From positions 20,090,001 to 20,154,000 of the forward strand of contig CM097885.1 in assembly GCA_044892525.1 (NCBI GenBank): a DNA stretch of 64,000 bases. Direction: 5' to 3'. Each line of letters begins with the position of its first letter. Within the stretch, counting starts at the first letter, position 1. The notes under the pieces are model-generated. The model was not told the DNA's origin. It did not search any database and worked only from the letters and a program-made list of their open reading frames with translations. The translations under genes and the position numbers were made by a program. The DNA is from Schmidtea polychroa. Lineage: Eukaryota. Positions 1 through 64,000 of the stretch are shown in pieces.

Positions 1-439
1 AAATAATAATAAAAGTAAAATACAGTTTATAAATATAAACATATAATGAAAAAATTATAAAATATAGCACACTAAATTTTAAAATCCTTTTGTAAAAATA
101 ACTACTTTTTAAAAAGTCAATTAAAGTTATTAAAATAAATAAATATATTTTAAAAATGTTAAATGATTGTTCAAACATGAATGTTGAAGCCTTTTCCGAT
201 GAAAATTATATATTTAATCTATTTTAATTTGAGTAGTTTTATCATGGAATATATATTTAGGACAATTTATTACAAAAAAGCTTTAAATTAATCATTATAT
301 AATAGAAATATAGTATTTTTATAATTATCTATACACTCATTACTTATTATTGAGATATAATATAGTTCAAATGAAAGAATGACGATTCATATAAATATGA
401 TCTTTCAATAGAAATATCTAAATACATAATTTTCTATGT

Positions 440-775
440 AACAACGTGTAGATGTAAACCTATCCCGACTCTTACATCACAACTATAGCCAACTGTCCAT
501 CCCTAACTCTCACACCCCTTGTCGACTGACACTAGTGCACTGACATTTCCTGACTCTCATATTACAGTTTTCGTCAACTATCGTTCAAATATCCCAACTT
601 TCGTATCACAGATACTGACCAATTAAAATCCCTAACAGCCCTCGTCAATTTTCACTCGATCACTAGCATTTCCAGACTCTCAAATCACAGATTTCGTCAA
701 ACCTCATTCAAATTCCCTGACTTTCGTATCACAAATATATCTAACTGACCAGTTGAAGTCGACTCTCATATTATG
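440..775. repeat. Degenerate tandem repeat region (motif like GACTCTCAtATCACAGtTTTCGTCAA)
   Basis: Recurring variants of cgactctcatattacagttttcgtcaa / actttcgtatcacagatactgacc. Confidence 0.5.
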
Positions 776-1477
776 AAATTTTTTAAACTTTCATTATCTA
801 ATAAATCATCTAATTCATTATAACAAAATAATAAACATTATGTATCTGATTACATAATTATGTATCCTATGTTATATATATTATGTAAAACCCGTGGTCA
901 CAACACAATATGTGATTACATCACCATTCGCTGTCTTAGGTTTATGTAATACACACAGGGTCTAATGACATAGAAAGCTCATTGCATCCTACTACATTAT
1001 TAGTTATGTTTTTAAAAAGACCATTTTTGAGTAGAATTGTGTTTTGATTTATACACTGAGGACATAGAAATAACTAATTATATAAAAATGAAATTTAAAC
1101 ATGAAAAAGGCCGTCATTTTGACGGGTTATAGATAGCATTTCCATATTTAATACTGATCTTGTGATTGGAATTCAAAAAGTCCCATTTCAAAATTGATGA
1201 GATTAATTTTAAATAATTTCACTATTAATTTTGCAATGTTTAATTTTTAAAAACTTTAAGATTAAAAATCAAAGAAATTGATAAGTCTTTTAAAGTTGAT
1301 AAAAGCTTGCTGAAATTGTTCGAGTTGTATAATAATTATGAAAATACTATAGGAATAATGAGGATTAATAATTCTAGGAAAATTATTTTAGTGTAAATTA
1401 AATGAAAAATGAAATTATTCCCTATTTTAATCGTCATTGGTGTAAGAACATGAAACTAATTCGTAGAATATATTTAT

Positions 1478-1838
1478 TGAAAGCGACAACAAATTTACCG
1501 ATCATAGAAATATCTGCGCCAGCAGTCAAGGCTCTCATGCGACCTGATCTGTGGATTGTGCTAATATTGTTGATGAGTTCAGCTTTGGTCATACTGACTC
1601 CAGTATCGTACAATGTCAAATTATTGGAATCTTTTTTCTATAATAACTTTAATCATTAGATCCTTTTGGACATCCAAGACTGATGGATCAGTCAAGCTCT
1701 TGTAACAAACTTTATCAAGGGCATCAATGGCGTTGAAAATCAATTCTTTAAGGAATATATCTTTGTTTTAATATGTGTTGATGATTGAGATCATCAACCA
1801 AGAGATCTCAGCTTGGAAAGCTATGGTTTCAGCTTCAC
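1478..1838 (-). pseudogene. HSP90: HSP90 N-terminal ATPase domain pseudogene fragment (intronless, stop and frameshift)
   Basis: Reads [54 protein letters not shown], then after a frameshift [21 protein letters not shown]...[15 protein letters not shown]. This matches the HSP90 motifs ETFAFQAEI, FLRELISN and [13 protein letters not shown]. Confidence 0.88.
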
Positions 1839-2459
1839 GAATGATTGATATATTTTAATATATTTTTAATGAGAAATAACAGTGGCGATGTTCGAAAGAA
1901 GCATGCATGAATTAAGTGAATTTTTTTGAATACTTAAACAGTCATTTTAATTGAATTAATTCAATAGTGTATTTTAAATTTAATTATTAAATTAATATAT
2001 TTTTTAAGTTGAAAGTCATAGGCACTACAATGGGCTTATCAATCATAATAATTTTCCCTTTAAATTCAAAGTTACTTTAGTTTCAAATAAATGTGTTCTA
2101 AAAATAAGTATTAAGAATTTACTTTATATACAGAATTTTCATGCACATGAATTTTTATTTTTGTTATATCTCCCAGTTTAGGAAAACCTTCTGCAGCAAT
2201 TCCACTTTTTCGTTTTGCAAACCGTTTTTTACGTTTTGCTTTCGGATTATTAGTTACTTCTAAAATATTAAAAATTTGAGAGTCAATAATATTTTAGAGT
2301 CATAAAAATATCAACTAGAGCAATATAGTATTCGAAGCCATCTTTAAGTTAATTATTCATTATTTAATAAATAAATCATTTAAGAAACTAAGATCGCCTT
2401 TTAGGTTATTCTTAAAAAGCAAATAAAAATAACCATTTCGGTAAACAATTAATATTGTT

Positions 2460-5424
<2,965 letters not shown>

Positions 5425-5754
5425 ATTGGTATTTTTTTATTAATATTTAATCCTAATTTTGTTCAGACTTCTTCAAAGTAATCTAGTAAGGAAATTTAGT
5501 TTAATGTTCAAAAAAAATGAATTTTGAATATTAACAGAGCATTTTCTAATAATTACTGGCTTTCAAGGAAAAAAAGATGCAAATTTATAGCAAATTCGAT
5601 TATCCAATAAAAAATTCTTTTAATTACATACTGTCAAAATAAGATAATAAACACTTGTATTATATTTAAAACCATAAAATATGCTAATTTGTTACACGTA
5701 TAAACATTACATGTAAAGCAAAAACATTAATAAAGAAAAAATAGAAATAATTAC

Positions 5755-6001
5755 CTATTAATTTTGGTTCGCCCATTTCTATAGTAAAGTCCTTATCTTT
5801 TGAATATTCTCCACAATCTATTATTTCAACATTGATGGCTTTGCTAATAGAAAATTCATACAAATGGTTAAAAATAACATATATCATACAATATTTCTTC
5901 GTTTTTGAAATACAATTTAGCACTATTAACAATGAAGTCAACATTTTCTTTAGCTTCTCCTTCTATAGTTTTGAATGGAATTCTAACAATTCCCCTGGAA
6001 C
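5755..6001 (-). CDS. NCX: Na+/Ca2+ exchanger exons 8-9 (6001-5890, 5843-5755), Ca-binding domain 2; gene continues toward or beyond the window start
   Basis: Spliced GSRGIVRIPFKTIEGEAKENVDFIVNSAKLYFKNEEIF/KAINVEIIDCGEYSKDKDFTIEMGEPKLIG (Calx-beta); 46-bp GT-AG intron; phases consistent. Confidence 0.88.
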
Positions 6002-6503
6002 CTGAAAATCCAAATATAACAATTAGTTAGTAAAATCAGCAGTTACATAATTCTAAAAATTTTGAACATAATAAATAATTAAATAATTTATTTAATTAAT
6101 TTAGATATATAATTTTCCATGTAACAATATATGACTGTAACTCTTTTTAAAGGTTTAAAAAGAATACTAATTGTAGTGCTTGAAACAAGCACTTTTAATT
6201 TTATTAAGTTTTTCTAATTATTTAAATTAAAATTACAAATGCGTTATTGTGTAATAAACAAAAATGGCCTTGTTTTTTAAATTGATCAAAAGAAAATTAA
6301 AAATGTATTTGCAAATCTGGAATCGCAACAATTTGTTTGCTTTTGTCAACTTCAGTCGCAGCAATATAACAAATACGAAACGAAAATTTTATTTCAGATT
6401 CCAACAGTTTCCATTCAAACCTTCAAAACTATATTGTATTAGTTAATAAATATATTTTAAATTCTTCAATTATTCTTATGCCATTACACTAATTAAGTAT
6501 TAG

Positions 6504-6579
6504 AGTAGATGGAAATGTCACCGCTGGACCAATCCCCCTGGAAAATATTTAGGTCGACTCCGAATTTTATGTAGGTTAA

Positions 6580-6667
<88 letters not shown>

Positions 6668-7233
6668 AATGCTTAATTTCCATGGAAATGAGATCCAAAG
6701 TCTCTAAATTAAAATATAGGTCACGCCATAATATAACATTTTCTACATATTATAAAACGAAGACAAACTGATATTATAGAATTAAAATCGTATGCTTTAA
6801 CACATGGCGAGATAGTGAATAATATCATCAAATACCATAATATAACAACTTTCATATATTATCAAACATAGATAAACTTACATTATAGAAATAAATTCGT
6901 ATTCCTTAACACATAGGGAAACAATGAACAAAAGCATAAGAAATAAACATGCAAATTTCTGAAAAATATTTATATATAATAGAAAATTACTTTTTCAATA
7001 ATAATACGATTTTAATTGTATGATATAAGTTTGTCTTAGTTTCATAATATATAGAAAATGTTATATTATGGTGTGACCTATATTTTAATTTAGAGACTTT
7101 GGAGCTTATTTCCATGGAAACTAAGCATTTTTTTATGTAATCACCTCATATATTTTCGTGACCTACATAAAATTCTGAGTCGACCCAAATATTTTCCAGG
7201 GGGTTTGGTATAACGGTAACACTTCCATCTACT
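6504..7233. mobile_element. Near-palindromic MITE-like element with AGTAG...CTACT termini and an internal (TA)n tract
   Basis: AGTAGATGGAAATGTCACCG...CGGTAACACTTCCATCTACT; inner arms about 6664-6760 and 7040-7131 are also reverse complements; no clear TSD. Confidence 0.7.
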
Positions 7234-8552
7234 TTTTTTTTAACATAAAAGTTTTTTATATAAATATTTTATATAAATGTGTCAGGTCTTGCGAATCACT
7301 TTAATAATGTAAATATTTACTTCTATATAAACAAGAAAAAATAAATTTATTATAATTACTCTTTATTACTTAAAATTTTCTTATTACCCGTTTCATAGTT
7401 TTTTAAAAGATAATTTGTGTTTTGATTTATAAACTGCTGGGACATAAAAATAATTAATAATAAATTAATTAATAATTATTGTGAAATGTTTGGTGTAGGT
7501 GTGTCAGCTATGAAAAATTACCAGCAGAATTTCAGACATTGGAAAATTATTTTGCATTAAAAAACTATTTGAACATTTGTTTTAAAAGATTAGTTATATG
7601 ATGTCACGAAATAATCACGAATAATCACGATATGACATTTATACAAAGGTTTTTTCGAAAAATATTTATTTTTAATTTCTTTATCAACTTCATTTTAGAC
7701 TTTTTCTTGACAATAAGATTTTTAATACCGTATCCGTTGATAAACTATCTAATACTAATTTATGCAAAACTTTTCCTTAAACTATTAATCATAGAATCTT
7801 TGAGTGATGATGCACTGAAAATTCTTTTGCAACTAATGTACTTTGGTCGTTTCGTTTGGGGATATTTTTGTTATTAAGCGCTGAACGAATAAAACATATA
7901 CAACTGACACGGCAATTACCATGTTAATTAATCGAAAATGATTCTTTTTAAACCCAAAAATGTTCAATATTTATAAATATTTCATTTTTATGTATATTGT
8001 GTTCTAAATTTAGTTTTCTTAAACAAACCCTTTATAAACAAATCTGCTTTGACTTTAAAAAATGTCGATTTTTTTCTTTTTATAAATACTTTCATATATT
8101 TTGAAAAAATGAATAAATTTCAACATAAATAATTCTATTATAGCTTCTTTTCTTCAAATTTGTCCATTGTATTTATTAAGAAAGATTGACTATGAATCAG
8201 TAAATATATCAAAAACATCGATATATTTACTGATTCATATTCAAGCTTTCTTAAAAAATAAATAATTCTGTATATAAATGGGCTTATTTAGTTTTCATAA
8301 AATTTGCAAATTTCTATATTTTCATTTCACTTTGTTTATTTTTATATATTTAACACTAATTTTCGTCAATCTTTAAAATTCTAATTCGGTTTTAAGTTTG
8401 TAACAAACATTTTAAGCTAATTTTCAATATAAATACACATTAATTAAATTATAAATTAATTCAAAGATAGTTAAAACTTTTATAATCTAAAATATCATGC
8501 ATAAATTTTGGATTTTTTTGATTTCACTTTCGTCAAAAATTTAGTCAAGTAC

Positions 8553-8713
8553 CTGTCGTTCTGGTAATACCGATCAAAATTGAGCCGCAAGATTCATTGA
8601 TATGAGCGACATCAGTTTCAAAATTAAACGTTCCACAATGATCATCATCGAGAATCATGATGGTTGCCCGGTTTACTTTAGATATTTCATATTTATAATT
8701 TAGTGATTTCTGT
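8553..8713 (-). CDS. NCX: Na+/Ca2+ exchanger exon 7 (CBD1/CBD2 junction)
   Basis: QKSLNYKYEISKVNRATIMILDDDHCGTFNFETDVAHINESCGSILIGITRTTG matches NCX ATVTIFDDDHAGIFTF; AG/GT boundaries and phases fit the neighbours. Confidence 0.9.
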
Positions 8714-9248
8714 CTAAAGTTTTGTCAAAATAAAAAAATTCAAATAATTTTTTCATAAATATAATAAAAAAAGGTTTATACCGTTAAAAATGTCAATATG
8801 AATGACTGACCGGAGGTTTTGTGATATTTCTAGTCGATTAATCACGGAAATTATTTTTATTAAATAAGAAACTTTTAGTATTTAATAAAGGGTTTTATTA
8901 ATTGACAATATAAATATTAATAATAATGTTTTTCTGATTTAAATGAATGCGAAAGTTTTATTTACAGTTCAACTTCAGTTTATATCTAATGCTATGCAAA
9001 ATTGTAAACTCATTAAAAATGTTATGCGAAAGAAAAAAGGTTGAGAATCACTATATTATTTGGGATAAAAATAAGATAATTATGGAAAATAAAATTATAA
9101 AATTTCTATTAATCAATGCTAAATATTTAATATAAACGAGAGAAATTGGAAAAAACTAAAAATCAAATTAATTTATTTACTAGATGTCTGTTGAGGTGCT
9201 GGGGGAAATCGTTGAAGAAATTTAAACCAATATGAAATATATCGAAAG

Positions 9249-9490
<242 letters not shown>

Positions 9491-10980
9491 AAATGCATTT
9501 CAAAATTTTAACTGTAAACAGAATATTTTGAAAAATAGAAAAAACCGAAAATAAAAATCCGGATCCCATAAATATCAAAACATTCCACTCTCACTCATTT
9601 AAAACTCAACAATAATAAATCAATCAAAAATCCACATAAAATTAAAATAAAATAAATTAGAGTTAAATTATTCAATTTTTTAATCTAGAATAAAACTTCA
9701 CTGCTATTCTGTGGTTGAAAAAAGAAAAAGAAAAAAAATTATCAATAACTTTATAAACTAAAAAAGAGAAATTTTCTATTTCCACACCAAATCATCAGTG
9801 TGAATTTCAGTGGACCATGAAAGAATTTTTATTTCTACTTATTCAAAAAGTAACAAATTCGTTCGGAAAAATAAATTTTTTTGTTTTGTCGATAATAAAT
9901 TCTTTCAACACAACTTTAGACAATTATATTTTTTACATGAAAAGAACAGTTTTTGGAAATTTTTTCTCATCTAAAAATATATCTAGTACCTTTTTAAAAT
10001 CAAAACAATATTTTATTTTTAGCTTATATAATAATGAATTTAATTAATTCAATGTTTTGTTCAAATCAGAATTTGATCGCTTGAAGTCAAGGTCGAATGT
10101 CGATGAGATTAAATATCCCAGTTGAAAGACATTGTTTTAATTTTTGGATCAGATCAAATCTGTTTTGAGATTTAAATTGCGTTTATCAGTAAAATTCATC
10201 ATATTTTTGGTTATCTTTGGCCTTTTTTTTGATGATATTTCATTTATTTTCATTTTGAAAAAATGATAAAAAAGTATTTGTATTATTATATTCATCACAT
10301 GTTTATTGTTATGACTTGAATTGGTTTGTATATAATAATAACAATTATGTGATCTTTTGTCAAAATGAAAATAAATGAAATAAGATCGAGTTTATCTCTC
10401 AATTTGGATAACTTTAAAAAATTAAATTAACAATCAGTAGGTGTAACATTCAGTACGTACCGGGAGCACTTATTAGAGATTAAATTTACACAAAACTATT
10501 TCGTGCTAATTAATAGTTTTCAACAAGTCTATTTATTGTAATCGTTCTTTAAGTTTGCTAGCTTCATAACTTATATAAAAAATTAAATTAAAATTAATTA
10601 TTATATTATAAAAATAATTTATTTGTAAATTTTTCCAATGAATAAGCAAATAAAGTTTTCGAGTTAGTGAAACCTTTAGAAAAGCCATAGAAATGAACTA
10701 TTTTTACTGAATGAAATGAGTCGCTTATCATGAAAGTGTGAGATGTTCATTTTTTGTTATAATGAGATATGTAAGGATTTCTGTTTCAATGAAAAAATAA
10801 GCTTTAGCAGCCAATTTTGCGTATTTTATGGTTATAAATAATATAAATATATAAATTTAATTTCTAGTGTTTATTAAAGATGTCTGAAGAAAATAAAAAA
10901 AATCGCTATACTCAAAATAGATTTGTTTGTCTTTGACAATAAAAGACTCAAATAAAATATATAAAATTTAATTATAATAA

Positions 10981-13071
10981 TAAGAAATCGCCACTCAAAC
11001 AATCGTTCCATGATATATTTCGACAGTTTTCCTGTCATCATCAAGAAGGGTATAATAACTATAGGAATTGTAAATTTTTGTTATAAATTTATTAATTATA
11101 TTAATTATATCTATTTTTTAATAAAAATAGTTTATTCTTTAAAAATTATAAAAATTATAATTCAGATAATATATTATTTTTTTTAATTTTAGCAATTTGT
11201 CTTTCAAGTAAAGATGTGTAAATAATACATAAAAGAATGTTAAAAAGAATGTTAGAATCAGAGAAGATAAGGAGAACATCCTTGGATAAAAAACTATTAA
11301 ATATTGGATATAATTAGCAGGTATGTGTTGAATGGTGTATTAAAAATTCAACTTCTCAGTTAAAATCCAAAAAGAATGCTCATATTAATAAATTTAAAAA
11401 TTTGAGAAAATTATTTGGGATCTCTAAATTTAGTGTAGAGAATACAATAATAAACATGAGTAAAGTTGTTTTTTATTTAAAGAGAAGGATCATATTTTGA
11501 AATTTGGTTCCAATCATTGCATTAAGAAAAGAATTATGTGCTAAGATAGAAAGTTTATACTTTCATACACATCGATAGATGAAGGATTAGTATACTAATT
11601 ATATGAAGAGTGTGTTGAGTTTGAGTACGATGAAGTATGTAGATAAAAATAAAAAGCAGAATATTTAATATTTTTCTGTATTAAAATATGTAGCCAAGAA
11701 AGACATCGATATATGCAAGTTTGACAAAGGAAATGGATTGGTAATTCCTGATCATGATATATATGTGAATAAGCTTAATGATGTTGAGAATGCTCCTTAG
11801 TTCGTGAAAGTACAGATTTTTCGGAAGAATGGAATATTGGCTCCTCTTAAGGCTGTAAACTCGTTTACAATGATATTGAATAAATTAATTAAAAATAAGC
11901 AAATTGATGAAAATTTCTTTAAATCTATTCGCACAATGGAGTCACAACCAGCAAAAATGTATGGACTGTCAATAATTCATAAAGATGGTGTACATATGAA
12001 ACCGGTTTTATCTATGGTTGATACTACCCAGTAAGAAATAGCCAAATATTTTGATGTATACAATCGGAGTTTTAATGTAAAGACAGATTTGAGGTTGTTT
12101 CTTGGATTGCACAATATGATAGACAATGTGTGGATGAAATTATTGTTTCTTTGATATTTGTAGTCTGTTTCCGAATGTACCATTGGTTGAAACTATTGAT
12201 TTATGTGGCTTGTAATGGAATGAAAACATCTCTGAACATCATATTTTAGATGAAGGGTATTTCATGAACTTCTCGAATTTCCTACTTCAAAAGTAAATTT
12301 TCATTTCAATAATGAATGATATCAACAAATAGATTGAGTTGTTATGGGTCATCTTTTAGCACCAACGATGGCTTCAATTTTTTTGGCAAGCTTAGAAATT
12401 GATTTGTTCCTATTTATGAAACCTACTGTTTATAAACGGTATGTGGATGACATTTTTCTTATATTTGAAAATCAGAGGCCTGTTGAGCCGTTTTTGCATT
12501 ATATAAATAGTCCACATAAGAGCATTGTATTCACTTGTGAAACAAATAAAAAATAATCACTCGCTTTCTTGGATCTGTTAATGCAACGCAAAGAGAAACA
12601 TTATGAGACAGATTTATAGAAAACCAACTGATACTGGTCTTTATACTTCATCCGAAATTTTCGTGAATTCAAGTTTAAGAGAATTATGTTAAAGGGATTG
12701 ATTTATCGTTCATGCTCTTGGAACCGAAATTTAATGTGCAAAATGAAGTGAATACTTGATTTTTTATAAATAGATTTTTCATAAATTATATATATGGATT
12801 GTTGTTATTAAATTACCTAATTATTAAATTTGATTATTTTAAATTTTAATATTTTAAAATTTCTTTTTTTAGTTGATACAATTAAAAAAATGATTTATTA
12901 ATTAAATTATAATTTTTAAAATGTTTAAAGAATAAAATATTTTTTTATTAAAAAAATGATAATTAATAAGTTTCTTCAAAAATCTATAATTTCTAGTAGT
13001 TATTATATTCTACCTGATGATGACAAGAAAACTGTATATCGCGAAACGAATGTTTGATTAGCGCTTTCTTA
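10981..13071 (+). mobile_element. Degenerate Penelope-like retroelement (RT pseudogene) flanked by inverted pseudo-LTR copies
   Basis: Fragments KFDKGNGLVI, PAKMYGLSIIHKDGVHMKPVLS, MGHLLAPTMASIFL, YKRYVDDIF, RKPTDTGLY with stops; 10981-11050 is an inverted copy of 13008-13071. Confidence 0.85.
11006..11050 (-). ncRNA. Degenerate minimal type I hammerhead ribozyme motif in the PLE pseudo-LTR
   Basis: Minus strand TTGATGA-T-GACAG-GAAAA-CTGTC-GAAA-TATA-TC; the partner copy at 13014 keeps CTGATGA but has lost the core GAAA. Confidence 0.6.
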
Positions 13072-13075
13072 TAAT

Positions 13076-13142
<67 letters not shown>

Positions 13143-13303
13143 TTAATAATAATAATAATAAAAATAATAATATAAATTAATAATAAAATTATGATATAAA
13201 TTACAGCAACATGAGCCACTAAATAGAAAACAATTAAATTATTTTCAAAATTATAATAAATTCCATGAAAAAAGTAATAATGAAATATAAATAATTATTT
13301 TAC

Positions 13304-13734
13304 CCATTTATAACCACCAAGTTAAAAAGTAGGACAGTAAAATATTCTTGGTCTTCATAAACTTCATCATCTATCACATCTATTGAAATTTCCTTTTCGC
13401 ATTCATTGGCTTTAAAGACTAAGGTTCCACTAGTTTCAATATAGTCAATTCCTGCCAAGGCAGTGCCATCTTCAGTTTTGTAATCGACCTGTAAAAGATA
13501 ATTTTTCTGACCGGTCCAATTTTTAAATAGATCATACAAATACAGTACTCCCCATAAACCCGCCAGCTCGTTTTACAATTACTTGAATTTGTCCGGCATC
13601 CTCCATTACGGTATAATGAACGGGATCGAAGAAAATCCTTTGTATTTTAGAATCAGCTATACTGCCACTGTGTGATTCTTCCAAGAAATTAGTTTTCAGT
13701 TTGGAAAGACTATTACGAAATACATTTCCTCCGC
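13304..13734 (-). CDS. NCX: Na+/Ca2+ exchanger exons 5-6 (13734-13538, 13488-13304), Ca-binding domain 1
   Basis: GGGNVFRN...RIFFDPVHYTVMEDAGQIQVIVKRAGGFMGSTVF/VDYKTEDGTALAGIDYIETSGTLVFKANECEKEISIDVIDDEVYEDQEYF; 49-bp GT-AG intron. Confidence 0.92.
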
Positions 13735-13981
13735 CTTAATGATTATAAAAAATATGAAATATTAATACATTAAAAATGTATATTACATTTAAAAGTTATT
13801 AAATTATTTTTAAAATAAGCCTTTTCATAGCATTGTTAGATTACAATAGGCCAACATATTTTTTGAATAGCCACACAATTCTGACCAATAATCAAAAAAA
13901 ATTAAAATTTATTGTCAGTTTATAAAATTTAGTAATAATTCAACAGAAGCAACTTTTCGGATTCATATTATGGTATTGATT

Positions 13982-14727
13982 TGTCGGGTGTAAGTCCGAT
14001 TCACTGCCTGACTCCTCGGTGTCCTTTTATTAATCAAATCGAACCACCCAACCCAATAATATTTATTTGTAATTTTCACAATTACACCACTCTTCTTTTA
14101 TTACACATTTTACTGAAACAATCTCAATTTACACAACTTTAAATAAGTCTTTTTACTCTACACACTTTTCAATTCGAACCTGAACTTTGCGCAGAGATAA
14201 ATCTTCCAACAGAAGATCTCTTTTTCTGGTACGCTGGATTCAAAAAGATTTGGTTATCACTAAGTTAAATTTGCCTTTTCTTTCTTTCGCTATACTATAA
14301 GTTTTTTTTTCGACCTACTGGCCATTGTGTTTACTTGCCGGTCGGTTTTATACCCGTCTCGTAATTTTATATTCTCCTTATCAAATTACTTTGGATACTT
14401 TTCCCAGGGGTTCCTCTTACCCACCTAATTGGTTTAGGCAATTTATTCATTTTTTGATAGTTTTACACAATTTAATTACTCTTCGGCTAATTCGATTGCC
14501 TCTACCTAATTTTATTGACCACTCAGGTTTTCTATTAGTTAATTAATTTTAGTTTTTTGTAATTATTTCCTTCTAGGTACCCCTCATTAACTTTATTTTT
14601 ATTATATTTGAACTCGTCTCCTTGTTCGGCATCCGCCCATACTAGTTTCCCCGGAAAATACTCATTTTTAATTTATTTTAAGTTTTAATTAATATTGTTT
14701 ATGTTCCTGTTTCGTCGAACCCCAACA
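13982..14727 (-). mobile_element. Solo LTR (746 bp)
   Basis: TGTCGGG...CCCCAACA ends, 4-bp TSD GATT, homologous in reverse orientation to the solo LTR at 38072-38885. Confidence 0.8.
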
Positions 14728-15569
14728 GATTGTAACACTTGAAATTATGTGTTAAATGTAAAACTTGATCTATATTAAGTGATACGTGGTGAATAATTAT
14801 AGATATTTATTTTTATTAAACGAATCAATATTATATTGTTTGAGTATAAACATATTACGACAAGAATCTTTATAATTTAAGGCTATATATACTTATTTCT
14901 TCTCTGATAAAATATTTCATTTATAAGGTTTCTTTCCTATCTACGGTATCATCGAAACATATTATTACAATATCTATTTATAGTTCCAATAAAACCTTTA
15001 TTTTTAGAATTAAGTAATGCTCTACTATAAATACTCTACTACTCTACTCAATTATATCTCTAAAATTTAACGAACAATTTTGTTATTATGGTTTTCGTAC
15101 ACAATCATAGAACGTTTCTTTATGTCAAAATTGTTTTTCCTATACGACTGTAATTTTTTGAAATTTGCGCCTGTTGCGACATCTATTTTGTATAGGAAAA
15201 TAAAAACAAAAGATTATCAAATTGTATCATTGTTAATTCATATTTCAATTAAAAATCAGTGAAACACGGTGGAAATAACAAGAGATTCATGATTAAGATG
15301 TATTCAAATTCTATATATTTAAATTAATATATAATAATATAATATAATATTTATGAAATATGAGGCGATTATTTGATGGATATAATAAATGAATATGTGA
15401 GATAAACAAAAAGTTAACTTTTGTTTAAATATTCAATATTAAAATGTAGTTTATTTGAATACTTGAATTGAGCTTGTTGATTTATTTTTAGTGGTAAGTA
15501 TATTAAATATTTATTTAAGTATATACTTTATGTTCTTTAAGTATATTCTTTAAGTTATATACTCTAAGT

Positions 15570-15662
15570 CAAATTCACTTGAAAAAGCAGTGCCGAAAAT
15601 TCTTGAGTATCAACAAACATCGATATATTACTGATTTATAGTCTTCAAACTCTTTTTTTAAT
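15570..15662 (+). repeat. PLE pseudo-LTR fragment with a variant hammerhead-like motif (copy of 25276-25370)
   Basis: caaattcacttgaaaaagcagtgccgaaaattcttgagtatcaacaaacatcgatatattactgatttatagtc is nearly identical to the sequence at 25276. Confidence 0.6.
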
Positions 15663-16539
15663 AAACTTTAAGTTATATTTAAGAAATGCATTGAATGCAA
15701 GATACAAAATTAGCACTTGATAAATACTTAAAATTAATTATAAAAATTAAAGAAGCAACAAAGTTGTATCGTACTGTGATAGTCCTATATTTGTATTTAG
15801 TTAACGAATAATAAATGTGTTATTAATTTTTATTAGTTTCTGCATCAACTTTAAATTTTGTTCTTAGATGTATTAATTTAGTTTCACCCTTCCCTAAAGT
15901 TGAAATCCACTTTGTTTTTGACCAAAATCATTGATATGAGTACAGGTATGTTAAGTTCATATGGTTCTTATAGAACATTGGTTCATAATCCTTATAAGGT
16001 TAGGCCCGACATAATTACCACATCTGTTTTGTAGATCTCATCCATTCATCTATACCAGAAAACAGAAATCTTCCCTCATGGTGGGCCATAGCAACATAAC
16101 ATTTGCTCATGTCTTTTTGGTTCCCATTTTAAGTCGATTGTATTATTTTCACGTTTTTTGCTCAAATGATGCCTCAACATTGTTCATTATCGCCGACTAA
16201 AAATATCGTAATTTGGCCAAGTTTTGGAATAAATTTGTAATAAAAAGATAAATAAAATTAATTATAATGAATAAAGAATGAACTTGAATCTATTCCTGTC
16301 GAAGCCGTGTGATAAAGCTAGTTTATAAATATATAAATATTTGGATGTTTAATATATTAAAATTGAATGATAATATTGTTCAGAGTATTATTAATATGTA
16401 ATTAAATATTAATTTTTTTAAATATATTTTTAAAAACTTCTAAAATTTTTTAAACATTTTTATCTATAACTAGGATGCTTCATCTTTATCAACTGTGAAG
16501 AACTGAGTAAATACATTTAGAGGTGGTCGCACATAGTAG

Positions 16540-17030
16540 GTAGTTAGTAGCCCACTGCAGCACGACCATCCTGTACTCCCCCCGGAAAAACGTTTTGATT
16601 ATATAACTGCTGTAGTGGGCTACAGTTATTTTTCTGGGATCTTCAAATAGAAAAAAAATATTCAATGCAATTTTTTTGACTATAGTGATAGGGTCTCCTT
16701 TGTCCTGAAATTTTAAATACAAAAAAGGGTTCTCGCTAAAAAAGCATGAAATTTTCCAAATACAATTTGGGTCTCCTTGGGCCTGAGAATTTTAATACAA
16801 AATCCGACTATCACTAAAAACCCAGGATATTTTCAATACAAAAAGGGGGTCTACCTAAAAAAGCAAGGATTTTTCTAAGTATTTTTAAGGTGGGCTCCTT
16901 GGCCCTAAGAATTTCAATGCAAAATTCAATTATGACTAAAAAAGCATGGAATTTTCTAAGTATTATTGAGGTGAGGCTCCTTGGTCCTGAGAATTTCAAT
17001 ACAAAAATCAGTCTACACTAAAAAAGCATG
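16540..17030. repeat. Subterminal-like array of ~80-90 bp units, inverted relative to 29105-29480
   Basis: Units aaaaaagcaWgRatttt...gggKctccttggNcctRagaatttYaatacaaaa; reverse-complement units at 29105-29330. Confidence 0.55.
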
Positions 17031-18197
17031 GTAAATTAAGGATAAATAGGTAAATTAAGGGTCTAAAAATGGAATTACAGTAAAATATGGGCTCAGATTT
17101 TTGAATTAAAGTAAATTAAGGGTCTAAAAAATTAAATTAAAGTAAATTAAGGGCTTAATTAAGTAAAATAAAGTAAATTATTGGCTAAAAAATTAAATTA
17201 TAATTAAATTATGGTCCGAATTTTAAAATTAAAGTAATTTAAGGTTCCAAAAAAATTAAATTACAGTAAATTAAGGTTCAAATTTTTAAATTAAAGGAAA
17301 TTATAGTCTAAATTTACAATTAAAATAAATTATGGTTTAAAAATTGGATTGAAGTAATCAATGAGGTCAAATTTTTGAATTAAAATTAATTAAGGCTCAA
17401 ATAAGTAAATTAAGATCTAAATTTTTAAATTAAAGTAAATCAAGGTTCTGAAAAATGAATTAAAGTAAATTATGGCTAAGTTAATTAAGATAAAAATAGG
17501 TAAATTTATTTGCTAATTTTTAAAAGTGGTTTAAAATTTTAAAGTTAATGTAATATTTTTAAATTTTTCGCGCAAAACCGGACAAAATGTGCAGTGACGT
17601 GATAGTTTTTGAATAGTTTTAGTTTATTATTTTTCAGCTAATAAATAATATTATTTTATTGTTACATTATATTGTTATTTATTGAAATTGGTCCAAATAT
17701 ATATTTTCTTAAAGAAAAAAAATTGATTTTTTTGGTCGTTTTTTTTAAATTGTGCGTTAAGGGGTTAAGTAAATTAAAGTAAAAATTTAAAAATAAAAGT
17801 AAATTAATGTAATAAGTAAATTAAAGTAAGATTTTTAAATTTATTATCAAAAATTGAATAACCACAAACTATTTGAGAAATGTAATTTTTTAATGAAAAT
17901 TTTAATGAAATATTTTACAAAGTCAATTTTAAATGGAAATTTTTATTAAATTAATTTCAAAGTCAATTTAAGATGAAAGTTTTATGAAATATTTTTCAAT
18001 GTTAATTTTAGATGCAAATCTCTGTCAATTAATCAATGGCCACATGAAATTATAGGTTAAATATGAAAATAAAGGTTATATTTAGTTGTTAAGTAAATTA
18101 TGGTGTAAAATTAAGTAATAATAATAATTAGGTAAATTAAGGATAAGTAAGCAAATTATGGGCTCAAATATTTTAAATAAAGTAAATCAATGGATAT
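17030..18197. repeat. AT-rich minisatellite (AAAGTAAATTAAGG-type units), target site of the Gypsy element
   Basis: Repeated taaagtaaattaaggNtc units; similar sequence resumes after 22518. Confidence 0.6.
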
Positions 18198-18487
18198 TGT
18201 TAGAAGCTATAACATTTAATTCTTCTGTCATCAAAATAAATTACTAAGACTATTAAATCCAAAATTATATTTCATTAAATCTGATTATATAAACAAATAT
18301 TCTTGGGACATTTTCTAAATTTTAATTTCAACCAAATATCAACATACCATCGCATTCATACTTGAATTTCAATTTTATTAAAAATTATTTTATTTTAAAA
18401 TTTCAATTATCATTTCAATTTTAATATCTTAAAATAATTTAAGTTTCAATTAAAACTTTACAAATTTTAATCATGAACTAATTTAAT

Positions 18488-21140
18488 TTAGTATTTTAAT
18501 TTTAACTCCTCACATCCCCCTTTTTTAAAATGTTTGATCTTCTCAACATTTCTGACTACCATCTTCCCATTTTGATCTTTAAGTAAGTAGCTCCGTTCAT
18601 GTATTTTCTTTATCACTTTGTACGGCCCTTCCCACCTTGCATCGTCTTTATTTCGAATTTCTTGTTTGATCAAAACCACATCTTCCATTTCAAAATCTCT
18701 CGCTGTTTTGCTTATTTTTGGTTTTAGTGTTTTATCCTCTATTCTCTTTTCCATATCTTCTCTATTTATTTCTTTATTCGAGTACCATTTCATTCTGTCG
18801 ATTTTCCTCCCAAATATAATCTCTGCTGGGCTTACTCCCGTTGTTTTTTGAACTGTTGCATTTAAAGTATATTCTATTTCTGGCACTATATCAGCCCAGT
18901 TTTTCCTTCCTCCTTCATTCAATGACGCGTTAATATACTCTCTGATTGTTCTGAATTGTCTTTCAATAATACCATTCGTGTTATGGTGATATGGGCTTGA
19001 GAAAATTAATTCAATGCCAGCTGCCTTTGCTAGTTCTTTTATACTTCTTGCTTCAAAGTTCTTCCCACAATCTACATGAAGTTCTTTTGGAGCTCCAAAC
19101 TTTAATATCCATTTATTTAATAACGTCTCACTAATTGTTTTTTCGTCTTGCTTGTTTATGGCCGTTAATGAGATGTATTTACTATAGTGGTCAATGATTC
19201 CGCAAATATATTTCTTTTTGTTGAACGTTTCTTTCAATGGCCCACATATATCCATATATATCTTCTCGAATGGTTCTGTGCTCTTTATTGTTTGAGTTTC
19301 CTCCTTTGTCTTGGTTGTTATCGTTTTCATTTTCTGACATCTTTCGCAGTTCTCAATTACCTTTTTTACTTCCGTTGCTAAATTTTCCATGTCGCAGTTA
19401 TTCTGGATATATTTCGTTACTTTCTGTGCACCTGCATGGCACAGCAATACGTGTACTTCTTTTATCATCCTCTGTCTATTATCTGACGGTATCCATATTT
19501 TACCTTGCTTAGTTAGTACCGTGTTGTTTTCCATTATGAACTTACAATCTTTATTTTCTAACTTATTCTTTATTTCTTGGACCTCCATATTGTCATTTTG
19601 CCACTTGTTATATCCGCCTTCTGCTGTTACTGTTAATATTCTGGTTTTAATTTTGCCGGTTTTTGGGTCTTCGTGTTCCATCATACACTGTACACATGTT
19701 CCGCATGTTTTCCTGGATAGCATATCCGCGTTTGTATGGCTTGTTCCTTTCCTGTATTCCATTTTAATATCCAGGCTGCTTAAATAGTTGATCCATGTCT
19801 GGAATTGAGCAGTTATTGGTTTCTTCGTTGTTACCATAAACGTAATAGCTTTATGGTCCGTTCTCAGTACGAATCTCTTACCATATAAGTAATGGTTGAA
19901 ATGTTTACAAAAATAGTATATTGCCAATAATTCTTTTCTGGTAATGCACTATCCTTTTTCGTGGCTGCTCATCGCATGTGAACCATATGCAATGACATGT
20001 TCATGTCCTTTTTCATCCTTTTGCGAAAGAACTGCTCCAATAGTATCGAAGCTCGCGTCTGTGTCTAATATAAATTCTTTTTTGAAATCTGGAAATACCA
20101 ATACTGGGGCGGTTATCAATGCTTCTTTCATTTCCCCGAAAGCCTTTTCACACATCTCTGTCCATCTTATTTTCTCATTGTTTTTTCCGCATATGCTTTC
20201 TAGTGCTCTTGCCTTCTTTGCATAGTCTTTTATGAACCGTCGATAATAGTTACAGATACCCAGAAAGCTCCTCAGATTCTTTACACATTTTGGCTTTTGA
20301 AATGATTGTATTGCTTCTATCTTAGTATTATCTGTTTGTATGCCGTCTTTATTTATTATGTGTCCCAGAAACTTCACTTCTTTTCTAAATATTTGACATT
20401 TTTCGGGGTTCAATCTTAGTCCTGCTGTTGCGATCTTCCCTAGGACTTTTTCAAATATGTTATAATGGTTTTCTTCTGTCTTTGTAAATATTAGGATGTC
20501 GTCTAAATATACCATCACTCCATCTTTCCACAAATCTTTCAATACTTTCGTCATTAATTCTTGAAATGTTCCTGGTGCCGCTCCAATACCGAACGGCATC
20601 CTGTTAAAACAGAACTGTCTTTCTTTTGTTGAGAATGCTGTTTTCTCTTGAGATTCTTTATCTAACTTCACTTGGTAATAAGCATTTCCCAAGTCGATTG
20701 AGCTAAAATATCTGGATCCGTGTAGGATGTCTAAAATTTCATCTACATTTGGCATTGGAAATGCTTGTCTTTCTGTTATCTTGTTTAATTGTCTGAAGTC
20801 TAGACAAAGCCTGATGTCTTTTTTCTCTTTCTTCCATACACAAACTAAAGGTGTGTTCCACGGTGAATTACACTTCCTAATTATTCCGTTGTTTTCTAGC
20901 TTTTTTATTGCTTCCTCAATCTTGTCTTCCAAATTTATTGGCTGACGTCTCGGTTTAATCATTATTGGCTCTCCTTTCGTGATGATCTTATGTTTTATCA
21001 GATTGGTACACCCAATGTCCCATTTATCTGCCATAAAAACATTCTTGTTTGCCTGAAATATTTCTAACAGTCTCTTATTTCCGGTAACCTTTAAAACGTC
21101 GATGGCATGACGTAATCTTTCTTCATTTGTTATAATCCGT
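18488..21140 (-). pseudogene. pol: Gypsy pol (RT-RNase H-integrase) with one in-frame TAG at 19949-19951; no aspartic protease
   Basis: RT YLDD, RMPFG; RH TDAS, HEKG*CITRKELLA; IN HHCC zinc finger, D-D-E, GPY motif; ORFs 19949-21034 and 18488-19927 are in the same frame. Confidence 0.92.
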
Positions 21141-22197
21141 TTGACGGAGCGTGCTCGTTTGGGTCATTCTCCCTGTTATACTCGTCTGGCTGGCTTGACT
21201 GTTTTGTATTCATCATCTCATCATCAGACTCGATAGCTGCAATATCTTTTCTGTTATATTGTTGGTTTCCCCATTGTCTTTGATGTACGTTCCTTGATTG
21301 ATACATATCTTCCCTTTGTTGATAGGTATTTCTTTGAATTCTTCCTCCTGACATCTTCCTTTGATCTCGATCTCTTCCTTGATTTCGTCTTTCCATATTT
21401 GTGTAGCACTCTCTTTCTTTGTGTCCTCGTGCATTGCATCTATGACATTTGATTGTTGGGCATTCTCTTCGTATGTGACCTTCAACACCACATGCATAAC
21501 ATTGAAATCTTCTTTTTATATTACATTCTCTGCTACCGTGTCCCGGTTTTTGACACGTCCAGCATTCTATCACTTTAATTCTTGTCTCTGGTTTCCATTC
21601 GTTGATTTTTCTCTTCGTGGCTCCAACTTGTACTACATCTCTATAAGTCCTTCCTCCAGTTGTAGGTCGTATTGATCTCACCGTGTTTACTTGTTCAATA
21701 ACCTTGTTAACTTTTTCTATCTTCTTTATAGTTTCTTTAATTTGTTCCGCCGTTTTGAGATCTTTCATTTCGATTTTTTTCCTGACTTCTTTATCTTTTA
21801 CACAATGTGTCAATAAACATTTCTGAATTTCTTCCTCATTCCAAGTGTGTGAGGCCAATTTTTTAGTCATTTTTGATATTTTCTCTATAAATATTTCCGC
21901 TGATTCGTTACCTTGCTCGTAGTTCAAGGCTTCTCTTAAGTCATCAATCAATGACGTTGGTCGATGAAAAGCTGCTCTTAATTTCTGTTCAACGGTTTTA
22001 CCTTCTGCGGTTTCATATTCTTCAATCAAAGTCCTGTCCAGAAGTGTAATAACTAGTACCATTTGGGTCTTCACTGGTGTCTTCGTTATTTCAAAGAACC
22101 TCTGACATTCTTTGATAAATAATTCGAGGTCATCTCCTCTGTGGAATTTTTCTGGAAGTAATCTTCCAATAAGCAGATCCGTTGGAATGGTCGCCAT
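21130..22197 (-). CDS. gag: Gypsy Gag with three CCHC zinc knuckles
   Basis: CWTCQKPGHGSREC, CYACGVEGHIRREC, CHRCNARGHKEREC; likely ATG spans the LTR end and the PBS. Confidence 0.9.
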   Translation of the reverse strand: MATIPTDLLIGRLLPEKFHRGDDLELFIKECQRFFEITKTPVKTQMVLVITLLDRTLIEEYETAEGKTVEQKLRAAFHRPTSLIDDLREALNYEQGNESAEIFIEKISKMTKKLASHTWNEEEIQKCLLTHCVKDKEVRKKIEMKDLKTAEQIKETIKKIEKVNKVIEQVNTVRSIRPTTGGRTYRDVVQVGATKRKINEWKPETRIKVIECWTCQKPGHGSRECNIKRRFQCYACGVEGHIRRECPTIKCHRCNARGHKERECYTNMERRNQGRDRDQRKMSGGRIQRNTYQQREDMYQSRNVHQRQWGNQQYNRKDIAAIESDDEMMNTKQSSQPDEYNRENDPNEHAPSNGL

Positions 22198-22561
22198 GTT
22201 AGAAGCTATAACATTTAATTCTTCTGTCATCAAAATAAATTACTAAGACTATTAAATCCAAAATTATATTTCATTAAATCTGATTATATAAACAAATATT
22301 CTTGGGACATTTTCTAAATTTTAATTTCAACCAAATATCAACATACCATCGCATTCATACTTGAATTTCAATTTTATTAAAAATTATTTTATTTTAAAAT
22401 TTCAATTATCATTTCAATTTTAATATCTTAAAATAATTTAAGTTTCAATTAAAACTTTACAAATTTTAATCATGAACTAATTTAATTTAGTATTTTAATT
22501 TTAACTCCTCACAGATATATTTGGTAAACAATGGTTAAATTAAGTAATCAATGGTCTAGAA

Positions 22562-23290
22562 CAGCGTTTTCAAAAGTGGATTCCGCGGAACCCTGGAGTT
22601 CCGTGGACTGATAGAGGGGTTCCGCGAACTTTTTGCAAATAAATAATTTATCAAAAAAAAGATTTATAAATAAAGATTTTTAAATAATTATTGATTTTAT
22701 TCGATCCAATTTAAAATTCTTTTTCAATTCTTTTTTAAAGGAAAACCACAGTTTTTTCAATTATATTGTTTTAAAATACGCATTAAAAATACGAATTTAA
22801 AATTAGGTTTAATAATATTTGATAAAAAGGTAAGTTATTTTTTCAATTTTTGAAAATAATCGTATGAGTTACACAAGCTGCACTCAAGTCGTCAGTCAAA
22901 CTGTTTCTGGTGTCTGATTTTATGAAGTTCATCGATGAAAACAATGATTCGCACGAGTAACTAGATGAGAAAATTGACAAAATCGCAATCGCTACTTTTT
23001 TCAGAATTGAAAGTTTCAGGAAGGCGATTCCAGACACTGAGCACCTCGTTTTCAGCTGGTAGCTGCGGTTCTGATCCATTGCAGTGCTCACGTTCAATTC
23101 TTTCTAGTTGCACTCGTTAGTCGACAAACTTTTGTTTCCAAATTGAGCTGGACTGTAGCCCAACTAACTGCATTTCAAAAACTTGTAATTCCATCCAGTC
23201 AAACATTGTTAAATCCAAATTTTCAAACTCGACTGTATCTGGATAATTTATAAATTTTGTTCAGTCCACCAATCTTGGAATCCTCTGCCA
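22562..23290 (-). mobile_element. hAT (Charlie/SPIN-like) transposon 3' remnant
   Basis: TIR-like CAGCGTTTTCAAAAGTGGATTCCGCGGAACCC; dimerisation motif ILSIFSSSYSCESLFSSMNFIKSDTRNSLTD. Confidence 0.8.
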
Positions 23291-23599
23291 GTTCCTTCTT
23301 CTGAAAGTTTTATTTATTTTGCTTTGAACACGACATTTTATTTAGAAAAATTTCTATTTTTAAATTATTAAATATTTACAAAAAAATTCAATCTTTCACA
23401 AATAATAATGTCAACAAGATGTCCGCGTGATCAAATTCATGCGCATCTTAACTTGTTTATTTTTACTTGTTAAAACAAATGCGGAATATACAAAAATTGA
23501 TAGAAAATAATTTATATATTTAATCATAAGAAATATATATTCTGCCATCTGAAAATGACCTATTGTTCGATTCCTAGTTAACAGTTTCTAAAATAAAAT

Positions 23600-24950
23600 A
23601 AAATAAAATCATAATTGTAATTTTATTGATTTTATTGAATGTGAACGTGTTTGGACCTTCACAAGGACTTATCATGGTATCTAAGAAAGCAATCTTGCCT
23701 TCTGGGTCAGGTAGTTCAAGAGTGAATTGTATATTAGTGTTAGTGGAGTTTGCCAGTGCCAAGATTATATTGAGAGGTACCGTGGAGACTATGAAAATGT
23801 CATCAATGTATCTTTTCCACATAAGGATTTTATCTCCAAAAAAAGATCTAATATTAGATTCTACATGATGCATGTAGAAAATGGCTTAAATCGGCGAAAG
23901 GTTGTTACCCGTAGCTAGACCATGAATTTGTTTGAACGGTTTTCTTTTAATTAATGCAGTATGAGTTTATGGCTAGTTTGACAATTTCTACGAAATTTTG
24001 TTCAGACAAGTCTGCAAAAACAGTTTCTGGTTTGAAGGTTTCGAAGAAAGAAGCTGCAACTGTGAAGACGTTGTTCTCTCCAGTTCTCTCACAAAAGTAT
24101 TACCGCTCTAATGATGTTGAAAGAGATAGGTTTGTAATTTCTGCAACAAATTGAATTATGTTTTTAAGATGACAGGGGATAAAATTTAGTAGATTTTTAA
24201 GGATTTCAGCAAGAATCTTTGAAAGAGTTGTGGATGTCGTGTCAACAGCAGATACAAGAGGTATACCATTTAAAGGATCTTTGTGATCTTTGGGCAACAT
24301 TGTCATTGTACTAGGTAAAGGTTCACTACAATTGCATTTTCCAAGTAAATCTCTGATTTCGAGGTTAGTCTGTTTGTTAGTAATGACAGCAAGCTTCTTA
24401 TTAAATACGATCTGCGAGGAGGATAGTAAGATCATTTTGTTTGTTGTGGAATAATTGGCGAGATGTTCGTTGAAGAGTGATTCATAATGATCCGTGTTAA
24501 GCGCCACAATTCTGTTTGTTTTATCTGAAGGCAGGATTGTTAAATCTTTAAATTTTTTAAGTGTTTTTATATTACGAGTGAGAGATTTTTGTGTCGAGAG
24601 CTGCTCTTTCATGAGATAAACCTGTTTCTTGACAATGTTCTTAATGTCATTTTCCATTAAGATTGAAAAGATGATTGTATTTTTCAGCGATGTTAGAAGA
24701 TTCTGAATGAAATTCGGTTAATGATTTTTTTGTTTTTAGATGTAATCCAACTTGTCTTCTTAGACTATCAAAAGTGACATTAGTTATAATTTCAACTTTG
24801 TTAAGATCTTTAGGTTTGGTGGTGGAACTAAAGCTGGTCTCTTACTGAGAAGATTTTCTTGTGCTTTGGTGAAAATGTGGTCGGATTTGTTTATAAAAGT
24901 TTGAGCTGTTTCTAAGACCTTGATGTTGCGTTCAAATTTCTTTGCAAAGA
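23600..24950 (-). pseudogene. Penelope-like retroelement RT, degenerate
   Basis: ILPSDKTNRIVAL, LPKDHK, WKRYIDDIF, IQFTLELPDPEGKIAFLD; interrupted by stops and frameshifts. Confidence 0.85.
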
Positions 24951-25279
24951 TTAGCAGAGGAGACTCTTTATATCAAAAAACTTAAACCCTCCATCAACAT
25001 TCAATTAAATTAATACTTAAATTAATATTTAATTAGATTTAAAATTTAAGATTTAAAAAATATTTAAAATATAAAAATCGTTTTTTTATAAAATAAAATA
25101 TTAAAAAATTAAAAATTAAATCAAATTATAGAATTTAAAATTTATTTATTATTTGGGTAGTAAATATAATATAAATAAAATATAACTAAACCAATAAATT
25201 TATTATAAAACACAAAATAAATTAATTTTTTTCCAACAATAATTATTAAATGTAATTCAAAATTTAAATGTAGATCAAA

Positions 25280-25314
25280 TTCACTTGAAAAAGGCAGTGC
25301 CGAAAATTCGTGAG
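25280..25314 (+). ncRNA. Variant minimal hammerhead-like motif associated with the PLE
   Basis: TTCAC-TTGAAAAA-GGC-AGT-GCC-GAAA-AT-TC-GTGAG: stem I TTCAC/GTGAG, stem II GGC/GCC, GAAA and TC cleavage site. Confidence 0.5.
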
Positions 25315-25392
25315 TATCAACAAAAATCGATATATTACTGATTTATAGTCTTCAAACTCTCTTTTTAATAAATCATAATAATAACAATAATA

Positions 25393-25468
<76 letters not shown>

Positions 25469-25980
25469 TAATAATAATAATAATTAAATACATTATTTGC
25501 AGCAAAAGGCTTAAATTATCATTTTATTGTTTTAAATAATAAATTAAATAATAATCTTAATAGTAATAATAATTCAAAAACCAAGTATTTACAATACCAA
25601 GTACCATGAAAAAAAACCTTGTACTAGCAACCACATATTTACACATAAAATAATAACAATAAAATTTTTCATCAAGTATTTGCTTATAATAATCTCTTCT
25701 TAATTCAACAAGTAAATTATTTCCTATATTCTTGTTAAAATCTAAAAAGTCAACTAAATACTAACAACTATGTACTTCAAACAAACAGTTAACCTAACAA
25801 CTACGTACTATCTAGATACTATTTACAATATGATACTAACTTCCAGATACTAAATATTTTTTACTAGATACTAATAAATAAGTACCAAATACTTACAACT
25901 AGGTACCATGCACTAACAACCAACTAAGTATGCCTATGTATAATTGTCAACCACTTCAAAACACTAAGTTGAATTGAAAA

Positions 25981-26322
25981 TCTCTATATATAAAAAAGAT
26001 AAGGGTCCCCTCCATCCGAATTTTACTTTAATTAACATATGTTTGTACGAGAAAATTTTTTTTTTTTAATTTTTTAATAATTTTTCTTTTATTTTTTTAA
26101 TTTTTTTTAATTTATTTTTTTTATGATGTATTTATTCTTTTGTATTTATGATTCTATATTACTTTGAAACGGTTTATGCTATTATTTTTTATCATAGTTA
26201 TGTAAACATATTAATAAACTGAATCTTACTCCTGTCCAAGAATACCCTGGATATTTACTTTAACATTAACCGCACCTTCTAACGGGGTTGGTGAAGCGAA
26301 GCGAACGGGGCAGAGCCCCTAT
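25981..26322 (+). mobile_element. Non-autonomous Helitron-like element
   Basis: 5' TCTCTATATATAAA start; 3' GC-rich hairpin GGGGCAGAGCCCC followed by a degenerate CTAG. Confidence 0.5.
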
Positions 26323-28126
26323 TAATTTAAATAAAATTACAATGAAAGACTATAGAATTCTAATTCTAAGTCACAAAAGATCTGCATAACTTTAAATTGA
26401 TTACTACTGACATATTATTGCAAAGTGAAAATTTCATTCTATAAATAGTTATTGTTGATTCGTTTTATCCGACAGGATGTTTTGACCCGCTATGGGTACT
26501 GGTCGTAAGGATATTGGTCGTAAGGATATTGGTCGTAAGGGTCACACTCAACCCCTCTTACCCATTAACTAGCTACCATGTACTAACAACTAGGTCTCAA
26601 ACAACTAAATATTAAACGCTTACAACCATGTATTAACAACCAACAGCAAATCCTATCGAAAAATTAACAAATATCAACCTAAAACATTATAACAACAATC
26701 AGTTAACAACACCCTACCAACTACCAAGTTGGTACTACTAACAACTTCGTATCATCAACCAGTAACTTACGAACACGTATTTACACCCAGATACATACAA
26801 CTAGATACTAACAACCAGATAACTGCTACCAATTACTTACAACTAGATACCAATTACTTATAACCAACTAGCAATACATAAAAAATAATAACAATTAAAT
26901 ACAAAATATATACTTTTAATAAATAAATATAGTCATATATACAAAAATATATACAAAATATATATCTTTAATTCCTATTATCACGAATATTTCCCTATAA
27001 AACATGTAAAATAATTTGATCATTAATCCTAAATAATTTATAAAATCTAATGATAAAACCAGTTATAATTAAAAATAATTAAAAAATTTTTCTAAAACTC
27101 AAAATTTAAAATAAATATTACTGTACAATTTAACCTACTAGATCCCATTGAAAGATTAAATTTATCCATCCAATAAAATATATTTCTTCAAATGATCATA
27201 TTTTACTCTTAACTAATATTCAACCGAATTAATTTCTAATTAAAATCACCTGATAAATTTCTTCCAAAGATCAATTTACTTTAGTCGATGTCCAACTTTT
27301 TAAAGTCAATATTTCTCTACTTTTGTCAGTGTCTAAAACATCTTAAATAAAGTTAAATAAAGATAAAGATAAAATATTTTAAAGTTGATATCAATTCCAA
27401 TTATCTCTAAAGATCTCAAATATTAATAATCCTTGTTCTAAACCATAAATCTAAATTAATTTACTGTGCATTCATCACAAATTAATAAAACGATATAGTT
27501 TCAAACTATTATTGATCAACTATTTCCACTAATGTAATTTCCCTTAAACATTTCTAATAAGAATCCATTTAAATACTCAAAAGATTCCCACCTTCCTCTC
27601 ACCAAATATTTCAATCCCTTTAAACATCCAACCGACTATATCCCCAAAAGATCATATATTCCAATCTTAACCGAACCCCGACAAAATATTTCTATCCCTT
27701 TAAACATCAATGTAAATCCCTTAATTTCCCTAAAGATTCCACCCACTTGAGCCCTATAATATATCAATTCTCTGAAATCCATAGCAAATTCTTCAAAATA
27801 TGAATTTTATTTAATTGTTACAGACACCAAATATTCTTCCATTAAAATAATTTAGTAGCTATGTAGTAAGAGCTCACTGAAAGATCAAAATTCAATATTT
27901 TCTACAAATATTTTACCACATTTACCATCAAATACCTAACTAGAGATGATATATATTGATTGATCATAATTCTTTATCGATTCAGCCAATCATTTTCAAG
28001 CAATAATAGCAAACTAAATCACAAATTTCAGTATATTCTACAATAATTTCGAAAACAAATATCATAATATTAATTATTAGTTATTACCCTTTTCAATCAA
28101 AATAAGTTAAATGTAATATTAAAATA

Positions 28127-29103
28127 CAGTGGCTGCCGCTTATTGTAATCACTTTAGGCCAACAAAAAACTGATAACATTATCCGAATGATAAAAATAAC
28201 CGGAAAAAATGCATTTTTTAAACTTTTTAATTAAATAAGCAGCAATACAAATATATACGGAAATCTCAAAATGCATAAAATGTTTAGAAGAAATCATGTA
28301 AAGACGATTGCCTGGTATCTTCTCTCATTAAACTATTAATAAAAGCCTCATATTTATAATGTTTGTGAAATTCTGAAGATCTGTGCTGTACACCCAGTCT
28401 TAAAGTTTGTAGAGCATTTCTGATTTCAAGAGCAGTCGGCGGTTTGTTGTTTGTTTGGCTTTCATCTTCATCTTCGTCCTCAATTAATGCTGGGCTAGTC
28501 TGAGTTACTGTGTCACAGATTTCCGCATCTGTCATTTTTTCTGCAATTGGTATGTTTTGATCAATTACCATCCATTCCGCAAAAGCTTCATAATATAGAT
28601 CAGTTGAGTTTTCAACAATTTCCACTGATTCCAAATCTTCTGTTTGTGAACCTGCCATGACTGAAGCAATTTTTTATTGTCTTTTCAGAGACACTTTTCC
28701 ACGACATTGCTAAAAGATGAAGAGCATCAAGAGATGTTTGTTTTTTTGGCTAACTCATTTGCAGTCAGTTTTTGACTATCCCCCATCATATTTTCCAAGA
28801 CTCTTGATCTCATTCCCCTTCGATAATATGCCTTCAGTGTTCGAATGATTCCTTGATCACAGGGCTGAATCAAAGCTGTCGTATTTGCTGGTAAGAAGAT
28901 CACCTTGATCTGTTTTAAATTGACCTTGACAATATGTGCGGTACAGTTGTCAACCAACAAAACAATTTTATGGTTCAGTTTGTTATCCCATTTGAGAAGC
29001 CATTCATTAAAAATCAGAGTTGTCATCCAAGCATTTTTGTTAGAATAGTAATCAACTGAAAGCTGTTTTACACTTTAAAGCATCTTGGGCTTGCTGATTT
29101 CCC
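28127..29103 (-). mobile_element. Tigger/pogo DDE transposase 3' remnant with one TIR
   Basis: TA + CAGTGGCTGCCGCTTATTGT end; NKNAWMTTLIFNEWL, LLVDNCTAH, FLPANTTALIQPCDQGII; C-terminal QSSLHDFF. Confidence 0.88.
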
Positions 29104-29499
29104 ATTATAACCAAAATCCTTGCTTTTTTAGTGAAGACGCCATTGTTGTATTGAAAATCCCAGGACCAAGGAGACCCACCTTAATTTTCTTAGAAAAATC
29201 CTTGCTTTTTTGAATTTTTTGTATTGAAAATATCGTGAGATTTGAAATTACTATGGTTTTTTTATCGATAATTGAAATTTGTATTGAAAATCTCAGAACC
29301 AAGGAGCCCCATTCAGTATAATCAGAAAAAACCTAACTTTTTTCTATAGGATCTATTTTGTATTGAATATTTTTTTTGTATTGATAATCCCATAAAAAAT
29401 GAGTGTAGCTTACTGCAGCAGTTACGTAACCGAAAAGCAAAAAAAATCCGTCTGCAGCAAATCTTTTCCTAGGGGGGATCGAGAAATTTCTGAAAATGG

Positions 29500-30460
29500 T
29501 GTAAGAGAAGCGAAGAATTGCTAGGTTCTGGTCAGGTGGATTGATTCTTCCTAACACATATACATCTGAATTCAAAGATATAAATACGGAATATGTGGTG
29601 TAATTATAAATAGTTTAATATGAATTAAACAAGACTTGAATATAAGAACTTTATTAACTATGCACAAATATACAAAAGTGAATAAATATGTTTCCCAAAA
29701 ATGCCGCTGAAATACTATGAAGGAAAGAATATCGGTTATACAAACCGTCCTCAGATAAAAGTGACAAATACTGGATCTAATTGCTAATTTAAAGTTTGGG
29801 ACAAGAAGGAGGGATTTCCCGAAGTTTGTGCGATCATCTAAATCGATATTGTTCTAGCATTACCTATATTAAACCCTCTGGTAATTTAATTTCCAAGGAG
29901 TAAGACAGACAGAAATGCTGCTTCTCGTAGCTGGGTTGTGCAATTATTTTATAGATATTCAAATATTCAAATAACCTCACTGTTAAGAATATTGGTTGAT
30001 TTCGCTTTCCTTTGGACGATTTTAAGAAGCTTTACAGCTTTTAATTCCTCTTCGGGTTTTTATATTTGAATCTAAGCAGAAATAGCTTGAAACAAATTTC
30101 TCTGACTGAATGAATTTATCTCTGGCTTATATAGAAATTTCTGAGGCTAATTAGTTTCCTTGGTAACTGCAAAATATCTCCTGCTAATTTCTCTATGTGA
30201 TAAATTTCTTTTTCTCACACTAACTGGTTGGATAGATTTTTTCTGTGAATCGCTGTTTAGTCGTTATCGATTTTGTCAGCAATATATATATATTTATAAA
30301 TTACTTATTATAGTATTCTTGTACTTATTATTTATAGTAATTAATTATTCCAGATATAGTAATTATTTATTTACCTAAACTATTTATAGTAATTTATTCT
30401 AAATTTAGTAATTATTAATTATTTACACTTATTATTATTATTTATGTCCTAGCCTCTACA
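29500..30460 (-). mobile_element. Possible solo LTR
   Basis: TGTAAGAG...CTCTACA ends; minus-strand TATA (about 30128) and AATAAA (about 29650); TSD not convincing. Confidence 0.35.
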
Positions 30461-30504
30461 TGGCTATCGAAAATTGCTCTTAGAGCGAGTCAAACCCCAA
30501 CAGA

Positions 30505-31338
30505 ATCATCATTCGCATAATGTCACAAATTTCAATATCAGTGCTGGAAGTGTATGCACAACTGAAGGCTTTAAGTGTGCGTAAAATTTTAATTTCGATT
30601 CGTGCCTCATTTCCATTCTGGTAAAATTATGAGACATCGCTACATCGATATCTGAAAGCATCATAAGAACAAGTTCACGTGGAATATTCTCACAGAGAAT
30701 GAGACACCACTTAGCACATATTACTAAGTCTAAGGGGATTATGCTGAATAAAATAGGCTGGTAATAAGCCATCAGTCAAAATAAAATCAAGGACTTCCCA
30801 CCACAGGATGTTCATGCTTCTTATCTTCTGGAACAATAATGATGTTGTGCATATGTACTTCGCTGATAAATCAATTAACGTTAATGCCGAGGATTACAGA
30901 AACCTCATAGCAACAACCAGAAAGAAAAGAAGACAGGCAGTGATGTCGCCGTGGTTTATGTATGGCAATGCGCCTGTTCACTGAACAGACATATCCTAAA
31001 TCAGAACTAAGCAGACTCGCTTGTTGTTTCTTGAGTACTCTTCTTGTGTCCAGTGACTACTACTTCTTTTGACATATTAAGATATATCAAAAAGAGAAAT
31101 CATGTGCAGGCGCCGAGGATTTACGGATGCGGTCGAAGAGTTATTTGAGGAATGCAACTCAGATTTCTTTAAAAATGGATTTCTCGAACTTCATCAGTGC
31201 TGGCAGAAATGTTTAGAGCGACAGTGATCATGCTTAGAAGAGTAATGTCTATCTATATTGCTTTCGTGTGTTTAAAAATAAAAGTCCTGCTTTATTTTAT
31301 TTACATCTTAGGCCTGGGACTTATTGAACGCACCACGT
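30505..31338 (+). mobile_element. Degenerate mariner transposon remnant
   Basis: Fragments WFMYGNAPVH, DYYFF, EELFEECNSDFFKNG...WQKCLE; terminal CTGGGACTTATTGAACGCACCACGT resembles a mariner TIR. Confidence 0.75.
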
Positions 31339-31540
31339 TTGCGGTTCATGGGTATCATTTGGCTGACTTGTGCCAAAACTTCCGCAGCCCCTTAATTAAG
31401 AATTTAACTGCAATTTAACACACAGTGTTGCATATATATTGCGCTTATGAAAAAGATGTTCTGAATGGTGTAATGAATTTATTTTAGAAATAAACAGTAT
31501 AATATTTTTTCTTTAATATATTAAACATAAAAGATATGAC

Positions 31541-31730
31541 CTGTCAACATTCTGGTTGCTTGCATTTTATAGAATGCTCGTGATTTCTTTGATTTTTCAA
31601 ATATTTCTGTAATAGTCATGAGTTCAAGAGTTTGTACATCAGCGGTTGGATGCTTTAGGCGCATTTCTTTAAATGTAATCATATAATTTTCTCGTAAATG
31701 TTCAAATTCTTCAATGTCTTCATCATATTC
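31541..31730 (-). CDS. NCX: Na+/Ca2+ exchanger exon 4
   Basis: EYDEDIEEFEHLRENYMITFKEMRLKHPTADVQTLELMTITEIFEKSKKSRAFYKMQATRMLTG matches NCX KSRAFYRIQATRLMTG; AG/GT boundaries. Confidence 0.9.
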
Positions 31731-32379
31731 CTATTTGTATATATGAGATTGTTAAAAATTTACAATATAAGGATTTTTATTGGTGTTTAAATTACCAAAG
31801 ATTGATAAAGTTTTATTCTTAATTTTTTACCATGTTTCTATTAATAAATTGTATTTGTTTTATCGAAATGTATATTTGTAAAAATTTTAATTTTGGATTC
31901 TTGAAAAAGCTTGTAGAACCTGTAAATCAAGAAAATAAAATTTTTAGTTTATTTTTTATCAATTTTTTTTAACTTTCGATCAATATTTTGCTTTTTAACA
32001 TTAACATTTCTTCACATCCTTTGAGAAATGTTTTGCTAAATATAAAACAAAAAACTGTTCGATAGCCTATAAAAAGAAATGAAGACTAACAAAATATGAC
32101 AATTGACTTAGTTGGAATTTTATGAAAATAAATTGTAGCGGAATTTGAATAAACATGAGTTTTCCCACATTTCTTTACAAATTCTCATAAACTATATTTA
32201 AACTTCTGAAGTGCGAAATAAAATAAATAAATCTCTTTTGGAAAAGAAATTATTTGTAATAAATTGCTGGAGCAATATCGTAAAAGTCCATTACCGACTT
32301 ATTTTGAATTAATTAACAAGATAAATATTTCTTTCAAAGATTCCGAATAAATGGTTATTCAATAGCTTGGTGACTATTA

Positions 32380-32570
32380 CAGGTGACGCTCCTATAACAC
32401 GGTTTGAAAATTGAAGTTATTTCTATGTACTTTAAAAAATATGTGTATATATTTTAATTTTTGTAACCTAACTACCTTTTTTATATTGGCCCTGTGTCCC
32501 ATATAACACGGTTTCACACAACACGCCGTTGTCTTGGAACCTATCTACCGTGTTATAGGAGGGTCACCTG
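32380..32570. mobile_element. Tc1/pogo-type MITE (191 bp)
   Basis: TIRs CAGGTGACGCTCCTATAACACGG / CCGTGTTATAGGAGGGTCACCTG with TA TSD. Confidence 0.85.
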
Positions 32571-34174
32571 TAATTTTCATTTAAAATTACGTCATACTGT
32601 AACTTTTCTCATTATAGAAAACGATGATTTCTTGATAGTATCATATGTTTGGTTTATTGTTAAGGTATTATTGATTTACACTCTGACTCCAATCGTATTC
32701 TTTGGTATCAAATCAATAAACTTCCAACAATATATAAATTTATTGATAACACAATTTACAAGAAAATATAACATTAGGCTCCAAAATTTGTAACAAGAAC
32801 ATAACGGCTATGAAATTCAATGGTGATTAGATTAAATAATTTTCTTTTAAAAAATGGAAACTAGTCAACTAAGATTTCATTTCGAGTAAAATTTTAAGTG
32901 ATAAAATTAAATATAAATTAATCTTTAATTTAAAGGAATTTATGCGATGAAAATGTTAAGAAAAGTAAAATTTTTAGATTTTAGCAAGAAGCGTTGAGGG
33001 CCAAAAATTTCAAGGAAATAGATGAGGCTAAATGAGCAGATAATAGAAGACTGTATATACTCATATTACATTAGTATCATATGCAATATAAATTAGATTT
33101 ATTTTTCAAATTTATCAATTTCTTTTGACTTTTTTAAGAGCTTTCTAGAAAGTGTTCACGGGTCGCATGATAAAGGCTGGCGGACTAGAGACTAGAGTAA
33201 AATAAAATATTCAAAATATTTCCATTTTATTGACAGTTTTTTGAAAAATTTGAATTGTTTGATTCTAGCAAAAATATATTGTGATGATAAACACACCATT
33301 ACCAATAAAATGGTAAATAGATATTTCCTAAGTTTTAAAAGGTCAGAAATGTAGTAAAAAATGAATAAATTTAATATTTAATGAAAAATCTTAGAAGGAC
33401 TACAAAAGTATAATTTACGTAAAAAAATATGCATTATCATCGTTTAAAACGCTCTTGTATTTATTTACAATGACTTGGGGTATTTTCGCGAATGGATTCG
33501 TCATCATAGTTTGTTATAATTACTAAATTGCGCATCATAACTAATCACGTAATAATTTTATAATTAAATTCTATAAAATGGCTAAAAACACGTCATGGTT
33601 TGTGAAAAAATTCTTAATGGAATGTAGCATTTCTTTCAGTAAAAGACATAACTTCGATGAAGATGGTTTTATCATTCTTAAGAACATCTTTCCAATTTAT
33701 TTAAGAACTTAGTTTGAATATTCAACAATAAACATTACTGATAAGTTCTGAAATTTATTAAAAAGAATTATTTAGTAATTGAAAATTTTAATTTCAGTGA
33801 GGTAGGATTGATAGGGGCATCGATGGAGAAAAGTGAGCTAGCTCTAAACCATTATTGATTGAGGCTCAAATGCTTATTTTAGGTTTTATGCCACAAATTT
33901 GTAAAACTTTTGAATTTAATGTCTGAAAACAACTTTATAACACAACTTATATTGTCCCGGGCAACGCCGGGTACCCCACAGAGTATATATATAAACAATA
34001 ATTAGGGTATACAAAAAATTGTAAAAGACCGTCTCGAGAGTAATTCAAAGTTACTCGATTGAATAATTTTGAAAAATGTTTTAATTAATTCACTGAATAT
34101 TTTATACTTAATTATTGTTCATTCTATGATGTTTTTAATATGAAATGTCGTTATTTTATTTTTTATTGTTTTAA

Positions 34175-34402
34175 CCACTTAACTCTTTAAAAATGAAAAT
34201 TTGTGGTAAAAAAAAACTATAATTTTTATGACGCACGATAACTAACGCCCACAACGTAAAACTACGTCAATTCGTTTATTAGACCCGCAGAGTTACGGTA
34301 TTCCCCATAGACTCAATGGTATAAAGTGCGTAAAATTACGTCACAAATTCTATTTCAACCACATTTTTTTGACGTTAATTTACGTCGATTCTCGTTAAGT
34401 GG
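34175..34402. mobile_element. piggyBac-type MITE
   Basis: TTAA-CCACTTAAC...GTTAAGTGG-TTAA. Confidence 0.7.
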
Positions 34403-35629
34403 TTAACTATTTTTTCATCAGTTTTATAGCTAATTTAAAAGCTTGTAAAATATTGATTCTTGTCTTACATTTTTTTGTATGTATATTTCTTATAGAATTT
34501 CTTGTCATTTTTCTTCATGAATTTAAACTGTTCTCTGCATAAGTCACGGAAACGAAACTTTTCGAAACAATATTTGTGAGAAACTTACATTTTAATGATG
34601 GTTTTACAAGTTTAAAGACAGGAACACAATAATATTCGACGATCAGTACAGTAACATTACAAATTTTGAATGAGTTAGGTTATGAAGTTCTTAATGAATT
34701 TAACTCATCAGACCAGTTAGTAACTTTCATTTTTTTTACACACCTGGATAACATTTTTCAATGTAAGGCTTTATCAAATCAAAGGGATATTAAAATATTT
34801 TTAAACATCGATTCTAAAACTCCCGGATTTCATGTTATTGTAATAAATAGACATTTTTGAAATTGGGAGAATGCATTGAAACTATGATGGTTATTTCGAT
34901 TAATAAATTTAACTTTAACTTGTTTTATTGAAATGTAGAAAAACTAAAATTTCAAATTAAACCTATTAGCTATACGAAAATACGAAAGTTCGCCTTAGAA
35001 ATCAAAAAGAAACAAATGTAGTTTTCTTCGTCAATATTTCTGTTTAAAACCGATTTTGATAGCAACAGTCTTGTTCATAAATTCTTTTAACAATTGCAGT
35101 ATTTATAGCCAGTTGTGAGCATTCCTTCAGCAAGCTGAAGCTCATTCCCTCCTATCTGAGTGCGTCGATGGAACAAGATCGTCTCTGTGATCTTATACTT
35201 CTCAGTATAGGTTTTGATGTTATTATTGACAAATTTGCAGGCATGAAAGCGATAAAAATCAATTTAATATGAATTTTTGGAATGGGCGCATTGGGTGGCG
35301 GTTAACATATATACTAACTTTTGGTAATATTATTGTGGTCATTGTAGCAGTTAAAATTTATTGTCTTTCTACAGTGTTTTTTGGTGATAGTGTTATTAAG
35401 TCATTGACTACGGAACTCTTATTTTTCAATGGCACCGAATACTGTGCTCCAATGTTTCAGTGACACGGGGATGGCGCAAAATTTATACATTATACGACTC
35501 TGTATATATGAATGAGTCCTTTAGAATTTCATTATTATTGATTGGCTTATTATAAAAAATTGCATTTTTAGATCGATTTTAATTATAACTGAAATGCCTT
35601 CGACACGGTCCCTTTGATAATTTACTAAC

Positions 35630-36472
35630 CAATCTAATTTGAATCGGTCCTTTTCGTTTAAGGCACGAAACCAAAAACTTTGAACAGACTTGCCTATCCG
35701 TCAAATACGCTAACATGACAGTAATTGGAAACAAAAGAAATGTAATAACGGCTTCCCAAACCTCAATTATACCTCTAAACATAATTAATTTTAGCTTAAA
35801 ATGTAATGTAGCAAATATACTCTGAAATGACTCCAAGAATTAAATAGAGCCAAACATATGCCACTATGGAAAATGTCGCTGTTACAAAGAAAACACCTAT
35901 GTTATCTATTCGCCTCGTTTCTCCATCTGGTATTACGAAAATACAAATGGCAATAATGATAAATAAATTGAATGCCGCACTGCCGACAATTGTTCCAGGA
36001 CCTAAAGTACCACTTTGGAAATCTTTCCCACAAGTTTCTATAACAGACAACATTATTTCAGGCGCCGAACTCCCTAAAGCCATTAGAGTTAGATTTGACA
36101 CCGTTTCATTCCAAACTCGTACTTTAATGTTCTTGAAATGGATCATCAACAAATAAATACTGATTCGATTAGACAAATATAATTACTAACAACTTTCTGT
36201 CCATTTTTCAGTACCAATTCCACGTCCTTTTCTTCCGATGTAATTCGTTCAATGGAAGCCATAAACCTATCAGATATAATTGATACTCCCAGAAATATAT
36301 AACATAATGCAAGGACATAAATGATTGATCTGATAACCGTGTCGACATATTCAATATCTATTGGATGCCATGCAGGAATAATCAGCCCATCTACGCATTT
36401 GGTAAAGTTATCACAATCAAATCCATGACATTTAACATTCATAAATAGAATAAAGACGTAATATTTTCCCAT
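35630..36472 (-). CDS. NCX: Na+/Ca2+ exchanger exons 1-3 (36472-36191, 36131-35821, 35774-35630): signal peptide and TM1-5 with alpha-1 repeat
   Basis: YIFLGVSIISDRFMASIERITS, VRVWNETVSNLTLMALGSSAPEIMLS, GTLGPGTIVGSAAFNLF, GIIEVWEA; 59- and 46-bp GT-AG introns. Confidence 0.93.
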
Positions 36473-37320
36473 AATTTGAAATTCTAAATAATTATTCATA
36501 TCTGTACAACGAAGTAAACTGATTTTCAAATTTTGATTTATTTAAATGATTTTACCAAGCTCGCTTATGGTGCTATTTTTAAACAAAAACAACCTTGAAA
36601 TTAAATATTTCATTTTATTATAGTGAATATTTCAAAAATTTTATGCTAAATTTAAAAACATTTAAAATTTTTATAAATAAATTGAACATAAGCAAACTAT
36701 ATGAATATGTAATTTTTATTTGAAAAATTGTTGAAATATTAATAATTTTCATGAATTTAAAATATTCCAATTATATAATAATTGTATGTTTGTATTGGGT
36801 TGTGATCTGTCCTTATTTCTTGTTTTTATAATCTATTCATAAGTCTCTTAATGATTGTTACTAAATGAGTATGGTTTCTGTTGTGAGCATATGTGTGACA
36901 AAAATGGTAGATATGTGATAACCAGACATTAATGGTGATTTGCAATATTTTAAATCAATATAGAATCTCTAGACAATATAGCTCCTCGAGATGGGATGTT
37001 TTGCTATATACTTTACTCGTATTATGTAACAAATATCTGGACCCAAGTGAAACTCCTGTCACAACAAAATAGATCTCGGTTACTCTTATGGGTCTATTAC
37101 AAAAAGCTCGTTACCGTCTAACCTTCACATAACTTCTTTTATTGGGCCAGCAGGTCATTGCAGGCCATATTGCATAGTCCTATTTCAACTCTATCTATAT
37201 GTCTTTGGTATTTATTGCCATTTTTCTATTGCTCAATACTTAGAACTTTTGTTGAGGATACTTTGTTGAGGATACGTAAAGAACAAATAAATAAATAAAT
37301 AAAATTACTTGGGGGAAGAT

Positions 37321-38977
37321 TGTCATGACAAACGGGACGATCTATGGGAACTCAGAAAAGAAAACGGAAGTAAAAGGAAATGAGAAATGAGAAATACGAA
37401 TGAAACAAAAGAAATCAGACATGAAAGCAAAAATAAAGGTCAAAACTAATTAATTAGTACAAAAAGGGAAAAGGAATTTTGAAATTGGGAAAATAGAAAA
37501 CAACAATATTCTTATCTTGACAGCTTGCAAAAGATAACGGCATCAAAACAAAAACAGTCCGGAGTCACGAAAAGGAAAATTAGAAAATATCTCGACAGCT
37601 ATCAAAGATAACTCGGTTGCAGGGAAAACTTGGAAATCATGTCGGAGAAAAAAAATGTGGAATTAAAGATAAACTGAAGTGCCACGAATTGAGAAGGTAT
37701 AAAAAGAGGTGGCACAGCAGAAGCAAGCAGAGAACTATAGAGAGGACAATTTAGAAAATTAAGAGAAAGTGGAAGAATTGTATTAGCGTACAGTTTGGGA
37801 AACCATTGAGAGAACAATTTGGAAGAACAAATTGAAAAAAACTGAAGCAGAGAAACTAAAGAGAAAACAGAAATAAAGAGAAGCAGCCAGAGTTATTAAG
37901 TTGATAATAGAATAAAGTTAGGCGAGTACGCCAAGTCAAAATCAGGAAACAACCAGTTAGAATTACTAATTATTACACTTCTCAGTTGTGAGAGATTCAT
38001 CAAATCAAGGTTATACTAGTGTGCTAATCCCCACCATAGTGTTGTAATAAGCACGGTATAATAGTTAGCTTTGTCGGGGTTCAATAGAAGAGGCACAAAA
38101 ATGAGGTGAAAAATCAATAAAAACACCAAATTCACAATAAAAATTTAAAGTACAAAATATTAATTAAAAATCAAAAAAAATTAAAAAATGAATATTTCCC
38201 GGGGGAAATTGGTATGGGTAAATGCTAAATAATGAGTCGAGTTCAACCATAATAAAATAAAATTAAATGGGGGGTCCCCAGAAAAAATAAATTACAAAAA
38301 TTAAAAATTAATTAACTAATGTAGAACTCGAGCTAATGGGAAACCCGAGCTAATGGGAAACCTGAGACAATGGAAAACCCAAGCGATTTGAGAGAACCTG
38401 AATTATCAATCCAATTAGGAAAGGCAATTAAATTAGCCGACTAAAATTAAATTGGAGCGAGCCGTCAAAGGAAACGGGCAAAATCCTCAAAGCTAATTAG
38501 AGCTACAAGAGGAAACCCTGTGTGGAGTTGAATCCAGACTAAATTGCAAAGTAAAATCAATTATTGAATGGGTATAAAAGCGACTGGCAAGAAAACTAAA
38601 TTGCCAGTTGGTCGAAGAAAAAGAAAACAAAAGTTTAGCGGGAGCGACAAAGAAACGTTAAAGTTAGTAGCAATTGGAAGATCTATCCCTGCATGAGATT
38701 TCTAGTTTTATTGAAAAGTGCAGACCAAAAAGGATTGTATCAAGTGTGATTGAATTAATAGAAAGTGCAACTAAAGTGTAACTGTATCAGTCTTAAATAA
38801 AGATTTTGTGTTGGGTCGTTTATTTATTTTTAAAAGGACACAAAGGAGTCAGACAGTAATATTGACTTGCACAAAATACCCAACAGCTTGTTGAGTCAAT
38901 TGTATCATTGTGAAAATATTTCTGATATTCAATAAAGTTTCCAGAGTTATTTGTTGTTTGTGGTTCAGTGAAAGACA
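37321..38977 (+). mobile_element. LTR remnant (preceded by a PPT-like tract) interrupted by a solo LTR
   Basis: GGGGGAAGAT then TGTC...GACA ends; AATAAA at about 38930. Confidence 0.5.
38072..38885 (+). mobile_element. Solo LTR (814 bp), same family as 13982-14727
   Basis: TGTCGGGG...CCCAACA, 4-bp TSD GCTT, TATA GGGTATAAAA, AATAAA at about 38796. Confidence 0.8.
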
Positions 38978-39967
38978 CGCTCGGAGTCAGAGTAAAACAT
39001 TTAACTTCATCACCAACCCTGGTAGACGCAATTAAATTCAAATCTTCTTCAAGCATTTATTTTTTATAACAACTTCAAAACTGTGTCGTTTATTAGCATA
39101 TTTAAACACCGAGGCGTGATAATTATTAATATTAATGTAATTACCGGTCATACATTTAATTGATTTAATTTAATACAATTTAATATAATATGATATAATT
39201 TAATATATAATTTAAATAAAAAAATTTAACAGAAATAATTATTTCTACTAACTGATCTCACTTCTACCATTTAACCATAACAATTTTATATAGGGGTTTA
39301 CTAACTACTTACAAACCCAATAACCCAACAATTTTTTATTTGAAAATACCTAGAAGTTATATACAAAACTAACTTATATAAACAAAATTTTAATTACATT
39401 TTCTTTTAAAACTCGAACAAACTTTTTTCAACTGTTGGCGTATGTGGGGAGAAAGAAAGGTTTATCACAAAACATACACTCATTTTCATTCTGCTAAGGC
39501 CCTTCCCCAACATACTCCTCATGACTTTACTGATATTCCCTCATATGAGCCCGTGATGATGTTACACGTTGGTGATGCCCACACGGGTTGGAGTTGGTTA
39601 ATAGGTGAGCCCCTGCCTTAGGACTACGGTTAACCCACCCGCGGTTCGAGGTTCCAAGGTGCCTTAGAAGGTCTTACCCCTATTCACACATATAGCTCGG
39701 TTCGACCCTGGTCCAAGGGGACGACCTCTAACCTAATTGCATGCATTCAAAAATCATCCTTTCATTCAAAACTGATCCCACAAGCACGCATATCGAAAAT
39801 AACCACAATGAAATCAAAATTATATTGAAATAAAGATAAAAGAAAAAATATTTATAACAATCAGCATAACGACAAAATTTAACTAGTTAAACACATGTAG
39901 CACTGTCAAATTTTCGTAATGTCAAGTTGAATCTCCAGAAGAAAAATCGAGACCGATAGTAAGCCGA

Positions 39968-40729
39968 TCAATTGAATCCTTCCCCTTCGGCAATCATTTC
40001 ATCCATGTCGACCGACAGCCGCCGATCCGATATGAATTTGATTCCCTCGGCCGGAACTACCCGGAAGATCTCTTTCGCGGGGATCGAGTGAGTGGAAGAG
40101 ATCTCCTTAATGGTTGTCTGTGCCACAGATAGTGACGCTTCGAGTGCGGCTATAGCGTTCCTACGCTTTTGGTTCTTCTCCGAGCGAGTCGGTCGTTTCC
40201 GCTTTCGAGGTTGCAAGTTATTTCCCGCTGAAGGAGACGCGGTGGGTGCTACAAGACTTGGGGCCAAGATGGGGTCTGAAGGACCTCCTGCCATTGGTCT
40301 ATAGCCCGATAGCACTGGGGCTGGAATGGGAAGCAGATGTGGGCGGTGCCCCTTGCAACTTGAGGTTGAAGACTCCAAGGGTTGGTGATGAATTGGGAAC
40401 ACGTTGGTTCCATCTTGAATTGGGAATTCGCGCACTCGTTTCGCTAATTCAGCATCCGAATAAATCTTGTGGAGGGCTTCAGATTGAGCCTTTATTGTCA
40501 GTCGCTGACATCGGCTTTCCTCCAGGAGACTGTCACGACAGTGCTCCAATCTCAAAATTTTACTCCGCTCTTCCTTCATCTGTGGCGGGGAGAACCACGT
40601 TCCTTCGTATAAATCTATACGTTTTTTGAGAGCCCCAATATAGAGGTGAAGTTGTGCAATATCCGCGCTCTTGTCTGCACAAGAAAAACACGGGCGAAGC
40701 TCCTTGTTAGTGTTGGACGTTGTAGACAT
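39968..40729 (-). CDS. Orphan 253-aa protein in a GC-rich island (CxxC, coiled coil, Pro-rich, basic NLS-like segment)
   Basis: Uninterrupted ORF at much higher GC than its flanks; no family recognised. Confidence 0.5.
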   Translation of the reverse strand: MSTTSNTNKELRPCFSCADKSADIAQLHLYIGALKKRIDLYEGTWFSPPQMKEERSKILRLEHCRDSLLEESRCQRLTIKAQSEALHKIYSDAELAKRVREFPIQDGTNVFPIHHQPLESSTSSCKGHRPHLLPIPAPVLSGYRPMAGGPSDPILAPSLVAPTASPSAGNNLQPRKRKRPTRSEKNQKRRNAIAALEASLSVAQTTIKEISSTHSIPAKEIFRVVPAEGIKFISDRRLSVDMDEMIAEGEGFN

Positions 40730-41279
40730 CTAAAGATCAAGAAGGTTTTATTTTAATCCGTAAAATTATTCGCGTGAGATTTATAAATTCGAATGTGGGT
40801 TCGACAATCCTATCAATCATTCCATTCGGTGACGAATATGTCATTTGCCAATATTCATACGCATTTACCCTCAAGCCTTCAAGTTGATCCACTTAATCCA
40901 TGTAATTCAGAAAAAAGGAAATGGGGATTCTCAAAACAATTTACCTAATATAACTTCAACTTCCGTTTTACTTTTCGGATTGGACAATTTCCATCTAATA
41001 CCCTTTTATTAATTTATTACTAGCAATTCTACCATCTTTATTTTATTTGTTATGTCCTAATAATTATATTTTTAATCCTCTTGTTGCTAGACCCTATTTA
41101 ATTGTGCGTACGTTGTGTTAAGAAAGTGTAGTTCAGTGTCACCGGTGTCTCTTTGCGCTGTATCAAACCTGAAGGGGTTTATAAAAGAATCGAAATTTAT
41201 TAGTTTAATTTTTATCGTAAATTACAATTTGATTATTTTAAATCCTGCGCTATCAATATCGTCATGGTGATGCCTATCT

Positions 41280-44200
41280 GTGTGTAACTTTAACACCAAG
41301 TGTCAAGTATAATTTTAATAATCTTCAATGAATCACATAATTAGATTTTGGAGGATGAGTTAATAACAATTTTTCAACCTTAGACCCAGCAGGTTTCATT
41401 TTTTCAGCAGCTACAGGGAAATCATCCAACTTATCATGAAGCTCAGAAGGAATTACAAGATCAACTTCAAGAGTGTATCCATAAGACAAAGATTCAAGAT
41501 TTAAATTCCTACATTCATCCATTATTAAATCAAAGCCATCAAGAACCCAACTAAATTCGCCACAAGGTAATGATTGACTTAAAGCCCAACCATAAAGATT
41601 ATTAATATCTATATATAGTAACTCGGTGTTCTCATCGGTTTTTACGTAATGCTTATTCACAAAAGTAAGACCGCCTCTTATTCCACCCTCATAAAAGCTA
41701 AACATTTCGTTTTCAGTTATGAGCTCAATTGGTTCATTTAAAGACATTAATGCAGAAGACCAAGACATACCTGGAATTCCGAAATAATTCAATGGTTCCA
41801 ATCTATTGTGAGCAATGGATTTCAACCGAAACCGATGAAAGAAATCAGCCAAAAGAAAACAATCAAGTTTTAGGTAGATCATCATATAATCTAATAAAGT
41901 TAGGCAATTAGTTTCTACCCAAATCTCCTGAGCTTTTTCATACTCAAGCTCAGTGACACCCTCCCAGATTGGTGGTAATTCATAAGTAGTCTGGAGAATA
42001 TCTAAAGATGTGGCGAAATTATAAGGGAAGATTCCTTTTTCAGAAACTATAGTACCAGAAAAAGCAGAATTAGTAAAAGGCAAAGAATTCAAAGTTTTGA
42101 CTGCTTTAGCTAAAGAATCATTGACAAATTGATAAGAATCAATGAATCTTAAGCTAATTTTGCCTAAATGAGCAATCAAAGAAATAAATTTTTCAGTAGT
42201 TATTGGGATGCAACCTAAAGTCCAATTTTTAAATTTATTTAATCCGTATTTAAGTATATGATGCATATCGTATCCCTTCAAGTTATGAAATACGATAGGC
42301 AAAATTTTATTTATTTTCCTATTTATGTTACATGTGCTACAAGCTGCACCCAATTATTTCCCCGTAAAATGATCGTGATCTCTAACAGGATCGACGATAG
42401 ATTTCATACAAAGATAACAAACAGATGCACTAACAAATTGACGTTGTTCAATTTTTGTTAATTTCATCATAGGTTTCCTACCCATTTTATAATAAAAAGG
42501 AAGAACCTTATTTAATGCTATATCCTCTATAGCACTTAAAAACTCTCGACGCAATCTAAACCTATGAACTGTTGATAAGATTTAGATCCGTCAAAGTTAT
42601 TTACAAGTAAAAGACAAGCAGATATTGGCATGTGTCGTTGGAAATGAACATTATCAGAAGGTAAAATAGCCTCAAAAAAAACTACAAAAGGAGGAGTTAC
42701 TGTTTTCGACCAGTCAGTAAACTGTAATAATTTATTTTGAGGGAAAGTATAAAGAGTTGTTCCTAATTGATTACGTTTACATAATATTTCATGTTTGTCC
42801 AGTGCGTGTTTATACCTAAACCCATTCAAACACCGATGGCACCATAATGATTGTATGCGTGTAGAACAAGTAGTGTTGATATGACAATTCATTAACTTAT
42901 TTAAATTACTTATAGCAACGTAATGGAAATTGTTTCCTTTATTTAATAGTAGTAAATTAATTACAGTTCCATTTAAAACTTTGGAACGATGTATAATGTC
43001 TAAATGTGGATGTTTTAAAACGTAATTATCTGTTTATTGTTTGCTATTGTCATAAGAAAAAACGTTAATTATTAAGCCGGGATTTTTGGTCTCAAATTTT
43101 CTAATGTCTTTTAATTTCATGGGTAAATCTAACGGATTATATATTAAGTCGGATAAATTATAACTGGATGTCCTATTTCTATTTTGTCTACTAATCTCAT
43201 TATATTTTAAAATAGCTAAAATGCTATATAAAAAACATGAATCATCGGTATTTTTTATATTAATTAAGAATTTTTTATTTTTTAGACAAGTAGGTAGTTC
43301 AATGAAACTCCTACCACTTAATCTACTTAACCTACTTATTTTTGTTATGGTGAAGTGAATTTCTGTTATTTTTCTTATGATCCAGCTACTACCTAACTCT
43401 GTAATATTATTTATTTTCTCATTTAGTTCCCTAATGCCTTCATCAAAAAATGATGAAGTTAAAGGTTTTGCATAATTCGAAATATTATTAACCTTTATTT
43501 CCCCATCTTTTTCAAATTCGATTGTTATTCCGAATTGAATTTTGACGGAGCCTAATTCGTTAATAATATCTCTCAATTTTATAATTAATTGTTCTGGAAA
43601 TATTATTTCCTTTATATTTAAGTTACTAGTATTTAAACTTAATATTTGATGTGTACCCCTTAGATCTTTTTGTATTATGGGAACATTACCCCCTATTTGT
43701 ACAGTGGTTATTCCGTCCCAAGAATCAAAGGAAATATTATCCAATCCATCATTGGATTCACCTACATTCCAAGAATCAAGGGAAATATTATCCAATCCGT
43801 CATTGGATTCACCTACATTCCAAGAGTCAAGGGAAATATTATCCAATCCATCATTGGATTCACCTACATTCCAAGAATCAAGGGAAATATTATCCAATCC
43901 ATCATTGGATTCACCTACATTCCAAGAATCAAGGGAAATATTATCCAATCCATCATTGGATTCAACAACTAATCCATTATCGGATTCAACCTCTAATCCA
44001 TTATTGGATTCAACATCTAATCCAACCTGGGATTCAACCTCTAATCCGACCTGGGATTCAAAAGAAAAAGTATCTAATTTAATTTTTTTATCAGTAATAT
44101 TTATTTCTATACTCGAAGGTCGTTTAAAAAAACTATCTTTTTTAAAATTGAACCTATCTAAATGATGTTTATGTTTATTATAAAAAACACTATATGTTAC

Positions 44201-44334
44201 GGGGTCACTAGTCTTACATACGTTGCATATAAAAAAAGTTTTATTATAGTATTTTTTCGAGTAATAATTCTCCATTATAGAATGGCAATTATTATTATGT
44301 TCTTTCGATGAACAATAATTTGGGTAAAGTATAC
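41280..44334 (-). pseudogene. polB: Protein-primed DNA polymerase B pseudogene of the outer Polinton
   Basis: Collinear with inner pPolB (NTDDSCF, WCHRCLNGF, RDHDHFTGK, FHNLKGYD, RFIDSYQF, GIRGG, YIDINNLYGWAL); in-frame stops at 43034, 42354 and 41325, frameshift near 42545, C-terminus missing. Confidence 0.92.
43725..44060 (-). repeat. Coding tandem repeats (51-bp ESNDGLDNISLDSWNVG units, about 5 copies, plus 24-bp units) in the outer pPolB N-terminus
   Basis: Direct sequence and translation. Confidence 0.9.
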
Positions 44335-44560
44335 CTAATAAAATATATATTTAAAAATTGACTAAAACATTTGATAAAAATATATATATTTAAAAATTGA
44401 TAAAAAATATTAAAATTTTCAAATAATTTTGCATGTATGCATCCAATCAAAATTAATTATTTGCTATAAATGATAATTTAATGAAATAAATTTAACAAAA
44501 AATGTCTACTATAAATAGTATCCTATTAGAAGAAAATAGTACATCAGTTATAGTTATGGT

Positions 44561-44934
44561 ATGTAACCTCCTATTCAGTTCCTTCAATATAATATGTACT
44601 ATTTGAAATATCCTATTACTTATTCATTCAAGGTATTTTTTTTATTTAATTATTTAATATTAATTTGTTATAGGAACCAGTTAATTTAAAAACATGTCAA
44701 TTCAATATTCAAATTGGAGATATTGGGGAAGAAGATAGAAAAAATCTTGGAGAAATTCTTAAATTAATTAATAAAGAAATGATTTTTAATGAAAAATTTA
44801 CATTTATCAATTGTGAAAAAGGATGTAAATTAGATGAAGATAAAAAGTCAAAAGTTCGAATACTTATTCAAGGAGTCAAGATAAATGGAGTTATAATTAA
44901 ACCAATTTGGAAAATTACAAATGTTTTTGAATAA
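44561..44934 (+). pseudogene. Outer Polinton homolog of inner ORF 59435-59854, two exons (intron 44633-44673), second codon is TAA
   Basis: M*PPIQFLQYNMYYLKYPI...K/EPVNLKTCQF...ILIQGVKINGVIIKPIWKI aligns with VQPVQMFHNYKMYFLKEEI...SPIKLIPTQF...ITIQGYKV...SPIWKI. Confidence 0.7.
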
Positions 44935-45489
44935 ATTTATGTATTTAAGTGTTATTTTTTATTTAAATATTTTAAAGTACAAATGTTGTTGAATAAATTT
45001 TTATTTTAAAGTTAATAATTTATAAGTTCTATCAATATAAAAAAATTTTTGCGAGGGATTTCCCCTTATTTCAAAATATTTTTTCCTCTTAAGATCAAAT
45101 AAATTTAAATATCATTATAAAAATTTAAATATCATTAAAAAAAATACTAATAATTTCATCATTAAATATCATTATAAAAAAATTTTTGCGAGGGATTTGT
45201 CTTATATCTATTTCAAAATATCGTTAATAATCAATTAAAAAATTTAATTTTCATCTTATCATTATAAAAAAAAATAGATAAAATTTTATAAAAAATATCA
45301 TTTAAAAAATTTAAATTTCATCTTATCATTATAAAAAATAGATAAAATTTTATAAAAAATATCATTTAAATTTCATTATAAAAAATAGATAAAATTTTAT
45401 AAAAAATACTTACATTTGACATTATTATTCATAGTTTCATTATTATTAATTTTCATAGTTTCATTATTATTAATTTTCATAGTTTCATT

Positions 45490-46720
45490 AGTAGGATGTG
45501 GGCCATCCAGATCATGTCCCCTCCAGATCACATATACCCCCTCCCCCCCCCACCGGGGAAAAAATTTTTTTTTTAAATAAAAGGTCAAGGTCATTTATTT
45601 TTTTTTAATTAAATTTTTTGTTTTAATTAAGTGATCCAGAGGGGACCTACTTTTTTTCTTCCCAAAAATTAATGTTCCTGCCAACAGATTTTATTGACCG
45701 ATACCTCATCTTAAAGCTCAGTCCAAGACCTTTCGAATGAGCTATAGGTATCATATATATCTTTAATAGTTTTAATGTTATTAACATTTAATGACCACCA
45801 TCTTTTAAAGTTAAATTATTATTATTTGTCAAAATATTATTAAGTGATCCAGAGGGGACCTACTTTTTGTCATCCCAAAGATTAATGTTCCCGCCAACAT
45901 ATTATATTGATCGATAGCTTATTTTAAAGCTCTGTGCAAGACCTTTCTAAGGAGATATAGATTTCTATAATATGATGACTCATCACATTTTTAAAACAAA
46001 GACAATGACTCGTCATATTTTTAGAACGATGCCTAATATTTTTAGAATGATTACGTCATAATTTTAGAACGATGTCTATTATTTTTAGAATGATGCCTAA
46101 TATTTTTAGAATGATTACGTCATACTTTTAGAACGATGCCTATTATTTTTAGAATGATGTCTAATATTTTTAGAACGATTACGTCATACTTTTAGAACGA
46201 TGCCTAATATTTTTAGAATGATTACATCATACTTTTAGAACGATGCCTATTATTTTTAGAACGATGCCTTTTAATTTTAGAATGATGCCTAATATTTTTA
46301 GAACTATTACGTAATCGATGTCTAATATTTTTAGAATGATGCCTAATATTTTTAGAATGATGCCTAATATTTTTAGAACTATTACGTAATCGATGTCTAA
46401 TATTTTTAGAACGAAGCCTAATATTTTTAGAGCGATTACGTCATACTTTTAGAACGATGCCTCTTATTTTTAGAATGATTACGTCATAATTTTAGAACGA
46501 TGCCAAATATTTTTAGAATGGTGCCTCTTATTTTTAGAACGATTACGTCATAATTTTAGAACGATGCCTAATATTTTTAGAATTAATAATTTTGTTTTAA
46601 TTATCGATGATTATATAATTTGTTTAAATCATTGATTATATAATTCTTCTGTTTTAATTATAGAATACGTAATAATATAATTTTGTTTAAATCGTTGATT
46701 ACATATTATTATTTTCTAAG

Positions 46721-46801
<81 letters not shown>

Positions 46802-46802
46802 G

Positions 46803-46887
<85 letters not shown>

Positions 46888-47044
46888 ATCTATCCGACAA
46901 GATATTCTGTCCCCCTATGGGTACTGCTCGCAAAGGTACTACTCACATTCAACAAGTTACAAATGTACTACTCACAAAGTTACTGGTAAAAATATTCAAG
47001 ACAAAACTTTCTAAATTCTAAATATTATACTTTAAATGTACACT
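45490..47044 (+). repeat. Left TIR of the inner Polinton (contains a ~20-bp minisatellite and an ATT tract)
   Basis: Reverse complement of 60306-61696, with scattered mismatches and array-length differences. Confidence 0.92.
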
Positions 47045-47273
47045 CAACTCATATATGTAGTGGTGAGCTCATACATACATTTCAAATAAAAATTTCTTTC
47101 AATAGTTAAACATGATTTATAAAAACTTTATCAATATTAATAAATATATTTATACAAGTGTTTAACATTTGTAAGAAATGTGAAAACTATAACAAGTTTT
47201 CAATAAAAATTTTAGATAATACAACAATGTAGAAGAAACGTTTTATTAAAGATATATTAACATTTATCACAGT

Positions 47274-50200
47274 TTAGTCTGACAATAAAATATCATCTAT
47301 ATCTCTTTTATCATTAGGATCATCACCAGAATCGAAATCTGGACTTAAACCATTGAAAAGTGGACCCACTTCCTCATCACCAGAAACAAAATCTGGACTT
47401 AATCCTCCGAATAGTGGCCCAACTTCTTCAAATATTTGATCATCATTTATATCATCTAGTGCTAAATAATGACCAAATGCGAGACTGGAATTTTTCCCCA
47501 CCCAAAACCGCTTGTCATCGTTGTTTGTCAACGCGATTTTATTGTTTTTAAATGTGTACAATTGATGGTTCCGCGTCCCTATCTTACTTTGTGGCACAGA
47601 AAATACTACGTTGTTATTGTAGCATTCTAAATATGAATCGTGCCTAATTTCTGTACCTATTAACCGGACTCCTTTTGCTTTTAAATGATCTTTAGCCCCT
47701 AACAAACTATAGCACTTGGGTCTTAAGAAAACCCATTCCTTATACCCTAGACCTTTACTTTCATCTTTAAATTTACCTATCACAGAATCAAGGTTTCTAG
47801 AGTATAATGGATGTGCAGGGTCATAGTTGGAAGTATCTAAAAGATTGTCACGAATCATTGCCGGCAAAAGAGTGTCAAGCTTACAGTGTCTAACCTCAAG
47901 AAAAAAGGAGTCAGTATCGCCGGCAACGATATTTATCTCACATTTAAATTCATTTCTAAATTTAGCCAATTCTATATACTGTAACTGGTACATCCTCAGT
48001 TTAGACAGGTCTAGCACCGTTTGGCCAATGTAACTAGGCCTGTCTAAACATATAGAATCCTTATATAGATGTGCAGCAATCAAGTCATCATCAATTTTGA
48101 TAGATTTCTTGAAAGTCGGCTTTGAAGCATATACAATCATCTTTTCAGCTGAATTGCATAGCCTCAAATTCATCCGTTTTTTAAGGTTTTCTACGGATTT
48201 CCCATACAGACTATTATTAAATAATTTGTATAGATCCCTATATAATTCGCATGTAGAATTGGCTCTCAAATTAGTGTTTTTGTCTATGTAAGATTTGAAA
48301 ATGGGTGCATGCTTAAATTTGATTGCTCTATGTACATTTTTAATAATAGCCCCCAATTCTATATACAACTTGAGAAGTCGCCAATGAAGAACATGGTTCT
48401 TCTTCGGCCAATGCGTGAGCATCAGCTTCTCAACTTTAGAATTTGGCGGGCACATCTTTTCCGGAGCAAGAGGAAAATCATTCAGAAAGTCATGCAAACA
48501 AACAGGTATATCGATATCTACCTCCATAGTATAACCATATGGAAGGTTATCGATATCAGCATTCATACATTCATTCAAGACAGAATCAAGATCATCATAC
48601 ACCCAAACAAAGTCAGCATAAGGCAGATTTTGGCTTAAGGCCCAACCATACAAGTTATTAATATCAATATACAAGAGTTCTGTGTCTTCAGAACTTGCAA
48701 CATAATGTTTGTTAAAAAATGTTAACCCACCCCGTATCCCTCCTTCATAGAAATTAAACATTTCCATGTCCTGCAAAAGTTCAATGGGTTCCGTTAATGT
48801 CATAAGCGCAGAGGCCCATGACATACCGGGAATGCCATAGAAATTAAGAGGCTCAAGACCATTGTAAGCAATGGCCTTTGCACGGAATTGTTGGAAATAG
48901 TCTGCGAGGAGAAACACGTTTAATTTAAGGTAAGTTAACATGTAATCTAACATGTTGTTGCAGTTTTGCTGAGTCCAAATTACTTGGGCTAATGCATATT
49001 CATCATTAGACACAGAATCCCAGATAGGTGGCAATTCAAGAGTCGATTCCAGAACCTCAAGCGAAGTTGCAAAGTCATAAGGAAAGATACCTTTGGCTCG
49101 AACAATTGCGCCATCGAAAACAGAAGAAGTTAAAGGCAGATCGGAAAGAGTCTTAACCGCTTTTGCTAAAGATGAATTAACAAACTGCATGCTGTCAATA
49201 AAACGAACAGACAATTTGTTAATGTACGCGATAAGAGAGATGAATTTCTCAGTAGTGGTCGGAATAATATTTAATTCCCAAGAAGGAAAATTATTCAAAC
49301 CATACTTCAAAATATGATGAAGATCATACCCCCTCAAATTGTGAAAGACCACAGGTAACTGTTTCTGAATTCGTCGAGAAACATTACATTTCCTACAGGC
49401 AGCACCAAGATACTTACCTGAGAAGTGGCAATGATCCCTAACTCTATTTCTAATAAATTTTTTACAAAGGTAGCAGGTTCTGGAATCACGAAAGGACCGC
49501 TCTTCAGCGAAAGACAAGGTTTGCATGGGCTTTTTCCCATTAATTTCGTAATATGGCAGGACAATTGTCATAGCAATTTCCTCCACCTTACGCAAGAAAG
49601 ATAAGATACAATCATCCCCAACAAACTCATAATAAAATTTAGAGTTATTATAATTATTTATTAATAATAAACCTGCTGTTATTGGCAAATGCTTTTGATG
49701 GTGTATTATATCCCCCGGTAAAATTGATTCAAAGTCTGCATATATCACGAATGGCGGGGTTATGGTTTTCGCATAATTTTGAAAAATTAAATTTTTATCA
49801 TTGGGTAGCGTGTATAAAGTAGTACCTATCTGGTTTTTAATGCATAAGGCAACGTGAATATCAAATGCATTTTTAAGTCGAAAACCATTGAGACAATGGG
49901 GGCACCAGTTCACTTTAATTCTAACGCCACATTCACTGCTAGAGTGACAATTCATTAATCTTTGCAAATTAAAAACTGCGGTGTAATGAAAATTATCACC
50001 GTCTTCCAATAAAAGTAAGTATAAGGGTTCACCACCTATAACCTTAGATCGGTGAATTATATCCAATTTGGGATGATGTGGAATATAATTATCGTCAACT
50101 ATATTTTCAAAAGGCTTAGCAGAGGTCGTTCTATAAGTTAAAACATTTATTGCTAAATTTAAATCCTTATTTTTCATCTCGAATTTAGGAATATCACATA

Positions 50201-51346
50201 ATTTCATTGGACAGTCGGAAATGGGGTCAAAATTTAACTCGTCAAGATAATTTTCATAGGAACTAACACGGTTCCTATTTATATGTACTACATTACGTTT
50301 TAAAAGTGCTAAAATACTATATATAAAGCACATATCATCGGTGTTTTTGACGTTTACTATTGCATTTTTAGATTTTAAAGATGATGGGGTGGGGATGTAA
50401 CTATGTCCAGCTAGCCTATTCATATGTGTAAATTTTGTTAATATAAAATCTATTTCTTTGATTTTAACAACCCGCCATCCACTACCCAAATATGTGAATT
50501 TTTCTATTTTATTATTTAATTTGTGAACCCCCTCACTTAGAAAACTATCTGAAAAAGCCTCTGCCCTATTCGAGAAGAAATTATCTTTAATTTCACCATC
50601 TTTTTCAAATTGAATCAATACAGAGAATTGTATTTTCACCGACCCCATTCTGATTATTTCATGTTTTAACTTATTAACGATTTTATCGGTTATGGATATT
50701 TGAATGATGTTATCCTTTTCTACATTAAATCTTAGATTCTTTCGAACCCCCTTAAAATCAATTTCGATTTCAGGTTCATCGTCAATATCAACTGAACCGC
50801 CTACTTGAATATTATTAACCACAGTTATTTGTTCTAATTTATTAATTTTAGAGGGAGCATCAGACCCAATACTAACAGCAGGTCTTTTTAAATTATTATT
50901 TACATTAATAACATTATTAATTAGAGGTTTTGTAATATTATTTACATGTTTTGTATTATTATTTACAGGTTTTGTAATATTATTTACATGTTTTGTATTA
51001 GTTTTAATTACAGGTTTTGTAATATTATTTACAGGTTTTGTATTATTATTTACAGGTTTTGTAATATTATTTACAGGTTTTGTATTATTCACATTAGTTT
51101 TAATTATAGGTTTTGCGGTATTTCGTAGTTTGTTAAATAAATCCTTTTTATTTAAAGAGAACTGATTTAAATGGGATTTATGAATACTGTAAAACTCTAA
51201 ATATTTAATGCTATGGGAAGTCTCGCATATTGGGCATATATAGTACTTGATGCCATAAAATTTACGACCATAATATTTTTTCATCACTTTATGACATAAA
51301 TTTGAGTGACCAGTTGAAGCCTGGCAGTAATGTGGATATAATTTGC
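47274..51346 (-). CDS. polB: Protein-primed DNA polymerase B polyprotein (N-terminal Zn finger and repeat linker, putative terminal protein, OTU-like protease, ZnF, endonuclease VII-like insert, exonuclease, polymerase); probably has an upstream exon
   Basis: Over 1337 aa; YADFES, FHNLRGYD, GIRGG, YIDINNLYG, KLFNNSLYGK, GDTDS, RPKCY, KAKGV; frame stays open upstream to an AG acceptor at 51347. Confidence 0.96.
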
Positions 51347-51469
51347 CTGTTAATTATATTTATCAATTAATATTAATCATGAAATTGTATTTATATTAAT
51401 AAAGTCTTGTAAACTATAAATGTGTGATTTTATTATTATTATTATTATTATTATCATTATTATCATTAT

Positions 51470-51940
51470 TGATGCAGCTGCATGCAGATTACATTTAAAG
51501 ATTATAATTATTACATAATAAATAGTTGATGCAGCTGCATGCAGACTATATTTAATAAGGGTTAATTATTACGTAATAAATAGTTTGTTGCAGCTGCATT
51601 TAGACACATTTAATAAAGGGTATGTATTACGTAATAAATATTTAGTTTGATGTAGCTGCATGCTCACTGCAGACTACATTTATTGGGGCAATCATGATAA
51701 AAGAGATATGTAGCTGCATGCTGACTGCAGACTACATTTATTGGGGCAATCATGATAAAAGAGATATGTAGCTGCATGCTGACTGCAGACTACATTTATT
51801 GGGGCAATCATGATAAAAGAGATATGTAGCTGCATGCTCACTGCAGACTACAAGATATATTTTTATTACTATTTTTAATATTATTATTATTATTATTATT
51901 ATTATTTTAACTAATGTAGTTGCTCATTGCAAACTACAAG
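51470..51940. repeat. Array of ~58-bp units, each with an imperfect palindrome TGTAGCTGCA-TGCTSAC-TGCAGACTACA
   Basis: Near-exact units start at 51651, 51709, 51767 and 51825; degenerate units at about 51471, 51528, 51587 and 51916. Confidence 0.85.
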
Positions 51941-51972
51941 GAATATATTAAAACTATTGTTTCTTAAATACT

Positions 51973-52190
51973 TTTTCATCATTTTCTTCATCATAATATT
52001 TTCATCATTTTCTTCATCATAATATTTTCATCATTTTCTTCATCATAATATTTTCATCATTTTCTTCATCATAATATTTTCATCATTTTCTTCATCATAA
52101 TATTTTCATCATTTTCTTCATCATCATAATATTTTCATCATTTAGTCGACATAACATTTTCAATTTCATCATAATATTTTCTTCATTTTC
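51973..52190. repeat. 26-bp tandem repeat TTCATCATTTTCTTCATCATAATATT
   Basis: Direct sequence. Confidence 0.9.
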
Positions 52191-52292
52191 ATAATAAGTT
52201 TTTATAAATAAGTTTTTAAAGAAAATGTTTAAAAAGTATTTAAGAAATTTACAAGGTTTTTAAAAAAATAAATATATAAAAATAAATAAATA

Positions 52293-52858
52293 CTAACATC
52301 GTGATTCCATGTCGGAATCTGATTCATTATCAGCAACCTCCTCAATAGAAGTGAGGGCATTATCCACATTAACAAGCTCCTCGATTGTATTATCCACATA
52401 ATTCAACTCATCGATAGAAGTCAGTGCATTATTCATCTCCTCAATAGAATCATTATTAATTGGAACATCGATTTCAGCGTCCATGTCAACATTAAACACT
52501 AAAATGATTTTTAAAAAATAATATACTAAAATAAAATAAATTTACTTTGTTCATTAAAAACATTGTTTTGCCTAACAAATAAGGCATCATTATCCGGGGC
52601 ATCATTTTGCCCAATAAACACGACATCATCATCGTCGCTAATTATAATAGGTTCTAAATAAAATAATAATTTCATAAAAATTAAAATATTTAAATTTACC
52701 GAAAATCCTATCAACATTCAAAATTGAATCATCTTCAGTCACTTGGTACCATAAATTCTCTAAAATAATAAATAAAAATAATAATAATAATAACTAAATA
52801 ATTTACCATTTTCACCCATCAACATGGCATTCAAAATTTTGTGTAAATCAGCGTCCAT
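52293..52858 (-). CDS. Four-exon acidic protein, 141 aa (exons 52858-52807, 52759-52700, 52653-52546, 52498-52293)
   Basis: Three GTAAAT...TAG introns of 47, 46 and 47 bp, all phase 1, give a continuous ORF MDADLHKILNAML...PIIISDDDDVVFI...DSDMESRC. Confidence 0.75.
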
Positions 52859-52916
52859 TTTAATTTAAAATTTGTAAATTTAAGAATAATTATGACGAAT
52901 TTTAGAATTGTCAATG

Positions 52917-53002
52917 TTTATATAGAACAGGAATATTTCCATGTCTCAACCAATCAGAATTTAGACACATTCCTGAATACTTTTTCCTCTATCAGCCAAT
53001 CA
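52917..53002 (-). promoter_or_regulatory. Pol II promoter: TATA box and two CCAAT boxes
   Basis: TATATAAA on the minus strand at 52917-52924, about 60 bp above the ATG; CCAATC at about 52950 and 52996. Confidence 0.6.
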
Positions 53003-53091
53003 AATGGTAGCAAATGGGATTGCATATCTTTGTGCATGCACAATGTTTGTATAGTTAGATAATAATATTTTTCAAAATAAATTTAATTAAA

Positions 53092-53170
<79 letters not shown>

Positions 53171-53177
53171 TAATAAT

Positions 53178-53217
<40 letters not shown>

Positions 53218-53244
53218 TAATAATAATAATAATAAAATAATAAT

Positions 53245-53293
<49 letters not shown>

Positions 53294-53326
53294 TAATAAT
53301 AATAATAAAATAATAATATTAATAAT

Positions 53327-53399
<73 letters not shown>

Positions 53400-53428
53400 T
53401 AATAATAATAATAATAATAATAAAATAA

Positions 53429-53459
<31 letters not shown>

Positions 53460-53470
53460 AACAACAACAA
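53092..53470. repeat. (AAT)n microsatellite
   Basis: Direct sequence. Confidence 0.95.
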
Positions 53471-53489
53471 AGGATACAAAATACATTTA

Positions 53490-53873
53490 TTAATCATCAA
53501 ATTTTTTATACAACAACCAAGCTAAACAATGTTGACCGCATGTTTGTGTCAAGGGATTTTGAAACATTGTTTTATTATATACAATAGGTTTCCCCATTGT
53601 TTGTAGTTTTGATACCAACAAAGCAGGGTAATAGAAACCCATAGGATCGAACACGAATATATTACTAGGTTTCAGATATATAGCAATCCAATGTTCTCCA
53701 CCAAGATGAGACGATTGAGTATTGACGATTATGGCTTGATTATTGCTCAAATATGGGATTTTATCGAGAGGAAAAACTCCTACAAATTCATTTCCCAATA
53801 TCTGTTTTCCAATTCTATTGACCTGAACAGAACTACTTTAATAAATTAAACAGTATTGAAAAACTTACTCCAT
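53490..53873 (-). CDS. Adenain-like cysteine maturation protease with an intron after the first 5 nt (intron about 53868-53833)
   Basis: MD/SVQVNRIGKQILGNEFVGVFPLD...GEHWIA...FDPMG...QNPLTQTCGQHC: His-Asp-Gln-Cys set. Confidence 0.9.
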
Positions 53874-53901
53874 GACAACTTTTTGGTGTTTCTGTATACA
53901 T

Positions 53902-55125
53902 TTATACTAGCACGGTTCTATTTGCAGTAATTTGAACTTCATTTTCAAATACTCCATATATAATAACATGTACCGGTTCAGTAATGGCCTTTGCAAACTT
54001 TATATCCAGTCGTAAATTCCCGTTTTGTGGTAATTGACTCTGATTTAAATCAAAATCGGGAGCTAGAACAAATGTGAAAAATGGGTATTTGCTTTTAAAT
54101 TCTTCAAGAGTTATTCCGCAATTCAAGTTTTTATCTAAATAACCCAGATTTCTAACAATACTCTGCATATATGTCGCACAGTAATTATCATTCTCGAAAT
54201 CTTGAGTATATGTTTCTCTATAATCAGTATTTTTCGATAAAGTCAATGAAGTAACACCAAAATTTTTGAAAATTGAGCTGGAAGCAGTATACGATCCATT
54301 ATATTGCGTTTCACTTTGAAATGTTACCAGAATAAAATTAGGCATTCTTCTGTCACCAAATATTTGTTCTTTATAGAATGATGAAGCACCTTTAGCAATA
54401 GCAAATTGTACAATTTCCTTTGTTTTTAAAGGATAAATTGCATGTTTTGAATTAAGCCCCAATTGATGACCAGCTAATACTGACGGGTCTACTCGAACTC
54501 TTCTCACCAATAATTTTGCATCAACTAATTGACATATTGGTGCACCAGTTGCACTAGTAAGAGACAATGCAGAATCAGATCTTTTCAGTCTAATATGTAT
54601 ATTAACTCCCGGTAGTAAATATTTCGGTTGATCCATAAAATCAAGTTGTAATGATGAGCACATAGTGAATACTTTTGAGCCTTTAACCCACTTTTTTCTT
54701 TCATCATCTGCTGCTGCATAACCCATAGGTGTAAGACAGGTATTTTTAGTATCTGAATTGTAATTTAAAATAGTTTCTATCAAAGCCTTGTGAATGAATG
54801 TATTATTTCCACCCTCAATCTTGATATTATTAAATCCCAACACTGCATCTTTAAACAGAGTATGAAACATGAAATTGTTTGGTAATACATCCGCATTGGC
54901 ATCCAAAACCTTTCTATCTTTATCTACAACCTTGATCTGAACAGTCAATAAAGTATCGTTCAAATCTAAATATTCAGTTTGCGAACCATTAATATAAAAC
55001 TCGATATCATTTCTACTATCAGTAATTGAATTCATAGGAAAAACTTCCTCAAAGGCACCAAATTCTATTACTGCCTGGGGCGACGGTCTATCAAATATAC
55101 ATAATTCGGATTTACCACAAATCAT
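53902..55125 (-). CDS. Major capsid protein (double jelly-roll type)
   Basis: 407 aa; KSELCIF start, IEFYING..EYLDLNDTLL, QPKYLLPGVNIHIRLKR, GNLRLDIKF: typical Polinton MCP pattern. Confidence 0.9.
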   Translation of the reverse strand: MICGKSELCIFDRPSPQAVIEFGAFEEVFPMNSITDSRNDIEFYINGSQTEYLDLNDTLLTVQIKVVDKDRKVLDANADVLPNNFMFHTLFKDAVLGFNNIKIEGGNNTFIHKALIETILNYNSDTKNTCLTPMGYAAADDERKKWVKGSKVFTMCSSLQLDFMDQPKYLLPGVNIHIRLKRSDSALSLTSATGAPICQLVDAKLLVRRVRVDPSVLAGHQLGLNSKHAIYPLKTKEIVQFAIAKGASSFYKEQIFGDRRMPNFILVTFQSETQYNGSYTASSSIFKNFGVTSLTLSKNTDYRETYTQDFENDNYCATYMQSIVRNLGYLDKNLNCGITLEEFKSKYPFFTFVLAPDFDLNQSQLPQNGNLRLDIKFAKAITEPVHVIIYGVFENEVQITANRTVLV

Positions 55126-55484
55126 TTTGCAAATATAGTTCCATGTCCTTTCATTCGTTTGTTTATACGCGATATTCCATGCCCTTTACGTTTTGGAGCT
55201 GGGACTGGAGGTGTATCTTTTTGAAACATACCAGCAACTCCAGGTAGAACCTTCCCTAACTCAGCTAAAGCATTTGTTTTTAGAGATGGTAATATTTTCT
55301 GTTCATTCATAATCACATCTTTTGCAGTTTTCATACCAAAACTACCAATACGTTTAAGAATAGGAAGTGCAAATCTCCCTATTGTTTTTAACCAACCTGA
55401 TCCGTACTGTTTACCAATAAAATATGGTAATTCACCACCGGATTGGCTATCACTATACATACTAATAATATCGGAATTAGCCAT
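55122..55484 (-). CDS. Putative virion core protein with protease-cleavage-like sites
   Basis: SQSGG, QYGSGWLKTIGRFALPILKRIG amphipathic helix, basic tail; stop overlaps the MCP ATG (ATGA). Confidence 0.75.
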   Translation of the reverse strand: MANSDIISMYSDSQSGGELPYFIGKQYGSGWLKTIGRFALPILKRIGSFGMKTAKDVIMNEQKILPSLKTNALAELGKVLPGVAGMFQKDTPPVPAPKRKGHGISRINKRMKGHGTIFAK

Positions 55485-56544
55485 CTACTTTACGAAAATG
55501 TAGTGTCAAATGAGTTTTTGAGTCTTTTGGGAAGTTTATAAGTTTTCCACTATCGTCACGAATATTTATTTCTATATTGTTTATACATGAGCTTGAAATT
55601 GGTAAATACATGGGATTATCTATATTTATATTGACAACTTCATCATGTTCATATTTTCCAATCCACACCGATTTCAATAGAGGAACACTGGAATCACCAA
55701 CTATTATAGGCTCAATAATATTAGTATATATGAACATTTGTTGATGATGTTCAAGTATTCTTGGTTTACGTATACCAGCCGATTTTTCCCGATATTGCTG
55801 CTTCTCTAATCCAAGTGTATTTGTCAAATTTTTATCAAATGTAACTTCGCAAATGTCATCATTCAAACTGAAGGTAAATAACAAATCTTTCACAATATCC
55901 AAACTTTTAAATATGTGTGAACAATTATACTTTAAATATTTAAGTAACACATCAAGTTTATCAATATATAATTCGTCAGCGAAGGTGAATGATTCTTCAA
56001 CTTCATTATTATACGACACTGAAATTTTGATTTCTTCTCTCATTACACTGTTTGCTTCAAATAGATCAAAGCGTAATAAATATTCTGTTTCCATAACTTC
56101 ATTTTTCAACTTATTGCAACCCATTCGTCTGGCATCTTCAATATATTCGAATTTTATTGTAAATGGTTTAAAATCACAACTGATATTTAATCCATCCTTG
56201 TAAAACATAGTGCAATGCTGATCTAATATTTGATTCGGAATATGATATGTTTTATCATAATTACTGATAATAAAGATACCACTACATGTTTTCATAGCAT
56301 TCCTTTTGAAATCAATCTTACATTGACTATAAAATGGGAATGTATTGTACACGAATGTAAAATCTTGCAGTGCAACTTCCCAGTCACCATTTAAAGAAAT
56401 CGGATTCTGGAGATTGACCATGAATTTACTGGCTTGATTATCTGGATGAATAAGCGGGCAACTATTGCTTGGTAAAATAGTATAAAAATTCACTTTACTA
56501 GATCCTTTTCTGATATCCATGATGGGTTTTGATAACCATGCCAT
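55477..56544 (-). CDS. Minor capsid protein (penton); true start uncertain
   Basis: FYTILPSNS...NPISLNGDWEVAL; MFIYTNIIEP..VGD...PLL; IEINIRDDSGKLINF...LTLHFRK. Confidence 0.88.
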   Translation of the reverse strand: MAWLSKPIMDIRKGSSKVNFYTILPSNSCPLIHPDNQASKFMVNLQNPISLNGDWEVALQDFTFVYNTFPFYSQCKIDFKRNAMKTCSGIFIISNYDKTYHIPNQILDQHCTMFYKDGLNISCDFKPFTIKFEYIEDARRMGCNKLKNEVMETEYLLRFDLFEANSVMREEIKISVSYNNEVEESFTFADELYIDKLDVLLKYLKYNCSHIFKSLDIVKDLLFTFSLNDDICEVTFDKNLTNTLGLEKQQYREKSAGIRKPRILEHHQQMFIYTNIIEPIIVGDSSVPLLKSVWIGKYEHDEVVNINIDNPMYLPISSSCINNIEINIRDDSGKLINFPKDSKTHLTLHFRKVDG

Positions 56545-57548
56545 TTGACATAGTATTGTTTATCCTTGCCTTTATTTTTAGTTTTCAAAATCTTCTGAAT
56601 TCTAAATACTTTTGGGGGAGGAATAACTTGTAATTCCTGCTCATAAAATTTTCCTTGTACAATATTGTTATCATTATCTTTGATGACATACATTACAGGA
56701 TTCTGTTTAGTATTTATTTTTGAAATTACAAAGACTTCATCACTCCAATTTGTATCGAAATTTTTAATAAATGGTGATGCACTAATTTTACTAATTCTAA
56801 CATGGTCACCTACTTTATATTTCGGTTTTGTAATTTTTTCAGGTTTTTTAGAATAGATTGTTTTTGACGTGATATCAATCGGCCTTAATCCATTCAGTCC
56901 TTGATGTGATGAGTGATTATAACTGGTTATTATTTTTGGTAAAACCAATACCCATTTTTTATTACCTTGATGCACGAATAATTTCTTTAATCTATCTCTC
57001 AAAGTTCGGTTAAATCTTTCAACATGAGCAGCTTTGTATTGAGAATGTACTGAGTAATGGTTTATTTTCAATTTATTGAGGATTTGCTTGACTTTACTGT
57101 TGTAGAATTCTTTACCTAAAATAATAATAATAATAATATTAATAATAATAATATTAATACCTAAATCAGTTTGCAAGTTTTTAGGATGTCCATCTTTAAA
57201 TAAATGATTAACAGCTTTGGACATTTCATCTGCAGATTTTGCCTTGACGGGTATTGCTCGGGCAAACCGACTGAATACATCAATACATGTTAAAATATAT
57301 TTATACCCATTGTTAATTTTCGAATAGGGTATCATCTCCATCAAATCCATTTGCCATAAATCATTTATTCCATATGTTTTATATGCTCTTGTTGGGAATC
57401 GTTTCCGCATTGGTTTGTTCAAACTGTACGCAAGCTGGTCTGATAACCACTTCTGTGTTTCCTTTTTCGAATTCGGAACTCTTTTCCTTAATTTTGCCAC
57501 TCCACCAAAACCGGCTTCGTCTTCCGGGTTCGTCCAAATCTTCTCCAT
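56490..57548 (-). CDS. int: Retroviral-type integrase with C-terminal chromo-like domain; 45-bp intron 57160-57116
   Basis: WQMDL, IDVFSRFA, QTDLG/KEFYN after splicing, KAAHVERFNRTLR, YYVKWHGY. Confidence 0.93.
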   Translation of the reverse strand: MEKIWTNPEDEAGFGGVAKLRKRVPNSKKETQKWLSDQLAYSLNKPMRKRFPTRAYKTYGINDLWQMDLMEMIPYSKINNGYKYILTCIDVFSRFARAIPVKAKSADEMSKAVNHLFKDGHPKNLQTDLGINIIIINIIIIIILGKEFYNSKVKQILNKLKINHYSVHSQYKAAHVERFNRTLRDRLKKLFVHQGNKKWVLVLPKIITSYNHSSHQGLNGLRPIDITSKTIYSKKPEKITKPKYKVGDHVRISKISASPFIKNFDTNWSDEVFVISKINTKQNPVMYVIKDNDNNIVQGKFYEQELQVIPPPKVFRIQKILKTKNKGKDKQYYVKWHGYQNPSWISEKDLVK

Positions 57549-57606
57549 TACAACAAGAAGATTTAATATTAAATTTAATGTCTGGTAATGAAGGATTAGC
57601 ACCCAT
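57379..57606 (-). CDS. Small putative N-myristoylated protein overlapping the integrase 5' end
   Basis: MGANPS fits MGxxxS; SSCC; ATG 3 nt after the upstream stop codon. Confidence 0.6.
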   Translation of the reverse strand: MGANPSLPDIKFNIKSSCCNGEDLDEPGRRSRFWWSGKIKEKSSEFEKGNTEVVIRPACVQFEQTNAETIPNKSI

Positions 57607-57609
57607 TGT

Positions 57610-58150
57610 TTATGATCGACTTCCTATTATTCCACCTAATAATGATATTGCTAAAGGTATCAATGCACCGATAAATCCCCCTTGTTGTTTATATATAATT
57701 TTTCTCATTTGTTGACGATTTTTATTATTTACTAATGATAGCAAAGGTTTCCTATGTTTACTCAATAATTGCTTTTTAGATTTACTGATTTTAATCTTGC
57801 CTTTGACTACTTTAAGTATAATATCGAGTAAATCATCGACAACATAATTTGGAAATGATTGCAAAATACTGTTTCTTTTCATACTTGGTGCCTTTAACAA
57901 TGTATTGAAAAACGGGAAACTCCGATGATTTTTAACAACTTTTACTTTCTTAGTGGTTTTACTTTTAGGTTTAGGTTTAGGATTTTTCGAAATAAGATTC
58001 ATTGCAGGAAAATTTTCTGTAATAAGATCTTTAGATGGAGTATAACTAGTTGTTGGTGGAACTTTTGGTTGTTTTTTACCCGATATCCTTGTTTTTGAAA
58101 ACTTGATTTATATGTTTTCAACTTTGTTTTGAACTTTGTTTATATACCAT
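57610..58150 (-). CDS. Basic virion protein with C-terminal GG-F amphipathic peptide; start at 58002, or ATG 58150 plus a 46-bp intron (58147-58102)
   Basis: Lys-rich body ending KQQGGFIGALIPLAISLLGGIIGSRS; frame open to 58101. Confidence 0.75.
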
Positions 58151-58756
58151 GGCACCTTTTGGGTTGAAAATATCTGTTTTTACCCGTATATCATCAGGGC
58201 ATTGTTGTGTGAAATCGAGAAATATATACCCATGCGGTATTTTCGTGGCATCTTGAAATGCACTGATAAGAAAATTACGGTTATTAGGGTATGCTTGTCG
58301 TCCAAGAAAATCAATGACAGTTGCATCTCTAGGATTCTTGAAAATAACTAAATATTGTACATTTAAATTACGTGTTCGATGTGCACCACCTTGATGAAAT
58401 AGATTTTGTGTTATGAAAATAACTGTTACACCAACATGTCTGCTGATTTTTGTGAATAAATTATTAAAGTCCTTTTCTTTATTGGCTTCTTGATACAAAT
58501 CATCGATAATGATGACATCATCTTTCTTCAAACGACTTGACCAGTTTTTATCAAAGCCCTTTACTATTTTCATGTTTTTCAACTGACAGAAACTTGATTG
58601 CGTCAATCCGTGTTCTTCGTCGGCGCCCCTATGCCAATAAATATTGTTGAATTTTGTTTTAAACAAATTTGATTTTAGTAATTTACAAACAAATAAAGTT
58701 TTCCCGCTACCACTTGGACCAACGATTTGGTATACTGCATCATTTCGTAATTCCAT
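58118..58756 (-). CDS. A32/FtsK-like genome packaging ATPase
   Basis: Walker A GPSGSGKT, Walker B IIIDD, SRH, ITQNLF, FKNPRD. Confidence 0.93.
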   Translation of the reverse strand: MELRNDAVYQIVGPSGSGKTLFVCKLLKSNLFKTKFNNIYWHRGADEEHGLTQSSFCQLKNMKIVKGFDKNWSSRLKKDDVIIIDDLYQEANKEKDFNNLFTKISRHVGVTVIFITQNLFHQGGAHRTRNLNVQYLVIFKNPRDATVIDFLGRQAYPNNRNFLISAFQDATKIPHGYIFLDFTQQCPDDIRVKTDIFNPKGAMVYKQSSKQS

Positions 58757-58861
58757 TTTTTAAAATTTAAACTATATAATTATTGTTTATATTGATAATT
58801 TAAATGAACTCTGTTTTTAAATACCTATATATATCAAAGTTTTTAAAATTATTTCATTAAA

Positions 58862-59326
58862 ATGCTTTCAAATATAAATTACAGGGCAAAAACTGATGTA
58901 TCAAAAATGATATTTCCAATAGGGAAACCACAACAACTTATCAATAGAAGTAATAAATATCCAATAATATATTTCAAAACTGGTAAATGTAGAATTATGG
59001 GGTGTAAGGAAATAATCAAAGCTAGTGAATATAATGTTTATGATTTAGAAATACAATCGATAACCGTAACTTCCGATATAGGTTTTTCTTGTAATTTAAA
59101 TAAATTAGCTAAATTAATACCATGCTTTTATGAACCAGAATTATTTCCAGCTTTGAGATATATAAAATATAACCCTATGTGTGTAAATATATTCGCTAGC
59201 GGTAAGATAGTAATTCTTGGAATAAAAAATATTGATTACAAAAGTATAGTTGATAATATCATATCTGAAATTAAATCAATAATTGAAGGAAAAGAATTTT
59301 TAGATTTTTTATTATCACTTAATTAA
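58862..59326 (+). CDS. TATA-binding protein (TBP)-like protein, 154 aa, encoded by the Polinton
   Basis: Two TBP repeats: LSNIN...IIYFKTGKCRIMGCK and IQSIT...CNLNKLA...YEPELFPALRY...VNIFASGKIVILGIK. Confidence 0.88.
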   Translation: MLSNINYRAKTDVSKMIFPIGKPQQLINRSNKYPIIYFKTGKCRIMGCKEIIKASEYNVYDLEIQSITVTSDIGFSCNLNKLAKLIPCFYEPELFPALRYIKYNPMCVNIFASGKIVILGIKNIDYKSIVDNIISEIKSIIEGKEFLDFLLSLN

Positions 59327-59364
59327 TTATTTATCATTCAATTAAAACAAAAACATACTGCAAT

Positions 59365-59400
59365 CTGATTGGATGATAAACAATAGTCATAGGTATAAAA
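59365..59400 (+). promoter_or_regulatory. Inverted CCAAT box plus TATAAAA promoter of ORF 59435
   Basis: CTGATTGG at 59365; TATAAAA at 59394-59400. Confidence 0.55.
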
Positions 59401-59434
59401 ACCCTGTACCATTTCATTTTAATCATAATTCACA

Positions 59435-59854
59435 ATGACCAAGAAAATTTCAAGCACTGAAAAACCAAAAGTAGTTCCAGAACTTGTACAACCTGTTCAA
59501 ATGTTCCACAACTACAAGATGTATTTTTTAAAAGAAGAAATCAATATGAAATTGGTGTCACCGATCAAGCTAATTCCTACCCAATTTCAATTCTTAACCG
59601 GCACGCTTTCAATGTTAGATATTAAAACCATAGATGATGTTTTCAAAAGGTTGAATACGAATCTATCATGCAATCAAAATGCATTTTTCAACAACCGATA
59701 TGCAAAATTTTATGATTCCTTTGATGAAATCAGTTTCAAAGAAAACGAAAATTGGTATATAACAATTACAATCCAAGGATATAAAGTTGATAATAATGAT
59801 GTGTATTCTCCAATTTGGAAAATTATGTCTGCTAGACTTTCACAGTTATTTTAA
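59435..59854 (+). CDS. Conserved Polinton protein, 139 aa, possibly OB-fold ssDNA-binding
   Basis: Homolog in the outer element; C-terminal beta-strand pattern ITITIQGYKV...SPIWKI; function inferred only. Confidence 0.7.
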   Translation: MTKKISSTEKPKVVPELVQPVQMFHNYKMYFLKEEINMKLVSPIKLIPTQFQFLTGTLSMLDIKTIDDVFKRLNTNLSCNQNAFFNNRYAKFYDSFDEISFKENENWYITITIQGYKVDNNDVYSPIWKIMSARLSQLF

Positions 59855-59950
59855 TGTTGTATTTAATAAATGTATTTAGTCATATTTGTTTTCGCTTATA
59901 TTCTATATTTTCTATAAACAAATATATACTATAGTTTTAAAATACTAATA

Positions 59951-60309
59951 ATGACTACAGAAAAAGGTTAATATGATTAGTTAATTATCGAATTATTTAA
60001 TATTTAGAATTTATAATAAACTTTTTATTGGAAAAGTTAGCAGAAATATCTGGTGTGAAAATTGAGGACATATTATCTGTTACAAACGCATTAAATATCG
60101 GCTGGGTAGCAGAGAGTGAAGATTCGGAATTTGATGAAACAGATGAAGAAAACACTCAAGATGATGAGGAAAGCATTCAAGAAATTGATGAACCTATGGA
60201 GGAATTTACGGATACTGAACCGTGTGTATATAGGGATTGTATAGATCATGTTGTTGAAAATGTTATGAACTGTGGAGATGATGAATGTGAATGTGTTAAT
60301 AAATTTTAG
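59951..60309 (+). CDS. Two-exon acidic protein with Cys/His-rich C-terminus, 105 aa (intron 59967-60007)
   Basis: ATG ACT ACA GAA AAA G/gt...ag/AA joins in frame to ORF 60028; acidic core and CVYRDCIDH...CGDDECEC. Confidence 0.7.
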
Positions 60310-60478
60310 TGAATATTTAAAGAATAATATTTAGAATTTAGAAAGTTTTGTCTTGAATATTTTTACAAGTAATTTTGTGAACAGTACCCTTGTGACTTGT
60401 TGAGTGTGAGTAGTACATTTGTGTGCAGTATCCTTAGGGGGACAGAATATTTTGTCGGATAGACTCTGTGTATATATG

Positions 60479-60550
<72 letters not shown>

Positions 60551-61696
60551 CTTAGAAAATAATAATATGTAATCAACGATTTAAACAAAATTATATTATT
60601 ACGTATTCTATAATTAAAACAAAAGAATTATATAATCAATGATTTAAACAAAATTATATAATCATCGATAATTAAAACAAAATTATTAATTCTAAAAATA
60701 TTAGACATCGTTCTAAAAGTATGATGTAATCATTCTAAAAATAATTGGCATCGTTCTAAAAATATTAGACATCGTTCTAAAAGTATGACGTAATCGTTCT
60801 AAAAATATTAGGCATCGTTCTAAAAATATTAGGCATCGTTCTAAAAGTATTACGTAATCGCTCTAAAAATATTTGGCATCGTTCTAAAAATATTAGGCAT
60901 CGTTCTAAAAATATTTGGCATCGTTCTAAAAATATTAGACATCGATTACGTAATAGTTCTAAAAATATTAGGCATCGTTCTAAAAATATTAGGCATCGTT
61001 CTAAAAGTATGACGTAATCGTTCTAAAAATATTAGGCATCATTCTAAAAATAATAGACATCGTTCTAAAAATATTTGGCATCATTCTAAAATATTAGACA
61101 TCATTCTAAAAATGTGATGAGTCATTGTCTTTGTTCTAAAAATGTGATGAGTCATCGTATGATAAAAATCTATATCTCATTAGAAAGTTCTTGCACAGAG
61201 CTTTAAAATAAGCTATCGATCAATATAATATGTTGGCGGGAACAATAATTTTTGGGATGAAAAAAAGTAGGTCCCCGCTGGATCACTTAATAATATTTTG
61301 AAAAATAATAATAATTTAACGTTGAAAAGATGGTGGTCATCAATTGTTAATAACATTAAAACTATTAAAGATATATAAGATACCTATAGCTCATTCGAAA
61401 GGTCTTGGACTGAGCTTGAAGATGAGGTATCGTTCAATAAAATTTGTTGGCGGGAACATTACTTTTGGGAAGAAAAAAAGTAGGTCACTGCTGGACCAAT
61501 TAATTTAAAAAAAATTACGTAATAGTTCTAAAAATATTAGGCATCGTTCTAAAAATATTAGGCATTGATTACGTAATAGTTCTAAAAATATTAGGCATCG
61601 TTCTAAAAAAAAAAATAAAATTTTTCAGACCGGCGGGGGGAGGGGGTATATGTGATCTGGAGGGGACATGGTCTGGGGAGCCCACATCCTACTACT
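60306..61696 (-). repeat. Right TIR of the inner Polinton
   Basis: Reverse complement of 45490-47044; ends CTACTACT. Confidence 0.92.
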
Positions 61697-62241
61697 TTCA
61701 TTATTAGCATTTTTCATAGTTTCATTATTATTAATTTTCATAGTTTCATTATTATTAATTTTCATAGTTTCATTATTATTCATTTTTGATTTTTTATCTA
61801 AAAATAATTAAATTTTAATAATTAAAAAATAAAATTCTTACAATCCTTGGTACTTGCAAATTATGACCAAATTTAAAAAACAAATCATTTATATACTTCT
61901 TCTTCTACTTAATACATTACGTAATTATTAAAGGATTAAATTTGATATTTAATACCTTGCGTAATAATTAAAGGATTAAATACCTTACATAATAATTAAA
62001 GGATTTAATGCCTTACATAATTAACTTAATTAAAGATTTAGTTTAATAAATTTTAATAATCAACTAAAAATTTATTGAAATAATTTAATAATCAGCTAAA
62101 AATTTATTGAAATAATATTTAAATTGTTGATCGAGCAAATAACTTGGGATGATGGTTATATAAGCTCGAACATTTAATTGTGAATATTATTTTGTTTTGT
62201 GAATAAATTATTTTAAAAAAACAGCTTTTTATTATAAAAAT

Positions 62242-62620
62242 TTATTTCATTGACTTTAACCAAGCCAAACGATGTTGTCCACATGTTTTTGTTATAGGAT
62301 TTTGGTAACGTATTCGATTGCATTCAATTGGCATTAACATTGATTGTAGTTTATTGATTAATATAGGTGGATAATAGAATCCCATTGGATCAAATGCATA
62401 TATTTTGTTTGGTTTCACGTATACTGCAAGCCAATGTTCACCATTCAGATTAGCAGATTGAGTATTTACAATTATTGCTTTGTTGACATCTAAATAAGGT
62501 ATTTTGTCTAATGGGAAAACACCTAGAAATTCTTTTCCTAGTAATTTTCTTCCGATAATATGTATCTGAATAGAACTAAATTAATAATAATTAAATAATT
62601 TAAATTAATTCTTACTTCAT
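62242..62620 (-). CDS. Outer Polinton cysteine protease (intron 62615-62576)
   Basis: MN/SIQIHIIGRKLLGKEFLGVFPLDKIPYL...NGEHWLA...FDPMG...QNPITKTCGQH. Confidence 0.85.
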
Positions 62621-62654
62621 ATTTGATTAATTGATTTTCTATATTTGGTTTATA

Positions 62655-63878
62655 TTATACCAAAACAGTACGAGTAGATGTAATTTGAATTTCTTTTTCA
62701 AAAACTCCATATACAATTACAGAAACAGCTTCAGTAAGTGAAGATGCGAATTTAATATCTAATCGCAAATTTCCACTTTGTGGTAACTGACTTTGATGAA
62801 GATCAAAATCTGGTGCCAATACGAATGTAAAGAATGGATACTTGCTCTTAAAATCAGACATGGTGATACCACAATTCATATTTTTATTTAGATAACCCAT
62901 ATTTCTAATAATTGATTGCATATAACTTGTACTATAATCATCATTCTCAAAATCTTGACTGTATTTTTCGCGATAATCACTTCCTTTACTTAAAGTTATG
63001 GACTTGACATTAAAGTGATCAAATATAGAAAATGATTCTGAAAACGATCCACTAAATCTTTTACTAGATTGAAATGCAACAAGAATAAAATTAGGTAGTC
63101 GTCTATCTCCAAATATTTGTTCTTTATAAAAAGAGGAAGAACCAATAGGTAATGAGAAATCAACAACTTCTTTGCTTCTTAAAGGATAAATTGCATTTTT
63201 TGTAGACAGACCAATTTGATGTCCTGCCAAAACCGATGGTTCAACACGAACTCTTCTAACCATTAATTTTGCGTCTAATAATAAAATTTTCGGTTCAATT
63301 TTCGCTCAAGTTAAACTAAGTGTTGGATTTGATCTTGTTAATTTAATTTGAACACTAACACCTGGTAGTAAATATTTAGGTTGATCAAAGAAATCAAATT
63401 GAAGTGGGGAACATAAAGAAAAGGATTTTAATTTTTCAATCCATGTTTTTCTCGTAAGATCTTTGTTAGTATACTCCATTCCACCTAAAGATGTTCGTTT
63501 AGTATCTCCGTCATAATTTATAAGTGTTTCAATTAATGCTTTGTGGGCAAATCTATCATTTGATCCTTCAACTTTGATTGAATTAAAAATTAATTCAACA
63601 TCTTTTAAAAGGGTTTGGAAGAAGAAATTATTTGGAATTACTTCTGATTCGCCTAAATTCTCACCAAAATTATTAACAACTTTCAATTGAATATATAACA
63701 AAGTATCATTCAAATCTAAATATTCAGTTTGCGATCCGTTTATGTAAAATTGAATCGAAGAAGAACCAGCATCTGTAATTGAATTTCTTGGGTATATATC
63801 TTCAAATGCTCCATGTTCAATCACTGCTTGGGGAGAAGGTCTATCAAAAAGACATAATTCTGATTTAGCACTAATCAT
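62655..63878 (-). pseudogene. Outer Polinton major capsid gene with one in-frame TGA (63306-63308)
   Basis: ORFs 63306-63878 and 62655-63263 are in the same frame and collinear with the inner MCP. Confidence 0.9.
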
Positions 63879-64000
63879 TTTTCAAAGATGGTACCATATC
63901 CTTTCATTCTTTTGTTTATATGTTTCTTCATAATTTTTCGGCGTTTAAGTATTCCACCTTTTTGTTCTTTATCATTTTTAAATACATCGGATACTTTATT
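63875..64000 (-). CDS. Outer Polinton core protein, 3' end (partial)
   Basis: Ends INKRMKGYGTIFEK, versus inner INKRMKGHGTIFAK; ATGA overlap with MCP. Confidence 0.75.
   Translation of the reverse strand, partial: NKVSDVFKNDKEQKGGILKRRKIMKKHINKRMKGYGTIFEK

Follow-up and report, generated by a model that had tools for sequence, protein, structure and literature searches.

Short spliceosomal introns predicted in core genes of an animal Polinton, one of them apparently inherited across a clade

The 64,000-nucleotide window analyzed here is a stretch of a very A+T-rich animal genome and holds a complete Polinton (the inner element) nested in a second, decayed one (the outer element; Table 1). 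The inner element is bounded by terminal inverted repeat (TIR) arms of about 1.4–1.55 kb that are 78–81% alike with gaps, and the target site duplication (TSD) is present at both flanks. The Polinton/Maverick hallmarks that we tested are present: TIRs, TSD, protein-primed DNA polymerase B (PolB), integrase, packaging ATPase, protease, and double jelly-roll capsid protein. The capsid model (pLDDT 78) matches the capsids of PBCV-1, iridovirus and mavirus with a best E of 2e-16. The inner polymerase carries exonuclease and polymerase motifs and at the DNA level shows 65% likeness to the outer stretch matching PF03175 (2e-20), with no PF03175 match of its own at E 0.01. Two further labels, the small conserved gene and what is presumably a minor capsid gene (no Pfam or PHROGs match), come from gene order. 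No relatives of the element were found in two scans of viral contigs. A host NCX exon matches many animals at 72–78%. Intronless core ORFs are a described trait of these elements that stands outside the definition quoted in the accessible part of PMC8502044, and this trait fails in the inner element, where protease and integrase are both interrupted. The inner element is a member of an animal Polinton (Maverick) lineage with predicted intron-split genes.

Table 1. Features of the inner and outer elements, with predicted introns (positions within the window)
Feature	Position	Strand	Details
Inner Polinton	45490..61696	.	TIRs about 45490-47047 and 60305-61696; flanking 6-bp TSD TTCATT
PolB body exon, inner	47274..51346	-	candidate acceptor 51347/51346 (phase 1); first ATG 51284
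Proposed leader intron	51347..52297	-	951 nt; donor GTTAGT at 52297; contains tandem repeats
Four acidic exons	52293..52858	-	52, 60, 108, 201 nt up to donor; ATG 52858; TATAAAC 64 nt upstream
Predicted acidic intron 1	52806-52760	-	47 nt, phase 1
Predicted acidic intron 2	52699-52654	-	46 nt, phase 1
Predicted acidic intron 3	52545-52499	-	47 nt, phase 1
Adenovirus-type maturation protease	53490..53873	-	PF00770 at 6e-07; 5-nt start exon 53873-53869, body from 53832
Predicted protease intron, inner	53868-53833 (53833..53868)	-	36 nt, phase 2, GTAAGT..TAG
Major capsid protein, double jelly-roll	53902..55125	-	intron-free; structure model and matches
Small conserved gene	55122..55484	-	label from gene order; no family match
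Putative minor capsid gene	55477..56559	-	label from gene order; no family match
Retrovirus-type integrase with chromodomain	56490..57548	-	PF00665 at 5e-08, PF00385
Predicted integrase intron	57160-57116 (57116..57160)	-	45 nt, phase 1, AG/GT site, ATT-repeat interior
Conserved frame downstream of ATPase	57610..58107	-	basic N-part; first ATG 58002; TATAAAC box at 58144
A32-type packaging ATPase	58118..58756	-	intron-free; PF04665 at 2e-07
TBP-like gene, short	58847..59326	+	intron-free in inner element; PF00352
Conserved gene of unassigned function	59435..59854	+	intron-free in inner element
Small acidic gene	59951..60309	+	16-nt start exon, probable 41-nt intron 59967-60007; TATAAAC 38 nt upstream
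Outer-element protease	62242..62620	-	predicted intron 62615-62576, 40 nt, same position; TATAAAC 34 nt upstream of ATG
Outer-element polymerase	41325..44334	-	broken into several frames; acceptor at same codon and phase as inner (44334)
Outer-element homologue of 59435 gene, extra intron	44633..44673	+	41 nt

Every GT-AG pair named in the initial annotation was found in the sequence, and its claim of a shared protease intron position holds: in both elements the predicted intron follows ATG plus two nucleotides and precedes T-TCT. Mapping intron positions across relatives recovered it in six of the eight metagenome loci that hold the gene (five independent, since L015 and L016 are 99% alike), and these six loci and both window elements share the pattern ATG-RA/GTAAG..AG/T. 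The intron lengths range from 36 to 47 nt and fall in all three classes modulo 3, at a protein identity of 45–64%; the 3' end is TAG or CAG in seven of these eight elements and AAG in one. The two loci without the intron have an in-frame ATG at the site and lie outside the 100/100 capsid clade, and the relevant branch is unstarred (84) in the protease tree, which is a quick tree only and to be used with caution. Among the 35 database proteases closest to it, 24 have no methionine at the conserved start, compared with 7 of the next 85, and close relatives (P0246, P0366 and 6/6 of the P0266 cluster) begin with M-D-S or M-N-S, exactly the predicted splice product. As for whether GT and AG are kept in sister copies, contigs of public sequencing runs retain both ends of the protease intron, with 15 interior letters swapped for 16 or one letter added, and the indel rows listed for sister copies are frame-neutral in 10/10 cases if the intron is non-coding. 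TATAAA was absent within 80 nt of the protease start exon in the six intron-bearing loci.

It could be argued that there are no introns at all, but A+T-rich spacers or decay, the protease using a non-ATG start or translational read-on. The A+T richness of the genome, the decay of the outer element and the lack of an observed RNA junction would fit this. Against it stand GTAAG, AG and phase, conserved over variable lengths in eight elements, the intron-free relatives that equal the splice product, and low null rates: ATG-NN-GTAAG..AG at 33–55 nt has 22 matches among the 390,924 positions of the element plus 50 loci, and scanning the inner coding region for short introns under strict settings gave five acceptors, all on the sense strand, compared with 0.3 in shuffles (0/200 reached five). 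We consider an intron-free reading extremely improbable and the protease intron almost certainly real. The U2-type signature, in which a GT donor and a YAG acceptor are conserved while length and interior vary freely, is found for the protease intron in eight elements, and removal of the inserts restores the homologous protein both for integrase (120/120) and for the protease start, which then matches intron-free relatives. Interiors are not less alike between elements than exons (0.55–0.77 versus 0.54–0.81, near-identical pair left out), since the background is already high in sequence so rich in A+T; branch-point motifs were inconsistent among candidate introns and were not used as evidence.

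Splicing of the element's introns is inferred from the DNA. The public sequencing runs number 14, none on record as RNA, and when contigs of four of them (X1, X2, X3 and X8) were compared with 53500-60330, none of the 15 joints listed, of 175, lay at a candidate intron, a count that skips the integrase site as a repeat, covers a stretch outside which the acidic exons lie, and weighs neither for nor against splicing. The named inserts, apart from that near 58150, are very probably spliceosomal introns, and both the outer element and relatives contain further ones beyond those first named. At the DNA level, the predicted protease intron is demonstrably old and inherited across the clade, severing the start codon from the remaining coding sequence, and some relatives likewise demonstrably lack it.

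It is possible that the start-codon intron is a control device, in that unspliced RNA would yield a two-residue frame and splicing efficiency would limit or delay the maturation protease, by analogy with adenovirus small start exons. Its position is retained at the protease divergence given above while other introns turn over, the frame without splicing ends at codon 3 in 8/8 cases, and for adenovirus the accessible part of PMC2397415 annotates start exons of 9 nt (pTP) and 13 nt (IVa2). However, the stop follows automatically wherever a GTAAG donor sits in phase 2, and the existence of intron-free close relatives marks the intron as dispensable. An intron close to the 5' end is hard to lose anyway. 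We regard a control function as unlikely.

The integrase was proposed to be restored by splicing, and removal of the 45 nt indeed gives an exact fit to homologues. The insert is in frame and stop-free, so ORF calling does not break at it and adds 15 residues; these are absent in all of the best 120 of 2208 matches, and the insert is absent in 44/44 loci covering the site. Alternatively, the insert could be an unspliced (ATT)n repeat insertion of this copy or family, adding 15 hydrophobic residues and probably disabling the enzyme. Its open frame, its microsatellite-like interior and its absence from all relatives seen are compatible with this, as is the 7-letter repeat TTAGGTA at both ends, with which GT-AG ends would arrive together with the insertion. 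The insert nevertheless resembles the other introns in length, composition (0% G+C, 60% T) and TTTTAG end, and the remaining integrase frame is open and 48–73% identical to relatives. The repeat-insertion reading appears improbable to us; the insert is likely an intron, and as such it is young and lineage-specific.

Three short introns within the acidic exons are very likely real: their interiors contain 2–5% G+C compared with 27–38% in the flanks, and the frame is open throughout. This part of the initial proposal of a four-exon acidic gene stands, whereas its status as a separate gene is doubtful, since the exons probably form a polymerase leader. Donor and acceptor phases are compatible with splicing over the 951-nt gap to give the polymerase N-terminus, the stretch of 20 codons leading up to the first polymerase ATG is kept in 3/3 aligned elements with P, C, H, C, H invariant, and in one relative (L026) three short introns (50, 53 and 49 nt) occur together with an acidic mini-exon that runs in frame into the polymerase. 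A phase match has a 1-in-3 probability by chance alone, a TATAAAT at 51395 could drive a polymerase-only transcript, and the gap contains five AATAAA hexamers. Leader exons were looked for and not found for the outer polymerase, and no homologue of the acidic exons turned up in the 50 loci. Without use of the last donor, the exons would give a 141-residue protein instead. They might be a gene of their own that closes with the stop at 52293, the polymerase starting at 51284 behind its own box; exon 4 continues to that stop, with poly(A)-like hexamers next, and the box at 51395 is suitably placed. The Cys/His codons kept upstream of 51284, the same acceptor in both window elements and the spliced leader of L026 argue against this arrangement, which we find the less probable one. 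We somewhat favor the leader, and acidic protein and leader-polymerase could both arise from one unit.

For the 59951 gene, the claimed intron has GT-AG ends and is probably real; its donor is weaker, it was missed by the strict scan, and a search with the gene body returned one real homologue, as protein only without DNA. A 46-nt intron had also been suggested for the 58150 gene (58147-58102), and we reject it as very unlikely. It contains the next gene's TATA-like box, TATAAAC, and in 13/13 loci (chosen from 18 close loci, near-duplicates left out) a separate basic ORF starts 33–37 nt after that box. The supposed donor is part of the V-Y-K-Q tail of the ATPase, and no locus shows a Met ahead of this tail (29 matches, 26 loci). 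The segment is 57% A and 22% T and ends in AAG. In the inner copy there is no ATG 33–37 nt after the box, and the downstream gene may either be damaged near the box or start at its first ATG. Introns of single families also occur in genes that are uninterrupted in the inner element: a 40-nt intron in the TBP-like gene of L004, and introns in the 59435 homologues of the outer element and L026, placed differently in the two. Together with that of the integrase, these predicted introns are, on the DNA, demonstrably younger.

In size, the element introns of 36–47 nt reach into the lower part of the range of short introns in the host NCX gene (46, 46, 49 and 59 or 55 nt; only four measurable), and the same gene also has kilobase introns. 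Long co-adaptation to this host's spliceosome is not borne out: the protease intron also occurs in metagenome contigs of unassigned host, with DNA about 65–74% identical at best, and the integrase intron is young. When we looked for introners, protease intron interiors showed only background likeness, and the integrase insert had its 7-letter end repeat.

We propose, with a probability of roughly 85%, a nuclear-transcribed animal Polinton lineage spliced by the host's ordinary GT-AG spliceosome. Transcripts would start behind TATAAA(C) boxes 33–64 nt before start codons. Excision of 36–47 nt introns would supply the protease Met and a normal integrase catalytic core, and four acidic phase-1 exons would be joined to the polymerase across the 951-nt intron as its N-terminus. 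Introns may have been gained at AG/G-type sites while elements resided in host chromatin, copied with the element and sometimes lost. One could go further and imagine a clade-wide spliced program like a miniature adenovirus, in which the start-codon intron gates the protease, the acidic leader is either joined to the polymerase by alternative splicing or terminated as a separate protein, and introns come and go fast enough for a tractable model of their turnover and of how the elements depend on hosts able to splice 36–47 nt introns; this we consider speculative and rather unlikely.

With old introns, new ones and losses side by side in a single small element, intron gain and loss become directly testable, and an inherited intron in a virion-maturation gene would tie the lineage to nuclear, host-spliced transcription. 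There are also consequences for annotation. The warning that plain ORF calling misannotates such elements is borne out for the protease, which is misread in 24 of the 35 closest proteins, whereas the integrase insert is simply read through. In their accessible parts, polinton-like virus surveys apply prokaryotic gene finders, stating that the elements have no introns (PMC10120064, PMC9356565), and PMC8097293 treats a copy as intact only if it lacks introns; a clade with introns would count as broken or receive wrong N-termini.

In mainly openly accessible main texts we found no report of inherited spliceosomal introns in animal Polinton core genes, and an earlier mention is possible. As far as the accessible parts of these papers go, animal Polintons/Mavericks (adintoviruses; PMC8097293, bioRxiv 10.1101/2022.07.12.499685, PMC8502044) share with the inner element TIRs, a 6-bp TSD, protein-primed PolB, rve integrase, packaging ATPase, adenovirus-type protease and double jelly-roll capsid. 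The vertebrate (PMC8097293) and nematode (bioRxiv 10.1101/2022.07.12.499685) papers describe core genes of intact elements as intronless, nematode introns lying in cargo genes, whereas core genes here have short predicted GT-AG introns, one ancestral to a clade. Intron-split core genes would be a variant against the usual intronless description. Dinoflagellate introner-bearing polinton-like viruses also have intron-type insertions in integrated elements, but those described in the accessible text of PMC12166617 are mobile introner copies in protists with only ~25% in coding regions, while the protease intron is position-conserved across divergent elements, with background-like interiors. Adenoviruses likewise combine a tiny upstream exon carrying the start codon (pTP and IVa2, predicted for HAdV-37; PMC2397415) with the host spliceosome. 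They differ in being non-integrating and having long alternative introns, and protease-side late genes and polymerase lack such an exon in the rows of that paper that were examined; we claim no homology between these introns and those of the Polinton.

Among the candidate introns, that of the protease gene is the strongest case. In both the complete inner Polinton and the decayed outer one into which it inserted, the gene opens with an ATG and two further bases, followed by GTAAG, an interior rich in A+T, AG and then the protease body, and in the unspliced frame the first Met appears only downstream of the catalytic His. Scanning metagenomes turned up 50 related loci, eight of them with the protease. 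The identical position reported for the two elements in the initial annotation was confirmed and recurs in six of these eight (two being near-copies), with lengths of 39, 39, 40, 47, 47 and 37 nt; together with the two window elements (36 and 40 nt), these cover every class modulo 3, at 45-64% protein identity. The remaining two, which lie on the other side of a 100/100 branch in the capsid tree, lack the intron and carry an in-frame ATG in its place. Sister copies in contigs of public sequencing runs keep both intron ends despite interior changes: 15 interior letters become 16 in X2 and X3 (one sample), with a matching loose end in X1, and one interior letter is extra in X1 and X8. All 10 listed indel rows leave the reading frame intact, provided that the intron is non-coding.

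Database proteins bear out the claim that plain ORF calling misreads this gene. Met occupies the conserved start in 89 of 120 proteases and is absent there from 24 of the 35 closest, whose N-termini were called as read-through or truncated. Three 96%-type proteins are translated through an interior fitting the 15-to-16-letter variant. A quick tree places all 24 Met-less proteases on its intron side (support 84, not starred), alongside 7 Met-start proteins, some beginning with the predicted splice product, M-D-S or M-N-S; from the protein sequences, we read these starts as intron loss or cDNA origin. It is an established idea that introns can arise at AG|G sites and be lost via cDNA. Between the elements, interiors of the protease intron resemble each other as much as exons do, owing to the A+T background, and the donor sequence by itself forces translation of unspliced RNA to end at codon 3. 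A regulatory role for the intron seems improbable. In one related locus (L015), a strong 48-nt GT-AG candidate at the protease gene's 3' end (5651-5698, +) makes a second intron possible.

The integrase carries a 45-nt insert immediately 3' of its TDLG motif. Its removal, as proposed initially, yields the core of the homologues: exactly 15 residues are absent there in all of the best 120 of 2208 matches. The insert is also missing from all 44 loci covering the site (the other 6 of 50 do not reach it). Together these counts indicate that it arrived recently and precisely, at an AG|GT site shared by at least 10 insert-free loci. Being in frame, stop-free and marked by TTAGGTA at both ends, it could be a plain repeat insertion, but its size and composition match those of the other introns, and we consider that origin unlikely.

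For the acidic exons, the three proposed introns (47, 46 and 47 nt) held up as likely: all start with GTAAAT, end with TTTAG, are in phase 1 and leave one frame open, with a G+C content of 2-5% inside versus 27-38% outside. Their assignment to a separate gene fared less well, and we lean towards these exons being a predicted spliced leader of the polymerase, joined over a 951-nt intron. Polymerase conservation extends upstream of the first ATG; a phase-1 GTTAGT donor (52297) lies just ahead of the exon 4 stop, and a phase-1 acceptor in the polymerase frame (51346) lies 951 nt away, at the same codon as an acceptor in the outer polymerase. Over the 20 codons from acceptor to ATG, P, C, H, C and H are kept in 3/3 aligned elements, and in locus L026 the polymerase is reached via introns of 50, 53 and 49 nt, including an acidic mini-exon. 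The length is not unusual, since the host gene contains kilobase introns. Against the leader stand a TATAAAT at 51395 and five AATAAA within the gap, and a search of the outer element found no leader exons for its polymerase. The Cys/His domain at the polymerase N-terminus leads into a repeat linker, which varies from element to element.

The intron proposed for the 59951 gene is, judged from sequence, likely real. A start exon with TATAAAC 38 nt upstream of its ATG (compare 35 for the ATPase and 42 for the capsid), an unspliced frame of six residues and a body without Met until residue 66 all fit, but the single homologue found is uninformative. The 58150 intron was rejected: the segment is rich in A, its donor falls in the conserved V-Y-K-Q tail of the ATPase, Met precedes that tail in no locus, and it contains a TATAAAC box, the next gene starting 33-37 nt past the box in 13/13 loci examined. 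In the window and 13 loci this box is embedded in the last ATPase codons (V/I-Y-K-Q), a tail that may be conserved for the sake of the predicted promoter. Between the ATPase and the next conserved gene, L001, L004-L006, L008, L010 and other loci have a Lys/Arg-rich ORF of 50-72 residues that may encode a DNA-condensing core protein; the window instead has a basic stretch joined in one frame to the next gene.

Further introns occur in the outer element (41 nt, in its counterpart of the 59435 gene, which is intron-free in the inner element), in L026 (43 nt, at a different site in that gene) and in L004 (40 nt, in the TBP-like gene); these differences suggest gain and loss family by family around one old intron. 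A strict short-intron scan of the inner coding region found 5 acceptors, every one in sense orientation, where shuffled sequence gave 0.3 (0/200 shuffles reached 5). The short host introns (46, 46, 49 and 59 nt) are compatible with the element's, as had been noted, but four are too few to establish co-adaptation to the host. The short TBP-like gene is also present in 7/50 loci, and one figure legend of PMC8502044 carries a TBP label. Locus L006 has an ORF (~230-714, -) resembling, by eye, a ubiquitin-conjugating (E2) enzyme, and a putative minor capsid gene is duplicated in tandem in L001, L002, L003 and L006.

Features of the window and their coordinates
Feature	Coordinates (strand)	Remarks
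Host sodium/calcium exchanger (NCX) gene	~36.5 kb down to 2 kb	exon matches animal proteins at 72-78%
LTR retrotransposon	18198-22513	in long NCX intron; gag and pol in three frames
253-codon ORF	39968-40729 (-)	G+C-richer; no Pfam match
Outer-element intron	44633-44673	
Outer 24-nt tandem repeat	45400-45490, 61697-61800	both sides of inner element
Inner Polinton, complete	45490-61696	TIRs; 6-bp target duplication
Polymerase	47274-51353	endonuclease VII-like (HNH) stretch
Tandem repeats, 26 and ~58 nt	51420-52140	short palindromes; upstream of polymerase, inside proposed long intron
Acidic exons (four)	52858-52293 (-)	introns 52806-52760, 52699-52654, 52545-52499
Protease intron, inner	53868-53833 (-)	
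Protease intron, outer	62615-62576 (-)	
Integrase insert	57160-57116 (-)	
Rejected 58150 intron	58147-58102 (-)	
TATAAAC box	58144 (-)	
TBP-like protein	58847-59326 (+)	PF00352, 2.5e-15
Conserved 59435 gene	59435-59854 (+)	
59951 intron	59967-60007 (+)	probable; in small acidic gene

The window DNA is A+T-rich and animal. The inner element showed every Polinton feature tested, with polymerase, protease, double jelly-roll capsid, integrase, ATPase and short TBP-like genes, whereas the outer polymerase is spread over several frames and its capsid gene has an internal stop; the capsid proteins are 66% identical and sisters in the capsid tree. The inner element landed within the outer one's tandem repeat, which is clean evidence of nesting. 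About 72,000 pieces of X8 contigs match the inner coding region at 90-100%, indicating many variants of this family. The LTR retrotransposon is a recent insertion, given its identical 317-nt LTRs, and the 253-codon ORF, adjoining the cut-off point of the outer polymerase, is probably part of another element.

The gene structures and their conservation are observed at the DNA level. The proposed mechanism is nuclear transcription by host RNA polymerase II and excision of the short introns by the U2 spliceosome; splicing would supply the protease start, the integrase core and, probably, the acidic N-terminus of the polymerase.

Related systems offer partial parallels: introners in dinoflagellate polinton-like viruses (PMC12166617) and tiny start exons in adenovirus (PMC2397415), both from the accessible portions of those papers, and group I introns in cryptophyte elements (PMC12220804). 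Absence of introns is assumed in gene calling in the sections available of PMC10120064 and PMC9356565. Within partial coverage of the literature, we found no report of core genes in animal Polintons having inherited spliceosomal introns, and the accessible text of 10.1101/2023.08.22.554363, 10.64898/2026.07.28.741278 and 10.1101/2022.07.28.501842 holds nothing on them. In contrast to intact animal Mavericks, described as having intronless core genes in the available parts of PMC8097293 and bioRxiv 10.1101/2022.07.12.499685, the protease and integrase here are interrupted and apparently spliced. Intron-bearing core genes are thus a variant on an otherwise typical Polinton.

Follow-up and report, generated by a model that had tools for sequence, protein, structure and literature searches.

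A reduced TATA-binding protein homologue in a Polinton of Schmidtea polychroa and a candidate promoter word of its capsid-module genes

Why should a small mobile element without an RNA polymerase gene encode a TATA-binding protein (TBP), and what would such a protein do there? The question is raised by a 64,000-nucleotide stretch of the Schmidtea polychroa genome, hereafter the window, in which an intact 154-aa open reading frame (ORF; 58862..59326, plus strand) runs uninterrupted from ATG to stop. As the original prediction had stated, this frame lies between the inverted-repeat arms of a Polinton; we refer to its product as mini-TBP. Giant-virus TBPs accompany an RNA polymerase of their own, and a polymerase-less 17-kb element with its own promoter-recognition factor would represent a different strategy.

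Identity and predicted fold of mini-TBP

The ORF encodes a true TBP homologue, with homology far beyond chance. The Pfam TBP family (PF00352) matches residues 62-135 with an E value of 2.4e-15 and a score of 56.6 bits (cut-off 22.9), and the best phmmer matches among PDB chains are TBPs (top E 9.1e-17), the archaeal ones ranking first. Pfam recognises one repeat only in the window protein; repeat 1 is recognisable solely by profile-profile alignment and by the fold. The hhalign comparison with five canonical TBPs yields a probability of 99.35, with a gap of ~15 residues at helix H2 of repeat 1. Of the two TBP repeats originally claimed, the second is thus seen by Pfam and the first only by hhalign and fold, its helices being gone.

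Canonical TBP carries four intercalating Phe residues, two per repeat, and its acidic C-terminal stirrup, E-P-E-L, is the TFIIB contact. Both repeat-2 motifs named in the original prediction, YEPELFPAL (aa 90-98) and IFASGK (aa 110-115), are present, with both Phe residues and the acidic stirrup (E91-P92-E93-L94) retained. The single Phe expected in repeat 1, within IYFKTGK (aa 36-42), is identified by hhalign as F38, and the other position aligns with P23, so that three of the four intercalating residues are kept (F95, F111 and F38). Invariant across the family are E91, P92, E93, F95, F111, G114 and K115, with L94 nearly so, and, in repeat 1, I5, N6, Y7, P23, F38, R44 and G47; the strings IQS.T, LFPALR, CVNVF and GKCRIMGC are family signatures. 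Throughout the family, Ser takes the place of the central Asn in repeat 2. Because this Asn and one Phe are missing, DNA binding of the canonical kind does not seem to be assured.

The AlphaFold2 model (pLDDT 94.5, pTM 0.83) bears out the TBP saddle that the prediction implied. All 44 Foldseek matches in the PDB with E <= 0.001 are TBPs (TM 0.59-0.72), and VIA-align superposes the model on 38 TBP entries with Z 9.9-12.3 and an rmsd of 2.3-2.9 Å over 138-144 residues, against Z 6.7 for the best non-TBP match. Residues 1..145 cover the whole two-lobed TBP core in these alignments, and mini-TBP is predicted to be a two-lobed saddle. Its repeat 1 is modelled as four strands (E2-10, E25-28, E35-38 and E42-48) with neither long helix; no helix of four or more residues occurs in aa 1-53, just H54-57 thereafter. 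As modelled, mini-TBP is a reduced, asymmetric TBP, in which the C-terminal lobe is complete and the N-terminal lobe has been cut to its DNA-facing sheet.

Mini-TBP thus shares with canonical TBP (PF00352) its homology, the predicted saddle and a C-terminal lobe with both Phe residues and the YEPELF stirrup, whereas it has 154 aa in place of a core of ~180 aa and its repeat 1 is without H1, H2, strand S2 and one Phe. Its gene differs as well, being intronless, located in a mobile element and present in hundreds of copies. To our knowledge, this would be the smallest natural TBP architecture. It may serve as a natural experiment in TBP minimisation, asking which surfaces serve promoter binding, TFIIB recruitment and regulation.

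The element, its copies and its relatives

The gene resides in a bona fide Polinton/Maverick with an adintovirus-like gene set (Table 1). The element is ~17 kb in size and is bounded by long, AT-rich, repetitive terminal inverted repeats (TIRs), the arms of which (~45.07-47.05 kb and 60.30-62.12 kb, outer ends approximate) measure 1.6-2 kb each and are complementary at 71-99% in pieces. Neither an RNA polymerase gene nor TFIIB or TFIIS was found among the element's ORFs by the ORF list and Pfam, in agreement with the original statement on RNA polymerase, and the 105-bp divergent spacer that it described does separate the ATPase gene from the TBP gene.

Table 1. Features of the element, with positions in the window
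Feature	Position	Strand	Evidence
Left TIR region, internal tandem repeats	45066..47050		Inverted-repeat pairs I1-I14, outer-end local alignment; outer end approximate
Protein-primed family B DNA polymerase (pPolB), 1336 aa	47274..51284	-	54% identity over 825 aa to the pPolB of related locus L037
Adenain-like protease frame, 115 open codons	53490..53837	-	tblastn to an ORF of related locus L073
Major capsid protein (MCP), double jelly-roll, 407 aa	53902..55125	-	AF2 (pLDDT 69.2) and Foldseek
120-aa ORF	55122..55484	-	ORF list; no Pfam match
355-aa ORF, conserved in related elements	55477..56544	-	31-32% identity to two L037 ORFs (E 2e-38, 2e-46)
rve integrase with C-terminal chromodomain	56490..57548	-	PF00665 4.3e-8; Chromo 4.7e-4
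130-aa basic ORF	57610..58002	-	No significant family
A32/FtsK-like genome-packaging ATPase	58118..58756	-	Pox_A32 2e-7, above cut-off
Divergent ATPase/TBP spacer, 105 bp	58757..58861		ATAAACAA at 58783-58790 (-) and TATATATA stretch
Mini-TBP, reduced repeat 1 (aa 1-58)	58862..59035	+	Four strands, no H1/H2, F38 kept, invariant P23
Mini-TBP, complete repeat 2 (aa 59-154)	59036..59326	+	YEPELFPAL 59129-59155; IFASGK 59189-59206
139-aa ORF, conserved neighbour of the mini-TBP gene	59435..59854	+	Homologues in subfamily 2 and L037
93-codon acidic, Cys-rich ORF, TTG start listed, coding status uncertain	60028..60309	+	No family
Right TIR region	60300..62115		Inverted-repeat pairs, outer-end local alignment; outer end approximate
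ATAAACAA sites	55159, 55577, 56556, 57606, 57685, 58136, 58783	-	
ATAAACAA sites	59376, 59914	+	

Several assignments lean on related elements from metagenome loci. The L037 polymerase, the reference for that of the window, matches PF03175 at 8.8e-28, and the pPolB ORF contains a weak Endonuclease VII-like stretch (Endonuclease_7, E 6e-4). The adenain-like frame is 41% identical over 112 aa (tblastn, E 2e-21) to the L073 ORF, which is positive for Peptidase_C5; in the window copy its 5' end has no ATG, and the 50-aa ATG ORF that makes up its last 50 residues has no Pfam match. Foldseek places the capsid model nearest to the MCPs of iridovirus, PBCV-1, mavirus and Sputnik (E 7e-16 to 1e-12). 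Nothing in Pfam matched the 355-aa ORF, which is possibly a capsid-module protein. The 139-aa ORF, for which the ESM Atlas and Pfam gave no usable match, has as its homologue in a second subfamily a 146-aa ORF directly after the TBP gene, and is 31% identical (E 8e-12) to an L037 ORF adjoining that locus's TBP gene; it does not resemble the ORF immediately preceding the L037 TBP gene. A Pfam label of mRNA_triPase for the subfamily-2 homologue was rejected (E 0.021, below cut-off). Two runs guessed to be RNA covered the non-coding 50.6-53.3 kb less deeply than the genes, but contig depth cannot show transcription.

Copies of the gene are abundant in the genome. A 29-mer of the TBP gene has 854 genome matches at up to 3 mismatches, compared with 0 for the control. 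A first look returned 4144 TBP-gene candidates, and all 150 that were scored are open and 99-100% identical; 30 copies sampled through the exact 29-mer are 95.7-100% identical, with intact frames in 29. The second mini-TBP subfamily is present in the same genome. Codon differences between the window copy and 29 others amount to 61 non-synonymous and 9 synonymous, mostly due to two variants that many copies share, I17V (27 copies) and S128C (17 copies). These substitutions inside the young genomic family look neutral and are uninformative for selection.

Beyond the genome, 97 relatives of ~150 aa were found at 33-59% identity, all 97 carrying PF00352; some relatives (L037, L079 and L081) show two Pfam stretches, and the profile search recovered 58 clusters at E <= 1e-30. 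In 11 of 12 scanned metagenome loci (Pfam scan of 86 of 107 ORFs), the TBP gene adjoins an A32-type ATPase, an rve(+chromo) integrase, pPolB or adenain. The packaging ATPase is its usual neighbour in these loci. The place and orientation of the TBP gene vary among them, and the gene itself is retained. IMG/VR returned one weak TBP relative, at 32% identity in a 44.7-kb contig; with the capsid protein as query, it gave no relatives and no TBP-less sister elements.

Pairwise Nei-Gojobori estimates, calculated with our own script for the 109 of 1770 pairs that fall within 0.05 < dS < 1.5, give a median omega of 0.30 for the mini-TBP family (range 0.05-0.64, none above 1). Between the window copy and the second subfamily of the same genome, dN is 0.30 and dS ~1.3, a rough value, as NG86 dS near 1 is rough in sequence of 70% AT. 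Mini-TBP is a conserved component of the whole Polinton lineage, under purifying selection between lineages. A neutral gene confined to one copy, the outcome that would have spoken against the original prediction, is not what the genomic copies, the metagenome relatives and the between-lineage omega describe.

The suggested tree with host and giant-virus TBPs could be drawn for the host side: in the repeat-2 tree (42 rows, 91 columns), a branch with support 95/87 separates all 25 mini-TBPs from the three host TBP paralogues and the canonical TBPs. Since mini-TBPs group apart from the host paralogues, the tree argues against a recent host capture; it does not single out a TBP lineage of origin.

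A TATA-like word upstream of capsid-module genes

When 8-mers were counted without bias over the 70 nt preceding each of 129 ORFs (14 loci), ATAAACAA came out on top, with 25 occurrences observed and 2.26 expected. The word, (T)ATAAACA(A), is spaced mostly 24-35 nt from the start codon. It divides the genes into two classes: ATAAACA occurs within 100 nt upstream of the ATPase gene in 12/12 cases, of the MCP gene in 7/7 and of the integrase gene in 6/8, and it is rare or absent upstream of pPolB (1/7) and the TBP gene (0/17), counts that are not independent because some loci are close relatives (L040/L041, L118/L119/L121 and L079/L081/L095).

In the window element, nine ATAAACAA sites fall within 55159..59921, a gene block of 6.4 kb, each in the sense orientation of the genes around it. 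One of them lies in the divergent spacer, 26 nt ahead of the ATPase ATG, where that strand has no upstream gene; its position argues for a promoter element, and not a poly(A) signal, at this gene. In the same spacer of the window copy, a TATATATA stretch precedes the TBP ATG by ~30-40 nt.

A canonical box reads TATAAAAG. The forkhead core is RYAAAYA, which ATAAACA fits as well, and a FoxM1 paper is said to concern 'TAAACA'. Conserved and TATA-like, ATAAACA(A) is specific to capsid-module genes; together with the element's own TBP, this suggests that the element itself steers the host transcription machinery.

Candidate roles of mini-TBP

We infer, with a probability of roughly one half, that mini-TBP directs host TFIIB and Pol II to the ATAAACA(A) promoters of capsid-module genes. 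Because the element has no RNA polymerase, TFIIB or TFIIS, the protein would have to work with host factors. The TBP gene, and probably pPolB, would first be read from ordinary host-type promoters, with the TATATATA stretch near the TBP ATG as a candidate. Mini-TBP would then bind the ATAAACA(A) boxes, its remodelled N-terminal lobe lying on the variant 3' half, and the intact C-terminal stirrup would recruit TFIIB and Pol II of the host for the capsid-module ('late') genes. The repeat-1 helices provide surfaces for the host TBP regulators NC2, Mot1, TAF1, TFIIA and Brf1, and their loss would remove these surfaces, leaving a factor independent of host control.

More tentatively, the two gene classes may reflect a two-tier transcription programme, in which an early, minimal TBP re-targets host TFIIB/Pol II, or the amplified TFIIB paralogues (301 aa) of the host, to (T)ATAAACAA. 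The TBP of such a programme would be one with its regulator-binding helices deleted and its N-terminal DNA face remodelled (P23, R44).

The interaction with TFIIB was approached by co-folding mini-TBP with a TFIIB core (P0239 residues 105-308, 92% identical to the host exon). The score was 0.49 (runs 0.50, 0.49 and 0.48), compared with 0.00 for the best of three controls; the runs agree in at least 92% of contacts and the partner pLDDT is at least 85. In calibration, 51 of 78 solved complexes and 2 of 108 mismatched pairs attained the mark, yet the range at or below 0.60 held only 5 of the 78 solved complexes and all 4 mismatches that passed. The co-fold lends weak support to binding; as TBP-TFIIB complexes have already been solved, the pass may be memory and shows likeness only. 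Together with the gene-class motif, it gives circumstantial backing to the originally proposed redirection of host Pol II/TFIIB to the capsid promoters.

The same stirrup could belong to a decoy or competitor that leaves the element's genes unactivated and titrates host TFIIB, or that sits on host TATA boxes where, for want of the repeat-1 surfaces, no initiation complex would assemble, and so damps the transcription of the host or of rival elements. The invariant TFIIB contact, kept while the repeat-1 helices are lost, would agree with this, and the co-fold likeness (0.49 versus 0.00), weak as it is, would suit it. We consider it quite unlikely, since it leaves unexplained both the invariant DNA-facing residues of the reduced lobe (N6, P23, F38, R44 and G47) and a gene-class-specific TATA-like motif conserved across TBPs of 33-59% identity. 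Somewhat less improbable, but still unlikely, is that motif and protein are unrelated: a host forkhead factor could read the forkhead-like core of ATAAACA(A), or host TBP could read it as TATAAA-CA, which would make mini-TBP unnecessary for the capsid-module promoters, and mini-TBP would bend DNA at the AT-rich termini for replication, integration or packaging. The frequent adjacency of its gene to the packaging ATPase and the long, AT-rich, repetitive TIRs are compatible with such an architectural role. However, strict sense orientation and narrow spacing to the ATG typify core-promoter elements and not enhancer-type sites, the invariant TFIIB-type stirrup would have no obvious architectural use, and no forkhead gene was seen in any scanned element.

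That mini-TBP is a mere passenger, a functionless captured fragment of host TBP in a successful transposon, seems to be very improbable. The neutral-looking substitutions within the young genomic family would agree with it, and high copy number alone preserves many open frames. Nevertheless, length and invariant residues are kept across 33-59% identity, omega stays at 0.05-0.64, the gene survives rearrangements of gene order, and mini-TBPs form a group separate from the TBP paralogues of the host.

If promoter direction by mini-TBP is true, the virus would hijack the core promoter-recognition step itself and not an upstream activator, the host polymerase being redirected at the TBP step. The family concerned is large (58 clusters at the above threshold) and conserved, and the candidate target word splits the element genes into two classes.

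Virus-encoded TBP homologues, presumably serving viral promoters, are likewise found in giant viruses (Nucleocytoviricota), but these own a multisubunit RNA polymerase with TFIIB/TFIIS, of which the ~17-kb element has none. Animals, too, have diverged TBPs for special promoter sets, namely TRF2/TBPL1 and other paralogues. The host TBP paralogues (L113, 214 aa; L117, 202 aa), unlike mini-TBP, keep two full repeats and lie on the opposite side of the 95/87 branch. According to one article (PMC11464507), the TBP of Megavirus chilensis is expressed together with the subunits of the viral RNA polymerase, and giant viruses, virophages and transpovirons share late-promoter words. The element resembles the latter in having a short conserved word before one temporal gene class in a small DNA virus; there, giant-virus machinery reads the word, whereas here the candidate reader is the element's own product and no helper virus is evident.

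The original prediction knew of no description of such a gene in Polintons. This 'never described' is weakened because Starrett et al. 2021 label a 'TBP' gene in MELD viruses with an adintovirus-like PolB (Fig. 5 legend, PMC8502044). These belong to the same broad class of mid-size PolB/integrase viruses, and the label covers non-animal datasets. Neither 'TBP' nor 'TATA' occurs in the accessible supplementary text of PMC8502044 or in the text of a 2026 PLV-framework preprint. Within the Polinton/Maverick literature searched, which left bioRxiv supplements and journal figures outside, the adintovirus paper and preprint alone label such a gene, and the accessible parts of the adintovirus literature yielded no description of TBP architecture, distribution, selection or promoters. 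As far as these parts reach, the published precedent is a gene label only, with no published analysis found; the enrichment of the TATA-like word, the strongest of any 8-mer before the genes of these elements, is new here.

Expansions of Mavericks in planarians are described in a Dugesia genome preprint. In the genome analysed here, mini-TBP may help to explain the hundreds to thousands of near-identical copies that its Maverick family has reached in one animal-sized genome. The host genome also contains amplified, intronless, multi-copy TFIIB paralogues.

A one-and-a-half-repeat TBP in a Polinton

The mini-TBP, a TBP-like protein of 154 uninterrupted codons, matches the Pfam family TBP (PF00352) over aa 62-135 with an E-value of 2.4e-15 and 56.6 bits against a cut-off of 22.9. 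When all PDB chains were searched with phmmer, the top matches were TBPs (best 9.1e-17), and residues 60-141 align to both repeats of archaeal TBPs. The motifs IYFKTGK (aa 36-42), YEPELFPAL (aa 90-98) and IFASGK (aa 110-115) all lie in the protein, and exactly 105 bp (58757-58861) separate its gene from that of the divergently oriented A32-type packaging ATPase. The intact TBP-like ORF, the three motifs and the spacer are thus as described in the original prediction, which had been made from the sequence alone. We place the probability that this is a reduced TBP carried by a Polinton at about 0.95.

An AlphaFold2 model built from an alignment of 30 family members (pLDDT 94.5, pTM 0.83) predicts a full TBP repeat for residues 59-154 (S1', H1', S2'-S5' and a long H2'), and for residues 1-58 just four strands (E2-10, E25-28, E35-38 and E42-48) plus one helix of four residues. 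Foldseek matches of the model at E ≤ 0.001 number 44 and are TBPs without exception, with query-normalised TM scores of 0.59-0.72. In VIA-align, model residues 1..145 overlay whole TBP cores, e.g. yeast 65..240; the 38 TBP entries give Z of 9.9-12.3 and rmsd of 2.3-2.9 Å over 138-144 residues, and the best unrelated chain reaches Z 6.7. A profile-profile alignment of the family with five canonical TBPs (probability 99.35) pairs aa 13-141 with the region from the end of repeat-1 H1 to the end of repeat 2, leaving a gap of ~15 residues at the place of repeat-1 helix H2. Of the two intercalating-Phe positions of repeat 1, this alignment fills the first with the family-invariant P23 and the second with F38; F18 faces the Tyr that opens the stirrup. 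Across the 30-member alignment, E91, P92, E93, F95, P105, C107, N109, F111, G114, K115, L119 and G120 of repeat 2 and I5, N6, Y7, P23, F38, R44 and G47 of repeat 1 are invariant. As modelled and aligned, the mini-TBP is a one-and-a-half-repeat TBP, with the DNA-facing sheet predicted in both lobes and the convex helices in one only. The initial description of a repeat 2 with both Phe and the acidic stirrup and of a shortened repeat 1 with a single Phe was right. In canonical TBP, TFIIB is contacted through the E-P-E-L stirrup, and TFIIA, NC2, Mot1, TAF1 and Brf1 make use of the repeat-1 helices.

The surrounding element is a Polinton/Maverick whose genes form an adintovirus-like set. Its inverted repeats bracket the region and no RNA polymerase gene was found among its ORFs by ORF list and Pfam, in agreement with the view of a small element that lacks an RNA polymerase and holds the gene inside its TIRs.

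Features of the element in the window
Feature	Position	Strand	Remarks
Left inverted repeat with internal tandem repeats	~45.07-47.05 kb	.	ends approximate
pPolB, 1336 aa	47274-51284	-	54% identity over 825 aa to metagenome ORF matching DNA_pol_B_2 at 8.8e-28
Adenain-like protease frame, 115 open codons	53490-53837	-	41% identity to Peptidase_C5-positive ORF of metagenome locus L073; without 5' ATG in this copy
Major capsid protein (MCP, double jelly-roll), 407 aa	between repeats	-	AlphaFold model pLDDT 69.2; matches iridovirus, chlorovirus, mavirus and Sputnik MCPs, E 7e-16 to 1e-12
Two ORFs, no assigned function	between repeats	-	
rve integrase with chromodomain	between repeats	-	Pfam
130-aa ORF	between repeats	-	
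A32-type packaging ATPase	58118..58756	-	Pfam
mini-TBP	58862..59326	+	Pfam PF00352
139-aa ORF	between repeats	+	
Acidic ORF, 93 codons, doubtful	between repeats	+	
Right inverted repeat with internal tandem repeats	~60.30-62.12 kb	.	ends approximate

Several further observations concern the element and its flanks. A microsatellite-rich stretch (53179-53521) comes after the adenain-like frame. At its N-terminus the pPolB ORF is extended by ~450 aa, and a Cys-containing stretch of this extension resembles, by eye, an OTU-type protease motif; Pfam reported no OTU-type domain in the N-terminal third, and PolB genes that carry OTU domains are mentioned in section 3.4 of the adintovirus paper (PMC8502044). 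The element is flanked by remains of further Polinton copies at 62248-62553 (-), 62655-63878 (-) and 39968-44275 (-), with pPolB fragments at 41325..42266 (DNA_pol_B_2 at 4.5e-15) and a second protease-like stretch just beyond the right TIR, which shares 42% identity with the L073 protease over 107 aa. Contigs of two sequencing runs depart from the window at 58758, exactly upstream of the ATPase start codon, into other sequence, which suggests subfamilies with a different neighbour at the ATPase junction.

A TBP gene is labelled in a figure legend of the adintovirus paper and its preprint (PMC8502044), the text supplement available for that paper containing no TBP match; TBPs are also mentioned elsewhere for mirusvirus-like elements (PMC10675990) and giant viruses (PMC11464507). 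The supposition that TBP was undescribed in Polintons is weakened by that label. Literature on Polintons or Mavericks with TBP or TATA yielded no description of a reduced TBP, of how widely Polintons carry one, or of the motif discussed below.

Distribution, selection and ancestry

Searches of the Schmidtea polychroa assembly covered 781 Mb in 1012 contigs. The protein search returned 4144 first-look candidates; 150 were scored, each of them open and 99-100% identical. At ≤ 3 mismatches, a 29-mer from the gene has 854 occurrences vs 0 for the reversed control. Among loci that match the 29-mer exactly, 29 of the first 30 along the genome have the intact 154-codon frame, at 97.6-100% identity. 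A second subfamily, encoding a 156-aa protein, sits in older, partly decayed elements that share the divergent ATPase/TBP arrangement and a homologous downstream ORF.

Outside this genome, a word-indexed search gave 97 relatives, all with PF00352 and nearly all of ~145-175 aa, at 33-59% identity except for one fragment at 95%. An exhaustive profile search with the family found 3339 proteins at E ≤ 0.001, ordinary TBPs included, of which 731 lie at ≤ 1e-10 and 58 at ≤ 1e-30. The metagenome scan produced 90 encoding stretches, 80 of them kept. For gene context we took the 13 longest metagenome loci (107 ORFs ≥ 110 aa) and put 86 ORFs of 12 loci to Pfam; this set excludes L045 altogether, ORFs that overlap in antisense and a few from L032, L040 and L041. 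An A32-type ATPase, rve(+chromo) integrase, pPolB or adenain accompanies the TBP-like gene in 11/12 loci; none of the four was found among the ORFs of L032 put to Pfam. Gene order and orientation vary around the TBP gene, the gene itself being kept. The survey of other elements suggested with the original prediction thus finds the gene in hundreds of own-genome copies and beside Polinton-type genes elsewhere. In the most divergent clade (L083, L087, L079, L081 and L095; 167-169 aa), the adjoining genes encode phospholipase A2-like (PF08398, E 4e-12 to 1e-10) and C2H2 zinc-finger proteins, a KilA-N protein lies nearby in L087 and L095, and the TBP genes have a conserved upstream sequence of their own in common.

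Selection was estimated by the Nei-Gojobori method, scripted by us, on those 60 of the 80 hmmsearch-positive ORFs that reach ≥ 140 aa and ≥ 97 bits. The 109 usable pairs among 1770 (0.05 < dS < 1.5) have a median omega of 0.30 (range 0.05-0.64, none above 1), with values of 0.05-0.45 in the closest pairs (dS 0.06-0.7). The window copy differs from the second own-genome subfamily by dN 0.30 and dS of about 1.3. NG86 estimates are rough in 70% AT sequence and near saturation, and the direction of omega is nevertheless clear from these sequences. Between lineages, the dN/dS comparison suggested with the original prediction points to purifying selection. Differences within the young own-genome family are silent on selection because they are few and mostly two shared variants.

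Besides an intron-bearing canonical TBP and two similar paralogues, the host genome holds three more TBP-like loci, which retain the canonical two-repeat layout. In a maximum-likelihood tree of repeat 2 only (42 rows, 91 columns; the broken row L103 dropped), all 25 mini-TBPs and two odd relatives lie on one side of a 95/87 branch; the other side holds the host paralogues, TBPs of a eukaryote and of archaea, and further metagenome TBPs with two repeats. As judged from repeat 2, this split indicates that the gene is not a recent capture from this host. The proposed tree with host TBPs hence delivers the separation from the paralogues. The relatives P0228 (a 184-aa protein) and L102, a locus, group with the mini-TBPs in this tree, at 92/85 with each other, and have a longer repeat 1 whose helix-like segments are by eye still there; they may bridge the full and the reduced TBPs.

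A promoter-like word and the possible role of the mini-TBP

On reading upstream regions, (T)ATAAACAA is seen ahead of most genes. The total of ATAAACAA in the window, 23 vs 14.6 expected from shuffles, is unremarkable alone, since 5/100 shuffles reach 23; nine of the 23 sites fall in the 6.4-kb gene block, all nine on the sense strand of local genes. In an unbiased 8-mer count over the 70 nt upstream of all 129 ORFs ≥ 100 aa from 14 loci, ATAAACAA ranks top (observed 25, expected 2.26) and TATAAACA second (24, expected 2.10), with mostly 24-35 nt from motif end to ATG. Counted on the sense strand ≤ 100 nt upstream, in loci that are not independent, several being close relatives, ATAAACA precedes the ATPase in 12/12 loci, the capsid gene in 7/7, the integrase in 6/8, pPolB in 1/7 and TBP in 0/17. 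The mini-TBP gene of the window copy has a TATATATA stretch ~30-40 nt upstream of its ATG. From its placement, we favour a promoter over a terminator, because the ATPase motif sits in the divergent spacer, where the same strand has no upstream gene that could need a poly(A) signal, and the motif ahead of the 355-aa ORF falls within the integrase coding region.

The element's promoters would then fall into two classes. Host-type promoters would serve the TBP gene and probably pPolB; next, the mini-TBP would recognise the ATAAACA(A) boxes, and its intact stirrup would recruit host TFIIB and Pol II there, for transcription of the packaging, capsid and integrase genes. We give this full mechanism roughly an even chance. 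The N-terminal repeat of canonical TBP lies over the box's 3' half. In the element's box that half is non-canonical (AACAA), and the N-terminal lobe of the mini-TBP is remodelled, with family-invariant residues, a suggestive match and not evidence. The mini-TBP was co-folded with a TFIIB core (residues 105-308) from a protein that shares 92% identity with the host's exon; the pair scored 0.49 (runs 0.50, 0.49 and 0.48; best of three controls 0.00), with contact agreement between runs ≥ 92% and partner pLDDT ≥ 85. The mark was reached by 51/78 solved complexes and 2/108 mismatches; at scores ≤ 0.60 it was reached by only 5/78 solved complexes and by all 4 passing mismatches. The predicted pairing weakly supports an interaction, and shows likeness at most, because TBP-TFIIB complexes are already solved. 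The original interpretation is partly supported: the proposed redirection of host Pol II/TFIIB to the element's own promoters gains circumstantial support from the specificity of ATAAACA for the capsid-module classes, its mechanism being what we infer.

The same protein might instead act as a decoy for TFIIB or for TATA boxes. Alternatively, a host factor may read the motif, with the mini-TBP serving as an architectural DNA bender for replication or packaging; ATAAACA may be an ordinary TATA box, as TATAAA-CA, and also fits the forkhead core RYAAAYA. That the gene is a mere passenger is disfavoured by its conservation, its omega values and the retained synteny.

An intronless TFIIB paralogue of 301-310 aa (zinc ribbon 1.5e-10, TFIIB repeat 1.2e-10) is present at ≥ 13 own-genome loci, e.g. 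L160:572-1477 (-), in two clusters (C3:38.2-39.1 Mb and C1:23.8-24.2 Mb) that lie beside L157, the ordinary TFIIB gene with introns, and L152, a BRF1-like gene. These paralogues may act together with the mini-TBP or belong to another repeat.
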